From: an uncultured virus (IMG/VR IMGVR_UViG_3300017989_000070)
Taxonomy: Duplodnaviria; Heunggongvirae; Uroviricota; Caudoviricetes
Length of the DNA stretch: 61,072 nt
Strand: one strand, 5' to 3'
IMG/VR virus record: IMGVR_UViG_3300017989_000070
Shown: positions 1-61,072 of the stretch, one piece after another
How the letters are laid out: every line of letters starts with the position of its first letter
Position numbering within the stretch: position 1 is the first letter of the stretch
Program-made: the position numbers and the translations under genes
The notes under the pieces: model-generated
What the model was told of the DNA's origin: nothing
Seen by the model: only the letters and a program-made list of their open reading frames with translations
The model's database searches: none

Positions 1-333
1 AAGAACGGCTACGTGGGCATGGGGATCGACACGCTCGGGATCGCGGACATGCTCGTCACCGAGGGGTGGATCGAGCGGTCCAAGATGGACTGGATCGCCC
101 AGTGGCTCGATGTGCCTCACCCCAAACCACACCGGGCCATCCACGACGCCAACGCGGCCCTGGAGTTCTTCCGCTGGGTCCTCGACGAGACGCGGACGAC
201 GCCCGATGTCTGGTACAAGCCCCTGCTCTGGGAGCACCCCTATGGAAGCCGCAAGCAGCGCACCGAGCGCGACCGCTGGGTCCGCGGCATCCGTGTCGAG
301 GCCGGATTCCGCCCCTACCCGGGACGCAAGTGA
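1..333 (+). CDS. DEDDh (DnaQ-like) 3'-5' exonuclease, C-terminal part; open at left edge
   Basis: Frame is open from base 1; contains IDTLGIA and ExoIII motif HRAIHDA. Confidence 0.75.
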   Translation, partial: KNGYVGMGIDTLGIADMLVTEGWIERSKMDWIAQWLDVPHPKPHRAIHDANAALEFFRWVLDETRTTPDVWYKPLLWEHPYGSRKQRTERDRWVRGIRVEAGFRPYPGRK

Positions 334-572
334 ACACCAAGCGCCTCATCGAGCGCATCGTCAGCCGCACCGGCATCCCCCACGATGACGTTCGCGCCGT
401 GCTCGACACCCTGCGAGACATCGCCGCCGAGCGCGTCGCGGTCTACGAATCCATCGTGATCCCGGGTCTTCTTCGGATCAGTTGCAAGCACACCCGCTGG
501 GGATGGAAGCTCCACTTCGCGCCCTACAAGGCGCTCGACTCCGCGGTCGGGCGGGACATCCACGAGCTATAG
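330..572 (+). CDS. HU/IHF-like DNA-binding protein (divergent)
   Basis: GTG overlaps upstream TGA; VNTKRLIERIVSRTGI..DVRAVLDTLRDIAAE..ESIVIPGL..LHFAPYKAL follows the HU fold pattern. Confidence 0.7.
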   Translation: MNTKRLIERIVSRTGIPHDDVRAVLDTLRDIAAERVAVYESIVIPGLLRISCKHTRWGWKLHFAPYKALDSAVGRDIHEL

Positions 573-1388
573 ACAGAGGAACGAGGGTGGTAGCTTGCCC
601 TGCTGCACCTGGCGTGCGAGGTAGCGGCGCTCGCCGTCCGACAGGCGCTTGCACCGGGCGTCGAAGGAGTGGCCATTCTCGATCATGACCTGAGAGATAT
701 TCTCGACTTGCTGCTCGGCGGTGGGGACTCGATCGAGACGGGCCTTCAAGGTGGTGTGCTGCTCGGCCCTGATCTGCTTCTCGGCTTCAAGGCGCTGGTT
801 CACACCCTCGATGCGCCCCCCGGTGTTCCACGCTCCACCCACGACGACGATGATGATGCCGAGGGCCGCGGTGACCATGCTGCCGAGCAACTTGCGACCG
901 CTGGACTGCACGTCCTTGATGTCCTTGTCGACCTTGTTCACAGCAGCCGCGACGTTGGTGATCATCTCGCGGCTCTTGATGCCCGCTTCCTTGTCCTGCC
1001 GCCACTCCTTGGACTCTTCCTCGTGACGGTTAATCGTCGCCTGGTTCTTGCAGTAGTGGTCGCTGCTCTCGATACCGTGGAGCCTCTCCTTGGCGTCGTT
1101 GAGGCTCTTCTCCATCTCCTCCTGGCGCGTCGCGACAGTCGTCACCTCCCGCGCCAGAGCCGGTATCTGGGCCACCGAGGCGGACTGCCTCTCGACCATC
1201 ACGCCGATCTTGAGCAGCATCTGGTCGGTGGAGTTCTCGGGGCTGATGGGCGTCGGGTCGGGGTCGACCTCGAAGTCGTCTGCGTTTCGCACCCTGGAGA
1301 AGACGCCGCCGGGCCGGGGGTCGATGTCCGAGATGCCTGAAGGGGGTGGTGCAGGAATGGGAGATCGTTCGCGGTCATCCTTTCCCAT
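567..1388 (-). CDS. coiled-coil membrane protein (single TM)
   Basis: Heptad-rich; TM segment LLGSMVTAALGIIIVVVGGAW; GGAGG RBS. Confidence 0.65.
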   Translation of the reverse strand: MGKDDRERSPIPAPPPSGISDIDPRPGGVFSRVRNADDFEVDPDPTPISPENSTDQMLLKIGVMVERQSASVAQIPALAREVTTVATRQEEMEKSLNDAKERLHGIESSDHYCKNQATINRHEEESKEWRQDKEAGIKSREMITNVAAAVNKVDKDIKDVQSSGRKLLGSMVTAALGIIIVVVGGAWNTGGRIEGVNQRLEAEKQIRAEQHTTLKARLDRVPTAEQQVENISQVMIENGHSFDARCKRLSDGERRYLARQVQQGKLPPSFLCL

Positions 1389-1635
1389 CGGATGCCTCCT
1401 TGCAGATGTCAGGTAGCGGGGTGAGCATCCCCCGGCGTGAGGTCGACGCGAGCCGACGTGACTCGTGAAGCGCAGCCAGAGCCACCCCCTGTGACTTCAC
1501 CTCTTCACGAATGAACTCGATGTCTGCCTCTAACTCGTTGAGCCTCCCCACGACGTCATTGAGCAGAGCACGGTTTTCCTTCATCCCGTCGTGCAGACGA
1601 TCGAGTGACTGGAGTATCGTCTCCGATTCGGACAC
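1375..1635 (-). CDS. small coiled-coil protein
   Basis: 86 aa, heptad pattern, overlaps the next gene. Confidence 0.55.
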   Translation of the reverse strand: MSESETILQSLDRLHDGMKENRALLNDVVGRLNELEADIEFIREEVKSQGVALAALHESRRLASTSRRGMLTPLPDICKEASDGKG

Positions 1636-1697
1636 GGGTCTATCCTATCACGTGCGAAGTTCAAACAATGGTAAACTCGCGCCGGGAGGATACAGAC

Positions 1698-2027
1698 ATG
1701 GCAGATGTGCCGGAAGAGAAGAGCTTTTTCAAGAAGACCAAGGTGCTCTACACCTTGCTCATCGTCGTGCTGGTCATGGGCGCGCTCATCGCGCTCGCGC
1801 TGACGGGGCGAGTCGAGGTCTCCAGCGAGCAGATCATCGGCTTCGGCGAGTGGGCGCTGGGGCTCCTGATCGGGGGCCACTCGGCCCAACGCGGGGTCGG
1901 CTACATCGCACAGGCTCTCGGTCGCCGGGCGCTGCCCGAACCCGCCCCCGCGAGCGTGCCCGAGCCGGAGCCCGAGCCGGAGGAGGAGCCGGAGGAGGAC
2001 GAGAAGGACGAGGAGGACGCCAAATGA
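1698..2027 (+). CDS. holin-like two-TM membrane protein with acidic tail
   Basis: GGAGGA RBS; two hydrophobic segments; EP/E-rich C-terminus; coupled to a lipoprotein gene. Confidence 0.55.
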   Translation: MADVPEEKSFFKKTKVLYTLLIVVLVMGALIALALTGRVEVSSEQIIGFGEWALGLLIGGHSAQRGVGYIAQALGRRALPEPAPASVPEPEPEPEEEPEEDEKDEEDAK

Positions 2028-2593
2028 CACGCGCCCTCCGCCCGACGCTGGTAATCGTCGCGCTCGTCGCGACCAGCGCCTGTGCCAAGCCCTGGAACAC
2101 CGCGAACACCGCGCTGGAGGCAACGGCCCAGGCCGTGGTCGCCACCGACGAGATGGTCGCCGAGAACATGACCGAGGACCACGAGGCCGCTCGCGCTCGC
2201 GTGGTCGAGGCCGCTCGCGCCGCCCTGGCCGAGTGGGAAGCCTGCGAGGCTGACGAGTCCCGTGATGACTGCGGGGACCGCCCGACCGTCGCGCAGTTCA
2301 TGGAGCAGTACGACGAGGACGAGCGCGTCCAGACCTGGGGGACGGTCACCCTCGCGCTCGAAGAGCTTCGCGAGGCGCTCATCGTGGCCCAGGCCGCGGT
2401 CGGCGTCTGGCGGGACACTCAGGAGCAGCCGGGCAACTGGTCGGTCATCTGCGAAGGTCTCGATACGACCAGGGGTGCGGTCATCCGCGCCATCGAGGCC
2501 GCAGGAGTCGAGGTGCCGGACCAGTACGAGCGCATGAGCGAGTACCTGCTCCCGGTGTGCAACCTCATCGTCAACGTCACGGCAGGAGACTGA
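2024..2593 (+). CDS. lipoprotein (possibly spanin-like)
   Basis: ATGA overlap; signal peptide with lipobox VATSAC; helical body. Confidence 0.6.
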   Translation: MTRALRPTLVIVALVATSACAKPWNTANTALEATAQAVVATDEMVAENMTEDHEAARARVVEAARAALAEWEACEADESRDDCGDRPTVAQFMEQYDEDERVQTWGTVTLALEELREALIVAQAAVGVWRDTQEQPGNWSVICEGLDTTRGAVIRAIEAAGVEVPDQYERMSEYLLPVCNLIVNVTAGD

Positions 2594-2595
2594 AG

Positions 2596-2789
2596 ATGAG
2601 CATCGTAGCAGACATCCTCGAAGTCGCGTTCGACGTGGGCAAGTTCGTGGCCCAGGCCATCAGCAGCGGTGACGAGAAGCAGTGGCGCCCCATCGCTGAG
2701 ATCCTCCCCTCGCCGCTCAAGAGCCGCGTGGAGATGGTCGCCCAGCGCGCCCAGACCCAGAAGGAACTCGAAGAAGTCCTCGGGAAGGA

Positions 2790-2793
<4 letters not shown>
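2596..2793 (+). CDS. hypothetical protein (65 aa)
   Basis: GGAG RBS; amphipathic helix; follows the lipoprotein gene. Confidence 0.6.
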
Positions 2794-3212
<419 letters not shown>

Positions 3213-3242
3213 GCTTTTCCTCTCGCGCCGATCCTACAATAT

Positions 3243-3271
3243 TTGCCAACATATGCGCGAGACGTTACGAT
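3243..3271 (+). promoter_or_regulatory. sigma70-like promoter
   Basis: TTGCCA-N17-TACGAT in a divergent intergenic gap. Confidence 0.5.
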
Positions 3272-3318
3272 GAGAACATGACGTGAGGTGCAACATGTTG
3301 GCACTCGTGACAAATCAC

Positions 3319-3534
3319 ATGGACGACAATCTTCACCTGGGTCTGCGGCTCATCCGAGTCGGGGATCAGGTCGCTTGGGAGAACATCGAGACGGGCACCC
3401 TGCACGGGACGACCTACGGCTCGGTCGACAAAGCGACCAGCGAGCTTCGCCGCCTTCACGAAGGCGCAGGAGCACAGGTCAAGTTCATGCGCGATGTCAA
3501 TCCACAGGCGTTGCCTGAACAATACGCCGCGTAG
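3319..3534 (+). CDS. hypothetical protein
   Basis: MDDNLHLG..; start uncertain (alternatives 3283 and 3295). Confidence 0.5.
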   Translation: MDDNLHLGLRLIRVGDQVAWENIETGTLHGTTYGSVDKATSELRRLHEGAGAQVKFMRDVNPQALPEQYAA

Positions 3535-3537
3535 ATG

Positions 3538-3567
3538 TTGACCGTCCTGTCGGTCCCGCCGTAGTCT
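3538..3567 (+). promoter_or_regulatory. sigma70-like promoter (leaderless J-domain gene)
   Basis: TTGACC-N18-TAGTCT, 5 nt before the GTG at 3573. Confidence 0.5.
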
Positions 3568-3572
3568 GAGGC

Positions 3573-4007
3573 GTGCCCTCGTTCCTCGACAGCATCATGG
3601 GCGTCATACGGGTCTTCGACGAGGCTTCCGGCGTCTACAGGACAGTTCTCGCCCCGGGAACGGGCACCTGTGAGCAGGACAGGATCAGGCTCCGGCAACA
3701 GAACCAGGCGCTCTTGCAGGAGCGGCAGGTGCTGGTGCAGAGGGCGGCGCGGCTCCAGGCGGCTCGGGCCGCGCAAGCTCCCGCCCCTCCACCGCCCCCG
3801 CCGCCTCCTCCGCCCGAGGTCGACCCGGATGACCCCTACTTCATCCTGGGCGTCCACGAGAAGGCGCCGGACTACGTCATCAAGGCGGCGTACAAGGCCG
3901 CAGCAAAACAGGTGCATTCCGACGCGGGAGGCACCGACAAGGACATGGCTCGCATCAACGGGGCCATGGCCGAGATAGCGAGGAGGAGGGGATGGAACAA
4001 CACGTAG
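3573..4007 (+). CDS. J-domain (DnaJ-like) protein with HSD in place of HPD
   Basis: DPYFILGV..VIKAAYKAAAKQVHSDAGG..MARINGA after a poly-Pro linker. Confidence 0.8.
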   Translation: MPSFLDSIMGVIRVFDEASGVYRTVLAPGTGTCEQDRIRLRQQNQALLQERQVLVQRAARLQAARAAQAPAPPPPPPPPPPEVDPDDPYFILGVHEKAPDYVIKAAYKAAAKQVHSDAGGTDKDMARINGAMAEIARRRGWNNT

Positions 4008-4531
4008 CAGCACACCTTGACTGGCTTCTGCGCAACAACCAGATGGACCTGGCCGAGCTTTCCCGCGACCGGCTGCAAGAGATCATCGAGGGGTTGCTCC
4101 ACGGGCAGGTGCTCACGTTCTCGGCGCTCGCCGCCGAGACCCGGCAGTCAGCGGTCATCGCGGCCCAGCGCGAGATGATCGCGGGGCTCCAGCAGCAGCT
4201 TGAGCACGCGAACAGCATCATCAGCATGGCGAACTCGACGGTCGCGGCCCTGGAGAACGAGGGGGACCTCTTCTACCGGGACCTCGTGCTGACGCTCGCC
4301 AACGTCGCCTCGGACAGCGAGAACGGCTCGTTGCAGGAGCACCTGATGACGGGAATCTGGCGCGGCGTCTCCCGGGCGATCGAGCAGGGGGACATCCCCC
4401 ACGACGAGGGCATCGGGCTCTGGTGGTCCCGGGCGGCGACGAACAACTTCGGGTTCGGGCAGGAGGAACAGGTCGATGACGGAGAAGAAGGGTCCGAGGC
4501 GTCTGCCGAAGATGATGGTGGTGGACTGTGA
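3992..4531 (+). CDS. hypothetical protein
   Basis: 179 aa, GGAGG RBS, coiled-coil segment. Confidence 0.6.
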   Translation: MEQHVAAHLDWLLRNNQMDLAELSRDRLQEIIEGLLHGQVLTFSALAAETRQSAVIAAQREMIAGLQQQLEHANSIISMANSTVAALENEGDLFYRDLVLTLANVASDSENGSLQEHLMTGIWRGVSRAIEQGDIPHDEGIGLWWSRAATNNFGFGQEEQVDDGEEGSEASAEDDGGGL

Positions 4532-4697
4532 GTGTCAGGTCTGCGGGGAAGTCTTCGAGGAGTGGATCGAGTGGGAAGAGGAGACAACGGAATGTCCCCA
4601 CTGCTCATCCCTCGTCGAAGCGACGATCCGCGGACGGGGCGTCCACGCACACAACCGCTCCGCGGCGGGTTCGGCGTCGTCGTGGACAGTCAAGTGA
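4476..4697 (+). CDS. FmdB-like zinc-ribbon protein
   Basis: CQVCGEVFEE..CPHCSS. Confidence 0.6.
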   Translation: MTEKKGPRRLPKMMVVDCECQVCGEVFEEWIEWEEETTECPHCSSLVEATIRGRGVHAHNRSAAGSASSWTVK

Positions 4698-4920
4698 AGC
4701 CAAGCTCTTCGTCCGCTCCACCGACATGGCGTTCCCCCGGCCCGGCTCGGTGCTGTTCTACGGGGGCTCCCCACTCATCGGAGACATCCTCCACCTCGAC
4801 AGCGGGTGCTACGAGGTGACCGACCGCCAGTGGCGCGAAGTGCCCGGCAGGGACTTCGAGCTTGAGGTGCTGCTGGCACCTTGGCCATGCTATGATGACC
4901 ACGATCTGGAGGTTGAATAG

Positions 4921-5166
4921 ATGGCAGGCGTCGAGAGACTGATGGTCGTGAACCACCCGCTGGCCGACAACCCCGAGGACCACAGCGGTCCGGGCATCGT
5001 TCAGCAGGGGGGTGACTTCCTGCGCAGCTTCAACATCACGCCGGAGGTTGCCGTGATTGGAGCCGGTGTCGGGCTGTTCATCGAGCCGGGGCTGCGGGGC
5101 CCCACCAAAGGGTTCATCGCCGCGAGCCTGGTGAGCATGGCGCTCAACTACTTCAACACACGTTGA
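4921..5166 (+). CDS. small membrane protein
   Basis: GGAGG RBS; two hydrophobic stretches. Confidence 0.6.
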   Translation: MAGVERLMVVNHPLADNPEDHSGPGIVQQGGDFLRSFNITPEVAVIGAGVGLFIEPGLRGPTKGFIAASLVSMALNYFNTR

Positions 5167-5202
5167 AACACACCACGCCCCTTTCCTCACGAAATCGATC
5201 AA

Positions 5203-5661
5203 TCACTCCGCCTCCTCGATCATGGGCAGGAGCCCTTCGAGCACGTCGGGGCGGATGCTGTCGGGGAGCGCGTCGGCGGTGACGGTGTAGACCCGGATGG
5301 TCTCCTCGCCGTCGAGAAGCTCTTCGATCTCGCGCTCCCGCTTGTCCTGGCCCGTCTCGGCCTTCAGCGTTTTGAGGCGCTCGTCGAACGCCGCCATGTC
5401 GGCGATGAGGTACATTTGCGTGGCAGGGTTCACGATGGGTTTGTTGTCTGCGCCCTTCCGCGCCATCTCCCGGGCGAGCGCGATGCGTGCCTGCTCGTAC
5501 TCGTCGAGCGGCTTCGCCGCGTCCCGGATGTCCTGCACGACGCGGCGCAACTTGCTACGGTTTCTCGCGAGCGCGTAGGCGAACTTGATCGGCTGGTCGC
5601 TGGCCGTGACGGCCTCGATGGCTTTCCACAGGACGAGGATCTCGCGACGGGTGCATACCAT
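5203..5661 (-). CDS. phage protein (DUF1617-like, often beside fibre genes)
   Basis: IKFAYALARN..EYEQARIALA..LLPMIEE pattern; GGAGG RBS. Confidence 0.6.
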   Translation of the reverse strand: MVCTRREILVLWKAIEAVTASDQPIKFAYALARNRSKLRRVVQDIRDAAKPLDEYEQARIALAREMARKGADNKPIVNPATQMYLIADMAAFDERLKTLKAETGQDKREREIEELLDGEETIRVYTVTADALPDSIRPDVLEGLLPMIEEAE

Positions 5662-5688
5662 GGTGTTCCCTCCTGGGAGAGGAGGCTA

Positions 5689-5979
5689 TCACGAGTTCCG
5701 CGTGAAGATATACGACTGCACCCTGTAGCCGGACGTGTCTACACCGAAGGTGCCGGGGCCGGGGTAGGACTGCCCCCCGTTGTCAATGAACGACGTAGTC
5801 CAGACCACGTACCCGCCGCCCCCGACAACCGCCGTGTCCCAGACGACGTTCTCGACAATAGCGGACACGGCACCTGCGGGAACCTCGGCCAGATAGAACA
5901 GCGCGTCGTTGTCGACAGAGTAGAAGTCCCTGTCCGCGAACAACTCGAAAACAGTATCGGAGTCGTATATCTCAGTCAT
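5689..5979 (-). CDS. small beta-rich protein (structural cluster)
   Basis: Tightly packed behind the fibre genes. Confidence 0.55.
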   Translation of the reverse strand: MTEIYDSDTVFELFADRDFYSVDNDALFYLAEVPAGAVSAIVENVVWDTAVVGGGGYVVWTTSFIDNGGQSYPGPGTFGVDTSGYRVQSYIFTRNS

Positions 5980-5986
5980 AGTTCAC

Positions 5987-7654
5987 CTACGGAAGATCGA
6001 AGCCGTTCCACTCCCAGACCCACCCGTTGGTGATATGCAGGTACTGGTCACTGTCGAACGTCGTCAGATCCGTTATGTTCGAGCGCCCTTGGTAGAGACC
6101 GACAGTGTACTTTTTGAAAGAGACTTCGTTCCCAGATCGCGCACCTCGGGAAGAGATGAACGGGATGAGGTACTCTTCACTGTTGAATGGGTTCGCGACA
6201 CATGCACCAGCCAAGGCACTGTTATTGCTAGTACCGGCGGCGTACTGCACGATGCAGCAGCTATCCGCCCAGTCGTTGTCGTCGAATGACACTCCATTGT
6301 TGAACATGTTAGTCGCGGACGCAGTCCAGACGATGGAGTCGCTCGTTACGATTGAATTCTTCTGGCCTAAGAGATCAAACTCCTTGGCGTTCTGGTTGTA
6401 GATGTTAGCCCCTGTGAATCCGGCAACCAAGCCACCATGATCCGCTCCATTCCCTTGGTAGACCACAAAGCAGAAGAAGCTGAAGTCGTCCTCCATCATC
6501 ATGAAGAAGCGGTTCGTAGCGGTGCCACTGCCCACGTACCCGCCAGACCAGGCGTGGTAGTTCCCGGTTGACCCTGCCGCATATGCGTCATCGATCTGTC
6601 GCTGCGTCGAAGGCCCCGACGCGAGGAACGTCCCCGTCTCGTAGTCGTACTCCGTATCCGAAGGAGCCGCCCACACCTTGATCGCCTTTGGGCTTGCGCC
6701 GTTGACGAGATAGTGGCGGAAGAAGATCCTCCACTTCGACGAGTGCGGCGATTCGAGCCCCCAACCAACATCCCTGAGCCAAATTTCCATGGACGTGCTC
6801 TGGGGAGCTACATTAGAAATGTCGACTACCCGGAACGGGAGGTTGCCCGTCGTGTTCGTTGTCAGCGCCCCCGTACCTGTCCGTATGTTGAGCGTGGCAA
6901 CACCGGCTGTCACGCTCGTGATCAAGTAAACGCCGGAATTCTCCGGGTTGACCGAATCATAGACGCACAGGTACTTGCCAGCATCACCGGCAACGAACGT
7001 GTAGTCCGCGCTGCTCGTAAACTCATCGTTGTTGTCGATCTCCCCGTCTGTCCCCTCGTCGAACGGGTAGGTCGCGCTGTTTTCGAAGTACGACTCGTAG
7101 ATATTGATGCCGTCGATGTAGATCGTCGATGCACCAGCCGACCCGCTGATGATCTGGAAGTACGGGGTTCCAGCAGCCGCAGTTGTGATGTCGAATGTGA
7201 TGCTCTCGTAGCCAGTCGTGGAGGGGAGGTCGCCGATCTTGGATGGTCCAGACGCACCGTCGTACCACCAAAGCTCCCAGTCCGAGCCCGAGTTCTGATA
7301 CCAGATCGTGATCGCGTAGGTGATGCTTGAGCGCATGGAAAGGAGGTTGTCGCTCTGCACACCCTCCGACGCAGCATCCGCCGAGATCTGGAGAGCTTGG
7401 GTGCCCTGCCGGATCGGAGTCGTGACTTTTGCCTTCGTGGTCGGTGTTCCGACATCGGCCCAGTTGCCGACGCCTGAAGTCTCCATGTTTGCGTCGTTGC
7501 AGTGCGTCGGGTTGTCGCCTGCGTTCCCGTCACACTCCCAGAGCCAAGACCATCCGCAGACACGGAGGAAGTGGAAGATGGCTACGCTGTACTCAGGCAT
7601 CCCCCCTTCTTGGCCGACTGTGAACCGAAGATCTCGAATGTAGTGCTTTGCCAC
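5987..7654 (-). CDS. virion fibre/spike protein with carbohydrate-binding-like domain
   Basis: 555 aa, S/T/G/N/W-rich; CBM-like segment ending IYIDGI; paralogous termini to 7656-8792. Confidence 0.65.
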   Translation of the reverse strand: MAKHYIRDLRFTVGQEGGMPEYSVAIFHFLRVCGWSWLWECDGNAGDNPTHCNDANMETSGVGNWADVGTPTTKAKVTTPIRQGTQALQISADAASEGVQSDNLLSMRSSITYAITIWYQNSGSDWELWWYDGASGPSKIGDLPSTTGYESITFDITTAAAGTPYFQIISGSAGASTIYIDGINIYESYFENSATYPFDEGTDGEIDNNDEFTSSADYTFVAGDAGKYLCVYDSVNPENSGVYLITSVTAGVATLNIRTGTGALTTNTTGNLPFRVVDISNVAPQSTSMEIWLRDVGWGLESPHSSKWRIFFRHYLVNGASPKAIKVWAAPSDTEYDYETGTFLASGPSTQRQIDDAYAAGSTGNYHAWSGGYVGSGTATNRFFMMMEDDFSFFCFVVYQGNGADHGGLVAGFTGANIYNQNAKEFDLLGQKNSIVTSDSIVWTASATNMFNNGVSFDDNDWADSCCIVQYAAGTSNNSALAGACVANPFNSEEYLIPFISSRGARSGNEVSFKKYTVGLYQGRSNITDLTTFDSDQYLHITNGWVWEWNGFDLP

Positions 7655-7655
7655 G

Positions 7656-8792
7656 TTACTGCCCCGTCTTGATCAACGGTTGATCGTTAGGCCCGTTCAT
7701 GGGAACCACGATCCCGTTGTAAAAGTGCCTATACGCGCCAGATGGATCGATCTTGCGATATGGCTCGATAAGTTGGTTTATGAAACGCAAAACAGGGCTA
7801 TTCCCCCGAAGCCAGCGGGACGTACCCATCCAGACCATTGCCCTGTAAAGCGGAACCCTGGATGGTCGCCCGTTGAGCTTCGTCGCCCATGTAACATCGA
7901 GGAGAGTCGCTGTATTGGTCGTACTCTGGTCGATCTTCGGGGTCATGAAGTACGCGATTTCCTGTGATCCCGCAGCATTCAAGCAGTAGATCGGCTCGCT
8001 ACTGATCGAACTGCCGTAGCCAGTGAGGTCGTGAACGAACCCAGGGCTGGGGTCAGAGACGGCGTCGTCAACGTCAATCTCCCCCCAGTGCATGCCCCAC
8101 CGTGCCCCATCGCTGTCCGCGAAGGCGTAGATGACCGCGTTCGGGCCGTCGAAGTAGGCGTTGACCACGATGTAGTAGTCATCGTCGTCAATGATGTAGA
8201 TGGTGTCGGAGCCGGGGACTTCCGTCGTGTCCGCAAGCTGGCCCCTGGGTCTGGCGTAGCAGTAGACACCGACGTTGTTGACGATTTTCCAACGCGCTTG
8301 ATTGTTGCCACTGGGGGCGTCCATGATCGCGAAGTCGTTGGTCGCAAGGAGGTTCAAAGTGTTCGCCACCACGATGCGGCCAGCCATGTTCGTTTCGTCC
8401 ACCCAGCCGAAGGGAGAGAAGCCGGTAGGATCGACCTTGATCGTGTTGGCGTCGATGTACTCGACAATGCGCCACATGGAGTAGTTCTGATCGTTGGTCG
8501 AGCCGCGCAGCGCGATGACCGCCTTGTCGTCCACCATTGCCTGGGTGAAGCGGCCTACGGCAGCTTGGTCGACGATCTGCCGGGGGTTCGCAGCGGCCAC
8601 GGTGAAGCCGTTCGCCCCGGCGGCCTGGTCGACGAGGATGTTGTTGGCGTTGTTCCAGTTGGTCCCGCTGACCGAATCCTCGGACCATCCGCCAACGAGG
8701 AACATCTCCCGCATGAAGAGGCCCATGATCGCCGCACCCTGGTTCGACGTGGATGCGGGGGACAGCTTGCAGTTTCGAATATGGATAGCCAT
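7656..8792 (-). CDS. virion fibre/spike protein, paralog of 5987-7654
   Basis: MAIHIRN vs MAKHYIRD; YRHFYNGIVVPMNG vs YLHITNGWVWEWNG. Confidence 0.65.
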   Translation of the reverse strand: MAIHIRNCKLSPASTSNQGAAIMGLFMREMFLVGGWSEDSVSGTNWNNANNILVDQAAGANGFTVAAANPRQIVDQAAVGRFTQAMVDDKAVIALRGSTNDQNYSMWRIVEYIDANTIKVDPTGFSPFGWVDETNMAGRIVVANTLNLLATNDFAIMDAPSGNNQARWKIVNNVGVYCYARPRGQLADTTEVPGSDTIYIIDDDDYYIVVNAYFDGPNAVIYAFADSDGARWGMHWGEIDVDDAVSDPSPGFVHDLTGYGSSISSEPIYCLNAAGSQEIAYFMTPKIDQSTTNTATLLDVTWATKLNGRPSRVPLYRAMVWMGTSRWLRGNSPVLRFINQLIEPYRKIDPSGAYRHFYNGIVVPMNGPNDQPLIKTGQ

Positions 8793-10631
8793 TCAACTCA
8801 CCTCAAACCTGGCAGACCCAACGTAGACTGTGTCGTTCTGCTGGGCGTTGGAGGTCACAGTGATCTGGAAGTTGTGGTCCGCTGCCAGGATCTTGTTGTC
8901 GTTCGATGCGACGACTGCCGCCGTGGTAATCGTCTGAGTGAGAACCTGTGGGCCACCGCTCGTGCTCGTCGTCAACTGAGAGACAATCCGAGATGCGGCG
9001 GGGCTCCCCACGGCGCCCAGGTCATAGAGCGTGATCGTCACGTTGCCGAGCGTGATCGTGGGAGTGAGGTTGACGACGAGCTTGACAGAGGTGCTGACCG
9101 TGGAGCCGTCGAACGACAACGCCCCCATCACCTCCTCGATAGGTGTCGCTGCCTCGACGTAGGAGTAGTTCAGCGCCGTGGTGTAGACACCGCCGCCGCC
9201 ACCGCCGCCCCCGCCCCCGATGCTATTCCAAGAACCGTTATACCATTTGAACGTGTAGTTGCCCGAACCGTCATCGAACAGGTAGAGGTCGTTGTTGACA
9301 GGGACCGTAGGGGCAGCGGTTCTCGCTGTCATGGAGAGCGGTGAAACCGCCCCAGCCGTGTCATCAGCTAGAATGAGCTTGTCGCCATCTCTGCCAGCGA
9401 GGAGCGCGTACTGCACGTGGTCGTCGTCGCTGAGCCCCGCGAGGTTCCCGTGGTCCGAGGCGATCCCGGCGGAAGCTCGCTGCACGGCTCGCTGGTCGAC
9501 GTAGTCCGCGCCCTCGTCGGTCGATACCACCCTGGCTTGGACCGCGTTCGTATAGCCGTCCGAGGTCTGGTAGATGACCGTTCCCAACGGCGTCCACTCG
9601 ACGACCGGCAACCCGCTCGTGATGAGGTTGTCCAACTCCGTCGTCGCGCCCTGGCGAGCCGAGACGATGTTGTTGTAATCGGCCTGACCCTGGACCGCAA
9701 TGATGGGCTCGGTCTGGTCGTTCGTCGCGAAGATGTGGCAGAGAACGTAGTCGTTGTTGGTGACCTCGGTCTGGCTCCACGTCCCGCCCGAGAACTCGTT
9801 CCACGCGAGCCTGTCCGAAGCCCCGAATCTCTTGACGGGGAACGTCGTCGCGGCGTCCTTGTTCCAGTCGCCCGAGCCCGACAGGTAGAAGATCGGAGCC
9901 TGGAGGATGGGGGTGAGATCCTGAGGCGAGCCGTCTGTGAACTGAAAAGTGATGTCCTCGTCAGCGATGAAGACCGACCCGCAGTCGAACTGCGCGTGCG
10001 CGTTGACATCCCCTGACTGATCGACAGAGAAATTTCCGAGCGCGCCGCCCGACAGCCACTGCGCGCCGAAGATCTCGTGCAGGTACTGGTGGGTGATGCC
10101 GTCCATGATCGTGCCGTGGCGCTCATCGGCGAGGATGAGATGCGCGGCTGCGGACACGTCCCAGTAGACAATCGCGCAGATCGCGTTCTCGGTCAGGATG
10201 CTCGTCGAGAACGTCTGGGTCGCCTGGAGCACCTCGGAGGAGTCGAGGTAGAAGAACCAGAGGCCCTCGGTGTTGGTGATCGCCTTGGTCTTCGTGCCGA
10301 CCGTGTGCTTGACCCCTTCGACCCAGTAGTCGAAGGTCGCGCCGACTGGCGCGATGGTCAGCGTCAGCGTGCCGTCGTCGAACGAGAGCGTCGTGTCAGT
10401 CCTGTTCGGGAATCCTGTAGGCTCCGACAACGTCGTGAACTGCGCGTCGTAGCTCGTCCCGCCAGCGGACCACGTTCCAGCCGTAGCGTCGGTGCAGGTA
10501 TAGGTCGCGGCCTCCGCGATGGCGTATGCCCGATCCCCTGCCTCAAGATTGGGCTCTGCCGCGTCGTTCGGCAACGCCGCTGCGTTCGCGTATGAACCCC
10601 AGTGACTATGTCGTTGCTGCGTCGGCATCAT
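8793..10631 (-). CDS. tail-fibre/spike-like protein
   Basis: 612 aa, beta-rich; DHGNLAGLSDDDHVQY motif common in phage fibres; poly-Gly hinge before the C-terminal domain. Confidence 0.7.
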   Translation of the reverse strand: MMPTQQRHSHWGSYANAAALPNDAAEPNLEAGDRAYAIAEAATYTCTDATAGTWSAGGTSYDAQFTTLSEPTGFPNRTDTTLSFDDGTLTLTIAPVGATFDYWVEGVKHTVGTKTKAITNTEGLWFFYLDSSEVLQATQTFSTSILTENAICAIVYWDVSAAAHLILADERHGTIMDGITHQYLHEIFGAQWLSGGALGNFSVDQSGDVNAHAQFDCGSVFIADEDITFQFTDGSPQDLTPILQAPIFYLSGSGDWNKDAATTFPVKRFGASDRLAWNEFSGGTWSQTEVTNNDYVLCHIFATNDQTEPIIAVQGQADYNNIVSARQGATTELDNLITSGLPVVEWTPLGTVIYQTSDGYTNAVQARVVSTDEGADYVDQRAVQRASAGIASDHGNLAGLSDDDHVQYALLAGRDGDKLILADDTAGAVSPLSMTARTAAPTVPVNNDLYLFDDGSGNYTFKWYNGSWNSIGGGGGGGGGGVYTTALNYSYVEAATPIEEVMGALSFDGSTVSTSVKLVVNLTPTITLGNVTITLYDLGAVGSPAASRIVSQLTTSTSGGPQVLTQTITTAAVVASNDNKILAADHNFQITVTSNAQQNDTVYVGSARFEVS

Positions 10632-10636
10632 GCCCT

Positions 10637-11851
10637 CTAGATGTTGTGAGAGAAGTCGTTACCAACGCCGAGATCGACGTATGTTGGCCCCCGACCGAAG
10701 TTGTTCGACGTGACGACGTTGTCGCCTGCGGAAGCATCGCAGCGAACGGCGTTGGCCCACGTCCCGGAAGAAGGCCCCCGGTTCCCGTGAATGACATTCT
10801 TGTCAGCGCCCTCCAAAGAGACGGCTCGCTGGTTAGATGGCACCGCACCTACGACCTCGATATGGTTGTTGATGACCGAGCACTGCTCCACACTCGTACC
10901 GAGGAGGATGCCCCTCTCGGTTCCCGCGAAAGCGAGACCCCCTCTGATCTGGTTGCCGTGGACAATGCTGTTCGATGGGTCGGTGAAAGGCGGCGTTACG
11001 GAGGCGAGGACAATGCCGGTCTCGTTCCAAAAAGTGAACACGTTCGTCAGTATCTGCACCGTCCTCTCGGCGTAGACACCTCGGTCCCCTCCAGTGCAGA
11101 CACAGTTTTCCATGGTGACCGCCATTTCATTCGCGCTTGGCGCACCGAAGACCCCAAGACAGTTGAACTCGTTGCCTGGAGCCAGCCCGAGGCTGATCAA
11201 CGAAGGGGCGTTGACGACACAATCAATGATCTTCACATTCTTGGCGACTGCGCCCACGCCAAGATCCCCAGCAGCGAAGGCGTTTCTCAGTGCAGTCGCC
11301 ATCGCGCTAGCCAACGACCATGTACCGGCATTGATGTTGATCTCAACCCGGATGCACCTCGACCCGGTCCCCCTTATCTGCACGACATAGTTGTCTCCGG
11401 TCGCAGTCCCGGTGGTGGGTTCGGCCACGTCGATACCCACATCCATGAGAATAGAGTCGGGGGACGGCAAGAGGAATGCCGACTGGTTGTCTCCGTTGTC
11501 CTTCGTCCCGATGCGTGTCAGCTCCGACCCCGCCCCACGCACGACAACTCCAGCCGGAATTGTGAGGGGAGCAGTCGCCGCACCGGCATTGAGATCGTAG
11601 ACTCCGGGCCGGACGTAGACATCGAGAGCCTGCGTCCCAGGAGCCGTGACCGCTGCCGCCGCGAGCGCGGCCTGAAGCTGTACTCCGTCGCCGACGTCGA
11701 GAAAGTCCACTTCAGACGCGGTGTCCCCCTCGACGCTGTTCCCGACCACGATGGCATGGGTCAATATGCCGCCGCCGCCACTGCTCCCACTCCCTCCAAG
11801 ACCGCTCCCGGTTACCGGGAGGGTATCTATCGAAACGCCTCGCGTGCTCAT
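10637..11851 (-). CDS. right-handed beta-helix (pectin-lyase-like) spike protein
   Basis: LQAALAAA..VYVRPGVY..VVVRGAG entry motif; repeated xxGN/xxNN rungs. Confidence 0.8.
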   Translation of the reverse strand: MSTRGVSIDTLPVTGSGLGGSGSSGGGGILTHAIVVGNSVEGDTASEVDFLDVGDGVQLQAALAAAAVTAPGTQALDVYVRPGVYDLNAGAATAPLTIPAGVVVRGAGSELTRIGTKDNGDNQSAFLLPSPDSILMDVGIDVAEPTTGTATGDNYVVQIRGTGSRCIRVEININAGTWSLASAMATALRNAFAAGDLGVGAVAKNVKIIDCVVNAPSLISLGLAPGNEFNCLGVFGAPSANEMAVTMENCVCTGGDRGVYAERTVQILTNVFTFWNETGIVLASVTPPFTDPSNSIVHGNQIRGGLAFAGTERGILLGTSVEQCSVINNHIEVVGAVPSNQRAVSLEGADKNVIHGNRGPSSGTWANAVRCDASAGDNVVTSNNFGRGPTYVDLGVGNDFSHNI

Positions 11852-11855
11852 GAGA

Positions 11856-12197
11856 TCAGGTCTCCGCTCGACCGATGAAGAGGTATCCCGCGTCAGTGAA
11901 GTTCGGGTCCTCGATCACCGCCACCTGATCGTCGGAAGAACCTTGGGGCTCGTGCTCGTAGATAGCGCCAGGGGCGAGGGGGAAGCTGCCGCCGGTCGCA
12001 ACGGGGCTCCCCGAGGGCAGGACCGCGGTGACCGACGAGCCACCGATCTTGATCCAACACACCTTGGTCGCCCATATTTGGAATTTCTTCCAATGGGTCA
12101 ACGCGGTGGACCGCTGAGAGGCGGCACCAATAGTGATACGCTGTCCCTCGTCATCGACAGGGCGGAAGACAGCCTGGGGGAGTACGCGGTCCTGCAT
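11856..12197 (-). CDS. small beta-sandwich virion protein (cement/spike-base-like)
   Basis: Alternating beta strands, SFPLAPG motif; ATG 7 nt below TATTCT. Confidence 0.5.
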   Translation of the reverse strand: MQDRVLPQAVFRPVDDEGQRITIGAASQRSTALTHWKKFQIWATKVCWIKIGGSSVTAVLPSGSPVATGGSFPLAPGAIYEHEPQGSSDDQVAVIEDPNFTDAGYLFIGRAET

Positions 12198-12248
12198 AGC
12201 TGGCAGAATAGCACCGGCTGTCTTGACGACACAAGCGAGGGCCAAACG

Positions 12249-12416
12249 TCATCGGGGGCCCTCGACGTAGATGTCCCACTCGACGCTCTCACGAGGGTCG
12301 TAGAGGTTCATCGTTCCCGGACCGCCAGGAGGGCAGCATGGGTTCCTGAACGGGACATCCTTGTGGCTCCACGAGTACCACACCAGGGCTCCGAGGCCGA
12401 GAAGTACGAAGTGCAT
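12249..12416 (-). CDS. small membrane protein containing RNP motif
   Basis: MHFVLLGLGALVWYSW..FRNPCC; TACCAT 6 nt upstream of ATG. Confidence 0.5.
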   Translation of the reverse strand: MHFVLLGLGALVWYSWSHKDVPFRNPCCPPGGPGTMNLYDPRESVEWDIYVEGPR

Positions 12417-12442
12417 GAGCCGATGGTAGAAGGTCGGCCTGG

Positions 12443-12871
12443 TCAGCGCAAATGGTGGGGGCGGGGTGTCATGCCTCGTGCGCCCGGCCCCGCGCACTGC
12501 ACGAGGTCCTCGTCGTAGTAGATGACCCACCCGGTCAACCACTCGGCAAGGATGTCGGCACGGCGCTCCTCGTCAGTCGAGTAAGGGACACGGAGGGACT
12601 CACATACCCGCTGAAACCCCTGGTCCGAGAGCAGTCCGAGGTCGAGGATGTGCCCGGCCTCATGAGCCAGAACTCCGCGAAGCCGCGAGACTTTCCCGGT
12701 GACTAACTCAGGATGAAGACGGAGTACGACCGGATGAGATAATTCGACATCGGCGAAGTGGCGGGGCTTTTCCCGCACCTCGGGAGTGACCTCGATCAAG
12801 ACCTCGGGCGAGCCGGGGAACATGGCCTCGACCTGGCCGTAGATGCTCTCCCACTCGCCGCGCCAGGTCAT
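12443..12871 (-). CDS. zincin-like metallopeptidase (HExxH)
   Basis: GVLAHEAGH..EERRAD. Confidence 0.7.
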   Translation of the reverse strand: MTWRGEWESIYGQVEAMFPGSPEVLIEVTPEVREKPRHFADVELSHPVVLRLHPELVTGKVSRLRGVLAHEAGHILDLGLLSDQGFQRVCESLRVPYSTDEERRADILAEWLTGWVIYYDEDLVQCAGPGARGMTPRPHHLR

Positions 12872-13485
12872 ACGATGGACCGGAGGTCAGGCACGCGAAC
12901 ATTGTCGGGGATGGCGACATCATAGACTTCGAGCCACGCACCGGGGCCGAACTCGCCGTCGTTCTCCACGATGGACTCGTGGGTGATGACCTTCTGGGCG
13001 AACCAGCCGAACCTGTCGGGCTCGATGTCGTAGAGGCGCTTCTTCGGAAAACCGGGGACCTCCGGCGCGTTCGAGGGCGAGCCCCGCATCACGCCGATGT
13101 GGAAGGCACGCCGGGTCATCTCCGCCGTCCACTCCCAGACCTCGGTGTCGTCGCGGTAGAAGTAGAAGTCGGGCTGCTTGCCGCGCAGGTGGTTGTCACG
13201 CTTCAGGATGGTGTAGTAGGCGTTGAAGAACGCGGCCATGCCCACCAGTCGGCCCATGCCGTTCAGGTTGGTCCGTGTCGCCTTCAGGTGCTCCCGGAGC
13301 TTCTCGAAGTCGAAGCCCCCCTCGTGGAGCGCGTCCCAGAGTACGAGGGCGTACTCCAGATCCCCGCCCTTGGGCGTCGGGACCTTGATGTGCATCGGGA
13401 GGATGTGCTCCTCCCAGTACGTGTACCCGTCGTAGGCGTCGAGGAGCCCAGCGAGAAACATGTTCTGCGCGCGTGCTGTCGTCAT
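12868..13485 (-). CDS. hypothetical protein
   Basis: 205 aa, ATGA overlaps on both sides. Confidence 0.7.
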   Translation of the reverse strand: MTTARAQNMFLAGLLDAYDGYTYWEEHILPMHIKVPTPKGGDLEYALVLWDALHEGGFDFEKLREHLKATRTNLNGMGRLVGMAAFFNAYYTILKRDNHLRGKQPDFYFYRDDTEVWEWTAEMTRRAFHIGVMRGSPSNAPEVPGFPKKRLYDIEPDRFGWFAQKVITHESIVENDGEFGPGAWLEVYDVAIPDNVRVPDLRSIV

Positions 13486-13799
13486 CGGTAGAAGCCCTCA
13501 TCGTCGTCGAAGGCGACGGCGATCCAACCCCGGTCGAGGTCCTTGTAGAAGAAGACGACCGGCGGATGCCCACCCTCTGGCCCCTGCTGCCGGTACTGTT
13601 CTTCGTAGACGACCTCGGCGACAGTGCGTAACGTGTACGGGCGGAAACGGTGCTCTTCGGAGGGGTCGTTGGGATCGAAGTACGCGGCCTCGCCGTCGTC
13701 CATGTCCGCCTCGATGTACTGCTGCCCGTCCAGATCGAAAAGCTCGACGACCTCGACGTAGTCCTCGATGTCGTCGTCCCAGTATTTCCTCGTGTTCAT
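13482..13799 (-). CDS. acidic hypothetical protein
   Basis: 105 aa; TAGAGT 6 nt upstream of ATG. Confidence 0.65.
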   Translation of the reverse strand: MNTRKYWDDDIEDYVEVVELFDLDGQQYIEADMDDGEAAYFDPNDPSEEHRFRPYTLRTVAEVVYEEQYRQQGPEGGHPPVVFFYKDLDRGWIAVAFDDDEGFYR

Positions 13800-13803
13800 G
13801 ACC

Positions 13804-14067
13804 CTACTCTACCGCGTTAATGCGCCGCAGGAAAACCGGCGTCCTGGGCCCCACCCACGCGCCTTCGATGTTGAAGCTGAAGAACTCCTCGGCCTCCTCG
13901 TGGGTCATGCCGTCTCTGTCGATCATCTTCTGGATGATGGCTTCGCCGTCGTACACGACCAGAAGCTCGCGGCCCGGGGAGTATGCTGTGCCGAGAATGC
14001 AGTCGTCCCACCCGTCCGCCATGAGGAGATCGGAGTCCACCTCGGCGAGTCGGTCTCGAATGTCCAT
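13804..14067 (-). CDS. conserved phage hypothetical protein
   Basis: ADGWDDCILG..EEAEEFFSFNIEGAWVGPRTPVF, a widespread phage family. Confidence 0.8.
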   Translation of the reverse strand: MDIRDRLAEVDSDLLMADGWDDCILGTAYSPGRELLVVYDGEAIIQKMIDRDGMTHEEAEEFFSFNIEGAWVGPRTPVFLRRINAVE

Positions 14068-14098
14068 GTGCCGAACGTAGCAGAGGAAGAGCGAGGAG

Positions 14099-14698
14099 TC
14101 AGCTTTCCCACGTCGCGAGGAACGCCTTGACCGACTTGCCAGCGGCTGTCGTGATGCCGCCTGCCTCGATGGTCTTCGCCGCGATCGTGAGGCGCTTCTC
14201 GACGGTGGCGAGGTCGGAGTTCGCCACCGCGTAGTAGACCAGCAGATCCGCCAGCGACGAAGGTTCGAGAAGCTCACCAGTCAGGAGCCAGTGCACCTCC
14301 ATCGTCGTGGTGTATGCCTCGGCCTCGTAGGCCGCGCGCTTGGCCGAGTCGATGAGGTAGTGGAAGGAGAACTTCATCCCGCCGTCGCGGGTGAACTGGT
14401 GGGCGTGCTGGTTCTCGTGCGCGAGCGTGCGCGCCTGGGAGATGAGCCCCCTGCTGGTGTCCTCCCCGGCCAGGTCGAAGGAGAGGTAGATGGTGCGCCC
14501 GATGGTGGTCGTGAACCGCTGGAGGAACAACTCCGCGTCCATCACGCCCAGGTCTTCGAGGAACTGGGAGACCATCAGCATCTCGGCAGCGTCCGCCTTG
14601 TCGACGAGCCGGGTGCGGAACTCGGCGGACAGGTGGTCGTTGAGCGCGAGAACGAACTCGGGGGTGACCTCTACCACGGCGTCTCTCCTTTCACCCAC
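14099..14698 (-). CDS. zincin-like metallopeptidase (HExxH)
   Basis: TTTIGRTIY..TLAHENQHAHQF..YEAEAY. Confidence 0.7.
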   Translation of the reverse strand: MGERRDAVVEVTPEFVLALNDHLSAEFRTRLVDKADAAEMLMVSQFLEDLGVMDAELFLQRFTTTIGRTIYLSFDLAGEDTSRGLISQARTLAHENQHAHQFTRDGGMKFSFHYLIDSAKRAAYEAEAYTTTMEVHWLLTGELLEPSSLADLLVYYAVANSDLATVEKRLTIAAKTIEAGGITTAAGKSVKAFLATWES

Positions 14699-15813
14699 CG
14701 CACGCAGCGAAGGATGTGGTCCGGGCGCACCCGGTACTCCAGCATCGAGGGCAGGTACTCCTCGACGCCTTCCATGTCGACCTCGGCGGCGAGGTAGCCC
14801 ACGCCAGCTAGATCCACGTCCACGAAGTGCTCGGCCTCGGCCATCGAGAAGACCGGGTTGTAGCGCACGCCTGCGCCCTCGGCGAAAGCGAGGTAGGCGG
14901 TGTAGAACCGGAAGACTTCCTCGGGCTCAGCTTCCGGTGCCAGTTCCTGGCCCCAGGAGCCCCGGTGGTAGTCCTGAACCTGCTGGAGCACCCCGTCCCC
15001 CCTGACGTGCTCCAGAAGCTCCTGTACGTCGATCTCGCCGCGGGAAATGAGCACCGCCTCGACCAGGCACCGGGCGATCTCCGCGGCGATCTCCTCGTCG
15101 GCAGTGAAGCTCACGGTCGGGAGCACTCCGCCCATCTGGCCGATGCCTCGCTGACCCTTCGGCCCCCCGGGGTCGAAGCCTTCAGCGCACAGAGGGCCTG
15201 CGACGACCGAGGCGTGGTAGAGCACCTCGACCGGCTCGGTGACGGGGTCCTGACCCGTGATGAGCCAGATCATGCCCTGGACGCGGTCCCTGCCGTCGAG
15301 CAGGACCTCGACGAGGTTCGCGGCGGTCTGGGGCAGGTGGGCAAGCTCGACAGCGATGTCACGAGTGAAGCCCATCGGGTCATCACCGAAGTCCTTCTCC
15401 CACCCTTCGAGGATTCGTTGCTCGCCTGCGTCCTCGATCGCGACGAGAGCCTCCTGGGGCTGGGCTAGCTCGTCGAGCACCTCGTCAATGTGCTCCAACA
15501 GCCGGGGGAGCCACTTCCGCGCATCATCGGGGAACTGAAGAACCGCATCGAGCGGGAACCAGTCATGGCTCGCGGCGCGATCGAGCCAGTAGAACGTCTG
15601 CTCCATGTCGAGGTTGTAGCCACTGGAATCGCGAACGTCCACGTAGCTGAACCCCCAGCGGACCCACTCCCACCAGGGGTCGTCTTCATTGCCGATGCTC
15701 CTAATCCTGTCGAGGACGTCAAGCAGGTATCGGCTGCGCCCGGCAAGCTCATCACGAAAGCTGCGGAGCCACTCGATGCGCCAGATAGGTGGCGTGGCGA
15801 CGTTACGCTGCAT
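14671..15813 (-). CDS. ADP-ribosyltransferase-like protein
   Basis: LYHAS..EGF..TVSFTADEEIA..LEYRV (H-S-E type ART strands). Confidence 0.6.
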   Translation of the reverse strand: MQRNVATPPIWRIEWLRSFRDELAGRSRYLLDVLDRIRSIGNEDDPWWEWVRWGFSYVDVRDSSGYNLDMEQTFYWLDRAASHDWFPLDAVLQFPDDARKWLPRLLEHIDEVLDELAQPQEALVAIEDAGEQRILEGWEKDFGDDPMGFTRDIAVELAHLPQTAANLVEVLLDGRDRVQGMIWLITGQDPVTEPVEVLYHASVVAGPLCAEGFDPGGPKGQRGIGQMGGVLPTVSFTADEEIAAEIARCLVEAVLISRGEIDVQELLEHVRGDGVLQQVQDYHRGSWGQELAPEAEPEEVFRFYTAYLAFAEGAGVRYNPVFSMAEAEHFVDVDLAGVGYLAAEVDMEGVEEYLPSMLEYRVRPDHILRCVRWVKGETPW

Positions 15814-15826
15814 GTTCACTCCCACA

Positions 15827-16498
15827 TCAAACCCAAGCAAACTTTCTATTTTCCACAACCCCGACAAGAAGGTCGAGAGACAATCGTTTCGGGAAAAGTA
15901 TCTCCGCCATCCTTTGTGCCGCCCGTGGGTTGATCGGAATCTGCCCGTCAATGCTAGCAAAATTCAAAGCTGCTTCAATAAGATCGTTGGGTTTTTCACC
16001 CTCGCCGCACGCCCAGTCTATCCACCTCAAGGCGTCACTGCCGGTAAAACGAGTCACAGATTGCAGTTTGCGGAACTCCTGTAGAACCTTGTCCGGCTCC
16101 ATGAACCAAAAGTTGTCGTGGTTTTCTTCATCTTCCCACAGATCCTCGCCATGCCTCATGGCCAGGAGTCTGTAAGACCCGTCAAGATCTTTCATTCCTA
16201 CAACTGCGCCTTTTTCGACAAGCTCACGAGGATCAAAAACAAAAATATATCCTTCATCAGATCGAAGCTCCGAAGGTCTTCCTAGCGTAAGAAAAACATG
16301 TCCTGCATCCCCCGCGAGCCAATCCGTAGGGTAGGTATGTTCCGAGTAACCCCCCAACTCCTCAAGAGAGAGCAGCGCCCCTCCCTCCACGATATTCCGA
16401 TAAATGTCGGAAATATCATCCCACTCTGAAAAAATACTATGATAAGCCCAGCAACCCTCGGGGTACTCAGAGCCTTGAGCCGTCAACGGATTACGCAT
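15827..16498 (-). CDS. ART-fold protein (DarT-like), starts MRNP
   Basis: AYHS..IVEGGALLSL..VFLTLG..FVFD..AEILFPKRLSL; lower GC. Confidence 0.6.
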   Translation of the reverse strand: MRNPLTAQGSEYPEGCWAYHSIFSEWDDISDIYRNIVEGGALLSLEELGGYSEHTYPTDWLAGDAGHVFLTLGRPSELRSDEGYIFVFDPRELVEKGAVVGMKDLDGSYRLLAMRHGEDLWEDEENHDNFWFMEPDKVLQEFRKLQSVTRFTGSDALRWIDWACGEGEKPNDLIEAALNFASIDGQIPINPRAAQRMAEILFPKRLSLDLLVGVVENRKFAWV

Positions 16499-16751
16499 GT
16501 CTCACCTTCACGCGGAAGACCGGCGTGGGGGTCGGCCCCAGGATTTCGAGCACCCCCACGATGTCGAACAGTCTCTCGCGCCCAGGGCTCACGAGCTTCA
16601 TCTGGTCCCCGATCTCCACGACCTGCGCACGGGGGACGAGATCACGAGGGCGGGGCAAGTCGAAGACATCCATGTCGCCGAGCCCGTCGAGAACGTCCTC
16701 GGGTACATCGACGACATGCACCCACTGCCCCTCTACAGGTCCGGCAGGCAT
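16491..16751 (-). CDS. hypothetical protein
   Basis: 86 aa, overlaps both neighbours. Confidence 0.5.
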   Translation of the reverse strand: MPAGPVEGQWVHVVDVPEDVLDGLGDMDVFDLPRPRDLVPRAQVVEIGDQMKLVSPGRERLFDIVGVLEILGPTPTPVFRVKVRHA

Positions 16752-16954
16752 ACGTGGTCTCCATCACCGTCAACACGGCACACGAAGGGGAAGTCCCCCT
16801 CCACGTCCCCGCAGTCGGCCACGACCTCCCAACGGCCCCGGGCGTCGCAGATCTGCGCGACATCCTCGGCGCAGCGGGTCTGGAGGTGCTGACAGAGGGG
16901 AGCGCCTGCGGGGCAGGCAGTGAGCACGAGCGCGAAGATCAACAGGTAGCGCAT
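16733..16954 (-). CDS. small Cys-rich lipoprotein
   Basis: Lipobox LTAC plus six further Cys; GGAG RBS. Confidence 0.7.
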   Translation of the reverse strand: MRYLLIFALVLTACPAGAPLCQHLQTRCAEDVAQICDARGRWEVVADCGDVEGDFPFVCRVDGDGDHVCLPDL

Positions 16955-16963
16955 GTTCCTCTC

Positions 16964-17140
16964 CTACGTCACGTCCTCGAATGGTACGGGGCACCCCGGG
17001 CAGGTGTCCACCGACGCCTGCTCGTCAGGCGAGAGATTCTTCCAGAGCTTCTCCATCTCGGAGCGCACGCGCTTGGCCTCGCGGCCTCGGGCTTCGACAA
17101 GCTCCTCGCGCAGTTCGAGGTAGCGATCGAGGTCCGTCAC
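16964..17140 (-). CDS. hypothetical protein (58 aa, not in ORF track)
   Basis: GTGA overlap; VTDLDRYLELREEL..CPGCP. Confidence 0.55.
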   Translation of the reverse strand: MTDLDRYLELREELVEARGREAKRVRSEMEKLWKNLSPDEQASVDTCPGCPVPFEDVT

Positions 17141-17706
17141 GCCGTGGCCTCAATAGGGTCGTCAAGCTCCTGCCCATTGATTTCAGTGATGAGGATGGGC
17201 GCACCCTCGTCGACTCGGACCTCACACTCTTCCTCACCGAACTCGATGAAAGCGGCGTAGCCCCCCTCCCAGTCGATGTTCTCGGGGCGGACGACACCCG
17301 TCAGCACGAAGTCGGGGAGAACCGCACTCCCCCAGTGAGACTGTGCACAGTGGTACTCGTAGGACCAGAACACGCCCACGCCCTTGCGGCGGATGTACCT
17401 CCGGTCGCGGACCGAGATCGAGCGGTACAGTTCGACCGCGTCCTTCTCCTCGGCTTCGAGCATGAACCCCACGTAGAAGTCGGTGCGCTCCAGAACCTCG
17501 TTCGCCTTCACGATCTGCTCGAAGAGGTCGTAGTCTTCCGCTTCGGCCTCTTCAATATCCCGCCCTGCAAGGGCAAGCACACCGTCGTAGCTCATCAACT
17601 CGTAGGGCAGCGGGACATTTGCGTGGTCTTTCTCGTTCTCCAGCCACCACTCGATGGCCTTCTTTTCATCGCGAAGGTGATCAGGGAGTCGCGGGTTGCG
17701 CTTCAT
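17137..17706 (-). CDS. ADP-ribosyltransferase-like protein (R-S-E), starts MKRNP
   Basis: LYRSI..GVFWSY..EEECEVRV; paralog of 19885-20436. Confidence 0.65.
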   Translation of the reverse strand: MKRNPRLPDHLRDEKKAIEWWLENEKDHANVPLPYELMSYDGVLALAGRDIEEAEAEDYDLFEQIVKANEVLERTDFYVGFMLEAEEKDAVELYRSISVRDRRYIRRKGVGVFWSYEYHCAQSHWGSAVLPDFVLTGVVRPENIDWEGGYAAFIEFGEEECEVRVDEGAPILITEINGQELDDPIEATA

Positions 17707-17719
17707 GAGAACCTCTCCT

Positions 17720-18466
17720 TCACCAGGGCAACCCCTTGCGCCAGTTCTTGTACGCCTTGGAGTTCCTCTTCAACCAACTCATGGCCTCGATCGTCGCGTT
17801 CGCCGAATCGAATGTGCGCACCTGGCCGGTGTCCGCGGAACGCGCCAGCACGTAGGTCCCCTCGTCGTACAACGTGCCGGTGCGCTGCGACATGAGGCTC
17901 CCGACGAAGTACACTCGCCATTCGCGAGGGCCGACCTTCTTGGCGAAATCATCCCCCTGCGCTTGGTCTCTGCCGAACTTCTTCATCTTGAAGCCGAAGG
18001 GCCACATGTGGCCTTTGATGGCCTCTTCGCCTTGCCACTCCCGGTACGGGTTCTTCTCCGTCACCAGCGCCATGATGGCGCTCGCGAGCGGCGTCGGCTG
18101 CTTCGTCGGCGACTGGAAACCGCAGGGTATGCCCTCGACGTAGAGCACCTCGGGGTCCTCGAACTGGGACGCGGTGGGGTCGTAGATGATGCCCTCCTCG
18201 TCCTCGATCCACCAGTGGGTGCCCCGCTCGCCGTCCTCGTCCTCGTAGACCGCGTAGAAGGGCTTCAGCCCCGCGTCCTTGCCCCCGGCGAGGTAGTAGA
18301 CCGCCTCGGCCCCCGCGGCGCAGAAGCCGGTCGTCGCCGGGCACCCCACCTCGTGCATGGGGAGGTAGGTCCGCCGCCACCTGGGGGGCGCGGCGCACGC
18401 GAGGTCGAGCGCGTTGTCCTCGATGGCCTGCTCGACGGCGAGGGTGATGCGGTCGAGGCGGGTCAC
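17720..18466 (-). CDS. papain/transglutaminase-fold protein plus a second domain after KNP
   Basis: GFCAAGAEA..THWW..YDPTASQF (Cys-His-Asp); GTGA overlap. Confidence 0.65.
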   Translation of the reverse strand: MTRLDRITLAVEQAIEDNALDLACAAPPRWRRTYLPMHEVGCPATTGFCAAGAEAVYYLAGGKDAGLKPFYAVYEDEDGERGTHWWIEDEEGIIYDPTASQFEDPEVLYVEGIPCGFQSPTKQPTPLASAIMALVTEKNPYREWQGEEAIKGHMWPFGFKMKKFGRDQAQGDDFAKKVGPREWRVYFVGSLMSQRTGTLYDEGTYVLARSADTGQVRTFDSANATIEAMSWLKRNSKAYKNWRKGLPW

Positions 18467-19329
18467 AACTGCCTCGCCAGGTCGGCGTCGGTCGTGTGGA
18501 ACGTCTTGCCACCCATGACGAACGAGTAGACACGCGCCATGCCCCACGCCTGCTGGGAAGCACCGGGGCGATGCCCGGTACGCCACGCCGCCATCCCGCG
18601 GTCGTAGACCTCTTGGAGGATGCGCCTGGGTATGCCCGTCGCCCTGGCGACCTTGTCGACCGACCCTGCGTTCTCCTCGCCGAACTCCTCGTGGTAGGCC
18701 CTGGTGTACTTCGAGGGCCGGGTCTTCTTCCCCTTGTCGCTCGGGAAGGGCTTGTAGGCGGCGGGGTCCTCCCAGTCCATCTCGGCGCGCTTCTCGAACT
18801 CCTTGAGCCGCCGCTTCTTCGCAGCGCCCTTCACGCCAGTCGTGTAGCGAGCGGGAGGGTTCTGCACACGAGAGTGATAGAGCATCGTCTTGACGCTCTC
18901 GGGGTCACCGAGGATCGACTCGACGCCGAAGTGCTTGTCCTCCAGATCGACAAGCTCGTCGAAGGTGACCCACGCCCACTCATCGGTCTCCCAGTTCGCC
19001 TCCGCGTCGAACTCCCGCGGCACGACGCCGAGAAAGTTGTAGTAGGAGAAGTCCCCGTCCCGGAAGACGAGCATCGGCACGAGGTGAGGCCGGAGCCGGG
19101 AGCGCGTCTCCTCGCGGAACTCGCGCAGCGCGGCCTCCTCGGGGTCCTCGGACACCCAGCCCTCGTCGGTGTACACGTCATCGACCTTGCCGCCGATGGT
19201 GCCCCATGTGCCCGGCTCGTTGACCTGCCACGAGCGCAGCGCCACGAGGAACCTTCCGGTGTCTTCCGCAACAGGGATGAGACCCGCGCCAGCCCTGCCC
19301 CAGTACTCGGGGTTCTGTCGCCAAAACAT
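18463..19329 (-). CDS. NUDIX hydrolase fused to a DUF5824-like domain
   Basis: GGKVD..EDPEEAALREFREET Nudix box; C-terminal VYDRGMAAWRTGHRPGASQQAWGMARVYSF. Confidence 0.85.
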   Translation of the reverse strand: MFWRQNPEYWGRAGAGLIPVAEDTGRFLVALRSWQVNEPGTWGTIGGKVDDVYTDEGWVSEDPEEAALREFREETRSRLRPHLVPMLVFRDGDFSYYNFLGVVPREFDAEANWETDEWAWVTFDELVDLEDKHFGVESILGDPESVKTMLYHSRVQNPPARYTTGVKGAAKKRRLKEFEKRAEMDWEDPAAYKPFPSDKGKKTRPSKYTRAYHEEFGEENAGSVDKVARATGIPRRILQEVYDRGMAAWRTGHRPGASQQAWGMARVYSFVMGGKTFHTTDADLARQL

Positions 19330-19483
19330 GAGGGGATAGTAGCACGGCTGAATGGCCTTTGAAGGCGCCAGAAGGCGCTTCTGAGGGCTCGTAGGGGCCC
19401 GAGAGTACCCTGGGTCACCCCGGGGGCCTTCCGGCCAGCAGAGAGCGTTATCAGAAGGGGCTCAAGAGGGTGTTTTCCCTGGC

Positions 19484-19888
19484 TCAGGGCCAGGTAATGC
19501 CCCGCTCCCGGGTCCTCTCCCGCCATGACTCCTGCGGGGGCGCGACCTTGACGAGCCAGTCGAGGATCTTCGAGGGATCGACACCGATGGGGAAGACCTT
19601 CGTGCGGTACTTCCCGCGCGAGCGCACGACCTGGGCGAACACCTTGTCGGGCCTGTCCCGGGCGGCAAAGACGCCGAACTCCCGGAACTGCCCCCCGGTC
19701 ATGATCTCCGCCGCGCCCCCGAGCCAGCCCTTGACCCGGTCGTCGCGCCTGTAGAGGTTCGAAGCCCCCTCACCACCAGCCTCGGCGTCGAAGCCGCGGA
19801 AGGAGCCGTAGAGGTCGAAGAGGTCTGGTGCCAGTTCAAGAAAGAGGCGGCGTGCTTCATCGACTTGGTACTAGGTCAAGCGGCTCAT
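19484..19888 (-). pseudogene. hypothetical gene interrupted by an in-frame TAG at codon 6
   Basis: ATG 19888 overlaps the upstream stop; TAG at 19871-19873; frame then open to 19484. Confidence 0.5.
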
Positions 19889-20436
19889 GCCGTCGCCTCG
19901 ATAGGTGTTGGCAACTCCTCGCCATTGATGCCAATGATGGTCACGGGCACACCCTCCAAGAGACGTATCTCACACTCCATGTCACCGTAGTTGGCGTACA
20001 GGACCAAGCTGTTGTACCAGTCCACGTACTCCGGGCGCACAACGCCGAAGAGAACGAACTCCTCGTAGCCCTCCGCGTATGTGCCCCAGTGTGGTTGTTC
20101 GCAACCCTCACGGAAAGACCAGAAGACACCCACCTCATCCATCCGTATGCCCTGTCGACCTTGTGCCGTCAAAGCTCTCCAGATGAGGATGCCGTCCTGT
20201 TGTTCCCACTCCTTCATCAATGAGATGTACTCCTCGATATTGTTCAACATATCGAGAACCTTGTGCCACTCATCATCACGTTGTGGATCTTCGTTGTACT
20301 TCTCCAGAAACTCTTCGGCCTCGACGTGGTTGTGCACCTCCCGGGGGAAGTCGTACTCCCGACGAAGATCCTGAACGATGCGATCAAAAGAAGTAGAAAC
20401 ATCTGGGAAATCCCCGGGTGCTGGCAGCTTCCTCAT
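19885..20436 (-). CDS. ADP-ribosyltransferase-like protein (R-S-E)
   Basis: IWRAL..GVFWSF..DMECEIRL; ends PIEATA, as does 17137-17706. Confidence 0.65.
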   Translation of the reverse strand: MRKLPAPGDFPDVSTSFDRIVQDLRREYDFPREVHNHVEAEEFLEKYNEDPQRDDEWHKVLDMLNNIEEYISLMKEWEQQDGILIWRALTAQGRQGIRMDEVGVFWSFREGCEQPHWGTYAEGYEEFVLFGVVRPEYVDWYNSLVLYANYGDMECEIRLLEGVPVTIIGINGEELPTPIEATA

Positions 20437-20912
20437 GACAACCTCAACCTGAGCCCTCGTGCCTCCGCCTCGAACGCCGCGATGGCCTCGGTCATCGCCT
20501 GGTCCTTGCCGCTGGCGACGTAGTCGCTCTTCTCCCCGAAGCGCCCCGTCCACTCGTCGTAGTCGTTGCGGTCGATCGAGATGGCGCTGATCGTCCAGTC
20601 TCTGAAGCCACGCTTGACCTCCAGCGCCGAGAGATTCTTCCCCCAGGACTCCAGGCGGTCGAGGCTCTGGTGGACCTTGCGCGCCAGCTTCCGCGTCGCG
20701 GGGTCGCCCGTCAGCGTGGCGAGGCAGTCGCCGCCCATGGGGCCCTTCGAGGTCAGGAAGACGTACTTGATGGGGCTCCCGCAGCGGATGCAGTAGGGCT
20801 CCTCGCCCACCATCGGCCCGAGCGCCGCGTGCGCCGGTTCCGTGCCTGCGGTGACGAAGCCCTCGATGTCGAGGTCTTCGGCCAGATCCTTGTCGCCCTT
20901 GCGTCGTCTCAT
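20433..20912 (-). CDS. putative Zn-binding protein
   Basis: CIRCGSPIKY..GGDC. Confidence 0.6.
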   Translation of the reverse strand: MRRRKGDKDLAEDLDIEGFVTAGTEPAHAALGPMVGEEPYCIRCGSPIKYVFLTSKGPMGGDCLATLTGDPATRKLARKVHQSLDRLESWGKNLSALEVKRGFRDWTISAISIDRNDYDEWTGRFGEKSDYVASGKDQAMTEAIAAFEAEARGLRLRLS

Positions 20913-21304
20913 TCCACCCACGCAGCAATCACAGGGACATCCCCATAACCCCGATCTCTTGCAACAGCGAGACGATGAAGACCGTCCCAGAGATCAACAG
21001 GATAATCTTCATCACCCAGCAGCAGCAGGAGAGGAGCATCGTCGAGGAAGCCCCCATCGTCCAGCCACGACTGAACACGTTCGTACCTCTCCTCGAAGTC
21101 CTCGGGGTCGGTGCGCTCCTCCAAAGCGATCTGGTCAGAAGCCCCGACAGCGAGAAAGAGATCCCAGACGCTCACAGAAAAACGCCGCCAATCGAGAAGC
21201 TCATCATCCCTCGTCAGAAGATCATCGGCATTCGGGCTCTCCACCAAGACATCCACGGGCTTGGCTTCTTCATACAGCGCAAAGATGCGTTCTTCTGGTG
21301 TCAT
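20909..21304 (-). CDS. ParB/sulfiredoxin-fold protein
   Basis: PLLL..LWDGLHRLAVA..DVPV. Confidence 0.7.
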   Translation of the reverse strand: MTPEERIFALYEEAKPVDVLVESPNADDLLTRDDELLDWRRFSVSVWDLFLAVGASDQIALEERTDPEDFEERYERVQSWLDDGGFLDDAPLLLLLGDEDYPVDLWDGLHRLAVARDRGYGDVPVIAAWVE

Positions 21305-21804
21305 TCCCACCCCTCGACATCCGCGACCGGCACCACCGCCACGAGCCACGAGGGCTCGAAGCGCACGGGCTCACCGGGCTCGCGGCTCACCCACTCCTTC
21401 TCGCTGTCCTTCCACACGAACGACTCAAGCTCCGCCTCGCGCCACGCGGCCTCGACGTCGTCCTCGTCGGGCTCCCAGAAGTCGTACTCGTCGGGGTCGA
21501 TGTCCTCGGGCGGCTCGTAGAGCCAGGTCAGGTCGAGTTGCTCGCGCCAGCCCTCACCCGCGATGTACGCGGCCTGCTCGGGGTGAGCGTCGTACCACTC
21601 CTCGTCGTACTCGACGCGGTCGAGCGAGGGGCCGAGCTTCGAGCGGTCGAAGACGAGCAGCACGTCGTTCGCGCTGATGTCCCCGCCGATGATGGGCTCC
21701 TCGGCGAAGGAGACGAAGGCCTCGTAGTTCTTGGGGCGCACCTCGCCGCTCGCCTGGATGGCGTGCGCGCCGCCGAACGAGGTCGTGTGGTAGAGGTGCT
21801 TCAC
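21301..21804 (-). CDS. ART-fold protein
   Basis: LYHTTS..IQASGEVRP..FVSFA..LVFD..EKEW. Confidence 0.6.
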   Translation of the reverse strand: MKHLYHTTSFGGAHAIQASGEVRPKNYEAFVSFAEEPIIGGDISANDVLLVFDRSKLGPSLDRVEYDEEWYDAHPEQAAYIAGEGWREQLDLTWLYEPPEDIDPDEYDFWEPDEDDVEAAWREAELESFVWKDSEKEWVSREPGEPVRFEPSWLVAVVPVADVEGWE

Positions 21805-22007
21805 TCCGCCTCCAGTGGGGCCACCATCGTGGGAGTGTCCTTCTCGTCGCTGGTCTTGAACTCGCGGATGTTCTCAGCCTTGGCCTGGACCAGCGCGATG
21901 TGAAGAGCGAGCGCGAGCGTCACCCCCACGATGCCCACGACCAGGGGAGTCGAGTACTTGTCCGCGGGGAGTTCGATCTCCTGGCCGATGAGCTTGAGCT
22001 TGATCAC
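21801..22007 (-). CDS. small single-TM protein
   Basis: PLVVGIVGVTLALALHIALV. Confidence 0.6.
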   Translation of the reverse strand: MIKLKLIGQEIELPADKYSTPLVVGIVGVTLALALHIALVQAKAENIREFKTSDEKDTPTMVAPLEAE

Positions 22008-22687
22008 TCCAGCGCCTCACGGACCTGAGCATTCCCACGCTCATGTGGGTAGTCCATCAAGTCCTGAATGCGGTTCCGCGTCACGATCATGTAGATGTAG
22101 GGCTCCCCCGAGGCGAACGCCCCGAAGGTGCGGTGGTTGCCGTCGCGGATCTGCACCCAGAAGTCGCCGAGGTCCCCCTCGTCATTGGCGACGGCAGCAG
22201 CAAGCTCCTCTTCGAGCCGAGCCTTCTCCTCGGCCCACTCCTCGGCGTCGTCCTCCGGGTCGAGGTACAACTCGTCGGCGATGTACTCGTCGCCCTCCGC
22301 GAGGTAGCGGTCCAGTTCCTCGTCGCCCGTCGTGTACGGCTCCTCTTCGTCGGCATATTCGAGGGACTCCTTGACCAAGTCGAGGTCGATGACCCCAACG
22401 TCACCGTAGGGCGCGGTGAAGACGAGGCGCTCCTCGGCCTGGTCGACGCCCGAGACGATGGCCGCGAGCTTGTCCGCGTCGAAGATGTTCCCCGCGATGG
22501 CCCGGACATTGTGGGGGTAGACGCGGATCATGCGCCCGTCGATGCCGTCCCAGATGATGTTGCGCCCGTAGTACGGGGCGGAAGGCTCAAGCGCCCCCGC
22601 GGCGGTCTTCGGGTAGAAGTCGTCGAGTTCGCCGTAACCGCTCTCGGCAAGTTCAGTGAGATACCCTACATCCGAAGGATTTCGCAT
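22004..22687 (-). CDS. ParB-like domain protein, starts MRNP
   Basis: QIRDGNHRTFGA with acidic insertion; TATCAT 6 nt upstream of ATG. Confidence 0.65.
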   Translation of the reverse strand: MRNPSDVGYLTELAESGYGELDDFYPKTAAGALEPSAPYYGRNIIWDGIDGRMIRVYPHNVRAIAGNIFDADKLAAIVSGVDQAEERLVFTAPYGDVGVIDLDLVKESLEYADEEEPYTTGDEELDRYLAEGDEYIADELYLDPEDDAEEWAEEKARLEEELAAAVANDEGDLGDFWVQIRDGNHRTFGAFASGEPYIYMIVTRNRIQDLMDYPHERGNAQVREALE

Positions 22688-22705
22688 GCAGCGATGATAC
22701 AGAAG

Positions 22706-22996
22706 TCAGGGCATCAGGTCGACTTGGAGACGGTAGACCGTGAAGAGAGCATCGTGGTCGAGATCGAGGGGCAGGTCCCACCGCTCGACCCAGATGTTCT
22801 GCTGGTCGGCGCGGGGGTTGAACTCGTCGATGATCCGCCGCCTGACGTTGACGGGGAGCGTCCACTCCTGGCCGAACTCCGCGTCGGCGAAGTACAACTC
22901 GATGGCCTCCGCGACCCGGGTGCTGTTCGAGAAGAGGCCGACGAACCGTTCGGGCATCTCTTCGATCTGCCGGTCCACGAGCAGGTACTTGTACAT
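22706..22996 (-). CDS. hypothetical protein
   Basis: TGATG coupling to the upstream gene; MYKYLLV.. Confidence 0.6.
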   Translation of the reverse strand: MYKYLLVDRQIEEMPERFVGLFSNSTRVAEAIELYFADAEFGQEWTLPVNVRRRIIDEFNPRADQQNIWVERWDLPLDLDHDALFTVYRLQVDLMP

Positions 22997-23157
22997 CACC
23001 AGTATCCCTTCGGGCAGTGCATCGAGGCAATCCTCGCCTTGACGGCCATGAAGCACTTACAGATCGAGCAGCGGAGCTTGCCGAGCCAGACCATCTGGTA
23101 CGGGCACCGCTGACACGTGCCGTAGCGGTGGTTGAAGGTGGCCTGGTCGACGAACAT
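22996..23157 (-). CDS. DUF6171-like Cys-rich small protein (not in ORF track)
   Basis: MFVDQATFNHRYGTCQRCP..RCSICKCFMAVKA..HCPKGYW. Confidence 0.7.
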   Translation of the reverse strand: MFVDQATFNHRYGTCQRCPYQMVWLGKLRCSICKCFMAVKARIASMHCPKGYW

Positions 23158-23597
23158 CAGAACCAGCCGCCTCCGCCGACACCGCCTCCACCGATGGGCC
23201 CACCACCGCCCTGCTGCGGATTCGGGGGCTGCGGCACCTGGCGGCGACCGGCCTGGAAGTTCCGCAGGTGGCGCGCGAGATCATCGTAATAGAGCCGGTA
23301 GGTCAGCACCGTGCGGCCCTGGGGGTTCACGCAGTTGCTGCCGGGGCAGTAGACCTGGCCGCGCCAGCCCTGGCCGTCAGGCACGACGCCCTGGACCTGT
23401 CCGCCCTGGATCAGGGTCACGACCTCGTTCCACGGGTAGTGAATGAGGACCTCACGACCACACTCGTGGCAGGTGAGCATGACCTCGACCCCGAGCACGG
23501 GGCCGTAGGGCACGAGGCGCCCGTACTTGTCCTGCTTCTTCTGGCGAGCGGGACGGGTCTTCGTGGGAAAGCTGTCGTCGAAAAGCTGGTTGCTCAT
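23157..23597 (-). CDS. Zn-ribbon protein with P/Q/G-rich tail
   Basis: CHECG..CPGSNC. Confidence 0.6.
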   Translation of the reverse strand: MSNQLFDDSFPTKTRPARQKKQDKYGRLVPYGPVLGVEVMLTCHECGREVLIHYPWNEVVTLIQGGQVQGVVPDGQGWRGQVYCPGSNCVNPQGRTVLTYRLYYDDLARHLRNFQAGRRQVPQPPNPQQGGGGPIGGGGVGGGGWF

Positions 23598-23606
23598 GGT
23601 GTTTCC

Positions 23607-24206
23607 TTACCCCCTGGCGTAGCCGCCGAATACGTAGCCGAACTCGAAGGTGCGGTCCGCTGGCACAACTGGGTCCACGTCCCTGTCGAGCGCCACAAAA
23701 CGTACCGATACGACCATGAAATCGTTGATCGCCTTCTCCTCGAAGGCGGTAATTGCCTGACCCCCACCAGCGGCGAAGGTCCCGAAGGGGTGCTGGTTGT
23801 CCGGGTCGTTGAGAACCGGAAGACGGGTGATCCTCCAGCGCCGCTCCGCGATCTGGGTTCCGGGGTTCCGCGGGTCGCGCGAGGACACCAACTCCGTAGG
23901 CGCCGCCCGGCGGTTGCTGAACAGAGGGTCGGTCACGTCCCGGATACGGCTGGGACTGGTGTAGAAGTAGGGCGCGATCTCGATCCACTTGACGTCGGTG
24001 GGGTTCGTCGGGGCAGCGAAATCTTCGTAGAGGTAGAAAATCAACTGCTGCCCGGTGCCCACGAAAACCGGAGCGGCTGCACCACCGATCAGACGTTCGG
24101 GCTCAGTGATAGCCCCGCCGCCAAAAGTCAGACTCGTTCCAGTGAGTGTCGAGAAAAAGGGCCCGACCCCCTGCATCACAGAATCTCTCGTCGGACCTTT
24201 GAACAT
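23607..24206 (-). CDS. beta-rich hypothetical protein (possibly structural)
   Basis: 199 aa; GGAGG RBS. Confidence 0.6.
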   Translation of the reverse strand: MFKGPTRDSVMQGVGPFFSTLTGTSLTFGGGAITEPERLIGGAAAPVFVGTGQQLIFYLYEDFAAPTNPTDVKWIEIAPYFYTSPSRIRDVTDPLFSNRRAAPTELVSSRDPRNPGTQIAERRWRITRLPVLNDPDNQHPFGTFAAGGGQAITAFEEKAINDFMVVSVRFVALDRDVDPVVPADRTFEFGYVFGGYARG

Positions 24207-24435
24207 TCACGCGCCTCCTGCTGGGGACGGTAGCACACCGCCTATGCCATCCTCAACAGTTGACGCCAACGTAGCCACCCTGGTACAGCTTGTCTTGCCT
24301 TGTTCAGCGGTCCGGGAAAGGGATTTCTTCGTCTTCAACCACGAGGAGAACCTCGATCTCGGGCCTTCCGATGGGCGGAGGGGGCGAGGGGTGCGGCGCT
24401 CGTCGTCGCACCCCTCGCATACGACTGGAGGACTC

Positions 24436-25254
24436 ATGCGCACCTGGGTTTTTGCTGACTTCGCGGTCCCGTCCGAGGACGACATCAAGATGCTCGCCGA
24501 CTGCGGCGTGTCCGACGTGGTGCTTGGCGTCGCGACCAGCAAGGGGAACTGGAAGCTGAACTACAGCCGTGAGAAGTGGCTGGAAGCGGCCAAGCTCTGC
24601 TCCCAGCACTTCATGAAGCACCACTACATGTTCTGGGGCGTGCCCAACCCGAACCACATGACGATGGCGCTGGAGACCCTGACGAGCATGGGCTCGGTCA
24701 GTGGTGCGACCTCGATCATGATCGACGCCGAGGGCACCTGGCACAAGGGCAACACGGCGGACCGTGACGCGACCATCGACGTGCTGAGCGAGTACGACGG
24801 CTACTTCGGAGTGACCGGGCTCGACCGGATGCACAAGACGGTCAAGCCGCTGGCCGAGAAGGTCGACTACCTGCTCCCCCAGGCGTACAGCTTCTGGAAG
24901 CCCGGCGGCGCGGAGCACTGGAGCCACTCGACGCACACGTTCCCGGCGTACCAGCAGCGGCGCGCCTACGAGTCCTGGGGCGTGCCCTTCCCCTCGAAGC
25001 CCTACGTCATGGGGCTCGCCTGCTACTGGGGCAAGCGGCCCAAGAGCGGCGTCTTCCCCGGCATCACGGACATCCAGAGCATGCGCTTCGCGATGACCGA
25101 GACAATAGCCATCTGGCACGAGGCCGCGAACGGATCGGAGCACCCCGAAGGGTGGTTCCACGGCGTGGCCTACTGGAGCCTCAAGCACCTTCGCGGGGAC
25201 ACCGCCGAGAGGCAGGCGCGCCGCGAGTTTCTGACCATGCTTCAGGAAGCGTAG
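24436..25254 (+). CDS. TIM-barrel glycoside hydrolase-like protein (putative endolysin, GH25-like)
   Basis: GGAGGA RBS; IMIDAE acidic pair; LPQAY motif. Confidence 0.55.
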   Translation: MRTWVFADFAVPSEDDIKMLADCGVSDVVLGVATSKGNWKLNYSREKWLEAAKLCSQHFMKHHYMFWGVPNPNHMTMALETLTSMGSVSGATSIMIDAEGTWHKGNTADRDATIDVLSEYDGYFGVTGLDRMHKTVKPLAEKVDYLLPQAYSFWKPGGAEHWSHSTHTFPAYQQRRAYESWGVPFPSKPYVMGLACYWGKRPKSGVFPGITDIQSMRFAMTETIAIWHEAANGSEHPEGWFHGVAYWSLKHLRGDTAERQARREFLTMLQEA

Positions 25255-25263
25255 GAGGGAGTG

Positions 25264-25416
25264 ATGGACGAAGAGAAGATCGCCAGAGACATTCTGGAGG
25301 AGAAGGACCCGAAGAGCCTGACAGAGGGTGAGCACGTCGCGCTCGCCCTCTACAACCTCGCCGACACCATCGGGGAGTTCATCGACCAGAGCATCGGGGA
25401 CGACGAGGAAGATTGA
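25264..25416 (+). CDS. small acidic protein
   Basis: GGAGG RBS; MDEEKIARDIL.., 50 aa. Confidence 0.55.
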   Translation: MDEEKIARDILEEKDPKSLTEGEHVALALYNLADTIGEFIDQSIGDDEED

Positions 25417-25569
25417 TCGACCTCGCGTGCTCGTGTACATTCTCGCGTGAGCGCACGCGCTCGCTCGGCCCACTGCTCCTGGGGTAGACACAGTCCCCCG
25501 GTAGCCCCCACACCGGGCCCTCTGCTGACAAGGCACACAGCATCGAAGGAGAAGCAGCAGGGCCGAGCC

Positions 25570-26157
25570 CTATGCACGACCCGTGGGCACGACCTTCTTC
25601 TTGCGCACGAACTCGACGCCAGGCGGCGCAGGCTCGCCGTTCTTCACCATGATCTTGAGCTTCGACCAGTCGACCGTGAGACAGTCGCGCGGGATCTTGT
25701 CGAAGTCCACGATCTGGATGTCGACCTCCTCTCGGTAGGAGACCCCCGAGGGCGCCTCGATCGACTCGACCTGGGCGAGCGCCGCAGCGTCCCCCTTCGC
25801 GGCGAGTGCGATGCGCGCTTGGTTCGCCGCCTCCCGCCTCTCGACCGCCTCGGCCATGATGCGCTGCACGCGGGTCTTGGCCTGCTTCCAGGCGTCGAGG
25901 GCAGGCTTGAAGTGGGCGTTGATGGTCTTCTGCGCGTCGAACGCTGGCTTGGCGACCTTCTTGCGCAGCGCGTCCAACTCCTTGAACCGCTGGTGCGCGC
26001 TCGCCAGGATGGCCGAGGCCTTCTCCTCGTCTTCGGGCGTCTCGACGGCCCAGGATTCGAGGACCTTGATCAGGTTCTCGGCGGTCTCGCGGCTCGCGGC
26101 GACCTCCGCGCTCGTCGCGGGGAGCACCGTGTAGGTTGCGATGGGTTCTTCGCTCAT
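25570..26157 (-). CDS. Gp157/Gam-like coiled-coil protein
   Basis: IVDFDKIPRDCLTVD..PPGVEF C-terminal signature. Confidence 0.65.
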   Translation of the reverse strand: MSEEPIATYTVLPATSAEVAASRETAENLIKVLESWAVETPEDEEKASAILASAHQRFKELDALRKKVAKPAFDAQKTINAHFKPALDAWKQAKTRVQRIMAEAVERREAANQARIALAAKGDAAALAQVESIEAPSGVSYREEVDIQIVDFDKIPRDCLTVDWSKLKIMVKNGEPAPPGVEFVRKKKVVPTGRA

Positions 26158-26160
26158 GAA

Positions 26161-27036
26161 TCACACCTTTCGGACGTGTCTCTTGTTCTTGTAACCGTTG
26201 TTTTTCGCGTAGGTGTTGGGCGCGACGGTGAACCTCTGCCCGGTGTGGAAAGACGCATCAACCGTGGTGAGAAACAAGGACACACCTCCGGGAGAAAATA
26301 TCCACTCGGGCGTTGGTCGCCCCATAGGCCCCACGGCTTCCACCTGGCGCATAAGCCCCTGTTCCAGAAAACACTCATTCACAGCGGCCAATATGACAGC
26401 CGTGTTGTGGGGAGCCCCACTCGACGACACCCAACGGACATGTCTTGCAAGCTGGGTCGATGTCATCTCCCCCGGCTTGATCGAGAAACGACTCTCAAAT
26501 TCATCAATCCGCTTCTGCGACTCCTCGACATCCTCCGTAAGACGAACCTGCTGATCTTGGAGTGCTTTGCTGGAGGCCTTCAGCACCTCAATCTGTCGGC
26601 GATTGTCGAATATGCGATCCAGCATATGACGCATATAAGCGTAATCTCGATCGATGTCCGACAGGTCCTCGGGATCTTGGCTCTTGTGATAGACAACAAT
26701 GCCCCGATCTTCGTCCCGCCGGACCCGGAACTGCTGCCGGAGCCACTTGCGCAGATGGTAAGCAACAGGAGAGGAGGAGAGGTCGCAGATGGTGAGAAAA
26801 CCCTCTTCTGAAAAAACGAGTTGGCGCTTGCCGTCGACCGTCAAGTCGCGCGTGTCCTCCTCGGCGAACTCCTCACTGTTCTTGTTCAAGATATGGGAGA
26901 TCGTCGAACGATCCACCTCCAAGGCCTGGCAGATGTCCAAAGCCGTAAACCAGCTTTTCCCGTAGACATCGGTGATGTCGCGGATCTCGGAATTGTCAAA
27001 GTGCCCCAACACCTTTATGGTTACGGAATCCTTCAC
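26161..27036 (-). CDS. BRO-N domain (antirepressor-like) protein
   Basis: WFTALDICQALE..VFSEEGFL..LRKWL; lower GC. Confidence 0.7.
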   Translation of the reverse strand: MKDSVTIKVLGHFDNSEIRDITDVYGKSWFTALDICQALEVDRSTISHILNKNSEEFAEEDTRDLTVDGKRQLVFSEEGFLTICDLSSSPVAYHLRKWLRQQFRVRRDEDRGIVVYHKSQDPEDLSDIDRDYAYMRHMLDRIFDNRRQIEVLKASSKALQDQQVRLTEDVEESQKRIDEFESRFSIKPGEMTSTQLARHVRWVSSSGAPHNTAVILAAVNECFLEQGLMRQVEAVGPMGRPTPEWIFSPGGVSLFLTTVDASFHTGQRFTVAPNTYAKNNGYKNKRHVRKV

Positions 27037-27154
27037 GAATTGCTCCTTCCTTGAAAATTTTCAAGGCTACAGGGTCTATCCTTGATCAACTTTGGCCTCT
27101 TACCTTGTTACCACAAAGGCAGGTGTATTCAAGGTTAGAACACAAACTTGTTCA

Positions 27155-27643
27155 TCAGATCTTCTCTCCCATGACCTTCCACCGCCCGATGCCCACGGCG
27201 TCGAGCACGTTGTGCTTCAAGCTCTCGGGCACGCCACGCAGCCCCGCCTGAAGCGCCAGCAGTCCGTCGCGGTCGAGACGCTCGATGACGCGCCTGTGGT
27301 TGATGTCCTTGGGTGTCTGCCCCTTCCAGCCCACGGGCTCGACCACCTCGACAGATCCGTGCATCACCATCGCGATGGCCCCTCCGACGAAGGCCAGGTC
27401 GATCAGGTCGTTGGGCTGCATGTACTTGTTGCGCGGGTAGAGCCGGGGCTTCTCCACGATCACGGCGTGGCCCTCGTGGTCGTCCGCCTCGAAGAGCGTG
27501 TCGGAGAGCTTCTCGTACAGGTCGCTCGCGATGTCACCGAGGACCTTCTCCTTCGTGCGCACGAGGCCGCAGGCGACGAGCTTACCGTCGCCCCAGAGGG
27601 CCCAGCCCACGCAATGCTTGCCGGGGTCAAGCGCCAGCAGCAT
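27155..27643 (-). CDS. RuvC-like Holliday junction resolvase
   Basis: LALDPGKHCVGWA..VIVEKP..WKG..HNVLDAVGIG. Confidence 0.8.
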   Translation of the reverse strand: MLLALDPGKHCVGWALWGDGKLVACGLVRTKEKVLGDIASDLYEKLSDTLFEADDHEGHAVIVEKPRLYPRNKYMQPNDLIDLAFVGGAIAMVMHGSVEVVEPVGWKGQTPKDINHRRVIERLDRDGLLALQAGLRGVPESLKHNVLDAVGIGRWKVMGEKI

Positions 27644-29564
27644 CGGGGCGGTCCTCCCAGGGGATGAGCGTGCCGCTCGCGTCGAAGACAGGCTCCGCCT
27701 CCTTGCGCCAGCGCCTCATCAGCGCGGGGCTCGCCTTGATCGGCACGTCGGGGCACCACTTCTGCCCCTCCTCGCACATGATGCGCTCGACGACCTGCGC
27801 GGCTCGGGCGGCGTCCTCCTCGGGGCCTTCGAGGATGTACTCGTCGTGGATGAAGTTCCAGACCTTCCACCCGCGAAGCTCGCCGATCTCGCAGGCCATC
27901 ACGAGCGCGAAACCCGCGGCCTTGGCGAGGTCAGCGGCGAGCCCCTGGAAGAAGCTGTTGCACGCCACGGTGTAGAGCACGTCAGCGCGCACGCGCTTCG
28001 AGGCCCACTGGGTGATGGTCGTGAGCTTGTAGTCCTTGCCATCACGCACGACCTCACGCCAGGGGAGGTCGTTGCGGATGCGGTCGAAGTACCCGCCCAT
28101 CTCCCGCCACCTGCCGAACCAGCGGTCCTGAAGCGACTCGGCGAAGACGGACGAGATCTCGATGCCGTACCCCCGGGCGTAGTCGCAGAACGTGCCTGCC
28201 GCCATCCCACCAGGGAAGCCGAAGTTCGCGACCTTCGAGATCTGCCGCGCCTCCTTCACCTCCTTGCGCCGCGGGTGGTTCAGGTCCTTGTAGATCGCGA
28301 GCGCCTCGTCATAGGGGATGTCGAGAAGCTCCGCGCCGAGCGCCAGGTGGGGGTCACCCCCGGCGATGAGAACCTTGGCAAGCTCGCTCTCCCCCAGCAT
28401 CCACAGGCAGACCTGGGACAACGTGCAAAGCTCCAGGGTGTCGTAGTCGCTCGCGAGGAAGACGTTCCCCTTCGCGGGGACGAAGCACTCGCGCTCGCCC
28501 ACGGCGCGGCGCATGTTCTGGATCTGGTAGCCGTTGACCGGGCTCCCCTTCGAGGGCTTGCGGCACGAGGTGCGGCCCGTCTCCATGAGTGAGTCGAAGC
28601 TCGGGTTGATAGGCGCGTCCACACCCGCGTAGAGCGCCTGGATGCGGGTCAGGAGGTTCTTGCGGCTCCCATACCGCTGGTAGGCCATGAGAATCTCGTC
28701 GCCCGTGGCCTCGCAGGCGTCCTCGTCGAGCGACGTGTAGCCCTTCTTCGTCGTGGGCGTCTTGATGTTCTTCGCCTTGCACACCTCGTCCATGCGGTCG
28801 CGAGCAGCCTGGAGGTTCCGCCGCCCTCCCGGGCGCACCAGGCCTTTCTCGATGAGCACGGCCTTGTCCTTCTCGTACAACTCGCGCTCGGACTTCTCGA
28901 AGGCCTTGATCTGCTCGTAGTCCGTGCGGACGCCTGCCGCGCCGATGAGGTGCATCGTCCACGCCGCGCGAGCCTGGCGATACTCGTCGGGGGAGATAGG
29001 GCTCTTCCCTTGCTTCAGGAACACGTGACGAGTGGACTCCACGTCGTGGGCGGCGTACTGGCGCGCGGCCTCGGGCCACGCCGTGAACGGGATGCCCCAC
29101 AACTCGCTGTAGCGCAGCCGCCAGGGGTCGTTCGCGTCCTTCTTGTCGCCGTACCGGGCCGCGAGGGTGGCGAGGCTGAAGCCCTTGCCGCGAAGCTGGA
29201 AGAAGCGCCCGTTCGCGATCAGCTTCAGCTTCTCGCGGACCATCGTGTCGGTGATCCGGTCGTTGGCGTAGGCGTCGAAGATGAGGGGCATCAGGTCGGG
29301 GTACTGCCGCCCGATGACCAGAAGGTCGAAGGCGATGTTGTGGCCGACGATCAACTCGTCGCTGCGAAGGATGCCCTCGACCACGTTGCGCACCTCGTCC
29401 ACGCCCATGACGAAGACGCGCACGGGGCCGTCGTCCTGGGCAACCTGAAGGCAGACGAGCGGCGGGGCGAGCAGGCCGGGGCCTATGAGATACGTCTCAG
29501 TATCAAGGACGAACAAGTGATCACCTCGAATCGAGTGTTTCCGGCCACGTGCAGCCGGAAACAC
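27627..29564 (-). CDS. polA: family A DNA polymerase with 3'-5' exonuclease domain
   Basis: DTET, GHNIAFD, YAAHD; TGRTSC; DYDTLEL (motif A); RQISKVANFG (B); IHDEY (C). Confidence 0.95.
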   Translation of the reverse strand: MFPAARGRKHSIRGDHLFVLDTETYLIGPGLLAPPLVCLQVAQDDGPVRVFVMGVDEVRNVVEGILRSDELIVGHNIAFDLLVIGRQYPDLMPLIFDAYANDRITDTMVREKLKLIANGRFFQLRGKGFSLATLAARYGDKKDANDPWRLRYSELWGIPFTAWPEAARQYAAHDVESTRHVFLKQGKSPISPDEYRQARAAWTMHLIGAAGVRTDYEQIKAFEKSERELYEKDKAVLIEKGLVRPGGRRNLQAARDRMDEVCKAKNIKTPTTKKGYTSLDEDACEATGDEILMAYQRYGSRKNLLTRIQALYAGVDAPINPSFDSLMETGRTSCRKPSKGSPVNGYQIQNMRRAVGERECFVPAKGNVFLASDYDTLELCTLSQVCLWMLGESELAKVLIAGGDPHLALGAELLDIPYDEALAIYKDLNHPRRKEVKEARQISKVANFGFPGGMAAGTFCDYARGYGIEISSVFAESLQDRWFGRWREMGGYFDRIRNDLPWREVVRDGKDYKLTTITQWASKRVRADVLYTVACNSFFQGLAADLAKAAGFALVMACEIGELRGWKVWNFIHDEYILEGPEEDAARAAQVVERIMCEEGQKWCPDVPIKASPALMRRWRKEAEPVFDASGTLIPWEDRPDAAGA

Positions 29565-29623
29565 ACGTTTTCGAGATCACCCCCGAGAGCCGTGCACGCC
29601 CGTCTTCCCGGAGGCGTGGCGGG

Positions 29624-30262
29624 TCAGGACTTGCGGGGGCGGTTGCCCCACTCGGGGTGCTGCGGGTGGTACTCGTAGTCCGTCGCGTTCGGGTTGACGA
29701 TCGCCGGACCAGCACCCGCGGCCCACGCCTCCTGGGTCAACGGGGGCTCGGGCACGCCAGCGCCGGGGGGCGGGGGCGGGGGCGCGGCCTCGCCAGCCGG
29801 GGCCTGCGGCGCGGGGGAGTCGTCGTCATCGTCCCGGGGCGGCGCCCAGGTGTGAACGGTGAACTCGAAGTTCGCCTTGGTCGTGATGACCTCGGTCGAG
29901 AGACGCAGCAGACGACCGGCGTAGGGCTGGGCGTCGCTGACCGCGTTCTGGAACACATCGGCGGTCCAGGGATGGGAGTTCGCGTCTTGGATGCGCTCCA
30001 AGGCGGCGAGGAACGCCTTGATGTTCCCGAGGTCGGTCTGCGCGCGGGTCTCGGGGCGCTGGACCCAGGAACGCTCGGCGCCGGGCGGGTTGTCGATCGT
30101 GCCCTCCACGATCGTGAACTCGACCACCCAGAGGGTTCCGAAACCCTGGTTCGACGGCTGCTCCTTGACCTTGTCGACACGAATCAGAAACTCCCCGGCC
30201 TCCTTGATCTTGACGCCGCGGCCCTGAACCTTCGCTCCTGCCATTTGCTCGTAGATGCTCAT
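29624..30262 (-). CDS. putative single-stranded DNA-binding protein
   Basis: OB-like beta strands with acidic/Pro tail; lies between helicase and polymerase. Confidence 0.55.
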   Translation of the reverse strand: MSIYEQMAGAKVQGRGVKIKEAGEFLIRVDKVKEQPSNQGFGTLWVVEFTIVEGTIDNPPGAERSWVQRPETRAQTDLGNIKAFLAALERIQDANSHPWTADVFQNAVSDAQPYAGRLLRLSTEVITTKANFEFTVHTWAPPRDDDDDSPAPQAPAGEAAPPPPPPGAGVPEPPLTQEAWAAGAGPAIVNPNATDYEYHPQHPEWGNRPRKS

Positions 30263-31893
30263 GTCTTTCTCCTTGGTCTTACCTTCTCGAACAGGATCGT
30301 TGCCTCTAACAGTTTCTGTGGACTTCCCGTGATCTGTTGCTGGTACTTGGCGTCTGACTTGGCCTGATAAAATGCTTGTACGTTTTCTTGACACCCGAAG
30401 AAGACTTCGACTGACACCTCGTCGGCTTTCTGGCCGTCACGGTGCGTCCTGCCGAGCAACTGCTCCCACGCCATTCCCGTTGTTGGTGGAGTCAGAACGA
30501 GGTTCTTCGAGTAATGCTGGAGGTTCCTTCCTTCGGTATTTGCCGCTATGCTTGCGCTGATTCCGGCTGTTGCTCTTTCGATGATGTTCTGGTTCTTGTC
30601 CTTGCCAAGCTCACCGTAATACGGTGCGCCAAGCTGGTCAAGTTTTTTACCGACTGCGACGAGATCAGTCCAGACGATGCCACCTTCTTCACGAGCCCAC
30701 TTCGCCGCTCTCTCCACGATAGTCTCGTCGATCCACACCGTTTCGATGCTTGGTGTGTACATCGATCTCACCGCCATCCAGTTGCGGTACTCGGACCTGT
30801 CGCAGTGACGGGCGGCGACCTGGGCCTCACTGTCGAGCGTTCGGCTGCGCAGCAGAATCGAGCGCACGAGCGCAGCCCACTTGCGCCTGGCTTCGAGCCA
30901 CTCGGCGGGAGGGGTGGGGTTCCAGCGGTAGTAGAAGCCGAGCGAGATCTCCCGGGCGTTGCGCCACACGTCCGCCGCGGAGGTCAACGGGATGCCGTCA
31001 GGGGTCTCCCACTTCTCTTCGAGGTCGGCGAGCGCGGTGCCCACCGCCCGGCCCGGGACGTAGTCCTCCCACCAGTCACTGATGACGAGGCTCGCGTCGA
31101 TGGGGCTCTCGCTGGTCGCGACGACGCCCGGTGTCTCGACGATGCGCCGCTGGACGCCCTCGCGCACCTCTTCGAGCCGGGGGCCCTCCCCGAAGCGTTC
31201 GAGCGGCCCCGGCCTGTAGCGGCTCTCGGGCGCCTCGTCGAGCGCGCCGCTCCACTCGATCAGGTCGGCGTACTGGATCGGAACCGGCGAGCCATCTCCC
31301 AGGCACCACTCGGCGATGTGGGCGAAGTCCATGATCGAGCGCCGGGTCAACGTGCCCGAGAGCGCGACGAAGATCGTCCCGGGGTTTGCGGTCATGTAGC
31401 GGCCCACCCGGCGGGTGACCGCGGCGCGGACGTTCTTCAGCCGGTGCGCCTCGTCGGCGATGATCAGGTCGGGCTGGTAGCGGTCGAGGAAGTCGGCCCA
31501 GTTCGCCCGGCCCAGCTTCTCGTAGCTCTGGAGCTTGGGCTCGACCGAGGGCCCCCAGTGTTCGCGAAGCTCGGCAAAATCGAAAATAGTCTTCTCCCGG
31601 AGCTTCGCAGGCACGAGCAGGAGGGGGCGCTTCGCATCGACCATCTCGGGCGCGAGGAACGAGATCAGCGTCTTACCGCCGCCGACCCGCACCAGGCCCA
31701 GGAGACCGCGGAGCAGGTGAATCTCCCCGAGCGCCTGGGCCTGGATGGGCCGAAGCTCCTGCGTCCCCCCGGGTCGCCTGAGCGCGAGGGTGAGACGCTC
31801 GACACCGAGGGGCGGATCGAGACGCCGCGGGAGCGCCTCGATCCGCCGGAACTCGGGAGACTCCGAGACGGTGCCTGCGTACCCCCAGAGCAT
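30259..31893 (-). CDS. superfamily 2 helicase
   Basis: VGGGKT, DEAH, LSGT, QLLGRTHRDGQ. Confidence 0.9.
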   Translation of the reverse strand: MLWGYAGTVSESPEFRRIEALPRRLDPPLGVERLTLALRRPGGTQELRPIQAQALGEIHLLRGLLGLVRVGGGKTLISFLAPEMVDAKRPLLLVPAKLREKTIFDFAELREHWGPSVEPKLQSYEKLGRANWADFLDRYQPDLIIADEAHRLKNVRAAVTRRVGRYMTANPGTIFVALSGTLTRRSIMDFAHIAEWCLGDGSPVPIQYADLIEWSGALDEAPESRYRPGPLERFGEGPRLEEVREGVQRRIVETPGVVATSESPIDASLVISDWWEDYVPGRAVGTALADLEEKWETPDGIPLTSAADVWRNAREISLGFYYRWNPTPPAEWLEARRKWAALVRSILLRSRTLDSEAQVAARHCDRSEYRNWMAVRSMYTPSIETVWIDETIVERAAKWAREEGGIVWTDLVAVGKKLDQLGAPYYGELGKDKNQNIIERATAGISASIAANTEGRNLQHYSKNLVLTPPTTGMAWEQLLGRTHRDGQKADEVSVEVFFGCQENVQAFYQAKSDAKYQQQITGSPQKLLEATILFEKVRPRRKT

Positions 31894-33773
31894 CAGATCA
31901 CGCGCACCACGCGACGGCAGAACGACTCCAACACGTGGTGGCAGTCCTTGTGCTCGGTGATGTACTTGCTGCACACGATCGAGACCGAGGGGTCGAGCTT
32001 CGGAAGCTCCTGCGCCACGCGCTCGGCCAGGATGTGAGCGCCCTTGCCGAAACCCCCCTCCTCGGTCAAGCGGTAGTGGGTCTCGGGGCTGATCTCATCG
32101 ACCAGCGGCTGGACGAACTTCGAGAAGTTGACGACAAGCTCGCCCTCGGGAGCGCAGCCGATGTAGAGCGTGTCGAAGTACGGGCCCCTCTGGGAGGTCC
32201 CGGCGTCCGCGCCCATGTTCTCGTTCTTGAAGTGGTCCGAGACCTTCATCTCCTCGCCTGCGGCACCGCCGATGGTGGGAGGGGCCGTCTCCGCAGACGG
32301 GGGAGCGGGAGGGGCCGTCTCCGCAGCCGGGGGAGCGGGAGGGGCCGTCTCCGCAGCCGGGGGAGCGGGAGGAGCCGTCTCCGCCGAGGGCTCGGGCGCG
32401 GCGCCACCGTAGATCTCGATCGCCATGTCCCGGAGCTTCTTCTCGCCGAAGCGGCAGGACTTGTCGACGTGACCACCTGCGAGCAGGAGTTCCTTCAACT
32501 CGGCGCGGTCCATGTCGTGGGGGCTCTTGGTCGGAGCCGGTCCCGTCGCCACAGGAGTCGCAGGCGCAGGCGCAGGCGCAGGCGCAGGCGCAGGCGCAGG
32601 CGCAGGCGGGGGCGGCGCGGCCTGCTCGGGCACAGGCGGCTTCTCGGTCGGCTCGGGCGTCGGGGGGATGTTCGTCTCCGGCACCGCGGCAGGCGGGGGC
32701 GCGACGGCCTCGGACGGCGTGGGGGTGGCCGGTGCGGCGACCGTCTGCGAGGGAGGCGGCGGAGGCGGTGGGGGCGCGGCCTGTGCCGGAGGCGGCGGGG
32801 GCGCGGCCTGTGCCGGAGGCGGCGGGGGCGCGGCCTGTGCCGGAGGCGGCGGGGGCGCGGCCTGTGCCGGGGGAGGCGGGGGCGCTGCACCCTCCGCCGC
32901 GAGGCGCTGGTCGATGAAGGAGTTCAGGTTGAACTCGCCGTTGCCGTTGCTCATGATGCTCACCAATCTTTCTCCGAGCGTGCTCTTGTTCTGGCTGAAG
33001 CAGATGTCCCTGAAAAAGCAGCCCCCGTAGGCGCCGCAGTGTCCGAAGTTCGTGGGCAGGTCCTCGACGCGGTCGTGGCGCTTGCAGACCTGCATGGCGT
33101 TGGCCACGCGCAGCCACCGCTTGAAGGCGATGAAGACCGAGGCGCGGATCATCGAGACCTGCGTCTTCTTCGCCTTGGGTGGCCCGTGGTTCATGTAGTA
33201 GACCCAGCGCAGGTAGGCGTAGGGCCAGGGGTAGCGGGTCAGCGCCGCGGCGGCGTAGATGATCGCCTGCACGTCGACCGCGAGGTCCTCCTCGGTCAGC
33301 GCCCACTTGAAGTTGGTCGTGGTCTTGTGGTCGAGGACCAGCTTCTCCCCCGGGGTCAAGCAGTCGATGAAGCCCGTGAAGTGCACAGGCTCCATGCCGT
33401 CCTCGGTGGCGCGCAGGTAGAACCGCTGCTCGACGAGGTTCTTACCCGGCACGGGCAGGTGCTGGATGCCAGCCTTGAAGATGCGCCCGGGGTAGCGCAC
33501 GCCGTTGGTGACCGTGAAGGTCTTGTTCTCGTCGGGCAGCGTGCCGTTCTCCAACCACCGCTCGGCCACCGAGTGCACCTCGGTCCCCAGCGCCTGGCTC
33601 GGGGTCGAGGGCGAGCGCATCCCGGCGATCTTCTCGTAGCCCCACTTGCGGGGGCAGTCGCGGAACGTCTTGACCTGGGAGGGGGAGCAGACGTAAGCGC
33701 CTCCGGGGGGCTTGTCGGTGATCTCGGTCGTGACGGTGCCGACACGGGTCGACGCTGGGCTCATCAGGGGCAT
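31893..33773 (-). CDS. PD-(D/E)XK Cas4/RecB-like exonuclease with long Pro/Ala-rich tail
   Basis: SPSQVKTFRDCPRKW, GTEVH, GFID, DHKTT, CGAYGGCFFRDIC. Confidence 0.85.
   Translation of the reverse strand: MPLMSPASTRVGTVTTEITDKPPGGAYVCSPSQVKTFRDCPRKWGYEKIAGMRSPSTPSQALGTEVHSVAERWLENGTLPDENKTFTVTNGVRYPGRIFKAGIQHLPVPGKNLVEQRFYLRATEDGMEPVHFTGFIDCLTPGEKLVLDHKTTTNFKWALTEEDLAVDVQAIIYAAAALTRYPWPYAYLRWVYYMNHGPPKAKKTQVSMIRASVFIAFKRWLRVANAMQVCKRHDRVEDLPTNFGHCGAYGGCFFRDICFSQNKSTLGERLVSIMSNGNGEFNLNSFIDQRLAAEGAAPPPPPAQAAPPPPPAQAAPPPPPAQAAPPPPPAQAAPPPPPPPPSQTVAAPATPTPSEAVAPPPAAVPETNIPPTPEPTEKPPVPEQAAPPPPAPAPAPAPAPAPAPATPVATGPAPTKSPHDMDRAELKELLLAGGHVDKSCRFGEKKLRDMAIEIYGGAAPEPSAETAPPAPPAAETAPPAPPAAETAPPAPPSAETAPPTIGGAAGEEMKVSDHFKNENMGADAGTSQRGPYFDTLYIGCAPEGELVVNFSKFVQPLVDEISPETHYRLTEEGGFGKGAHILAERVAQELPKLDPSVSIVCSKYITEHKDCHHVLESFCRRVVRVI
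32279..32885. repeat. coding tandem repeats (30-bp, 6-bp and 27-bp units)
   Basis: ETAPPAPPAA x3-4 (about 32279-32387); GCAGGC x8 (about 32560-32607); AQAAPPPPP x4 (about 32770-32885). Confidence 0.9.
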
Positions 33774-36211
33774 TAGTCCTCCTCGACAGGGTCGACCTCG
33801 ATGACCCACCACTCGCGCCCGTGGAACCCGCCCTGGTGCAGGATGAGCCCGTCGAACACACGGTTGCGAAAACGCTTGAAGAGCTTGCCCACCGACTGCG
33901 CCGTGGGCTTGTTCGAGCGGTGGGTCGTGAACGTCTCCAACACGTCGCGCAGGTCGTCGAACTCCTCGCGCTCCTCGGCGGTCTGCGAGAAGGCGTAGAG
34001 CTTGTCGATGACCTCGTTGCACTTCATCTTGCCGCCCTCGTGCTCGGCGCAGAGCTTCTGCATGCCGTGGACGAGGATCGAGCCGTTGATCTGGTCCTCG
34101 TCCACGTACTTCATCGACTGCCGCGCGACCAGCGGGTCCTCGTACCCGGCCCAGACGACCGCGTTGCGGATGACGTCCGACCAGCCCCGGTAGTCACTCC
34201 ATCCCTTGAGGCCCTGGTCCGGCGCGCCCTCGGCGAAGAAGCCGTGAAGGATGCTGAGCGCCGCCCAGTACAGGTCCTCACGGTTGTCCGAGACGTAGCC
34301 GAGCAGCGCGGGGTGGGCGAACTTGTCACGCTCCTCGGGTCGCTCCAGCTTCGACTCCAGGCGGCACCAGCAGACGCGCCTCGCCATGTCCGCCCTGAGC
34401 GAGACGTTGTTCCCCGTGGCGAACCACAGGGGGCGGAAGGGGCCGGTCCACATCTTGGTCGAGCCGAGGATGCGGTCGGTCCACGTCCCGTTGTGGAGCG
34501 TGAGCGCCTCGCAGAGCTTCGCGGTGCCGAACTGGCCGGTGACGTTGTCGATGAGGATCGTCTGCGCGCCGGAGACCGCGAGGCTGGTGATCTGCTTGCG
34601 GTCCTCCTCGTTGTCGCTGCCGAGCGCAGCGCCCACCGCGCCGCCGGGGGTGACGATGAGCGAGGCCGCGCTCGCGGCCAGCGTCTTCCCCGCCCCGCGG
34701 ACGTTGGCGTCGATCAGGAAGAGCGGCGAGGGCCCCTTGAATGCGAAGCGCCCGGCGCCGGTCAGGATGGCGGCGAAGAGCGCGGAGTAGTGGGCGTCCT
34801 CGAAGGGGAAGTCGCGGAAGACGTTGTCGATCATCCGGCAGGCCAGGTCGGGGTGGTAGGGCTCGGTGTTCACGGTCCGGGCGCCGAAGGACAGGATGCC
34901 GTCCTCGTACACGTCCCCCAGCGAGATGGTGCCGTCGTGGCGCAGGAAGGGCCCCTCGACCACGGCGCGCAGGTAGGGCAGGTCCTTGTGCTCGCCCAGG
35001 TCGTGGAGCATGGAGCAGACCGGCTCCGGGGGCATCTTGGGCACCTCGTCCCCGTCCGCGTTGCGGCGCACCCACCGGGCCGCGCTGCTGAGCACGGCGC
35101 GGATCACAGACGGGGTCGCGAACTCGATGTTCGGGGGCTCGACCACGCCGTCAGGCAGGTTCTCCCCGACGTGGACCACGCAGAGCTTGCCGCCGCGCCG
35201 GTAGAGCCGCGCTGGCTCCTGCCGGGAGAGCGCGGTGATCGCCTGTTGGGCCATCTCCTCGATGTTGACGCCGATGTGGATGATGTTCTCGTCGGCGGCG
35301 CGCTCGCGGTTGTACTGCACCTGCCGCTCGAACTTGTCGACCACCGTCTCGCGAGAGGGCGCCCCATCCACGTCAGACATCGCGTCGATGGACGGCTGGA
35401 ACAGGTCGGCGATCATGTTGGGGTCGGCGCGGGGGAACTTCTCGGCCAGCGGCTGGAGCATGCGGAACAGGACCGTGTCCCGCTGCCCCTTCTCGGCGAA
35501 GGGCTCGCCCTTGTACACCGCCTTGAACGCGGTGGGGTAGCGCCCCTTGCGCGAGAAGTGGCGGATGTCGTCGATGGTCACGATGTCCGGTGGCCGAAGC
35601 TCCTCGGGGACGAGCTTCCCGTTGGCGAGGTCGATCACCTTCTGGGGGAAGGTCGCGAGGTTCGAGGTCAGCGGGTTCAGCGCGATGTAGCTGTTGCCGC
35701 TGTGGTGGGTCGACGGGGGGATGACAGCCATGCCGTTCTTGGTCCCCCGCACGTCGAACCCGGCGAACCCCGAGACGCGAGCCGCCGTCTTCGCCTTGCC
35801 CCGCCCGAGGAGGTGGAAGCCCCCGCTGCCCGTCTGGAAGAAGGCGAAGGTGCCCTCCTCGTGGTCAGGGGGGCGCTGGAGGTCGATCTCCGGGCACCAC
35901 TTGAGCAGCCGTTCGAGCACCGCCTTTCCTTCAGGGCCGTCGAAGTCGAGCACAACCAACTGGTCACCAGGCACGAGGCCCACGTTGGTGGGCAACGACC
36001 AGTCCCAGGCCAATACCTCGTCGGGGTTGTTGGTTGCCGCTGCCTGCCACCCGCCGACCCGTGGGTGCTTGCCGGGGCTCTTGCAGTGGACGCCCTTGAT
36101 GCAGGAGCACGCGCCCTTGTAGAGACCATAGACCGGGATGAGCTTGTAGCCAGCGGCGGCGAGACGAACAGCTTCTTCTTGCACATGAGCCTGTGCAGAG
36201 GTAACATCCAC
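33773..36211 (-). CDS. bifunctional primase-polymerase fused to a P-loop helicase-like domain
   Basis: PGKHP, VLDFDG, TGSGGFH, DVRG..PPSTH; C-terminal RGAGKT and ILIDNV. Confidence 0.9.
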   Translation of the reverse strand: MDVTSAQAHVQEEAVRLAAAGYKLIPVYGLYKGACSCIKGVHCKSPGKHPRVGGWQAAATNNPDEVLAWDWSLPTNVGLVPGDQLVVLDFDGPEGKAVLERLLKWCPEIDLQRPPDHEEGTFAFFQTGSGGFHLLGRGKAKTAARVSGFAGFDVRGTKNGMAVIPPSTHHSGNSYIALNPLTSNLATFPQKVIDLANGKLVPEELRPPDIVTIDDIRHFSRKGRYPTAFKAVYKGEPFAEKGQRDTVLFRMLQPLAEKFPRADPNMIADLFQPSIDAMSDVDGAPSRETVVDKFERQVQYNRERAADENIIHIGVNIEEMAQQAITALSRQEPARLYRRGGKLCVVHVGENLPDGVVEPPNIEFATPSVIRAVLSSAARWVRRNADGDEVPKMPPEPVCSMLHDLGEHKDLPYLRAVVEGPFLRHDGTISLGDVYEDGILSFGARTVNTEPYHPDLACRMIDNVFRDFPFEDAHYSALFAAILTGAGRFAFKGPSPLFLIDANVRGAGKTLAASAASLIVTPGGAVGAALGSDNEEDRKQITSLAVSGAQTILIDNVTGQFGTAKLCEALTLHNGTWTDRILGSTKMWTGPFRPLWFATGNNVSLRADMARRVCWCRLESKLERPEERDKFAHPALLGYVSDNREDLYWAALSILHGFFAEGAPDQGLKGWSDYRGWSDVIRNAVVWAGYEDPLVARQSMKYVDEDQINGSILVHGMQKLCAEHEGGKMKCNEVIDKLYAFSQTAEEREEFDDLRDVLETFTTHRSNKPTAQSVGKLFKRFRNRVFDGLILHQGGFHGREWWVIEVDPVEED

Positions 36212-36273
36212 GGAAGATACACCTTTCTATAGAAGGCGCCACCTCGCCCAGGTCCGGCGCCTTCTTTCTGCCC

Positions 36274-36303
36274 AATGTAGCCCTAAAAAAGCGGGGCGGT
36301 CAA
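36274..36303 (-). promoter_or_regulatory. sigma70-like promoter of the replication operon
   Basis: TTGACC-N18-TACATT; perfect 10-bp inverted repeat at 36231-36265 just downstream. Confidence 0.55.
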
Positions 36304-36730
36304 GAAAAAATAACGGTGTGTGCGCGGCATTTCGCTCTGCCCGAGAGGGTTACTTTCGTGAAATACTCCGTCCTTCTTGACCTTCCCAATCGGGTAAATC
36401 GAGATAGTAATGTTTTCACTGTAAATTTCAAACCTCCGGGTTTCGTCGGGTGATATTGCGCCACCGATAAATTGAACCCAGGTTATTCATGTCGAACCCA
36501 GATTCAGAAAATAATTTCAGGTGAATCACAATTCAGTTTGGCCGAAAAAGTCAGTTCAGATTCGGTTATACTGGTTCATACTCCGACTGACGCAGAATAC
36601 TGTGTCCAAAACCTTCATGCGGGTGAAAGGTCAAAAATTTTTTTGAAAAAAAGTGAGTTTACCCTATATAGGGGATTTGGACACAGTATTCCGCGTACTG
36701 CGTGATTTCGCATATTTAGGTCTGGTCAAC
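36304..36730. other. AT-rich non-coding region, candidate replication origin
   Basis: Most AT-rich stretch in the window; directly upstream of prim-pol; recurring TTCAG and AACCCAG words. Confidence 0.5.
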
Positions 36731-36913
36731 AAGTTCCGGTTTCTCGCTATGGGTTCGGGGCGCTGGTGGACCGGCTGCGGGGCACCCGGGCATGCCTCCC
36801 GCTTGTGCCGCTCCACCCCCGGCGATAAGATGGGCTCGTGGGGCGGCACGACCGCCGTCTGGTGATTCCCCCCTATCGCCCCAGGTCGTGCCGCCCCTCA
36901 CCGAGGAGGGGCT

Positions 36914-37261
36914 GTGAAGGTTCAGGTCATCGACATCAGCACCGGGCACCCCCAGGAGGTGGGCCGCATCAAGTTCAGGGTGCTGCCCCGCAGGGGTGAC
37001 CTCGTCATGTTCCGCATCGGCACGGTCAAGGGCGTGTTCGAGGTCGACGCGGTCATCCACAAGATCGACCTGGGCGACCAGGAGATCGCGTTGCGGGTCA
37101 GGCAGCACGCCGTGTCCGCGCGCCAGCCCCCGCCGGGGCGGCGGCAGCAGGCGCAGCAGGCGCAGCAGGCGCAGCAGGTGCAGGCGCTGCCCCCTGCGCG
37201 ACAGGCGCCGACCAACCCCCAGTTCCCCGAGGCGGATGGCGACCTGTACTATCAGGGCTGA
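36914..37261 (+). CDS. hypothetical protein with QQA repeat
   Basis: GAGGAGG RBS; GCAGCAGGC tandem. Confidence 0.65.
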   Translation: MKVQVIDISTGHPQEVGRIKFRVLPRRGDLVMFRIGTVKGVFEVDAVIHKIDLGDQEIALRVRQHAVSARQPPPGRRQQAQQAQQAQQVQALPPARQAPTNPQFPEADGDLYYQG

Positions 37262-37274
37262 GCCGCCCCCGCCG

Positions 37275-37556
37275 ATGCCCTCGTTCGAGGTCGCGCGGCG
37301 GGTCAAGGCCAGGGAGGCGGGGCTCCCCGATGGGGCCTTCCCCTGCACCTCGTGCTGGGGCAAGGGCTGCGCGGAGTGCGAGCGCAAGGGGGTGGGCTCG
37401 CGCGGGGACTTCGCCCTGTGGTACAGTCGGCTGCGTCGGGAGCGAGAGCGCCGCCTGGCGGAGTGGGAGGCCGCGCAGGACCGGGCGAAGAAGAACATCG
37501 TGGGCCGGGACTACTACGACCTGGCGCTGCTCAGGAGTTTGGGTCGATCGGGGTGA
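37275..37556 (+). CDS. small CxxCxGxG Zn-finger protein
   Basis: CTSCWGKGCAECERKG. Confidence 0.55.
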   Translation: MPSFEVARRVKAREAGLPDGAFPCTSCWGKGCAECERKGVGSRGDFALWYSRLRRERERRLAEWEAAQDRAKKNIVGRDYYDLALLRSLGRSG

Positions 37557-37881
37557 CACGAGCGGGGATGCCGCGGAACTCAAGAAACTGGTTCAGCGCC
37601 TCGACAGTGAGCCTGTCGTCCTTCTCGCGGTCGTGCTCGGAGTACTGGTCGAGCGCCGCGTTCAGGCCGTCGACACCGTTTGCGAAAGGGTGCGGCCCGT
37701 AGAGCGCGAAGTGGAGCGCGCTGGACACGACCCGGGAGAGGGGGATCTTCTCACCCTCCGCCTTGCGCCGACGCCACTCTGCCAGTAGAAACTTCGGCAC
37801 CGAGATGCTGACCGTCGTGTTGTTCGTCGTGTAGTTCTCACGGACTTCACGGAGCCTTGCCTCGTAGGTGCTATGAGCCAT
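37531..37881 (-). CDS. ribbon-helix-helix-like protein
   Basis: TVSISVPKFLLAEW..LSRVVSSAL. Confidence 0.5.
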   Translation of the reverse strand: MAHSTYEARLREVRENYTTNNTTVSISVPKFLLAEWRRRKAEGEKIPLSRVVSSALHFALYGPHPFANGVDGLNAALDQYSEHDREKDDRLTVEALNQFLEFRGIPARVTPIDPNS

Positions 37882-39565
37882 GGACCTTCCTCATCATCAG
37901 CAGAGCCAGCGCGGCCTGCGCAGGCTCCAGATATTCCTGGGCGGCGAGCAGCCGCAGGATGTTGAAGTCGAGCATCGACACGTCGTTGCGCGGCCCCCGG
38001 GCGACCACCTTCTCGATGGTGTCGTGGACCTGCGCGATGTGGTCCGGGGACAACTGCTGGGCAAGGTCGAACACCTCGCTGCGGTCCTCGGGGACGAAGG
38101 GCGTCGCCTTCGACAGAGCGTAGAGCGACTCGCGGACTTCGAGGTCCTCGTCGAGAGCCGCGGTGATGGTCTCCTGCTTCTGGACCACCTTTCGGGCCAC
38201 CATCGCGTCGAGGCTCCCGTCGAGCACGAGATGCTGGACGAGCACGCTGCCCTGCTGCCCGATGCGATGGCATCGGTCCTCGGCCTGGGAGAGTGACGAG
38301 GGCGTCCAGTCGAGTTCGGCGAAGCACACCACCTGCGCCGCGGTCAGCGTCAAGCCCACACCCATCGCCTTGATCGAGCCGATGAACACGCGGCACGACG
38401 GGTCGTTCTGAAACCGGTCGACCCGCGCCTGGCGCTCCTCGACCGGGTGGTTGCCGTGTGCGGTCACGACCGCGTCGCCGAACTCCAGCGCGAGGTTCTC
38501 GATGACCGAGATGTGGTGGGCGAAGACGACGACCTTCGGCACGTGGCGCAACACCTCGCGGATGTGCTCGACCACCAGCGGTATCTTCAGCATGGCCGTC
38601 TGCATGCGCAGGCGGCTGATCTGTTGGATGGTCACGAACTCGGCCTGCCGAAGCTGGGCCACCGCCTCGCGGTAGATCTCGTCGTTGTCGACGGCCTTGG
38701 CAAGCTCGGCCTTCATGCGGATGAGCGAGAGGTTGCGCTGGATTTCGGCGAAGCCCTTCTGCTCGGCCTTGATCGCGTTTCGCACGCTGTCCGCCGGGAT
38801 GACGAGCACCTGGCGAATCTTGTCGGGAAGCTCGGGCAGCACGTCTTTCTTCAGGCGGCGAATCATCACCGTCTCGTTGAGCCGCTGGTGGAGCGTGCGC
38901 AGGTTCTCCTCGCCGATCTCGCTCTTGCGCTGCCCCCCTGAGCGACCGCCGCAGAAGTCGCGGATGAACTGGGCGCGGTCGGCGAACTCGTCCGGGGCGA
39001 GGTGGTGGAGCAGCGTCCACAGTTCGTAGGGACGGTTGACGATCGGCGTCCCGGTCAGCATCAGGCAGCGGCGCGATTCGAGCTTCGGGCGGCGCTTCAT
39101 CGGGTCGTCGCTCTCGTAGCCAAGCAGTTCTTTCGAGCGGTTCGCGTTCCGGTTCTTCAGGTAGTGCGCCTCGTCGATCACCACGAGGTCCCAGTTCACC
39201 GCGTGGATGTTGCGGTGGAAGGGCTTCAGATTCTCGTAGTTCGTGATGACGATGTCGGCGCTCGGGAACCCGCGTTTCGTGTCGACCAGACCGATCGTCG
39301 CGTCGGGCCTCGTGAGCCACGCGAGAAGCTCGCGAAGCCAGTTGATCTTCAGGCTCGCCGGGCAGACGATGAGCACCTTGCGAATGTCCGGCGAGTCGTT
39401 GATGACACCGATGGCCTGGACCGTCTTGCCCAACCCCATCTCGTCAGCAATCAGGATGTTCCTCCTGTCCCTCGCCAGCAGGATGGTCTCCAACTGGAAC
39501 GGCCTGTATTTCTTCCCCGGAGGCGCCGGGGGCGGGAGCAGAGCCGTGTTCTCACTCGCAGCCAT
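37871..39565 (-). CDS. SNF2-family (HARP-like) helicase
   Basis: ADEMGLGKT, DEAH, LTGTP, QAEDRCHRIGQ. Confidence 0.95.
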   Translation of the reverse strand: MAASENTALLPPPAPPGKKYRPFQLETILLARDRRNILIADEMGLGKTVQAIGVINDSPDIRKVLIVCPASLKINWLRELLAWLTRPDATIGLVDTKRGFPSADIVITNYENLKPFHRNIHAVNWDLVVIDEAHYLKNRNANRSKELLGYESDDPMKRRPKLESRRCLMLTGTPIVNRPYELWTLLHHLAPDEFADRAQFIRDFCGGRSGGQRKSEIGEENLRTLHQRLNETVMIRRLKKDVLPELPDKIRQVLVIPADSVRNAIKAEQKGFAEIQRNLSLIRMKAELAKAVDNDEIYREAVAQLRQAEFVTIQQISRLRMQTAMLKIPLVVEHIREVLRHVPKVVVFAHHISVIENLALEFGDAVVTAHGNHPVEERQARVDRFQNDPSCRVFIGSIKAMGVGLTLTAAQVVCFAELDWTPSSLSQAEDRCHRIGQQGSVLVQHLVLDGSLDAMVARKVVQKQETITAALDEDLEVRESLYALSKATPFVPEDRSEVFDLAQQLSPDHIAQVHDTIEKVVARGPRNDVSMLDFNILRLLAAQEYLEPAQAALALLMMRKVHGS

Positions 39566-39742
39566 GGTTCTCTTTCTTTCTTGATGCTCGCCTTTCCGAG
39601 ACACCAGATCATGTGTTTTTAGCATCGGGGGCCCACACCTCCCCCCTCCCAATATAACGCAGGACTGCTGGGCCGAAAGCAAGCTATTCTGTTGATTTTG
39701 CGCGACTGCCAGGATAGCTTTTTGCTCGGAGGGAGGTTCCAT

Positions 39743-40570
39743 TTGTCCGACGAACGGCGCGAGCCAGAAGAGTACGAGTACGACCTGTTCGACGACGCCG
39801 AGACCATCGGCGGCATCTTCGCCGACACCCGCGACCCGTTCGGTTCATACGGCGACCACGACGCGGTTGACGATCTCCACGCAGCCGAGCAGCCTGCCCC
39901 GATGACAGGCATGACCGCCCAGGACGGCATCGCGGCCCCGGCGCCCCATTTCGACGGGATGGCGATCCTGAACTCGTCGGCCCGGGTGACCACGGACGAG
40001 ATGGTCTGCCTGGCCGGGTGCAAGCATTACACGGGGTGCGTGCAGGTCCGCGGCGAGCTTCGGGTGTCCATCCGCCGCTGCGACCGCGTGGGCACCTGGG
40101 CCGAGCAGTTGAGCCTCGACGACGCGAACGTCTACGGCTGCTCGCACTTCGAGGCTGACGGGCCTCTTCTCCCCCACGTCCAGGCCCGGGTCGACCACTC
40201 CCGGCGACAGGTGCGCCTCGCCAACGAGCGAGCCGTGAACATCACCGGGCACACGTTGGGGGTGTGCCATGAGGCCTCGTGCCGCGAGTACGTGGTGATG
40301 GTGATCGGGGCCGTGGACGAGCAGGGGGCGATCGAGACGCAGGTCCACAGGTGGTGCCGGAAGATGGGTGGGGCCGCGCGGCCCTTCAAGCTCGACCCGA
40401 ACGAGCCCATCCTCGGCTGCACGTCGGTCGACCCGGGACCACCACACGACGCGCTGGACCGCAGCAAGGCGAGCTTGGAGGAGCAGAATGCCAGACACGC
40501 AGGAAAAGACGGAGGGGAACGTGAGCGAGATCAAGATGCCGCTGGAGGTCCCGCCGACGCAGAAGGCTGA
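39743..40570 (+). CDS. Cys-rich hypothetical protein
   Basis: GGAGG RBS then TTG; two similar Cys clusters; TTGATT-N17-TAGCTT upstream. Confidence 0.6.
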   Translation: MSDERREPEEYEYDLFDDAETIGGIFADTRDPFGSYGDHDAVDDLHAAEQPAPMTGMTAQDGIAAPAPHFDGMAILNSSARVTTDEMVCLAGCKHYTGCVQVRGELRVSIRRCDRVGTWAEQLSLDDANVYGCSHFEADGPLLPHVQARVDHSRRQVRLANERAVNITGHTLGVCHEASCREYVVMVIGAVDEQGAIETQVHRWCRKMGGAARPFKLDPNEPILGCTSVDPGPPHDALDRSKASLEEQNARHAGKDGGERERDQDAAGGPADAEG

Positions 40571-40997
40571 CGGAGAGGAGGAGCAGGACAGCTTCCAGCA
40601 GGTGTTCTCGGACATCTCGAAGGCCCAGGGGAAGCTCGACGACTCGACGAACCTGAACGGCCTGCGCAAGCACCTGCGCCGGGAGGTCTACCCGTTGATG
40701 GGGCGCGTGCTCGGCCTGACGGTCGACATGCGCGACGCCTTCCGCGAGCTTGCTCTTGAGGTCGAGTCGCAGTCGGGGGGCATTCCTGCCGAGGACGCGA
40801 AGTTCATCACCGGCTACCTCGACGCCATCAGCAACTTCATTCTCAAGTACGCGCCGGTCGCCAGGGCACAGGCCGAGCAGGGCGACGCGACGTTGCAGCA
40901 GGAACTCGGGGCCCTTCACCAGGGCGCGAGCGCCGTGCGCGAGGTCGTCAATTCATTGACCGAGGACGAGGTCATCGTCGAAGAGGTGCCGTCATGA
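40488..40997 (+). CDS. helical hypothetical protein
   Basis: GGAGGA RBS; ATGA overlap with the next gene. Confidence 0.6.
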   Translation: MPDTQEKTEGNVSEIKMPLEVPPTQKADGEEEQDSFQQVFSDISKAQGKLDDSTNLNGLRKHLRREVYPLMGRVLGLTVDMRDAFRELALEVESQSGGIPAEDAKFITGYLDAISNFILKYAPVARAQAEQGDATLQQELGALHQGASAVREVVNSLTEDEVIVEEVPS

Positions 40998-43381
40998 CAA
41001 GCAAGGCCGAGGATCTGGTCGCCAACATGGGGGCCATGGCCGGGGCGCTCCCCGGCGAGGACGGGGCCGCGGACGTGCTCAAGGGCCTGGAGACCGGCGG
41101 GGGAGGCCCCACGGTGGTGGGCGGCGCGCCCACGGTTCCGGTCGTGCCGGTCGGGTCTCCCGGTCCGCAGCCGAAGCGGGACTACAGCCGCACCCCGGCA
41201 CGACCGCCGGTCAGCCAGTCGAAGCTCTCGGAGGTCTTCCTGCGCCACGGGCCGGAGAAGGACCCGAACTTCGTGGTGTCACTGTTCAAGATCTACCCGA
41301 AGCTCCACGCCGGGGACGGGGGATGGGTCGAGGATTACTACCACCCGATCACCGAGGGGACGATCCGCGAACGCTTCCCTGATGGTGGTCGTTTCGAGGT
41401 CGTCATCAAGGGCTCTCACCCGCGCACCCGCGAGCCCGGCCACGTGCTGGAGTCTGTGCTGGTCGACGTAGCGGCGGCGCCCAAGCTGGACCGTGACCAT
41501 TCCAGGCGCGGTGGGGCCTACGACCGCATGATCGAGCGCGCTCGCGGGGGCGGCTACCCGCCGCAGAACGGCAGTGGTGTGCAGCAGCCCCAGGTGACGG
41601 TGCAGCCCGACAACAGCGCGACCACGATGGCGTTCCAGGCGCTGCGTGACGTGCTGTCGAGCAGTTCCTCGGGGAAGGACGCCATGATCGAGCAACTCCG
41701 GGACCTCGTGAACAAGCCTCAACAGCACGGGCTCGACCCCACGACCGTCCAGAGCCTGATCGACGCCAACGAGGCGCAGAAGGCGGCGGCGCAGGCTCGC
41801 TACGAGTCGATGCTCACCGAGGAGAGGGAGCGCGCGACCCGCGACATGGAGCGAGCCACCAACCGCCTGGAGCGCCAACTCGAAGACGAGCGCGCCGCTC
41901 GCACCCGCAGCGAGGAGGACTGGCGTCGCCGGGAGGAGCAACTCCGGGACCGCTTCGAGCGCGAGGTCACGACGCTCCGCTCGCAACTCGAAGACGAGCG
42001 CAAGGAGCACCAGCGCGTCGTCGACCGGCTGGAGGACAACCAGAAGGACACCATCCGGCGCATGGAGTCCAACCACCAGCAGCAGGTCGACCGGCTGACC
42101 AACGACGCCAAGGAGGAGATGCGCCGGGTGTCGTCCTCCCACTCCGAGGAGATGAAGCGCCTCCAGCACAACATGGAGACGCGCATCGAGCAGATCGAGC
42201 GGTCGAAGTCCGAGGCCGTCACGCTGGAGCGCGAGCGAGCCAAGATGGAGACGAGCCAGATCACGGCGCTGGCCCAGAATCAGGTCGACAACATCACTCG
42301 CCAGACCGAGACCTCGACGACGCACATGCGGGAGCTTCAGGAGGCGATCCGGGTCGCGGACCAGACCCGCGCCGAGACCGCGGCGACGCAGTTGCAGCAC
42401 GAGATCGAGCGGCTGCGCGACGAGAAGCGCAGGGCCGAGGACGACGCTCGTCGCTATCGGGAGAAGGCCGACGAGAACACCGACCCGATCTCCAGCGTCA
42501 TGAAGTACAAGGACATGGTCGACACCGTGGGATCGCTCTTCGGCGGCGGCGAGACGGCCATCGTCCCCGCGGACGGTGGGGGCGACGACGGCGTCATCGG
42601 GCGCATCGAGCGCATCATGGACACCCGGTTCGGCCAGCGCGCTGGTGAGATCGCCGGGGCCGTGCTCGGCAACGTCCTGAGCGGGGGCGGCGCTGGGGCC
42701 GCTCCGGGCGGACCGGCCCGGCCCCAGGGCCCGATGCCCCCGACTCCGGTCGCCCAGCCACTCCCCCAGCCTATGCCGCAACCCGTGCAGCAGCCGACGC
42801 CACCCCCGCCGAATGCCGTTTCCCGGCCCCAGACGGCCCCTAAGACGCCCGGAAGGGCTGCGCCAGTACCCCCACCACCCCAGACGGCTTCCCAGCCCTC
42901 ACAGACCCCTTCTGGGCCTCTGGACGGGAACGTGGACCAGCAGATCGAGACGGCGCTCTACGGCGACGGCTCACCGCCGCCTCCTGCTCCGCCGACACCG
43001 GCTCCGGGGACGCCTGGCGCGTCGGCGCACCCCGGCATGTCGACGGGCGACAACCCACCGCCCCAACCTCCGGCTCAGCAGCAACAGTCTGGCGAGGACG
43101 AGATGGAGGCAGGCATCCGGCAGATCAACGCCTGGGTCAACGTGGCCGAGCAGATGATCGAGCAGGGAGCCCCGATGGAGGCCTTCATCCCGTCGATGCT
43201 CCAGGGACTGCCCCCCGCGGCTCTCGAAGGCTTCGTCCAGCACCCGATCGAGCTTGTTGTGGCCGAGGTGAAGCAGTTCGTGCAGACCCGGGGCATCATC
43301 GAGAGCGAGCAGGGGATCATGTATCTGAAGCAGGCCCAGGCGGTGCTCAGGCAGAGTGTTCCCGGCCAGCAGCCCGGATGA
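40994..43381 (+). CDS. large coiled-coil and Pro-rich protein
   Basis: 795 aa; long E/R/Q heptad core flanked by globular ends. Confidence 0.8.
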   Translation: MTSKAEDLVANMGAMAGALPGEDGAADVLKGLETGGGGPTVVGGAPTVPVVPVGSPGPQPKRDYSRTPARPPVSQSKLSEVFLRHGPEKDPNFVVSLFKIYPKLHAGDGGWVEDYYHPITEGTIRERFPDGGRFEVVIKGSHPRTREPGHVLESVLVDVAAAPKLDRDHSRRGGAYDRMIERARGGGYPPQNGSGVQQPQVTVQPDNSATTMAFQALRDVLSSSSSGKDAMIEQLRDLVNKPQQHGLDPTTVQSLIDANEAQKAAAQARYESMLTEERERATRDMERATNRLERQLEDERAARTRSEEDWRRREEQLRDRFEREVTTLRSQLEDERKEHQRVVDRLEDNQKDTIRRMESNHQQQVDRLTNDAKEEMRRVSSSHSEEMKRLQHNMETRIEQIERSKSEAVTLERERAKMETSQITALAQNQVDNITRQTETSTTHMRELQEAIRVADQTRAETAATQLQHEIERLRDEKRRAEDDARRYREKADENTDPISSVMKYKDMVDTVGSLFGGGETAIVPADGGGDDGVIGRIERIMDTRFGQRAGEIAGAVLGNVLSGGGAGAAPGGPARPQGPMPPTPVAQPLPQPMPQPVQQPTPPPPNAVSRPQTAPKTPGRAAPVPPPPQTASQPSQTPSGPLDGNVDQQIETALYGDGSPPPPAPPTPAPGTPGASAHPGMSTGDNPPPQPPAQQQQSGEDEMEAGIRQINAWVNVAEQMIEQGAPMEAFIPSMLQGLPPAALEGFVQHPIELVVAEVKQFVQTRGIIESEQGIMYLKQAQAVLRQSVPGQQPG

Positions 43382-43778
43382 ACCAGACGAACGTGTCGTT
43401 GCTCAGAGCGCGGGAACCTCTCGCGTCGCGCACGGCCTGAATCGCCTCGTCCGCAGGCACGCCCAGTTCCACCAGCGCGAGCGCCGAGATGAGCCCCGAG
43501 CGGTTCCATCCCATGTAGCACGTGGTCAGCACCGTGCCGCCCTGGGCGAGCACCCTCGCTGCGTCGTGGGCCGCGTCCATGACCTTGCGCTGCCACCTGC
43601 GGTTGAGCCACCAGGCGGTGTCCACGTCGTCGATGCGAAGCCAGTGATTGCTGTACCCGACGAAGTCCGGCGGGGTCTCGGAGGCGCAGTGGATGTGCAG
43701 GTCCGGCGGTTCGTCCATGTAGGACGAGGCGTCGAAGGTGCCCTGCACGAGCCTGGGTGTGACGTGGTCGCCGCTCAT
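43347..43778 (-). CDS. dual-specificity/Tyr protein phosphatase
   Basis: IDD acid loop; VLTTCYMGWNRSG (CX5R). Confidence 0.85.
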   Translation of the reverse strand: MSGDHVTPRLVQGTFDASSYMDEPPDLHIHCASETPPDFVGYSNHWLRIDDVDTAWWLNRRWQRKVMDAAHDAARVLAQGGTVLTTCYMGWNRSGLISALALVELGVPADEAIQAVRDARGSRALSNDTFVWFIRAAGREHSA

Positions 43779-43927
43779 ATTTTCAACTCCCGGCAGAGCT
43801 TCGGCTCGTCTTCGCAGATGCTCTCGACCTTGTCCGGCGTGGTCAGGTGCGGGACCATCGCCTCGTGCCCCGGGAACTCCGAGAGCGTGAGTATCGAGGG
43901 CGCATGCCCCCATGGTAGCATCGCCCC

Positions 43928-45271
43928 ATGACACCGGACGAGCTTTTGGTCGAGTGCGCTGACGCGCTTCAATCCTGGCAGGGTCTCGGGCACCTCGGTG
44001 CGACGGAGGTGCTCGCATGGTGGGACGAGGACGAGCCCCGCTTCGTGTTCCGCGGCCCGACGCTGCGCATGCAGAACTACCTGTTCCGCGAGCCCTACCA
44101 GATCAACAACTACCAGGGCTACCTCGGGAGTTCCCTCAACTCCGCCTTCGGCTCGAACGTCTACAACAGCTTGACCACTCCCCGGGCGGACATCACCGAG
44201 ATCATCGAGATGGTCCAGCAGGTGCTCGTGGACGCCTTCGCGTCCGAGGGCCACGAGGCATATCCACGTGTGACCCTCATGCCTGCCGAGGGGAGCCCGT
44301 GGAACCCCGATGACGACGCGACCCCGTTCTACAGCGCGAAGAAGCGCAAGTTCTTCGAGACCCCACGGCCCGACTACCTGACGGTGACCCAGGCTCGTGA
44401 TCCCGAGACCGGCGGCACCGTGGACGCCCTCGGCGTCGACTTCTGCAAGCTCGTCGACACCATCGGCGCGGGAGACCGCAGCGGCAGCTTCGTTCTCGAC
44501 GGCCTGGACGAGGGAGTGCTCGTGACCCACTGCCTCGGGTTCGAGCGAGGCGTGGATGCCGATGGTGTGTCGGGGTTCGTCAACTCGTGCGGGGGCCTGC
44601 TCTTCCCCTCGCTCGCCGTGGGGCCTCTCCCTGCCGCGAACTTCGGCCCCATCTGCCTGGTCTTCGACCCGATGATCGTGCTCCAGTCCATGAAGCCCTA
44701 CAAGAAGGGCAGGGGCGCGTGGCCCATCGTCACGTACACGACCGACGTGTGGACCGCGACGATGTCCACCTTCCTCGGCGACGCCGCGGTCCAGTGCTTC
44801 GAGCAACTGACCGGCCACGCCGGGGACTTCATGTACAACTACGAGCGGCACTTCTGGATTCTGGGCCCCCCGGTCGACGTGGATGCGGGGCCAGCCACGG
44901 CGAAGATCGTCAAGGGGACCAAGCAGCTTCGGGCGGCGCTCAAGCGCCGGGGGAAGACCTGGCACCGGGACATCGACGCCCGGGAGATCGAGGAGACGCA
45001 GGCGATTCTCGGCGAGGACCGCTACCCCTACCTCGAAGCGAAGTCGAACGGCATCGTGGGCGTGGACGCCATGGTCGGCTGTGCCTACCCCGAGGCCTTC
45101 GCCGCCGAGGCCGAGCGGTTCCTCGGCGCCATCGGGTTCCGCGGCGCCTACATCTCCCTCGACATGCCCTACGCCAGCCACGATCCCGTGCTGACATACG
45201 ACTGGTCCTGGGCCGTCCACGACGCCGTTCTGCACTCGGGCTTGACCGTCCGAAATGTGCAGCTTGGCTGA
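43928..45271 (+). CDS. ART-like domain protein (polyvalent-protein type)
   Basis: LVTH..GGLLFPSLAV..FGPICLVFDP..YTTDVWT..YLEAK; TAGCAT 6 nt upstream of ATG. Confidence 0.5.
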   Translation: MTPDELLVECADALQSWQGLGHLGATEVLAWWDEDEPRFVFRGPTLRMQNYLFREPYQINNYQGYLGSSLNSAFGSNVYNSLTTPRADITEIIEMVQQVLVDAFASEGHEAYPRVTLMPAEGSPWNPDDDATPFYSAKKRKFFETPRPDYLTVTQARDPETGGTVDALGVDFCKLVDTIGAGDRSGSFVLDGLDEGVLVTHCLGFERGVDADGVSGFVNSCGGLLFPSLAVGPLPAANFGPICLVFDPMIVLQSMKPYKKGRGAWPIVTYTTDVWTATMSTFLGDAAVQCFEQLTGHAGDFMYNYERHFWILGPPVDVDAGPATAKIVKGTKQLRAALKRRGKTWHRDIDAREIEETQAILGEDRYPYLEAKSNGIVGVDAMVGCAYPEAFAAEAERFLGAIGFRGAYISLDMPYASHDPVLTYDWSWAVHDAVLHSGLTVRNVQLG

Positions 45272-45421
45272 CCCCTCCTGACACCACTTTCCCGGGCCGA
45301 GACGGCCTCTCTCGTGGCCGGAAGGTCCGGGGTGGGCCCCAGGGTATATGGAAGCCCCTTCCGGCGATTCTGAGCGGTCGTGTTAGAGTCGTCTACGAGT
45401 AGACGAGGTGGTTGGAAGGAT

Positions 45422-45763
45422 TCAGGAATCGTAGTGCTGGTCGAACTGGGAGAGGCGCTCGGGCGTGGCGGCGACGAGGACCCACTCGGGCTCGCCGAAC
45501 TGGGTGAGGATCTCGGGCATGCGCCCGGTGTCCTCGGCCAGGCCGAGGACGAACTCGTGGGACTGGTGGACGAACCGACTCGGGCCGAGGTAGAGGTCCA
45601 CGCCGGTCTCGTGGGCGATGCGCTCGATCTCGTCTTCGAGGTCGTCGATCTCCCGCTGGATGTCCCCCATCGCCCAGGCGTCGCCCATCTCATGGCGGTC
45701 GTCGCGCTGGTCGCGAAGTTCGGCCAGGCGGGAGATGGGGTCGGACAGGTTGATGCTGCTCAT
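45422..45763 (-). CDS. hypothetical protein
   Basis: AGGAGGCAAC-ATG. Confidence 0.65.
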   Translation of the reverse strand: MSSINLSDPISRLAELRDQRDDRHEMGDAWAMGDIQREIDDLEDEIERIAHETGVDLYLGPSRFVHQSHEFVLGLAEDTGRMPEILTQFGEPEWVLVAATPERLSQFDQHYDS

Positions 45764-45814
45764 GTTGCCTCCTGATTCCAACTTACCACCCGGGGGTGAC
45801 AGATCCGGTCACCC

Positions 45815-46771
45815 TCACCAGGGCACCTTCACGCCGTCAGGCCGTGACTCCTCGATGTCGAGCCCGGTCACGATTTGCCAGACCTCGTAGGGCGACAGCG
45901 CCGAGCCGTCAGGCCGCGGGGCACCACCGATGGATGAGCCACCGCCCCAGCCGGGCTCGGCGTCGGCGAGGCGCCCCAGCGCCCCGGCCAGGTCGAAGGG
46001 TACGAGGTCGCTCGTCTTGCCGAGCGTGTAGTTGCGCGCCGCCACGCCGCCCTGGTCGTTCTCCATCGCGTCGGCGACGATGACGACCCCGAAGCCCTCG
46101 TCGTAGAGCGGCGCGAAGGCGCCCCACCCGCCCGAGCCGACGAGGATGCAGCGCACGCCGTCCACCACGCCCTCGTAGACGCGGCAGATGTCGGGCGCTT
46201 CCACCTCGGTGATGGTGACCCTCCCCGCGAGGATCTCGCTGATCTGGTTCAGACCCGCCTCGATGAGGGGCGGCCACTCCTCGAACTTCTCCTGGGAGTC
46301 CCGCGGGGTGAACGGGTAGATGCCACCTGGGGAGAAGAACGTGTCGGCGAGCCGCCGCGCCTCGCCGTCGAGCGGCACGCGACCGGCGGGGCCGTGGGCG
46401 TCGATGGCACCGACGCCGCGGGTGAGCGCCTGGACCTCGGGCTCGTTCGCTCGCTCGGGGTTGGCCAGCAGCCACAGGGACATGAGCACGTCCCCGTCCA
46501 CGTCGTTGATGTAGATGGGGCGATCGTCCGCGTCGAGGCCCATCACGAGCGCGAGCCGCACCTGCTCGCAGGTGGCGAGCGTCAGGAGGCGGACGCACCC
46601 GGCGTGATGGTCGAAGCTCCAGCGGTCGAGGTCGTCACCCTCGGCGGGACCGCGGACGACGCCGTCGAGCGCGAGGGAGCGAGCGGGGAGGTCTGCCAGG
46701 GCGATGTCGCCGCCGTGCAGAGCGTGGATGTCGAGACCGTGGCTGTTGATCGTGTTCGTGTTCATGCTCAT
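45815..46771 (-). CDS. DHH-like phosphoesterase
   Basis: FDHH, NDVDGD, WGGGSSIGG. Confidence 0.6.
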   Translation of the reverse strand: MSMNTNTINSHGLDIHALHGGDIALADLPARSLALDGVVRGPAEGDDLDRWSFDHHAGCVRLLTLATCEQVRLALVMGLDADDRPIYINDVDGDVLMSLWLLANPERANEPEVQALTRGVGAIDAHGPAGRVPLDGEARRLADTFFSPGGIYPFTPRDSQEKFEEWPPLIEAGLNQISEILAGRVTITEVEAPDICRVYEGVVDGVRCILVGSGGWGAFAPLYDEGFGVVIVADAMENDQGGVAARNYTLGKTSDLVPFDLAGALGRLADAEPGWGGGSSIGGAPRPDGSALSPYEVWQIVTGLDIEESRPDGVKVPW

Positions 46772-46779
46772 GCTCCTAT

Positions 46780-46806
46780 GACGCTCCGGCTTCTCCGCCT
46801 CTGACA
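46780..46806 (-). promoter_or_regulatory. ECF-type promoter 1
   Basis: TGTCAG-N17-CGTC; ATG 8 nt downstream. Confidence 0.7.
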
Positions 46807-46814
46807 GGAAAAGT

Positions 46815-47219
46815 TCACTTTTTCAGCAGCGAGAGTGCTGCTTCCCGGTCATCGAGAGTCGCGACGCCCTTGCCGTGGTTCGGCAGGCTGCGGAAGAACC
46901 TCTCGGCCTCGGTGCGCCCCACGCCGAAGTACTCGGCGACAGCGTCCCAGCCGTCGAACGACGAGAGCCAGGGCCCCGCGTGGAGAGCCTTGACGACCTC
47001 GAAGGCCTTGACGCCTTCGGCGAGGCGGAAGGTGTAGGTCGTGCCGGACCACTTCCCGTTCTTTCGAAAGGTGTCCTTGACGATGGCCAGTTCGCCGGGG
47101 ATGTGTGCCCCGTCGAACCGGGACATCTTTCCGTCTGCGACGACGACCAGCATGGGGCGACGAGACCCGTTGAGCATCTCGTCGCTCCAGACCCCTTCAT
47201 TTTCGAATGTCGTGTTCAT
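46815..47219 (-). CDS. hypothetical protein
   Basis: KNGKWSGTTY motif; leaderless start. Confidence 0.7.
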   Translation of the reverse strand: MNTTFENEGVWSDEMLNGSRRPMLVVVADGKMSRFDGAHIPGELAIVKDTFRKNGKWSGTTYTFRLAEGVKAFEVVKALHAGPWLSSFDGWDAVAEYFGVGRTEAERFFRSLPNHGKGVATLDDREAALSLLKK

Positions 47220-47227
47220 GCTTCTAT

Positions 47228-47254
47228 GACGCTCAGTCCCTGCCATTCCTGACA
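47228..47254 (-). promoter_or_regulatory. ECF-type promoter 2
   Basis: TGTCAG-N17-CGTC; ATG 8 nt downstream. Confidence 0.7.
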
Positions 47255-47281
47255 GCTACGACCCGATTTTTTCGAGCACCC

Positions 47282-47602
47282 TCACACCGCCTTCGGGTTG
47301 GTGACCCACACGTACTGACCACAGGCCGAGCAACCGATGACGCCCAGGCGTCCGCCCTCGTACACGCGGTCGAGCACGTAGACGGGGTGGGGGCCCTCGT
47401 CGTGGCACATCGGGCACCCGTTGATCTCGGTGCGCCCGATGATGTCGACGCGGTCGCCGCCAAGCTCCTCCGGCGCCATGACGAAGTCCGGGCCCCCGGT
47501 CATGAAGAGGACCACGCCAGGCTCCTCCTCGTCGGGGATGGCCTTGAGGCTTCCCTCGGGCTCGATGGTGCCGCCGCTCTGCCGCCGGGTGTATGTGCTC
47601 AT
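47282..47602 (-). CDS. Zn-ribbon protein
   Basis: CPMC..CSACG; GGAG RBS. Confidence 0.65.
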   Translation of the reverse strand: MSTYTRRQSGGTIEPEGSLKAIPDEEEPGVVLFMTGGPDFVMAPEELGGDRVDIIGRTEINGCPMCHDEGPHPVYVLDRVYEGGRLGVIGCSACGQYVWVTNPKAV

Positions 47603-47611
47603 GGTGTGCTC

Positions 47612-47899
47612 CTACTCTCCCAGGTGTCCGGGATAGACGTTCTCGCGCTCTTCCTGATCATCGAGGTGCAGGGGGGCCAACGAGACCCTCCCCGGCTCCG
47701 ACTCCATGATGGAGGTGAAGACCTCGACGGTGTACCAGTCGGGGTCCGTGGTGCGCAGGAGGGAGCGAAGCTCTCGCAGGATGCGCGCGTCGCTCCAGCC
47801 GGTGCGCTCGCGAACCCAGTCGACGAGATGCTTGTTGATGTGGTGCTCGATGCGGATCGTCGTCCGCATGGAGCCGTCCTGCCGCTCGGTGAACTTCAT
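47612..47899 (-). CDS. hypothetical protein
   Basis: GGAGG RBS; ATGA overlap. Confidence 0.6.
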   Translation of the reverse strand: MKFTERQDGSMRTTIRIEHHINKHLVDWVRERTGWSDARILRELRSLLRTTDPDWYTVEVFTSIMESEPGRVSLAPLHLDDQEERENVYPGHLGE

Positions 47900-48111
47900 G
47901 ACTCCTCCACCAGTTCGACCTCGCACATGCCGCCGATCCAGGCCCAGTACCGGCGCTGGCTCTGGCTGTTGTCCCAGGTCAGGCCGTCCTTCGGCCAACC
48001 CCAGCGCAGCCCGTAGATCTCGTCGTTGGTCAGACACACCCGCGAGGGGTGGTCCATGTCCGGCGGGTTGACGGTGAAACGGTCGCCGGGCTTGAGTTCG
48101 TGCGCTTTCAT
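47896..48111 (-). CDS. hypothetical protein
   Basis: MKAHELKPGDRF..; ATGA overlap. Confidence 0.6.
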   Translation of the reverse strand: MKAHELKPGDRFTVNPPDMDHPSRVCLTNDEIYGLRWGWPKDGLTWDNSQSQRRYWAWIGGMCEVELVEES

Positions 48112-48677
48112 ATCGCCAGCCTCCCCTTGCAGATCTTGCAGCGGTAGACGGAGCCTCCACGGATCTTGCGGACCTTCTGAGCGGTGATCTCGTGTACCCG
48201 GCAGTCGCAGTGAGCCGGGTATCGCTTCTGCCGTCGTCGAAGCCCGGTGCGGTCGACGGTGTGCGTCGTGCGCGGCTCGACGCCTGCCTCGCGCATGGTC
48301 GCCTGCCACTCCTCGCCGTGCGACTTGATCCTGATGCGGCCATTTCGGTACTGCGCCACGATGTGGCAGACCTCGTGGACCACTGTCTCGTGGCGCTCCT
48401 CCTCGGTGGCACGGGGCCAGAGCGGGACCGAGAAGCGCACCCGGGCGAGGTACAGGTGGGCCCTCGGGTATCGGATGCCGATCGACGCCTTGACCCCGGG
48501 CGACTGCTCCTCGCTCATGTCGAGGAAGAGCGCGTCGCCGAGCGACTTCGTGTGCCGGGGGCCCCACTCGATGTAGAGCCCCGACATCAGCGGGTGCACG
48601 CGGTCGAAGCCGAGGCGCTCGAAGGTGTCGAGCACCTGCTGCTCCGCCTTCTGCATCTGCTCGTGGGTCACGCTCAC
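48108..48677 (-). CDS. SprT-like zinc metalloprotease
   Basis: TVVHEVCH, HGEEWQ, HCDC..YRCKIC. Confidence 0.85.
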   Translation of the reverse strand: MSVTHEQMQKAEQQVLDTFERLGFDRVHPLMSGLYIEWGPRHTKSLGDALFLDMSEEQSPGVKASIGIRYPRAHLYLARVRFSVPLWPRATEEERHETVVHEVCHIVAQYRNGRIRIKSHGEEWQATMREAGVEPRTTHTVDRTGLRRRQKRYPAHCDCRVHEITAQKVRKIRGGSVYRCKICKGRLAI

Positions 48678-48997
48678 GAAGACTCCTCCAGCTTGGCCTC
48701 GATCAGCATCTTCTCCTCGATCGCGAGGTAGTGCCCCGCCTCCGCCGTGGACGAGACGAGGAACACGTTGTTCGTGTGCACCCGGTCGTCGTCCAGCGAG
48801 TCTGTCTGCCGCAGCCCGATGTCCTTGCGGGGCCGCAGGCGCTGGAGCAGCGGGTGCTTGTCCTCGTCGCCGGGTTCGATGGTCGTGCCGAAGGCGCCCT
48901 CGTCGCGCAGCGTCTCGAACCACTCCATCGCGGCCTCCGCCGAGGGGAAGTCCATCGCGATGCGCACGGGACCTTCCTGAATCTTGTGGGTCATCAC
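48674..48997 (-). CDS. hypothetical protein
   Basis: Translationally coupled small gene. Confidence 0.6.
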   Translation of the reverse strand: MMTHKIQEGPVRIAMDFPSAEAAMEWFETLRDEGAFGTTIEPGDEDKHPLLQRLRPRKDIGLRQTDSLDDDRVHTNNVFLVSSTAEAGHYLAIEEKMLIEAKLEESS

Positions 48998-49326
48998 AGC
49001 ACCTCGTTGTCAGTCCACCGCTGCCCCGCGCTCACGGCCTCGATGGGCGCGAGCTTCGAGGCCGCGGTGTCGAGCAGCATCGCGATCTCCAGTGCATCGA
49101 CGGAGTTCAGCTTGTCGAGGTGCTGAACCCGGATGTCGGTGACCAAGTACCAGGGGTGGCTCCCCGGGTCTTCGACGGGGACGCGGCGGAAGCGCGCCCG
49201 GAGTTCGACGATGGCCCAGACCTCCCGGTGGGGGCTCTCGATGGAGAGACGGTAGGTCTCGCCGTCGTCGGTCGACTGAAGCCCGGCGTTCTCGATGTGC
49301 TTGCGCATGGTCTCGATCTTCATCAT
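48994..49326 (-). CDS. hypothetical protein
   Basis: AGGAG RBS; coupled. Confidence 0.6.
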   Translation of the reverse strand: MMKIETMRKHIENAGLQSTDDGETYRLSIESPHREVWAIVELRARFRRVPVEDPGSHPWYLVTDIRVQHLDKLNSVDALEIAMLLDTAASKLAPIEAVSAGQRWTDNEVL

Positions 49327-49697
49327 GATTGTTGCTCCTTCAGGTGCAGGTCCACGATGTCACTCGCGACCTGCTCCTCGTCCTTGCGAAACATCTCGGC
49401 CAGGACGTGGACCGAGATCATGCTCGCGAGAAAGTCGATCATCCCGCTCCGCGACTCCTCGTCCTGCCAGCCGCAGTCGTCGTTCAGGAGCACGTACTCG
49501 ACCATCTCGCGGTAGCCCTTCGGGCCCTTGGGCTTCGTCTTGCCCGAGAGACGGTCCAGCACCGCCTGCGGCTCCTTGAAGCGGGGCATCACGACCCACT
49601 TGCCCTCGTGGTACGCGCCCCAGAGCCCCCCGCGCCGGACGATCTCCAGGCCGGACTCGTCGTGCCGGTAGCCGTCCTCGGTTCGGATGAATGCCAT
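49323..49697 (-). CDS. hypothetical protein
   Basis: TGATG coupling; MAFIRTEDG.. Confidence 0.6.
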   Translation of the reverse strand: MAFIRTEDGYRHDESGLEIVRRGGLWGAYHEGKWVVMPRFKEPQAVLDRLSGKTKPKGPKGYREMVEYVLLNDDCGWQDEESRSGMIDFLASMISVHVLAEMFRKDEEQVASDIVDLHLKEQQS

Positions 49698-50008
49698 CAC
49701 ACCCTCTCCGGGAACTTCCCGACGAGCAGCGGCGTGCTCGTGCACCTGCGCCCCCGGGGGTTGCAGTTGATGATCTCGGCGCCGTCCCACGTCTCCGCGG
49801 CGGAGGGCGTCATGACCGCCATGTGTGAGGGGTCGCCGATGGCCCGGTGGCGGATGGCCACGCGGTGCCGCATCTGCGAGTGGTACAGACCCGTCTCGAC
49901 GGCGGCGAACGGGGCCCGGTCCATCAGAGCCTCCAGGGCGGGGCGCCCCTGAGCGACGTAGACCTCTCCCGAATCGAGAACGACGATGTTGAAGTCGTTA
50001 CGGTTCAT
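49697..50008 (-). CDS. hypothetical protein
   Basis: AGGAG RBS. Confidence 0.6.
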   Translation of the reverse strand: MNRNDFNIVVLDSGEVYVAQGRPALEALMDRAPFAAVETGLYHSQMRHRVAIRHRAIGDPSHMAVMTPSAAETWDGAEIINCNPRGRRCTSTPLLVGKFPERV

Positions 50009-50009
50009 C

Positions 50010-50186
50010 TCACAACTCCTTGCCGCATCGGCGGCAGCGTCGCACGTAGCGCACGTGCCGGAACTCGGACGGGGTGCGCTGGTAGCGCAGCATCTCGTCC
50101 ACGGTCTCGGGCACCCAGCGGTGGAACACGCGGTCGACGGTGACCTCGTGCGGCTCGCCGCTGGGGCAGCGGTCCTCGCCCCTCAC
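50010..50186 (-). CDS. small Zn-finger protein
   Basis: GTGA overlap; C..H..CRRCG. Confidence 0.45.
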   Translation of the reverse strand: MRGEDRCPSGEPHEVTVDRVFHRWVPETVDEMLRYQRTPSEFRHVRYVRRCRRCGKEL

Positions 50187-51004
50187 TCGGCCACCTTGTG
50201 GTGGTAGTAGTCGCGAGGCAGGTCGTCGGCGAGCCGCTCGACCTTGGTCCCGAGGTACTTGTAGGTCTTGTGCCCGAAGAAACGCTCCTCGATGACCGAG
50301 GTGTCGCGAGCGAACGAGACGATCGGCCCCTCGTTGACGCCCATGCGGTTGTAGTAGACCACGTCTTCCACGATTCCCTTGCTCGCGCCCGTGATCTTCT
50401 TCAGCGCACTCAGCGACCAGATGGTGCCGGGCTCGGCGTTCTTGAAAAGCTCGATGAGCTTCTCGGTCGCCTCGGCCTGCGCCTTCTCGCGAGCGGCCTT
50501 CTTCGCGGCCTTCTCGTCGCGCTTGGCCTTCCGCTCGGCGGCGAGCTTCTGGGCCTTCGCGCGGGACGCCTTCTTCTCGGCGCGCTCGACCTTCTTGCGG
50601 TCGGCGAGCTTCCGCGGCTTCCAAGCCTTCGCGCGCTCGATGAGCATCGCGATGTCCAGGGGGAGCGTCTCGACGTCGTGCTTCCACTGGCCGTAGGCCC
50701 GGCGCGCCTCGCGGTACTCGCCGTCCTGCTTGTGGTACGGCATGTCCGCAGGCTTCGCGACGGGGTTCGCCAGCCGCTGCTCCAGCATCGCCTGAAGGCG
50801 AGCCGCGAACTCCAGGGTCTGGACCGCCGAGACCTCGAAGGCCTTCGAGCCGTTGCACCCGCCCGAGTGCCAGACGTTGCCGTAGCTCCCCTGGCGGCGC
50901 TGGCCGCTCTCGCGCCAGCCGTGGCGGACGAGGTTGCCCTTCGCGTCGGCGGCGAAGGTGCGGAAGCAGTGGGGGCAGGTTCCGAGGTGCGTGTGCTGCG
51001 TCAT
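50183..51004 (-). CDS. Zn-binding, Lys/Ala-rich hypothetical protein
   Basis: GTCPHCFR..HG..C; first gene after sigma54 promoter 1. Confidence 0.7.
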   Translation of the reverse strand: MTQHTHLGTCPHCFRTFAADAKGNLVRHGWRESGQRRQGSYGNVWHSGGCNGSKAFEVSAVQTLEFAARLQAMLEQRLANPVAKPADMPYHKQDGEYREARRAYGQWKHDVETLPLDIAMLIERAKAWKPRKLADRKKVERAEKKASRAKAQKLAAERKAKRDEKAAKKAAREKAQAEATEKLIELFKNAEPGTIWSLSALKKITGASKGIVEDVVYYNRMGVNEGPIVSFARDTSVIEERFFGHKTYKYLGTKVERLADDLPRDYYHHKVAE

Positions 51005-51017
51005 GCCCATCCCTTGT

Positions 51018-51062
51018 TGCGAGGCCCGTGCCAAAACTTGCTGTCAATGATTTCGAGCACTT
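51018..51062 (-). promoter_or_regulatory. sigma54 (-24/-12) promoter 1 with conserved upstream box
   Basis: TGGCAC-N5-TCGCA; 36-bp near-identical repeat with 54870-54905. Confidence 0.7.
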
Positions 51063-51138
51063 ATGAACCCCTTGTGCGTAGCACAGTGCACGCTTTTCAG
51101 CCAGGTTCCGGCGTTCCCCCGGGTATCCGGCGTTTCAG

Positions 51139-51241
51139 GTGCGCACTTCTTTTCGCACTGGTGCCACCGGGGCTGCGCACTGGCCCCCGAAACCCCGAAA
51201 TGTGTAATGATATTCGCACTCCTGCCACCACTGCTACGCAG
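51139..51241. promoter_or_regulatory. four putative enhancer (bEBP) sites
   Basis: 20-mers NTGYS-N10-CGCAS at 51139, 51161, 51200, 51222. Confidence 0.55.
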
Positions 51242-51338
51242 TGGTTTCCCGGGCCTGGAGGGGGCCACCAGGGCTCGGAAGCCCTCCCGAATACCAGGGC
51301 CTTCGGGGGTGGCCTTCCGTCGATTCTGAGAGGTCTCG

Positions 51339-51488
51339 TTAGCGGCGTCTAAATGCGTCCGAGAGGGCCACCAAGAGGAAGATGAGACCGGCAACTCCGA
51401 ACAGTTGTTCGAGCGGTCGGAGCGGGTATTCGGTGAACACGGCGTAGCCGTAGAGGGCGAGGAGGAGCAGGCCGAGGCCGAGGAGCAT
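51339..51488 (-). CDS. small two-TM protein
   Basis: Hydrophobic; TACCAT 6 nt upstream of ATG. Confidence 0.5.
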   Translation of the reverse strand: MLLGLGLLLLALYGYAVFTEYPLRPLEQLFGVAGLIFLLVALSDAFRRR

Positions 51489-51492
51489 CCTC

Positions 51493-51762
51493 TCATGGTA
51501 GCGCACACTCGGGAAGCTCGCCGCGGATGATGTCGCAGATGCGCCGGTAGACCAGGGCCCCACGCTCGTCGCCCTTGCTCTCGCAGGAGAGCATCGCGGC
51601 CCGGTTCGCGGCGTAGGCCCCGAGGTCGTGCGTGGCCCTCACATAGTGCTTCGGGCGCTCGGGGAAGATCTTCCGCGCCTCGATCACGGGGTGGCGGTGG
51701 ATGCGGCCCCAGAGCCGCATGAGGGCGTCCTTGTCGAACTTGTCGAGGTCGTTGGTCGTCAT
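51493..51762 (-). CDS. hypothetical protein
   Basis: GGAGG RBS; coupled. Confidence 0.65.
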   Translation of the reverse strand: MTTNDLDKFDKDALMRLWGRIHRHPVIEARKIFPERPKHYVRATHDLGAYAANRAAMLSCESKGDERGALVYRRICDIIRGELPECALP

Positions 51763-52136
51763 GCTGCCCTCCGGTGTCGCAGGTAGTGCTCGGCGTCGGA
51801 CAGGGGCCACACGGCGTCCTCCCCGGTCAGCGGCTGGAGCTTGTGGCTGAGAAGCATGAGCTTCGCGAGTTGCTCCTGCCGCGCGAGCAGAAGCTCGGTC
51901 ACGTCGCTGGTGTTCGCGCAGTCGGAGTAGACGCCCGGGATGTGGACGGCCAGGACGAACACGACGTGCCGGACGGGGACCTCGTCGGTCGCGTCCCGGA
52001 AGTCCATGCGGACCTGCAACTCGGCGCGAGAGTCGTCGGCGGTGCAGGCGAGCGAGAGCCTCGCCGAGGTGCCCGAGAACGATCGACCGAGGGTGCGCTC
52101 GATGGCCTCGACGTTCTTGACGAATCCGTCTCGCAT
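51759..52136 (-). CDS. hypothetical protein
   Basis: TGATG coupling. Confidence 0.6.
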   Translation of the reverse strand: MRDGFVKNVEAIERTLGRSFSGTSARLSLACTADDSRAELQVRMDFRDATDEVPVRHVVFVLAVHIPGVYSDCANTSDVTELLLARQEQLAKLMLLSHKLQPLTGEDAVWPLSDAEHYLRHRRAA

Positions 52137-52384
52137 CACGCCCCCCTCCGCCGGAAGAGAAGTCCTTCCCCGCTCTCGTGTGTCTCCAGCAGCCCGTGGT
52201 CCAACATGCTGTTGAACACCTCTTCGAGCAGGGGCCGCGGGAACCTCTCGCAGACGAGGTCGTTGAGGCGCGACCCGCGACGCCACTGGCTGAAGCCCTG
52301 GCTCACCGTGGCGAGCGCCGCCATCCAGTCGACCGTGCGCGGGTCCGTGGCGAACTCCTCGACGTTGTTGTGGAACGTGCTCAT
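52136..52384 (-). CDS. small winged-helix-like protein
   Basis: GGAGG RBS; LEEVFNSMLDHGLL. Confidence 0.5.
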   Translation of the reverse strand: MSTFHNNVEEFATDPRTVDWMAALATVSQGFSQWRRGSRLNDLVCERFPRPLLEEVFNSMLDHGLLETHESGEGLLFRRRGA

Positions 52385-52548
52385 TGCTCGACCCTCCCGC
52401 GGCAGGCGAGCCTGGACGCCTCCCGCTTTCTGTTCTTCGTCTTGCGCGGGGCGTTGCGCCCGTCGTAGTACCCCGCCTTGCGAGCCGCCTCGCGGCGCGC
52501 GGCTCGCTCCGCCTTCAGGATCATGTCGGCGGTGATGGTGATGTGCAC
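52381..52548 (-). CDS. small basic protein
   Basis: AGGAGG RBS; AARREAARKAG..KREASRLACRG. Confidence 0.5.
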   Translation of the reverse strand: MHITITADMILKAERAARREAARKAGYYDGRNAPRKTKNRKREASRLACRGRVEQ

Positions 52549-52556
52549 GGCCCCTC

Positions 52557-52703
52557 CTACTTCGCGTCCGAGACGCAGACCTCGTCCTCGTCGGTCGTGC
52601 CCTCGACACGATTCGCGAGGTCCTCGGCCACGACGATGGCCTCGTCGAGGATGCTCGACGGGTCCATGTCACTCTCGATGGGGATGGTGATCAGATAGCG
52701 CAT
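52557..52703 (-). CDS. small acidic protein
   Basis: GGAGG RBS. Confidence 0.55.
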   Translation of the reverse strand: MRYLITIPIESDMDPSSILDEAIVVAEDLANRVEGTTDEDEVCVSDAK

Positions 52704-53155
52704 GGTGCCTCCAGTGCGTCTACGATGCGGCTCTCCAGGCTCTCGATGCACCGCTCGACGTTGCGCACGGCGAACGAGTGCTCGGCGTAGGTTTCGGCCC
52801 AGCCGATCCAGTTGAAGTCCTCGGGGTCCAGTTCGATGAGCACCGAGAGGACGCTCTCCCAGGCGGTGCTTGGTGCGACGATGTACGTCTGCTTGACGGT
52901 CGTGGGCTCGACCTCGGCCCCGGGGAAGCCAAGATCGAGAAGCAGCATGCGCTGCCGGAAGGTGACGTTGACGCGGACCTCGTAGCTCCAGGGGAAGACC
53001 CGGAAGCCCATGTTGTGGATCGAGCGCCGGACGCGGACTGCCTCGGGGCTCTCGGGATGGAGCGTCGGCACGTAGTCGTGCTCGCGCATCGAACGCTCCA
53101 GGTCCGCCCAGCCCTCGAACGCCGAGACGGCACGCACGTCGCTGTCGAGGCTCAC
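52691..53155 (-). CDS. hypothetical protein
   Basis: GTGA overlap, 154 aa. Confidence 0.6.
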   Translation of the reverse strand: MSLDSDVRAVSAFEGWADLERSMREHDYVPTLHPESPEAVRVRRSIHNMGFRVFPWSYEVRVNVTFRQRMLLLDLGFPGAEVEPTTVKQTYIVAPSTAWESVLSVLIELDPEDFNWIGWAETYAEHSFAVRNVERCIESLESRIVDALEAPCAI

Positions 53156-53343
53156 GACTCACCTCGGGCGTAGTAGGGCCCGAATCCGTCGTACTGCTCG
53201 ACCACGGTGCCCTCTTCGAGGAGGGCGACGAGCGCCGCGCGGATCTCCTCGTTCGGACCGTCGAGAAGCTCGAAGCCCCCCGTGCGGACCTTGCCGTTGT
53301 AGGAGCCGTCGAGCGTGTCGAGGATGTGCCTGCGTGCGTCCAT
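53152..53343 (-). CDS. hypothetical protein
   Basis: GGAG RBS. Confidence 0.55.
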   Translation of the reverse strand: MDARRHILDTLDGSYNGKVRTGGFELLDGPNEEIRAALVALLEEGTVVEQYDGFGPYYARGES

Positions 53344-53517
53344 GTCCCTCTCCTTCTTCCGGTCCGGGCTCCCGCCTTCCCGTCCCTCGCGGCCCAACTT
53401 CTAGCGACCACACCCGGCAGTTTTTTCAGAGGAGACTGCCACCTCTCGACGGTGTACCCGATACGATGCCTCGGAGACGGGCTAGGCGATGCTCTCCATC
53501 TTCCACTCCCTCCCGGT

Positions 53518-54042
53518 TCAGACCGGGCAGTTGTCGAGAGCCTGCTGCAACTCATCGCGAGCCGACTCCAGCCACTCGGCCTCGCTGTCGTACCCCTCGT
53601 CGGGGTCGTACTCGTTCTCGTACCCCTCGACCGCGTAGCGGATCTCTTCCGCCCACGAGGAGAGTTCCTCGGCCTTCTCCTGGCAGTCGTCCGCGACGGA
53701 GGACTCGGAGAACTCGCACAGGATCGCGTCGGCGCTCTCCTGATACTCCTCCCCGACCTCCTCGATCTGCTCCGCCGCGCACTCCGCGACGTCCTTGATC
53801 TCCTCCATGGTGGAGGCACCGGGCAGCGCGTCGTCCGCACCCTCCATCGCCGCCAGGGCGCCGGAGAGCTTCGACTGGGTCAACTCGCTCCCGCGGAAAT
53901 GACACGCCATGCAGCGGATGTGCTTGCCGCCGTAGCGGAACTTGATCCACTGGTAGGCGCTCCCCGCCGGAAGAGCGGCGCCGCAGCGTCCGCACTTGCC
54001 CTGGTCCTTGCGAGCCTTCTTGACCTGATTGATGCGCGGCAT
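53518..54042 (-). CDS. Zn-finger plus acidic helical protein
   Basis: KARKD..CGRCG..CMAC; highly acidic C-terminus. Confidence 0.75.
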   Translation of the reverse strand: MPRINQVKKARKDQGKCGRCGAALPAGSAYQWIKFRYGGKHIRCMACHFRGSELTQSKLSGALAAMEGADDALPGASTMEEIKDVAECAAEQIEEVGEEYQESADAILCEFSESSVADDCQEKAEELSSWAEEIRYAVEGYENEYDPDEGYDSEAEWLESARDELQQALDNCPV

Positions 54043-54061
54043 GTTGCCTCCTCACCAGATG

Positions 54062-54088
54062 GACGTTGCGAACACCGAAGCTCTGACA
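54062..54088 (-). promoter_or_regulatory. ECF-type promoter 3
   Basis: TGTCAG-N17-CGTC, then AGGAGGCAAC-ATG. Confidence 0.7.
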
Positions 54089-54089
54089 G

Positions 54090-54383
54090 CTAGCACCGAG
54101 TGAACTGTCGGACGTAGCCCCGGGTGTCGAGCCCGGTCCAGTTCCCGAGCGAGTCGGGCCCCGCGAGCGCGAAGCACGGCACGTCCCCCGCCTCGTCGTC
54201 CCAGACACCGCAGTGGAGGGACAGGTCGACGCCAGGCCGGACCATCTCCTCGTGGGAGACGAGAACGGCCTCGAAGTCCTCGTCCGCGCAGGCGGTGTCG
54301 AGGAACGACTCGATGCGGGTACGCATGTCGTCGGTCAACTCGGTGTCTCCGGGGCGCTGGACGTTCTCGATGGCGATGCTCAT
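54090..54383 (-). CDS. hypothetical protein
   Basis: AGGAGGCAAC-ATG. Confidence 0.65.
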   Translation of the reverse strand: MSIAIENVQRPGDTELTDDMRTRIESFLDTACADEDFEAVLVSHEEMVRPGVDLSLHCGVWDDEAGDVPCFALAGPDSLGNWTGLDTRGYVRQFTRC

Positions 54384-54401
54384 GTTGCCTCCTGCTCTGT
54401 A

Positions 54402-54428
54402 GACGCCCCGTTTGGGGCCTCTCTGACA
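54402..54428 (-). promoter_or_regulatory. ECF-type promoter 4
   Basis: TGTCAG-N17-CGTC, then AGGAGGCAAC-ATG. Confidence 0.7.
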
Positions 54429-54429
54429 G

Positions 54430-54711
54430 CTACCTGCGAAAAGCTCCGATGGATGACGCCGCAGCGTCGTAGAACGAGATCCAGGGGCGGGGGCCACGGT
54501 CCGCCTTCGGCGCGGCCTTCCAGGCGTCCCTGGTGGAGGTGGAGATGCGAATCTGCCGAGGCATGGTGTCCTTCACCAAGTCCTGAAGGTCCCGCCAGCA
54601 CCGACCGCAGGCCAGGTACTCCGAAGGCGAGCCCACGACCATCCCCGAAGCGGGGTGCCACAGGTTGCCGCAGAGCGCGCAGCGCGGAGCGTCGTCGGTG
54701 AGGGTTGCCAT
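54430..54711 (-). CDS. Zn-finger protein
   Basis: CALCG..CGRC; GGAGGA RBS. Confidence 0.65.
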   Translation of the reverse strand: MATLTDDAPRCALCGNLWHPASGMVVGSPSEYLACGRCWRDLQDLVKDTMPRQIRISTSTRDAWKAAPKADRGPRPWISFYDAAASSIGAFRR

Positions 54712-54712
54712 C

Positions 54713-54847
54713 TCAGTCCTCCACAATCACGATCTCGACCAGCACATCGTCGGGGCTGATGAGGAGATCACGGGTCTCCTCGTCCATGGGGGTCTGCACC
54801 GCGAAGCGGTTGCCATGCCTGTCCTCGAAAATGTGCGTCTCGGTCAT
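54713..54847 (-). CDS. small acidic protein (44 aa, not in ORF track)
   Basis: MTETHIFEDRHG..; first gene after sigma54 promoter 2. Confidence 0.55.
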   Translation of the reverse strand: MTETHIFEDRHGNRFAVQTPMDEETRDLLISPDDVLVEIVIVED

Positions 54848-54860
54848 GCCCCACCCATGT

Positions 54861-54905
54861 ATCAATCCCCGTGCCAAAACTTGCTATCAATGATTCCGAG
54901 CACTT
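54861..54905 (-). promoter_or_regulatory. sigma54 (-24/-12) promoter 2 with conserved upstream box
   Basis: TGGCAC-N5-TTGAT; same 24-nt spacing to ATG as promoter 1. Confidence 0.65.
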
Positions 54906-54937
54906 GTGTGTCTGCTCTCCCTAATGTGCGAAACGCC

Positions 54938-55639
54938 TTATACGGCTGGAGAGCCCTCGCCCCCGTTTTCCCGGTGCGTAAGATTTTGCGCACTGCCACC
55001 GTACTTTCGCACCCAGCGGGAGGCGGTCCCGATGCGGACCCCCAGGAGTTCTTTGATCTCCCTATAACGGAACCCCCGCTCCCGCAGGGCCACGACCGCG
55101 CGCACGAGCTTCGGGTTGCGCGGTTGCCGGGGTTTGCGGGGCCCGGTGCTGGGGCGGGGCTTGCGCCACTCGCCCGGGGGCTTGGTTGCCCCGGCTGCGC
55201 GCACGATCTCGGCGACGGTATTGTGGTCGACCCCGGTCAGGGCCGCGACGGTGCGCACCGAGGCGCCCGGCTGCTTGTAGGCCTCGACGATGCCTTCGCG
55301 CTCGGCTTCGCGGAGCCCGGCAGGGCACGAGGAGGAGGTGTGGGCCGAGACCCAGTGCACTCCTCGCCCGACGACCTCGGCGATCTGCTGGAAGGTCGCC
55401 CCCTGCTCGCGAAGCTCCTGCGCCTGGCGCAAGGTCTTCGCCTCTTCCGCACGGCGAGCGGCTTTCCGCTCGTCCTGCCTGGCCTTGCGCTGCTCACGCA
55501 CGAATGCCGGGGCGGATCGGTGACGGCGGTCGATGACCGAGGGCGAGCAACCGATGAGGCCCGAGATCTTCCGCGCCGGGAGCGCGGTGTTGCAGAGGTA
55601 GTAGTCGATGACGTGCGTGACGTGGTTTTGTTGCTGCAT
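54938..55639 (-). CDS. multi-HTH DNA-binding protein
   Basis: Four HTH-like units (ARKISGLIGC, FQQIAEVVG, VRTVAALTG, YREIKELLG). Confidence 0.75.
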   Translation of the reverse strand: MQQQNHVTHVIDYYLCNTALPARKISGLIGCSPSVIDRRHRSAPAFVREQRKARQDERKAARRAEEAKTLRQAQELREQGATFQQIAEVVGRGVHWVSAHTSSSCPAGLREAEREGIVEAYKQPGASVRTVAALTGVDHNTVAEIVRAAGATKPPGEWRKPRPSTGPRKPRQPRNPKLVRAVVALRERGFRYREIKELLGVRIGTASRWVRKYGGSAQNLTHRENGGEGSPAV

Positions 55640-55647
55640 ACCTGTCA

Positions 55648-55674
55648 GACGTGGCGACTCACCACTATCTGACA
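55648..55674 (-). promoter_or_regulatory. ECF-type promoter 5
   Basis: TGTCAG-N17-CGTC; ATG 8 nt downstream. Confidence 0.7.
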
Positions 55675-55675
55675 G

Positions 55676-56137
55676 CTATTCTCCGCGAGCTTGTCGAATG
55701 AGTTCGCGCAGCGCGGCCTCGACGTGGGGGCTCTCCGCGACCGTGCTCCGCTCGTAGCCGTGGACGATGCGGTTCTCGCCGGTCTGGAGGAGCGCGCCGG
55801 AGTCGAGCGCGACGACGTTGATGGCCCGGGTCACCGGCACCTTCAGGTGGAGCGTCGTCCTGTTGAAGTTCTGCTCGCCCCAGACCGAGGTCCACCAGGG
55901 GTCGACGGTGAGCACGAGCTTCTGGGCGTAGGAGAGCGGCCTGGTGCGGTTCAGCGTGCGGACGAGACGGGGGGCCTCACGTCCGGCTGCGCAGGCGAGA
56001 AGCAGGTTGCTCGGGCTGTCGTGCTTGTGGATGAAGCGGCGCGCGAGCCAGCGGGACTCGTGGGTCACGAACTCGTAGGGGAAGAGCAGGTCTTGGATGC
56101 GGCGGCTCAACCCTCCGAGGCTGAGAGCGATGATCAC
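55676..56137 (-). CDS. hypothetical protein (possibly degenerate alpha/beta hydrolase)
   Basis: GTGA overlap; CAAG..LTVDP..H. Confidence 0.5.
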   Translation of the reverse strand: MIIALSLGGLSRRIQDLLFPYEFVTHESRWLARRFIHKHDSPSNLLLACAAGREAPRLVRTLNRTRPLSYAQKLVLTVDPWWTSVWGEQNFNRTTLHLKVPVTRAINVVALDSGALLQTGENRIVHGYERSTVAESPHVEAALRELIRQARGE

Positions 56138-56682
56138 TGGAAGGCCCCGTTGAGCGTCGAGAAGTCCGGCATGGGCAGGAGGAGCGACGAGGGGATGGCC
56201 GAGCCCTTGACGAACATCGGGGTCTCCTCCCACTTCTCGTTCGCGGCCCAGCGGATGGCCTTGATGAAACCTTCGCCCTGGAAGCTGACGAGGCGTGTCG
56301 CGCTCTCCTCGTCCACGCCGCGCACGAACCAGAACTCGCCGCTGCGCAGGTCGAGGGCGTGCGACTTGTTGAGCAGCACCATCGGGGTGTACCCCGCGCA
56401 GGCGGCGCCGATGGCGTAGCCTGCGACGAAGTCGATCTGCGGGAGGAGCTTGATGTCGAGGTTGTCGCCCGTGAGGTTCTCCAGATGGTCGACGACATCC
56501 TCGATGTCGTTGTTCTCCTCGATCGACGCCCAGGCCATGAGCACGGCCTGCTTGTGGAACATCTGGAGAATGGTCGAGTGCTCGCGCACGGCGACCGAGC
56601 CGGGCATCTGCCCGGTCTTCTCGACGGCGATGTGGTCACATACCCCGGACAGGAACCCGGCTTGGGCCCGCAGCAAGTTCAT
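56134..56682 (-). CDS. hypothetical protein
   Basis: GGAGG RBS; ATGA overlap. Confidence 0.65.
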   Translation of the reverse strand: MNLLRAQAGFLSGVCDHIAVEKTGQMPGSVAVREHSTILQMFHKQAVLMAWASIEENNDIEDVVDHLENLTGDNLDIKLLPQIDFVAGYAIGAACAGYTPMVLLNKSHALDLRSGEFWFVRGVDEESATRLVSFQGEGFIKAIRWAANEKWEETPMFVKGSAIPSSLLLPMPDFSTLNGAFQ

Positions 56683-57002
56683 GGTCCCTCCGGGGGCACG
56701 TTCTCGTAGGTCTGGAACGACTGCACCATGAACACGACGGCGAAGGACGCTGCGAACGAGATCCCCGAGGCGACGAGGATCTCCGACGCCTTGACGTGCG
56801 TCGCGTTGTTGCTCGCGAACTTCTGGGCGAGCACGAGCCCGGCCAGGAAACCGGCGACAGACGGGACGTAGGTGAAAAGCTGCTGCGCCCAGGGCACCGG
56901 GAGATACCACTCGTCGCTGGTCACGACGCTGTCTGCGTCGGTGTCCTGCGGCGCGAGGGTGCCGTTGGGGTTGTCGGCGGAGGCGAGTCCAAAGTAGTTC
57001 AT
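56679..57002 (-). CDS. two-TM membrane protein (probable virion protein)
   Basis: TATAAT and AAGGAG upstream; MNYFGLASADNP. Confidence 0.65.
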   Translation of the reverse strand: MNYFGLASADNPNGTLAPQDTDADSVVTSDEWYLPVPWAQQLFTYVPSVAGFLAGLVLAQKFASNNATHVKASEILVASGISFAASFAVVFMVQSFQTYENVPPEGP

Positions 57003-57022
57003 GTCGATCTCCTTCAGCGGGA

Positions 57023-57451
57023 TTATAGCCCGTCCTCGGCGACGATCCTCTCCGCCCACGCCCAGCCCTCGTCGCCGCCCCAGAGGAGCCACGCGACGTA
57101 GCCCGGCGACGGGCGGTCCTCGTCGCCCCAGTCTTTGTGGCGACGGTCGCTCTGGTGGCGCGAGAAGTAGGCCTTCATGCGCTTGATCGAGCGGGGCGGG
57201 ATCTTCTTGCCGCTCGCCAACTGGACCGCTCGCGCGATCCCGATGTCCGTCCCGCCGGGGCGGGAGAGGCCGCGGACCTCCTCGTTGTAGATGCGCAGCG
57301 CGATGCCAAGCTCGGCGTTCCGCTGCACCGCGACCGGCGGCGTGTACTTCGCCTCTCCTGGCGCTCCTGCGGGTCGGCCCCCGGCGGTCTTCTCCAGGGC
57401 CTGGAGGACGTGCTTCTCGCCCTTGGCGAGGAACCGGCGCGTGGACGTCAC
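57023..57451 (-). CDS. conserved phage domain of unknown function
   Basis: GGTDIGIARAVQLA..KRMKAYFSRH..VAWLLWGGDEG. Confidence 0.75.
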   Translation of the reverse strand: MTSTRRFLAKGEKHVLQALEKTAGGRPAGAPGEAKYTPPVAVQRNAELGIALRIYNEEVRGLSRPGGTDIGIARAVQLASGKKIPPRSIKRMKAYFSRHQSDRRHKDWGDEDRPSPGYVAWLLWGGDEGWAWAERIVAEDGL

Positions 57452-58224
57452 AGACCACCCGCGATGGCGAGCCGCCCGTCGCCGAGCATGGCGAGGGTGA
57501 TGTCCCTCTGCATCGCGTCGGAGTTGAAGACGGGATCGGCGCAGACCCAGATCCACTTGTCTGTTGGCTTCTTGGTTGCGGTCAGGATGCTCTTCTCGTA
57601 GCGAGTGACACTCTGGAACGACATCTCCAGCAGAGCCTCGGTCTGCCCGTCGCCTCGGCGTCCCTTGGAGATCACCTCCCGGGGGGAGTCGGCCATGTTG
57701 CAGATGAAGACGCCGCCGGGGGCCATCAACTCGCGGATGAGGTTGATGGTGGTCCAGAAGCAGCCCCAGGTCGGCTGGACGTTGAGCACGTTCGACGCCA
57801 TCACGATGTCGTAGTGCTCCGTGCGCTCCAGGGCGAAGGGGTCGATGTAGCCGTCATCGACAGACTGATCGTAGTCACGGGCACGGCTGATGCCCTTGCC
57901 CGTGGTGTCGGCATAGTTCGGGGGCCACTCGTACCCGTCGACATCGAAGCCGAGCGTGTAGAGCGCGCGGACCTGAACCGCTCCAGCGCCGCAGCCGAAG
58001 TCGAGGATGGGCCCGGCGGGAAGCTCGTCGGCGTGATGGTAGAGGAACCGCGCGAGCAGCGGCCCCTTGTTCGTCCGCGTGATCCCGTCCATGCCCGAGC
58101 GCGCCCAGGCGTCGAGTTCCCTCTCTCCTGGGAGAATCTCGGGCTTGTCGAGCCCGATGCCTACGCGGTAGGTGTTGCCCATGGACTTGAAGTCATCGGG
58201 GCCGCAGTTCCAGTGAAAAGCCAT
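57448..58224 (-). CDS. class I SAM-dependent methyltransferase
   Basis: ILDFGCGAG; YDIVMASNVLNV. Confidence 0.8.
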   Translation of the reverse strand: MAFHWNCGPDDFKSMGNTYRVGIGLDKPEILPGERELDAWARSGMDGITRTNKGPLLARFLYHHADELPAGPILDFGCGAGAVQVRALYTLGFDVDGYEWPPNYADTTGKGISRARDYDQSVDDGYIDPFALERTEHYDIVMASNVLNVQPTWGCFWTTINLIRELMAPGGVFICNMADSPREVISKGRRGDGQTEALLEMSFQSVTRYEKSILTATKKPTDKWIWVCADPVFNSDAMQRDITLAMLGDGRLAIAGGL

Positions 58225-58229
58225 GGGGC

Positions 58230-58883
58230 TCAGACTACCATGTCGAGCCGTTCGCGGGAAAATCGCACCGCCTCCTCGCTGACATCGCATCCGAGGAACC
58301 TCCGACCGCTCGCGAGCGCCGCCGCGCCGGTCGCCCCGCTGCCCACGAAGGGGTCGAGCACGATGTCACCCTCGTTGGTCGACTGCTCGATGAGCACCTG
58401 CATCAGTTCGACCGGCTTCTCGGTCGGGTAGTTCTGGTGGGAGGAGTGGATGCGCTTGAAGCGCAGCACGTCAGAGATGCTGCGGTTGTTCACCGGGCGC
58501 GTGCCCTTCTTGCAGAAGAGGATGTGCTCGTGCTGGGCCCGGTAGTTGTAGCCCATGCCGATCGCGACCTTGTCCCAGATGAGGCTCTTGGGGATGACGA
58601 ACGGCGTGTTCTCCTCGATGAGCGCCTTGAAGCCCCAGACCGCCTCGTAGTTGCACATCACGTAGCAATGCGTCCTGGGCTTGAGCACGCGGTAGCACTC
58701 GGAGATCACCGCGATGACCTCGTCAGGCGTCAGCGTCGGGAACCACCTCTTGGTCAATCTCGTGGTCGTTCCGCGAGCGCGGTGGGTGTCGAGGTGGTCG
58801 TAGGGCGGGTCAGTCGCCACGCAGTCGATGGACTCGTCGGGGAGGTCGCTGAGCAGGTCGAGAGCCGGGCAGTGAAAAATCAT
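58230..58883 (-). CDS. DNA N6-adenine/N4-cytosine methyltransferase (beta class)
   Basis: TDPPY, YPTEKP, VLDPFVGSGAT. Confidence 0.93.
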   Translation of the reverse strand: MIFHCPALDLLSDLPDESIDCVATDPPYDHLDTHRARGTTTRLTKRWFPTLTPDEVIAVISECYRVLKPRTHCYVMCNYEAVWGFKALIEENTPFVIPKSLIWDKVAIGMGYNYRAQHEHILFCKKGTRPVNNRSISDVLRFKRIHSSHQNYPTEKPVELMQVLIEQSTNEGDIVLDPFVGSGATGAAALASGRRFLGCDVSEEAVRFSRERLDMVV

Positions 58884-58919
58884 GAGCCCACAGTAACCCA
58901 GTCCCCGTTCGACGGCCAT

Positions 58920-58949
58920 TTGACGACACGACTGCCCCCCTCGTATCAT
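58920..58949 (+). promoter_or_regulatory. sigma70-like promoter
   Basis: TTGACG-N18-TATCAT ahead of the rightward operon. Confidence 0.5.
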
Positions 58950-59011
58950 GGTCCCCGACGCGAGCGCCCTACCGTGTCCAACCCGTCGAACCCTGGGCGC
59001 GATGGGTTGGA

Positions 59012-59605
59012 GTGTCTCTCGTGATCGAAAACAAGACATACACCGGCACACCGGAAACAGTCCTGAAGATCTTCGAGGTCGCCTACGGGCCCCACGGCGC
59101 ACAGTCGTGGAAGCTGCGGAAGTACGCCGAGGAGGTGATCAAGCACGTCACCCCCCGGGACTACCAGTCCGAGGCTCTCGCGGTCTACTACAGGGCCTGC
59201 GGTCCGCAGTTCCGGTACACGCACGACCCGTCCAAGGTCGAGCTTGTCAAGAGCCCCGAGAAGATGCTGCACGAGATCGCGACCCGCGGTGTTGCGATGG
59301 GAGACTGCGACGACCTCACGGCGTTCATTCTCGCCACGCTCAGTGTGATCGGAGTCCCCGGGCGGGTCGGAACCGGGGCGTTCGACGTCAACCCCGCAGT
59401 GTGGCCGCACCTGGACATGGAGCGGCCCGAGAAGTTCGGCTTCCGCCTGGCTGGCAACGGCTGGGCCGGAGGCCCATTCACGCACGTCTGGGCCGAGGGC
59501 CTGCGACCCGATGGCGTGTGGGTCATCCTTGATCCTGTCGCGGGTCCTGATGCGAGCCAGATGCGGAGGAGGCTCCGCCAAGTGCGGTACTACACCGCTC
59601 CATAG
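59012..59605 (+). CDS. transglutaminase-like cysteine protease
   Basis: FRYTHDP..ELVKSP; GDCDD; THVWAE; WVILDP (Cys-His-Asp). Confidence 0.85.
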   Translation: MSLVIENKTYTGTPETVLKIFEVAYGPHGAQSWKLRKYAEEVIKHVTPRDYQSEALAVYYRACGPQFRYTHDPSKVELVKSPEKMLHEIATRGVAMGDCDDLTAFILATLSVIGVPGRVGTGAFDVNPAVWPHLDMERPEKFGFRLAGNGWAGGPFTHVWAEGLRPDGVWVILDPVAGPDASQMRRRLRQVRYYTAP

Positions 59606-59617
59606 AGAGGTAACACG

Positions 59618-60526
59618 ATGGCGATGATCGATGAATGGGGCGAGCAGATCGACGACATCCGCGACGAGGGTGTCTTCTCCGAGACCTCGCTCGGCGACTA
59701 CGAGTCAGTGGACCAGGGCGCCGTCAGCGGCGGCACCCCGTCGCCCGGCGAGGCGATGGAGCAGGGCTTCCCCAACACGATGCCCACCGAGTTCCCCTAC
59801 GCCCCGACCCCGGCGCGCCAGGTGCAGCGCCTCGACGCGAACCGCTACGGCCTCTATCAGGGCGGCGGTCCACAGGTGAGGGCGGAGTTCCCCGGCCAGC
59901 CGATCCACCCCGCGGCGATGGGCCAGGTCCCGGTGCAGCAGGCGACCGCTGGCATGGGCTGCACCTGCGGCTGCGGCGGCGCCCACGGCATGGGCAACGT
60001 GCCCAGCGACCCGTGGAACCTCGACGCGCTCCCTGGCTTCGAGACCGCCGACCAGGCCTCGGCGTGGGGCTACGATCAGTGGCGCACGGGGGGAGACTGG
60101 GGCCGGGAAAGCGGTGCGAGTTGGCAGGAGACGGCGGGGGACATCTCTGACCTCGTCGGCGAAGCCGCGAACCTCGGCATGAACCTCGCGGCAGGCATCA
60201 CTGGGATGCAGCAACGCAGCGAGCTTCACGACCAGCGCATGCTGATGCTCTCCCAGGAGATGGAGCGCCAGAACCAACTGTTCGCGACACGGCTGGCCTC
60301 TCTCCGGCAGAACCCCCAGGAGAACTCCGACCAGATCGCCTTGATCGAGGGCCTCCAGCGGCAGTTGCAGGAGGCGCAGCAGCAGGGCGCGAGCCCCGAG
60401 GTCATCGCGGCGCTGCTCCAGCAGGCCCAGCAGGCGACCTCGACGACGCCCTGGGGCTGGATCATCGGCGGCGTGGTGGCTCTCGGCCTGGGCGGCATGG
60501 CGCTCTGGTACTTCACGAGGGACTGA
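59618..60526 (+). CDS. probable virion protein with C-terminal TM anchor
   Basis: Low complexity; repeated (L/M)G motifs; Q-rich coil; ends WGWIIGGVVALGLGGMALWYFTRD. Confidence 0.7.
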   Translation: MAMIDEWGEQIDDIRDEGVFSETSLGDYESVDQGAVSGGTPSPGEAMEQGFPNTMPTEFPYAPTPARQVQRLDANRYGLYQGGGPQVRAEFPGQPIHPAAMGQVPVQQATAGMGCTCGCGGAHGMGNVPSDPWNLDALPGFETADQASAWGYDQWRTGGDWGRESGASWQETAGDISDLVGEAANLGMNLAAGITGMQQRSELHDQRMLMLSQEMERQNQLFATRLASLRQNPQENSDQIALIEGLQRQLQEAQQQGASPEVIAALLQQAQQATSTTPWGWIIGGVVALGLGGMALWYFTRD

Positions 60527-60527
60527 T

Positions 60528-61072
60528 ATGCCGATCTACGGAGCAAGGCTTACTTCCCCCGGTACGTGCAATCTCCGGCGCGAGGGTCGACCTATCGAAG
60601 CCCGGCGCGTGTGCGTGCACTTGGAGTCCGAGCAGGACGCCATCCGGGCTGGGTGCCTGGGCGGGGAGACCGATTGCAGAATCGGCGAGGGCGCGGACGG
60701 GTCCGTCTACTGCTGCCCCCAGGCCGTGGCGAGGGACGTGGCCGAAGTTCCTGCCGAGATGCGGGGCGATTCGGAGACACCCGCGCTGTGGGCCATTTTC
60801 GGTGAGCCCATGTCGCCTTCCAGTCCGCAGCAGCCAGACAAGCCCCCGGAGCAGCAGGACCAGGGTGGTGGCTTCTTCGGCTGGATTTCGAGCAAGTTCA
60901 GCGGAGGCGGAGGACAGCAGCCCCAGTATGTCGACCCCGGCAAGCAGATCGGCCAGGTCGTCAACCAGGAGGTCTCGCGGGTCGCCGGGACGCTCGAAGA
61001 GGCGCCCGAGCCCGAGCCCGAGGTGCAGACCGCGAGCATGTTCTCCGGTGCGGTGCCATGGGTTGTCGCGGG
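60528..61072 (+). CDS. Cys-containing protein, probably with C-terminal TM; truncated by window edge
   Basis: MPIYGARL..six Cys..AVPWVVA; open at right edge. Confidence 0.65.
   Translation, partial: MPIYGARLTSPGTCNLRREGRPIEARRVCVHLESEQDAIRAGCLGGETDCRIGEGADGSVYCCPQAVARDVAEVPAEMRGDSETPALWAIFGEPMSPSSPQQPDKPPEQQDQGGGFFGWISSKFSGGGGQQPQYVDPGKQIGQVVNQEVSRVAGTLEEAPEPEPEVQTASMFSGAVPWVVA

Follow-up and report, generated by a model that had tools for sequence, protein, structure and literature searches.

An asparagine-centred motif on putative virion cargo of an uncultured virus, with a candidate protease gene beside it

Genes and motifs of the cluster

The window analyzed here, the whole 61,072-nucleotide stretch of DNA from an uncultured virus, carries between positions 12,249 and 22,687 a run of minus-strand genes in which proteins of differing fold begin with, or are divided by, a short Asn-Pro motif. 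These genes and two from the far end of the window are listed below, and proteins are named by the start position of their gene.

12249–12416, minus strand: 55-aa protein with a hydrophobic N-terminal segment followed by FRNP (12339–12347)
12443–12871, minus strand: minimal zincin of 142 aa with HEAGH and a downstream Glu; candidate Asn-seam protease, untagged
14671–15813, minus strand: putative ART fold starting MQRNV (15799–15810), a plausible relaxed seam
15827–16498, minus strand: putative ART fold starting MRNP (16487–16495); GC3 of 0.50, atypical for the window
17137–17706, minus strand: putative ART fold starting MKRNP (17692–17700); homolog P0009 begins MRRNP
17720–18466, minus strand: two-part protein with EKNP (18047–18055) after a Cys-His module; phrog_12251 at residues 44–131
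18463–19329, minus strand: NUDIX and DUF5824 protein starting MFWRQNP (WRQNP, 19309–19317), with a VQNP seam (18856–18864); TACTAT box at 19336–19341
19885–20436, minus strand: untagged 17706 paralog starting MRKLP; 35% identity in the 17706-family alignment
21301–21804, minus strand: ART-like protein without tag, the label being read from ART motifs
22004–22687, minus strand: modelled ParB/Srx fold starting MRNP (motif 22676–22684); leaderless, TATCAT box at 22694–22699
57023–57451, minus strand: module joined to the 22687 family via a KKNP seam in P0189
59021–59605, plus strand: transglutaminase-like (TGase-like) Cys protein (PF01841); virus-group marker and rival executor

Every motif that an earlier note had read from this DNA was found where it had been placed. 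Inside proteins, VQNP occupies residues 155–158 of 19329, between the end of the NUDIX domain at residue 130 and the Pfam start of DUF5824 at residue 159 (both domains being matched in Pfam), EKNP residues 137–140 of 18466, past the PHROG match that stops at residue 131, and FRNP residues 23–26 of the 12416 protein; ADNP is present in the 4921 and 57002 proteins. The starts of the tagged genes are credible because SD-like sites precede those of 17706, 16498 and 15813, the leaderless starts of 19329 and 22687 have a TAnnnT box 12 nt upstream, and homologs begin at the equal position.

The domain labels of that note hold for NUDIX, DUF5824 and ParB but lack database support elsewhere: 16498, 17706, 15813, 20436 and 21804 gave no Pfam or PHROG match at E ≤ 1, and their putative ART label comes from a reading of ART motifs, while the papain-like label of 18466 has a sole match, YunG, at E = 0.15. 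Among the relatives' proteins searched no homolog was found for 16498, 21804 or the small 12416 ORF, and a weak one only for 15813; the layout of hydrophobic segment, seam and module seen in 12416 nevertheless recurs in relatives. The N-terminal part of 18466 has a stand-alone homolog in one relative (G012) and its C-terminal module returned no homolog; EKNP plausibly acts as a seam between the two.

The [RKQ]NP motif of the window is real. Across 96 genes, called and then hand-curated (three calls dropped, two added, two starts moved), it falls within the first 8 residues in four, as against 0.10 expected from the shuffled controls proposed in the earlier note and 0.24 from interior windows, and none of 5000 runs under either null reached four. 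The four tagged genes are confined to 14 consecutive genes (P = 0.007), and 12249–22687 holds 7 of the window's 10 copies in 3338 of its 18590 residues. The three RNP copies taken alone have a look-elsewhere-corrected value of only about 0.05, and NP at any position in the window's proteins is barely enriched (41 vs. 33). Codons under the motif differ synonymously (AAT or AAC for Asn; CCG, CCC, CCT or CCA for Pro), which rules out a DNA-level repeat, promoter or recombination site. Paralog expansion was likewise rejected as the origin of the common starts, as neither 17706 nor 15813 is similar to 16498 and the folds differ. The inclusion of ADNP in the same code found no support: its two copies exceed an expectation of 0.22, but the comparison is post hoc; the small membrane proteins that carry them align only at E = 0.15, and Asp at −1 is rare in seam logos.

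Asn at the borders of the ParB/Srx family and of the zincins

The AF2 model of 22687 (pLDDT 96.8, residues 1–6 in coil) confirmed a ParB/Srx fold, in that the best 8 of 48161 chains (VIA) were all of ParB/Srx type, with Z from 6.6 (rmsd 1.9, 78 aligned) to 4.5. These Z values are modest. There was no Pfam or PDB sequence match and no Foldseek match at E ≤ 0.001, and an R-D-G-N-H-R motif is near-invariant in the family. In the model NP lies just before helix 7–16 and could be an N-cap, Asn-Pro being a favored helix N-cap.

Counts in this family, as in the zincins below, draw partly on related sequences and should not be read as independent events: NP lies within the first 10 residues of 25 of 80 homologs (0.9 expected), and Asn stands at the register in 46 of the 60 that can be scored (17.9 expected; 20 of 80 unscoreable), comprising 11/11 fused forms and 35 of 49 non-fused ones, whose sequences are divergent. 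The N-terminal tags are conserved though the flanking residues vary. In the T4-like G006, which encodes an S77 protease, Gp23 and terminase, the 22687 homolog opens instead with an acidic-ended, CTS-like leader common to up to 11 of 213 G006 proteins.

The tag is also rare on DUF5824 in unrelated carriers, where a scripted NP flag was raised in 1/54, in a row explained as an artefact of a truncated ORF, although in row L061 NP is visible by eye; together with the leader swap of the ParB family, this bears out the claim that outside this lineage the tag is no built-in part of the domains. In L175 Asn stands in the same register before both 19329-type modules (RANT, RRNG). One G017 protein starts MPKIVSL where its homologs start MRRNPKIVSL or MRSNPKIVSL, and matches, in one case, the product of an N|P cut after removal of the initiator Met; this single natural variant would favor the N|P bond as the cut point.

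The 12443–12871 zincin adjoins the tag cluster and stands alone in this window. It has no Pfam match, its PDB matches are weak (M48 and MJ1213, E 0.02–0.03), and its Atlas model is nearest M48/SprT/YgjP at TM 0.53–0.57; the family alignment nonetheless keeps R, H, E, H, E, D, Y and R invariant, and the HExxH motif and downstream Glu (H71, E72, H75 and E94) are invariant in 63 sequences. That alignment is too diverse for a pattern scan. Among 156 homologs, the best 150 of 510 plus 6 from another search, 75 are fused to other domains, as are zincins in G017, G014 and G020. Within this best-156 set NP marks the N-border in 44 of 64 N-fused zincins (3.0 expected) and the C-border in 9 of 21 C-fused ones (1.0 expected), but lies inside the zincin domain in only 10/156 (21.8 expected); in total, 224 copies against 54 were counted in the 75 fused proteins and 9 against 10.5 in 80 stand-alone ones. 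Any Asn is found at the N-border in 56/64 (25.9 expected) and at the C-border in 20/21 (6.6 expected). The motif thus marks module borders, as the note had proposed and as VQNP does between NUDIX and DUF5824.

Asn is the invariant residue of the seam, and the Pro after it is replaceable by G, A, Q, S, T, R or V; MQRNV of 15813, offered earlier as a near match, therefore fits, and R/K/L-N-V seams occur in P0210, P0213–P0216 and P0231. Ten relatives yielded nine zincins, of which the five N-extended or fused ones all carry an Asn at −78 to −80 relative to HExxH. A 626-aa protein of G017 strings together a kinase-like domain, a 17706-type module flanked by Asn seams, DUF5661 and a zincin, with x-x-N seams between. 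The zincin-fused module of G020 has an ART-PolyVal match at E 6e-7, just under the cut-off.

Relatives, untagged cargo and the virus group

N-terminal [RKQ]NP recurs in the ten relatives (12 vs. 2.7 expected in the first 10 residues of 1882 proteins) and not above expectation to the same degree in control phages (6 vs. 4.9, 1542 proteins); the 4.4-fold effect shrinks because look-alike N-terminal motifs are also about twofold enriched ([RKQ]DP 12/6.1, [RKQ]TP 11/5.6). Three of the ten relatives (G001, G017 and G026) have no such start in the first-10 test. [RK]N at N-termini was discarded as a wider test, being enriched in control phages also. A role as packaging address is unproven because 0/7 stand-alone NUDIX relatives are tagged; the DUF5824 protein of G016, the paralog 20436, 21804 and the zincin carry no tag either.

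The window is apparently one half of a contig of 123,072 bp, and capsid and core genes lie outside it; as, in addition, its PolA matches 0/25 relatives, group membership rests on the zincin, the TGase and accessory genes. The group is apparently tailless and prokaryotic, with genomes of 110–300 kb; INPHARED returned no close relative. The zincin is present in 12/12 near-complete relatives, which were not chosen by it, whereas S77 protease, Gp23 and terminase were found neither in the window (Pfam, PHROG) nor in those 12. A candidate for a jelly-roll major capsid protein as in Varidnaviria, A7, is known from relatives only and has PM2 P2 and PRD1 P3 as nearest named Atlas clusters (0.75–0.77, a lead only); hhalign did not match it to PM2 P2, and PDB and Pfam gave no match. 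Its self-association was modelled at 0.83 against 0.00 for the best control, and its single-sequence fold reached only pLDDT 31.8. For an FtsK-HerA packaging ATPase, a census confined to Walker A patterns led to no assigned candidate.

A proposed maturation-site model and its alternatives

We propose, with a probability of roughly 55%, that the motif, centred on Asn, marks where virion cargo is cut during maturation, and that the 12443–12871 zincin makes the cut. A seam of the form (K/R/A/P/E)-N-(P, also G/A/Q/S/T/R/V) would border the swappable modules of particle-packaged proteins, xNP being the version particular to this lineage, and the gluzincin would cut it during or after assembly. Basic core peptides would in this way be released from polyproteins and membrane anchors, as would the enzymes of the cargo (ParB/Srx, NUDIX, DUF5824, putative ARTs, kinases). 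A stand-alone enzyme cut at its N-terminal seam would lose 1–6 residues and be left with the N-terminus that a polyprotein-released copy would have. We infer packaging, cutting and the identity of the enzyme from sequence. As the group appears tailless, with no T4-type prohead protease found, the executor is probably the zincin and not a gp21 homolog; the cleavage signal of the earlier note gains a candidate protease beside the cluster, but its invariant is Asn rather than xNP. A broader formulation, in which a one-residue Asn code read by a minimal zincin both loads and matures swappable cargo in tailless viruses of 110–300 kb, and cargo domains pass between these viruses and T4-like phages with a change of nothing but the N-terminal label, we regard as tentative and rather doubtful.

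Legumain-type specificity is that of an Asn-reading cysteine enzyme, and a seam with an invariant Asn but a variable following residue fits such a side-chain-reading enzyme. The TGase-like protein (59021–59605) could accordingly act at the seam Asn by cleavage, transpeptidation, deamidation or cross-linking, with the zincin, itself seam-bounded like any cargo, as mere cargo. Its gene occurs in 13/13 group genomes and 0/3 tailed controls, a partly circular count as many genomes were found with the TGase, and it accompanies the group as consistently as the zincin does. Its neighbors are structural genes, however, and no fusion of it to a seamed polyprotein was seen in the relatives examined, whereas the zincin is often fused, the layout of proposed self-processing MPTases; we consider the TGase an unlikely executor. 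Somewhat less probable still is the address reading of the earlier note taken without cleavage, in which an uncut docking signal loads cargo by binding to a component of the capsid, core or membrane. Almost nothing precedes the N-terminal copies that could be removed, yet they are conserved, and tags occupy the place of the CTS-like leader of the T4-like phage; a sole invariant Asn, however, carries little information for binding, the up to 35 Asn-x sites of the basic core polyproteins look more like cut sites, and many stand-alone cargo homologs have no tag. Equally improbable, in our estimate, is that the copies at N-termini have no function, being remnants of split polyproteins or helix N-caps, even if internal seams are real: the untagged paralog 20436, the stand-alone NUDIX genes of G004 and G017, whose preceding genes end in a seam or a basic tail, and the helix that follows Asn-Pro in 22687 would fit, but 35 of 49 non-fused 22687 homologs keep the Asn, tags front unrelated folds (NUDIX, kinase-like, ParB, putative ARTs) and are enriched in ten relatives. 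Chance, or enzyme-free Asn cyclization of the kind known from N|P self-cleavage in FlhB/YscU, is very improbable despite the window-only value near 0.05 and the invariant Asn, given independent replication at domain borders with a 15-fold excess and seams in unrelated flexible contexts where self-cleavage requires a specific fold.

The predicted maturation of cargo by the zincin can be set against known systems. In adenovirus and other varidnaviruses a viral protease matures core proteins by cutting their basic precursors at short motifs within a particle that has no tail, which the predicted seam cutting would resemble; there, however, the enzyme is a cysteine protease with Gly-based motifs, while here the candidate is a zincin, the seam is Asn and the host is prokaryotic. 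The T4 CTS is cleaved off internal proteins by the prohead protease gp21 (PMC3012670; bioRxiv 10.1101/2021.01.19.427310) and, like the tag here, is a short common N-terminal mark on diverse swappable cargo. It differs in being about 10 residues long, N-terminal, Glu-ended and proven in targeting, whereas the candidate mark here has 2–4 residues, is Asn-centred, also internal and repeated, and N-terminal tags take the form M-x(1-4)-N-P with no CTS-type leader; G006 puts its CTS-like leader on the very ParB/Srx family that bears the Asn mark here. For polyvalent phage proteins, zincin MPTases with HExxH and Glu have been proposed as releasers within strings of conflict domains such as ART and ParB-like (Iyer et al. 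2017, PMC5512222), much as here. The consulted part of that account names no shared cleavage motif, whereas the Asn seam is visible here, also on stand-alone enzymes and basic core proteins, and the zincin is often stand-alone and in apparently tailless viruses. ARTs and Nudix proteins are often packaged in virions (PMC9503650).

If the proposal is true, the packed and processed proteins of an uncultured virus group become predictable from sequence, and a small protease would have an unusual Asn specificity that tolerates Pro beside the cut; the ParB/Srx leader swap with T4-like phages would make cargo loading in non-tailed viruses directly testable with two recombinant proteins. Searches of literature listings returned no description of this tag, and the main text of Yutin 2018 (PMC5894146) mentions neither transglutaminase nor protease. 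Locus scans with the zincin alone and with the TGase alone found nothing, a search of genome contigs gave two weak matches, and a metagenome scan found at least seven distant loci, without clear tags. Weak zincin matches also occur in the tailed-looking G007 and G008 (E 1e-4 to 4e-4).

Asn-Pro tags in the window and its relatives

The motifs quoted in the earlier note, which had read [RKQ]NP as a virion-loading address or cleavage signal, are all found in the window, and the proposed comparison with shuffled controls bears out their excess at protein starts: among 96 genes (codon-model gene calls with hand curation), four carry [RKQ]NP within the first eight residues, against 0.10 expected from shuffled sequences and 0.24 from interior windows. 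These four fit inside 14 consecutive genes (P=0.007), the codons beneath the tag differ synonymously, and seven of the ten [RKQ]NP copies of the window fall in the cluster at 12249-22687. Copies outside it are:

23607-24206, PRNPG
54938-55639, HTH protein, PRNPKLV
59618-60526, RQNPQ

Judged from the window alone the enrichment is suggestive: the three RNP copies by themselves reach a look-elsewhere-corrected value of only ~0.05 and NP anywhere in window proteins numbers 41 vs. 33 expected, so that replication beyond the window is required. Relatives were gathered via the 22687 (ParB/Srx) family, the transglutaminase-like gene and a conserved 250-280 aa gene, A7. In ten of them pooled (1882 distinct proteins) [RKQ]NP occurs in the first 10 residues 12 times vs. 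2.7 expected (p=3e-5), compared with 6 vs. 4.9 in 1542 control proteins, a comparison limited by the mostly AT-rich controls. Since the comparator motifs [RKQ]DP and [RKQ]TP are also ~2-fold enriched at the N-termini of relatives, a general N-terminal effect explains part of this excess. Three genomes (G001, G017 and G026) score zero by the same test; the 22687 homolog of G001 nevertheless starts MKYSMNP. Neither the inclusion of ADNP in the code nor the ART labels given to window proteins found support. G001 also encodes (C1:11342-11560) a membrane protein of 72 aa in which QADNP separates two hydrophobic segments; its resemblance to the window's ADNP proteins is one of size.

A zincin and its asparagine borders

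Beside the tagged cluster lies a candidate zinc protease, and two further genes are zincin-like:

12443-12871 (-), zincin, 142 aa, HExxH and an invariant downstream Glu
14099-14677, DUF6782-like
48108-48677, SprT-like, untagged; its G005 homolog is part of a seamed protein starting ..VARNP

The nearest folds of the first, by weak profile and model matches, are M48, SprT and minimal zincins. Of 510 relatives obtained by profile search, the best 150 were analyzed together with six from a separate search (156 in total); because these sequences are related, the counts that follow are not independent events. NP stands at the front edge of the domain in 44 of 64 N-fused homologs (3.0 expected) and at its back edge in 9 of 21 C-fused ones (1.0 expected), and is depleted inside it (10/156, 21.8 expected). 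Across the fused proteins NP totals 224 (54 expected), across the stand-alone ones 9 (10.5 expected). Of 75 fused zincin proteins, 12 also open with an NP tag, for example MRRNP.

Asn, not Pro, is the invariant of the seam. Borders devoid of NP usually show N-G, N-A, N-R or N-T, and any Asn is found at 56/64 N-fused (25.9 expected) and 20/21 C-fused borders (6.6 expected). Within the 80-protein 22687 family, NP falls in the first 10 residues in 25 (0.9 expected), in fixed register and with varying preceding residues; any Asn occupies that register in 46 of the 60 scoreable proteins (17.9 expected; the other 20 could not be anchored), among them all 11 fused forms. One subgroup uses R/K/L-N-V, which makes MQRNV, listed in the earlier note as a near match at the start of putative ART-like 15813, a fair variant. 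In locus L175, RANT precedes NUDIX and RRNG precedes DUF5824, where the window has RQNP and VQNP. The 17706 module reappears in G017 as part of a 626-aa protein (kinase-like, 17706-type, DUF5661, zincin) with an x-x-N seam at every joint, and in P0189 KKNP joins homologs of window proteins 57451 and 22687.

Proposed processing and its alternatives

The most likely reading, to which we assign a probability of roughly 55%, is that maturation involves cleavage of Asn seams by the zincin, which would free core peptides and enzymes, while N-terminal tag copies would leave stand-alone enzymes with the same processed end. One natural variant favors a putative cut between Asn and Pro, as the G017 start MPKIVSL lines up with homologous MRRNPKIVSL after such a cut. 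By analogy, cleavage might instead precede Asn: P1'-reading metalloproteases cut before the residue they read.

The MPTase zincin of polyvalent proteins, proposed to process them, offers a precedent (PMC5512222) and virion-packaged ART and Nudix enzymes a second (PMC9503650); unlike the Asn seam described here, no shared motif is given in the relevant portions of either source. In the literature searched, supplements not included, no published description of the Asn tag was found. What the window newly adds are tags on enzymes that stand alone, a rule loosened to Asn, a leader swap with a T4-like phage and the protease link in 12/12 large near-complete genomes.

It is considerably less probable that the seam is acted on by the transglutaminase-like Cys protein also encoded in the window (59021-59605, +). 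An uncut docking site is doubtful, as a single invariant residue holds little address information; counting further against an obligatory address are paralog 20436, ART-like 21804 and the zincin, all lacking the tag, the untagged DUF5824 of G016 and the stand-alone NUDIX genes of relatives (0/7 tagged). Similarly unlikely is that the N-terminal copies are a vestige or N-cap, although in the 22687 model (pLDDT 96.8, residues 1-6 coil; top eight structural matches all ParB/Srx proteins, Z 4.5-6.6) the motif could also serve to cap a helix. Chance or self-cleavage is very improbable.

Domains in other lineages speak against the tag being intrinsic to each domain, a concern that the earlier note raised for non-viral homologs: by eye, NP precedes DUF5824 in 1 of 54 carriers from unrelated viruses, five of which have a CTS-like start, and in the 80-protein 22687 family distant homologs open with other leaders in its place, ~8 of the 80 with a basic-hydrophobic one ending in Glu and ~12 with a hydrophobic MDP-L/I-T segment. 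In T4, a leader of 10 residues, the capsid targeting sequence (CTS), brings about the loading of internal proteins and is then cut off (PMC3012670; bioRxiv 10.1101/2021.01.19.427310), and, as far as these sources describe the CTS, the Glu-ended leader of the 22687 homolog of T4-like G006 (P0219) resembles it; up to 11 of 213 G006 proteins match such a pattern. This exchange of leaders by virus type makes it plausible that 22687-type and DUF5824 domains would be cargo of virions, with a label that depends on the virus encoding them. Each unrelated large phage with the 22687 family (L089-L106, G006-G010) has its own leader common to neighboring genes, for example:

MKKLFESW..
MSIKKIIKEE..
MNRF.K...L
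MSELIKKLLRE

Virus group, capsid candidate and window genes

Near-complete relatives span 110-300 kb, and the zincin is present in 12/12 (17/22 and 3/5 with fragments counted). Terminase_6N, S77 protease and Gp23 were found in none of these 12, whereas control G006 has all three. A7, which comes after a large basic polyprotein dotted with Asn-x sites, is probably the capsid protein, because its modeled self-association reaches 0.83 vs. 0.00 for the best control (contact agreement between runs 71% or higher, pLDDT 73 or higher); the mark was attained by 20/30 solved pairs and 1/23 single chains, and A7 was run with three copies, unlike the calibration. Its Atlas likeness to PM2 P2/PRD1 P3 clusters (0.75-0.77) makes a jelly-roll fold only a lead, with no match to PM2 P2 by hhalign or in PDB or Pfam. 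In one subgroup (L183, L175, L179-L181) A7 begins MPKIVG, and PKIVS/PKIVG after many NP tags (P0076, P0115, P0139, P0149, G014 42265, G017 82798) resembles this start; from sequence, the peptide exposed behind the tag might mimic the capsid N-terminus. In G011:C1:28387-29862 and G012:C1:215741-216481 the A7 match begins only at residue 16; in G011 residues 1-14 are encoded ~750 bp upstream, which suggests an intron or insertion.

The window (GC 64%) encodes PolA, a primase-polymerase, an SNF2 helicase, fibre-like genes and the transglutaminase-like gene, and is probably about half of a 123,072-bp contig, as three of its proteins are recorded from a contig that long. Its PolA (27627-29516; best GenBank phage match 28.7%) matches none of 25 related records, so the window is a distinct branch; its replication module is unlike that of relatives sharing its structural and cargo genes. 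Gene 15827-16498, despite carrying MRNP, was probably acquired recently, given its atypical GC3 (0.50 vs. 0.8-0.9 in most neighbors); that of 20909-21304 is 0.56. A TAnnnT box begins 11-13 nt 5' of the start in 11/96 genes (~0.7 expected), all among the 24 SD-less ones (leaderless examples: 22687, 19329, 13799, 14067, 12416, 12197, 43928, 51488, 58224, 58883, 3573), and accessory genes look like self-contained promoter cassettes. The leaderless gene 43928-45271 encodes 447 aa of no known family and is conserved in 5/10 relatives.
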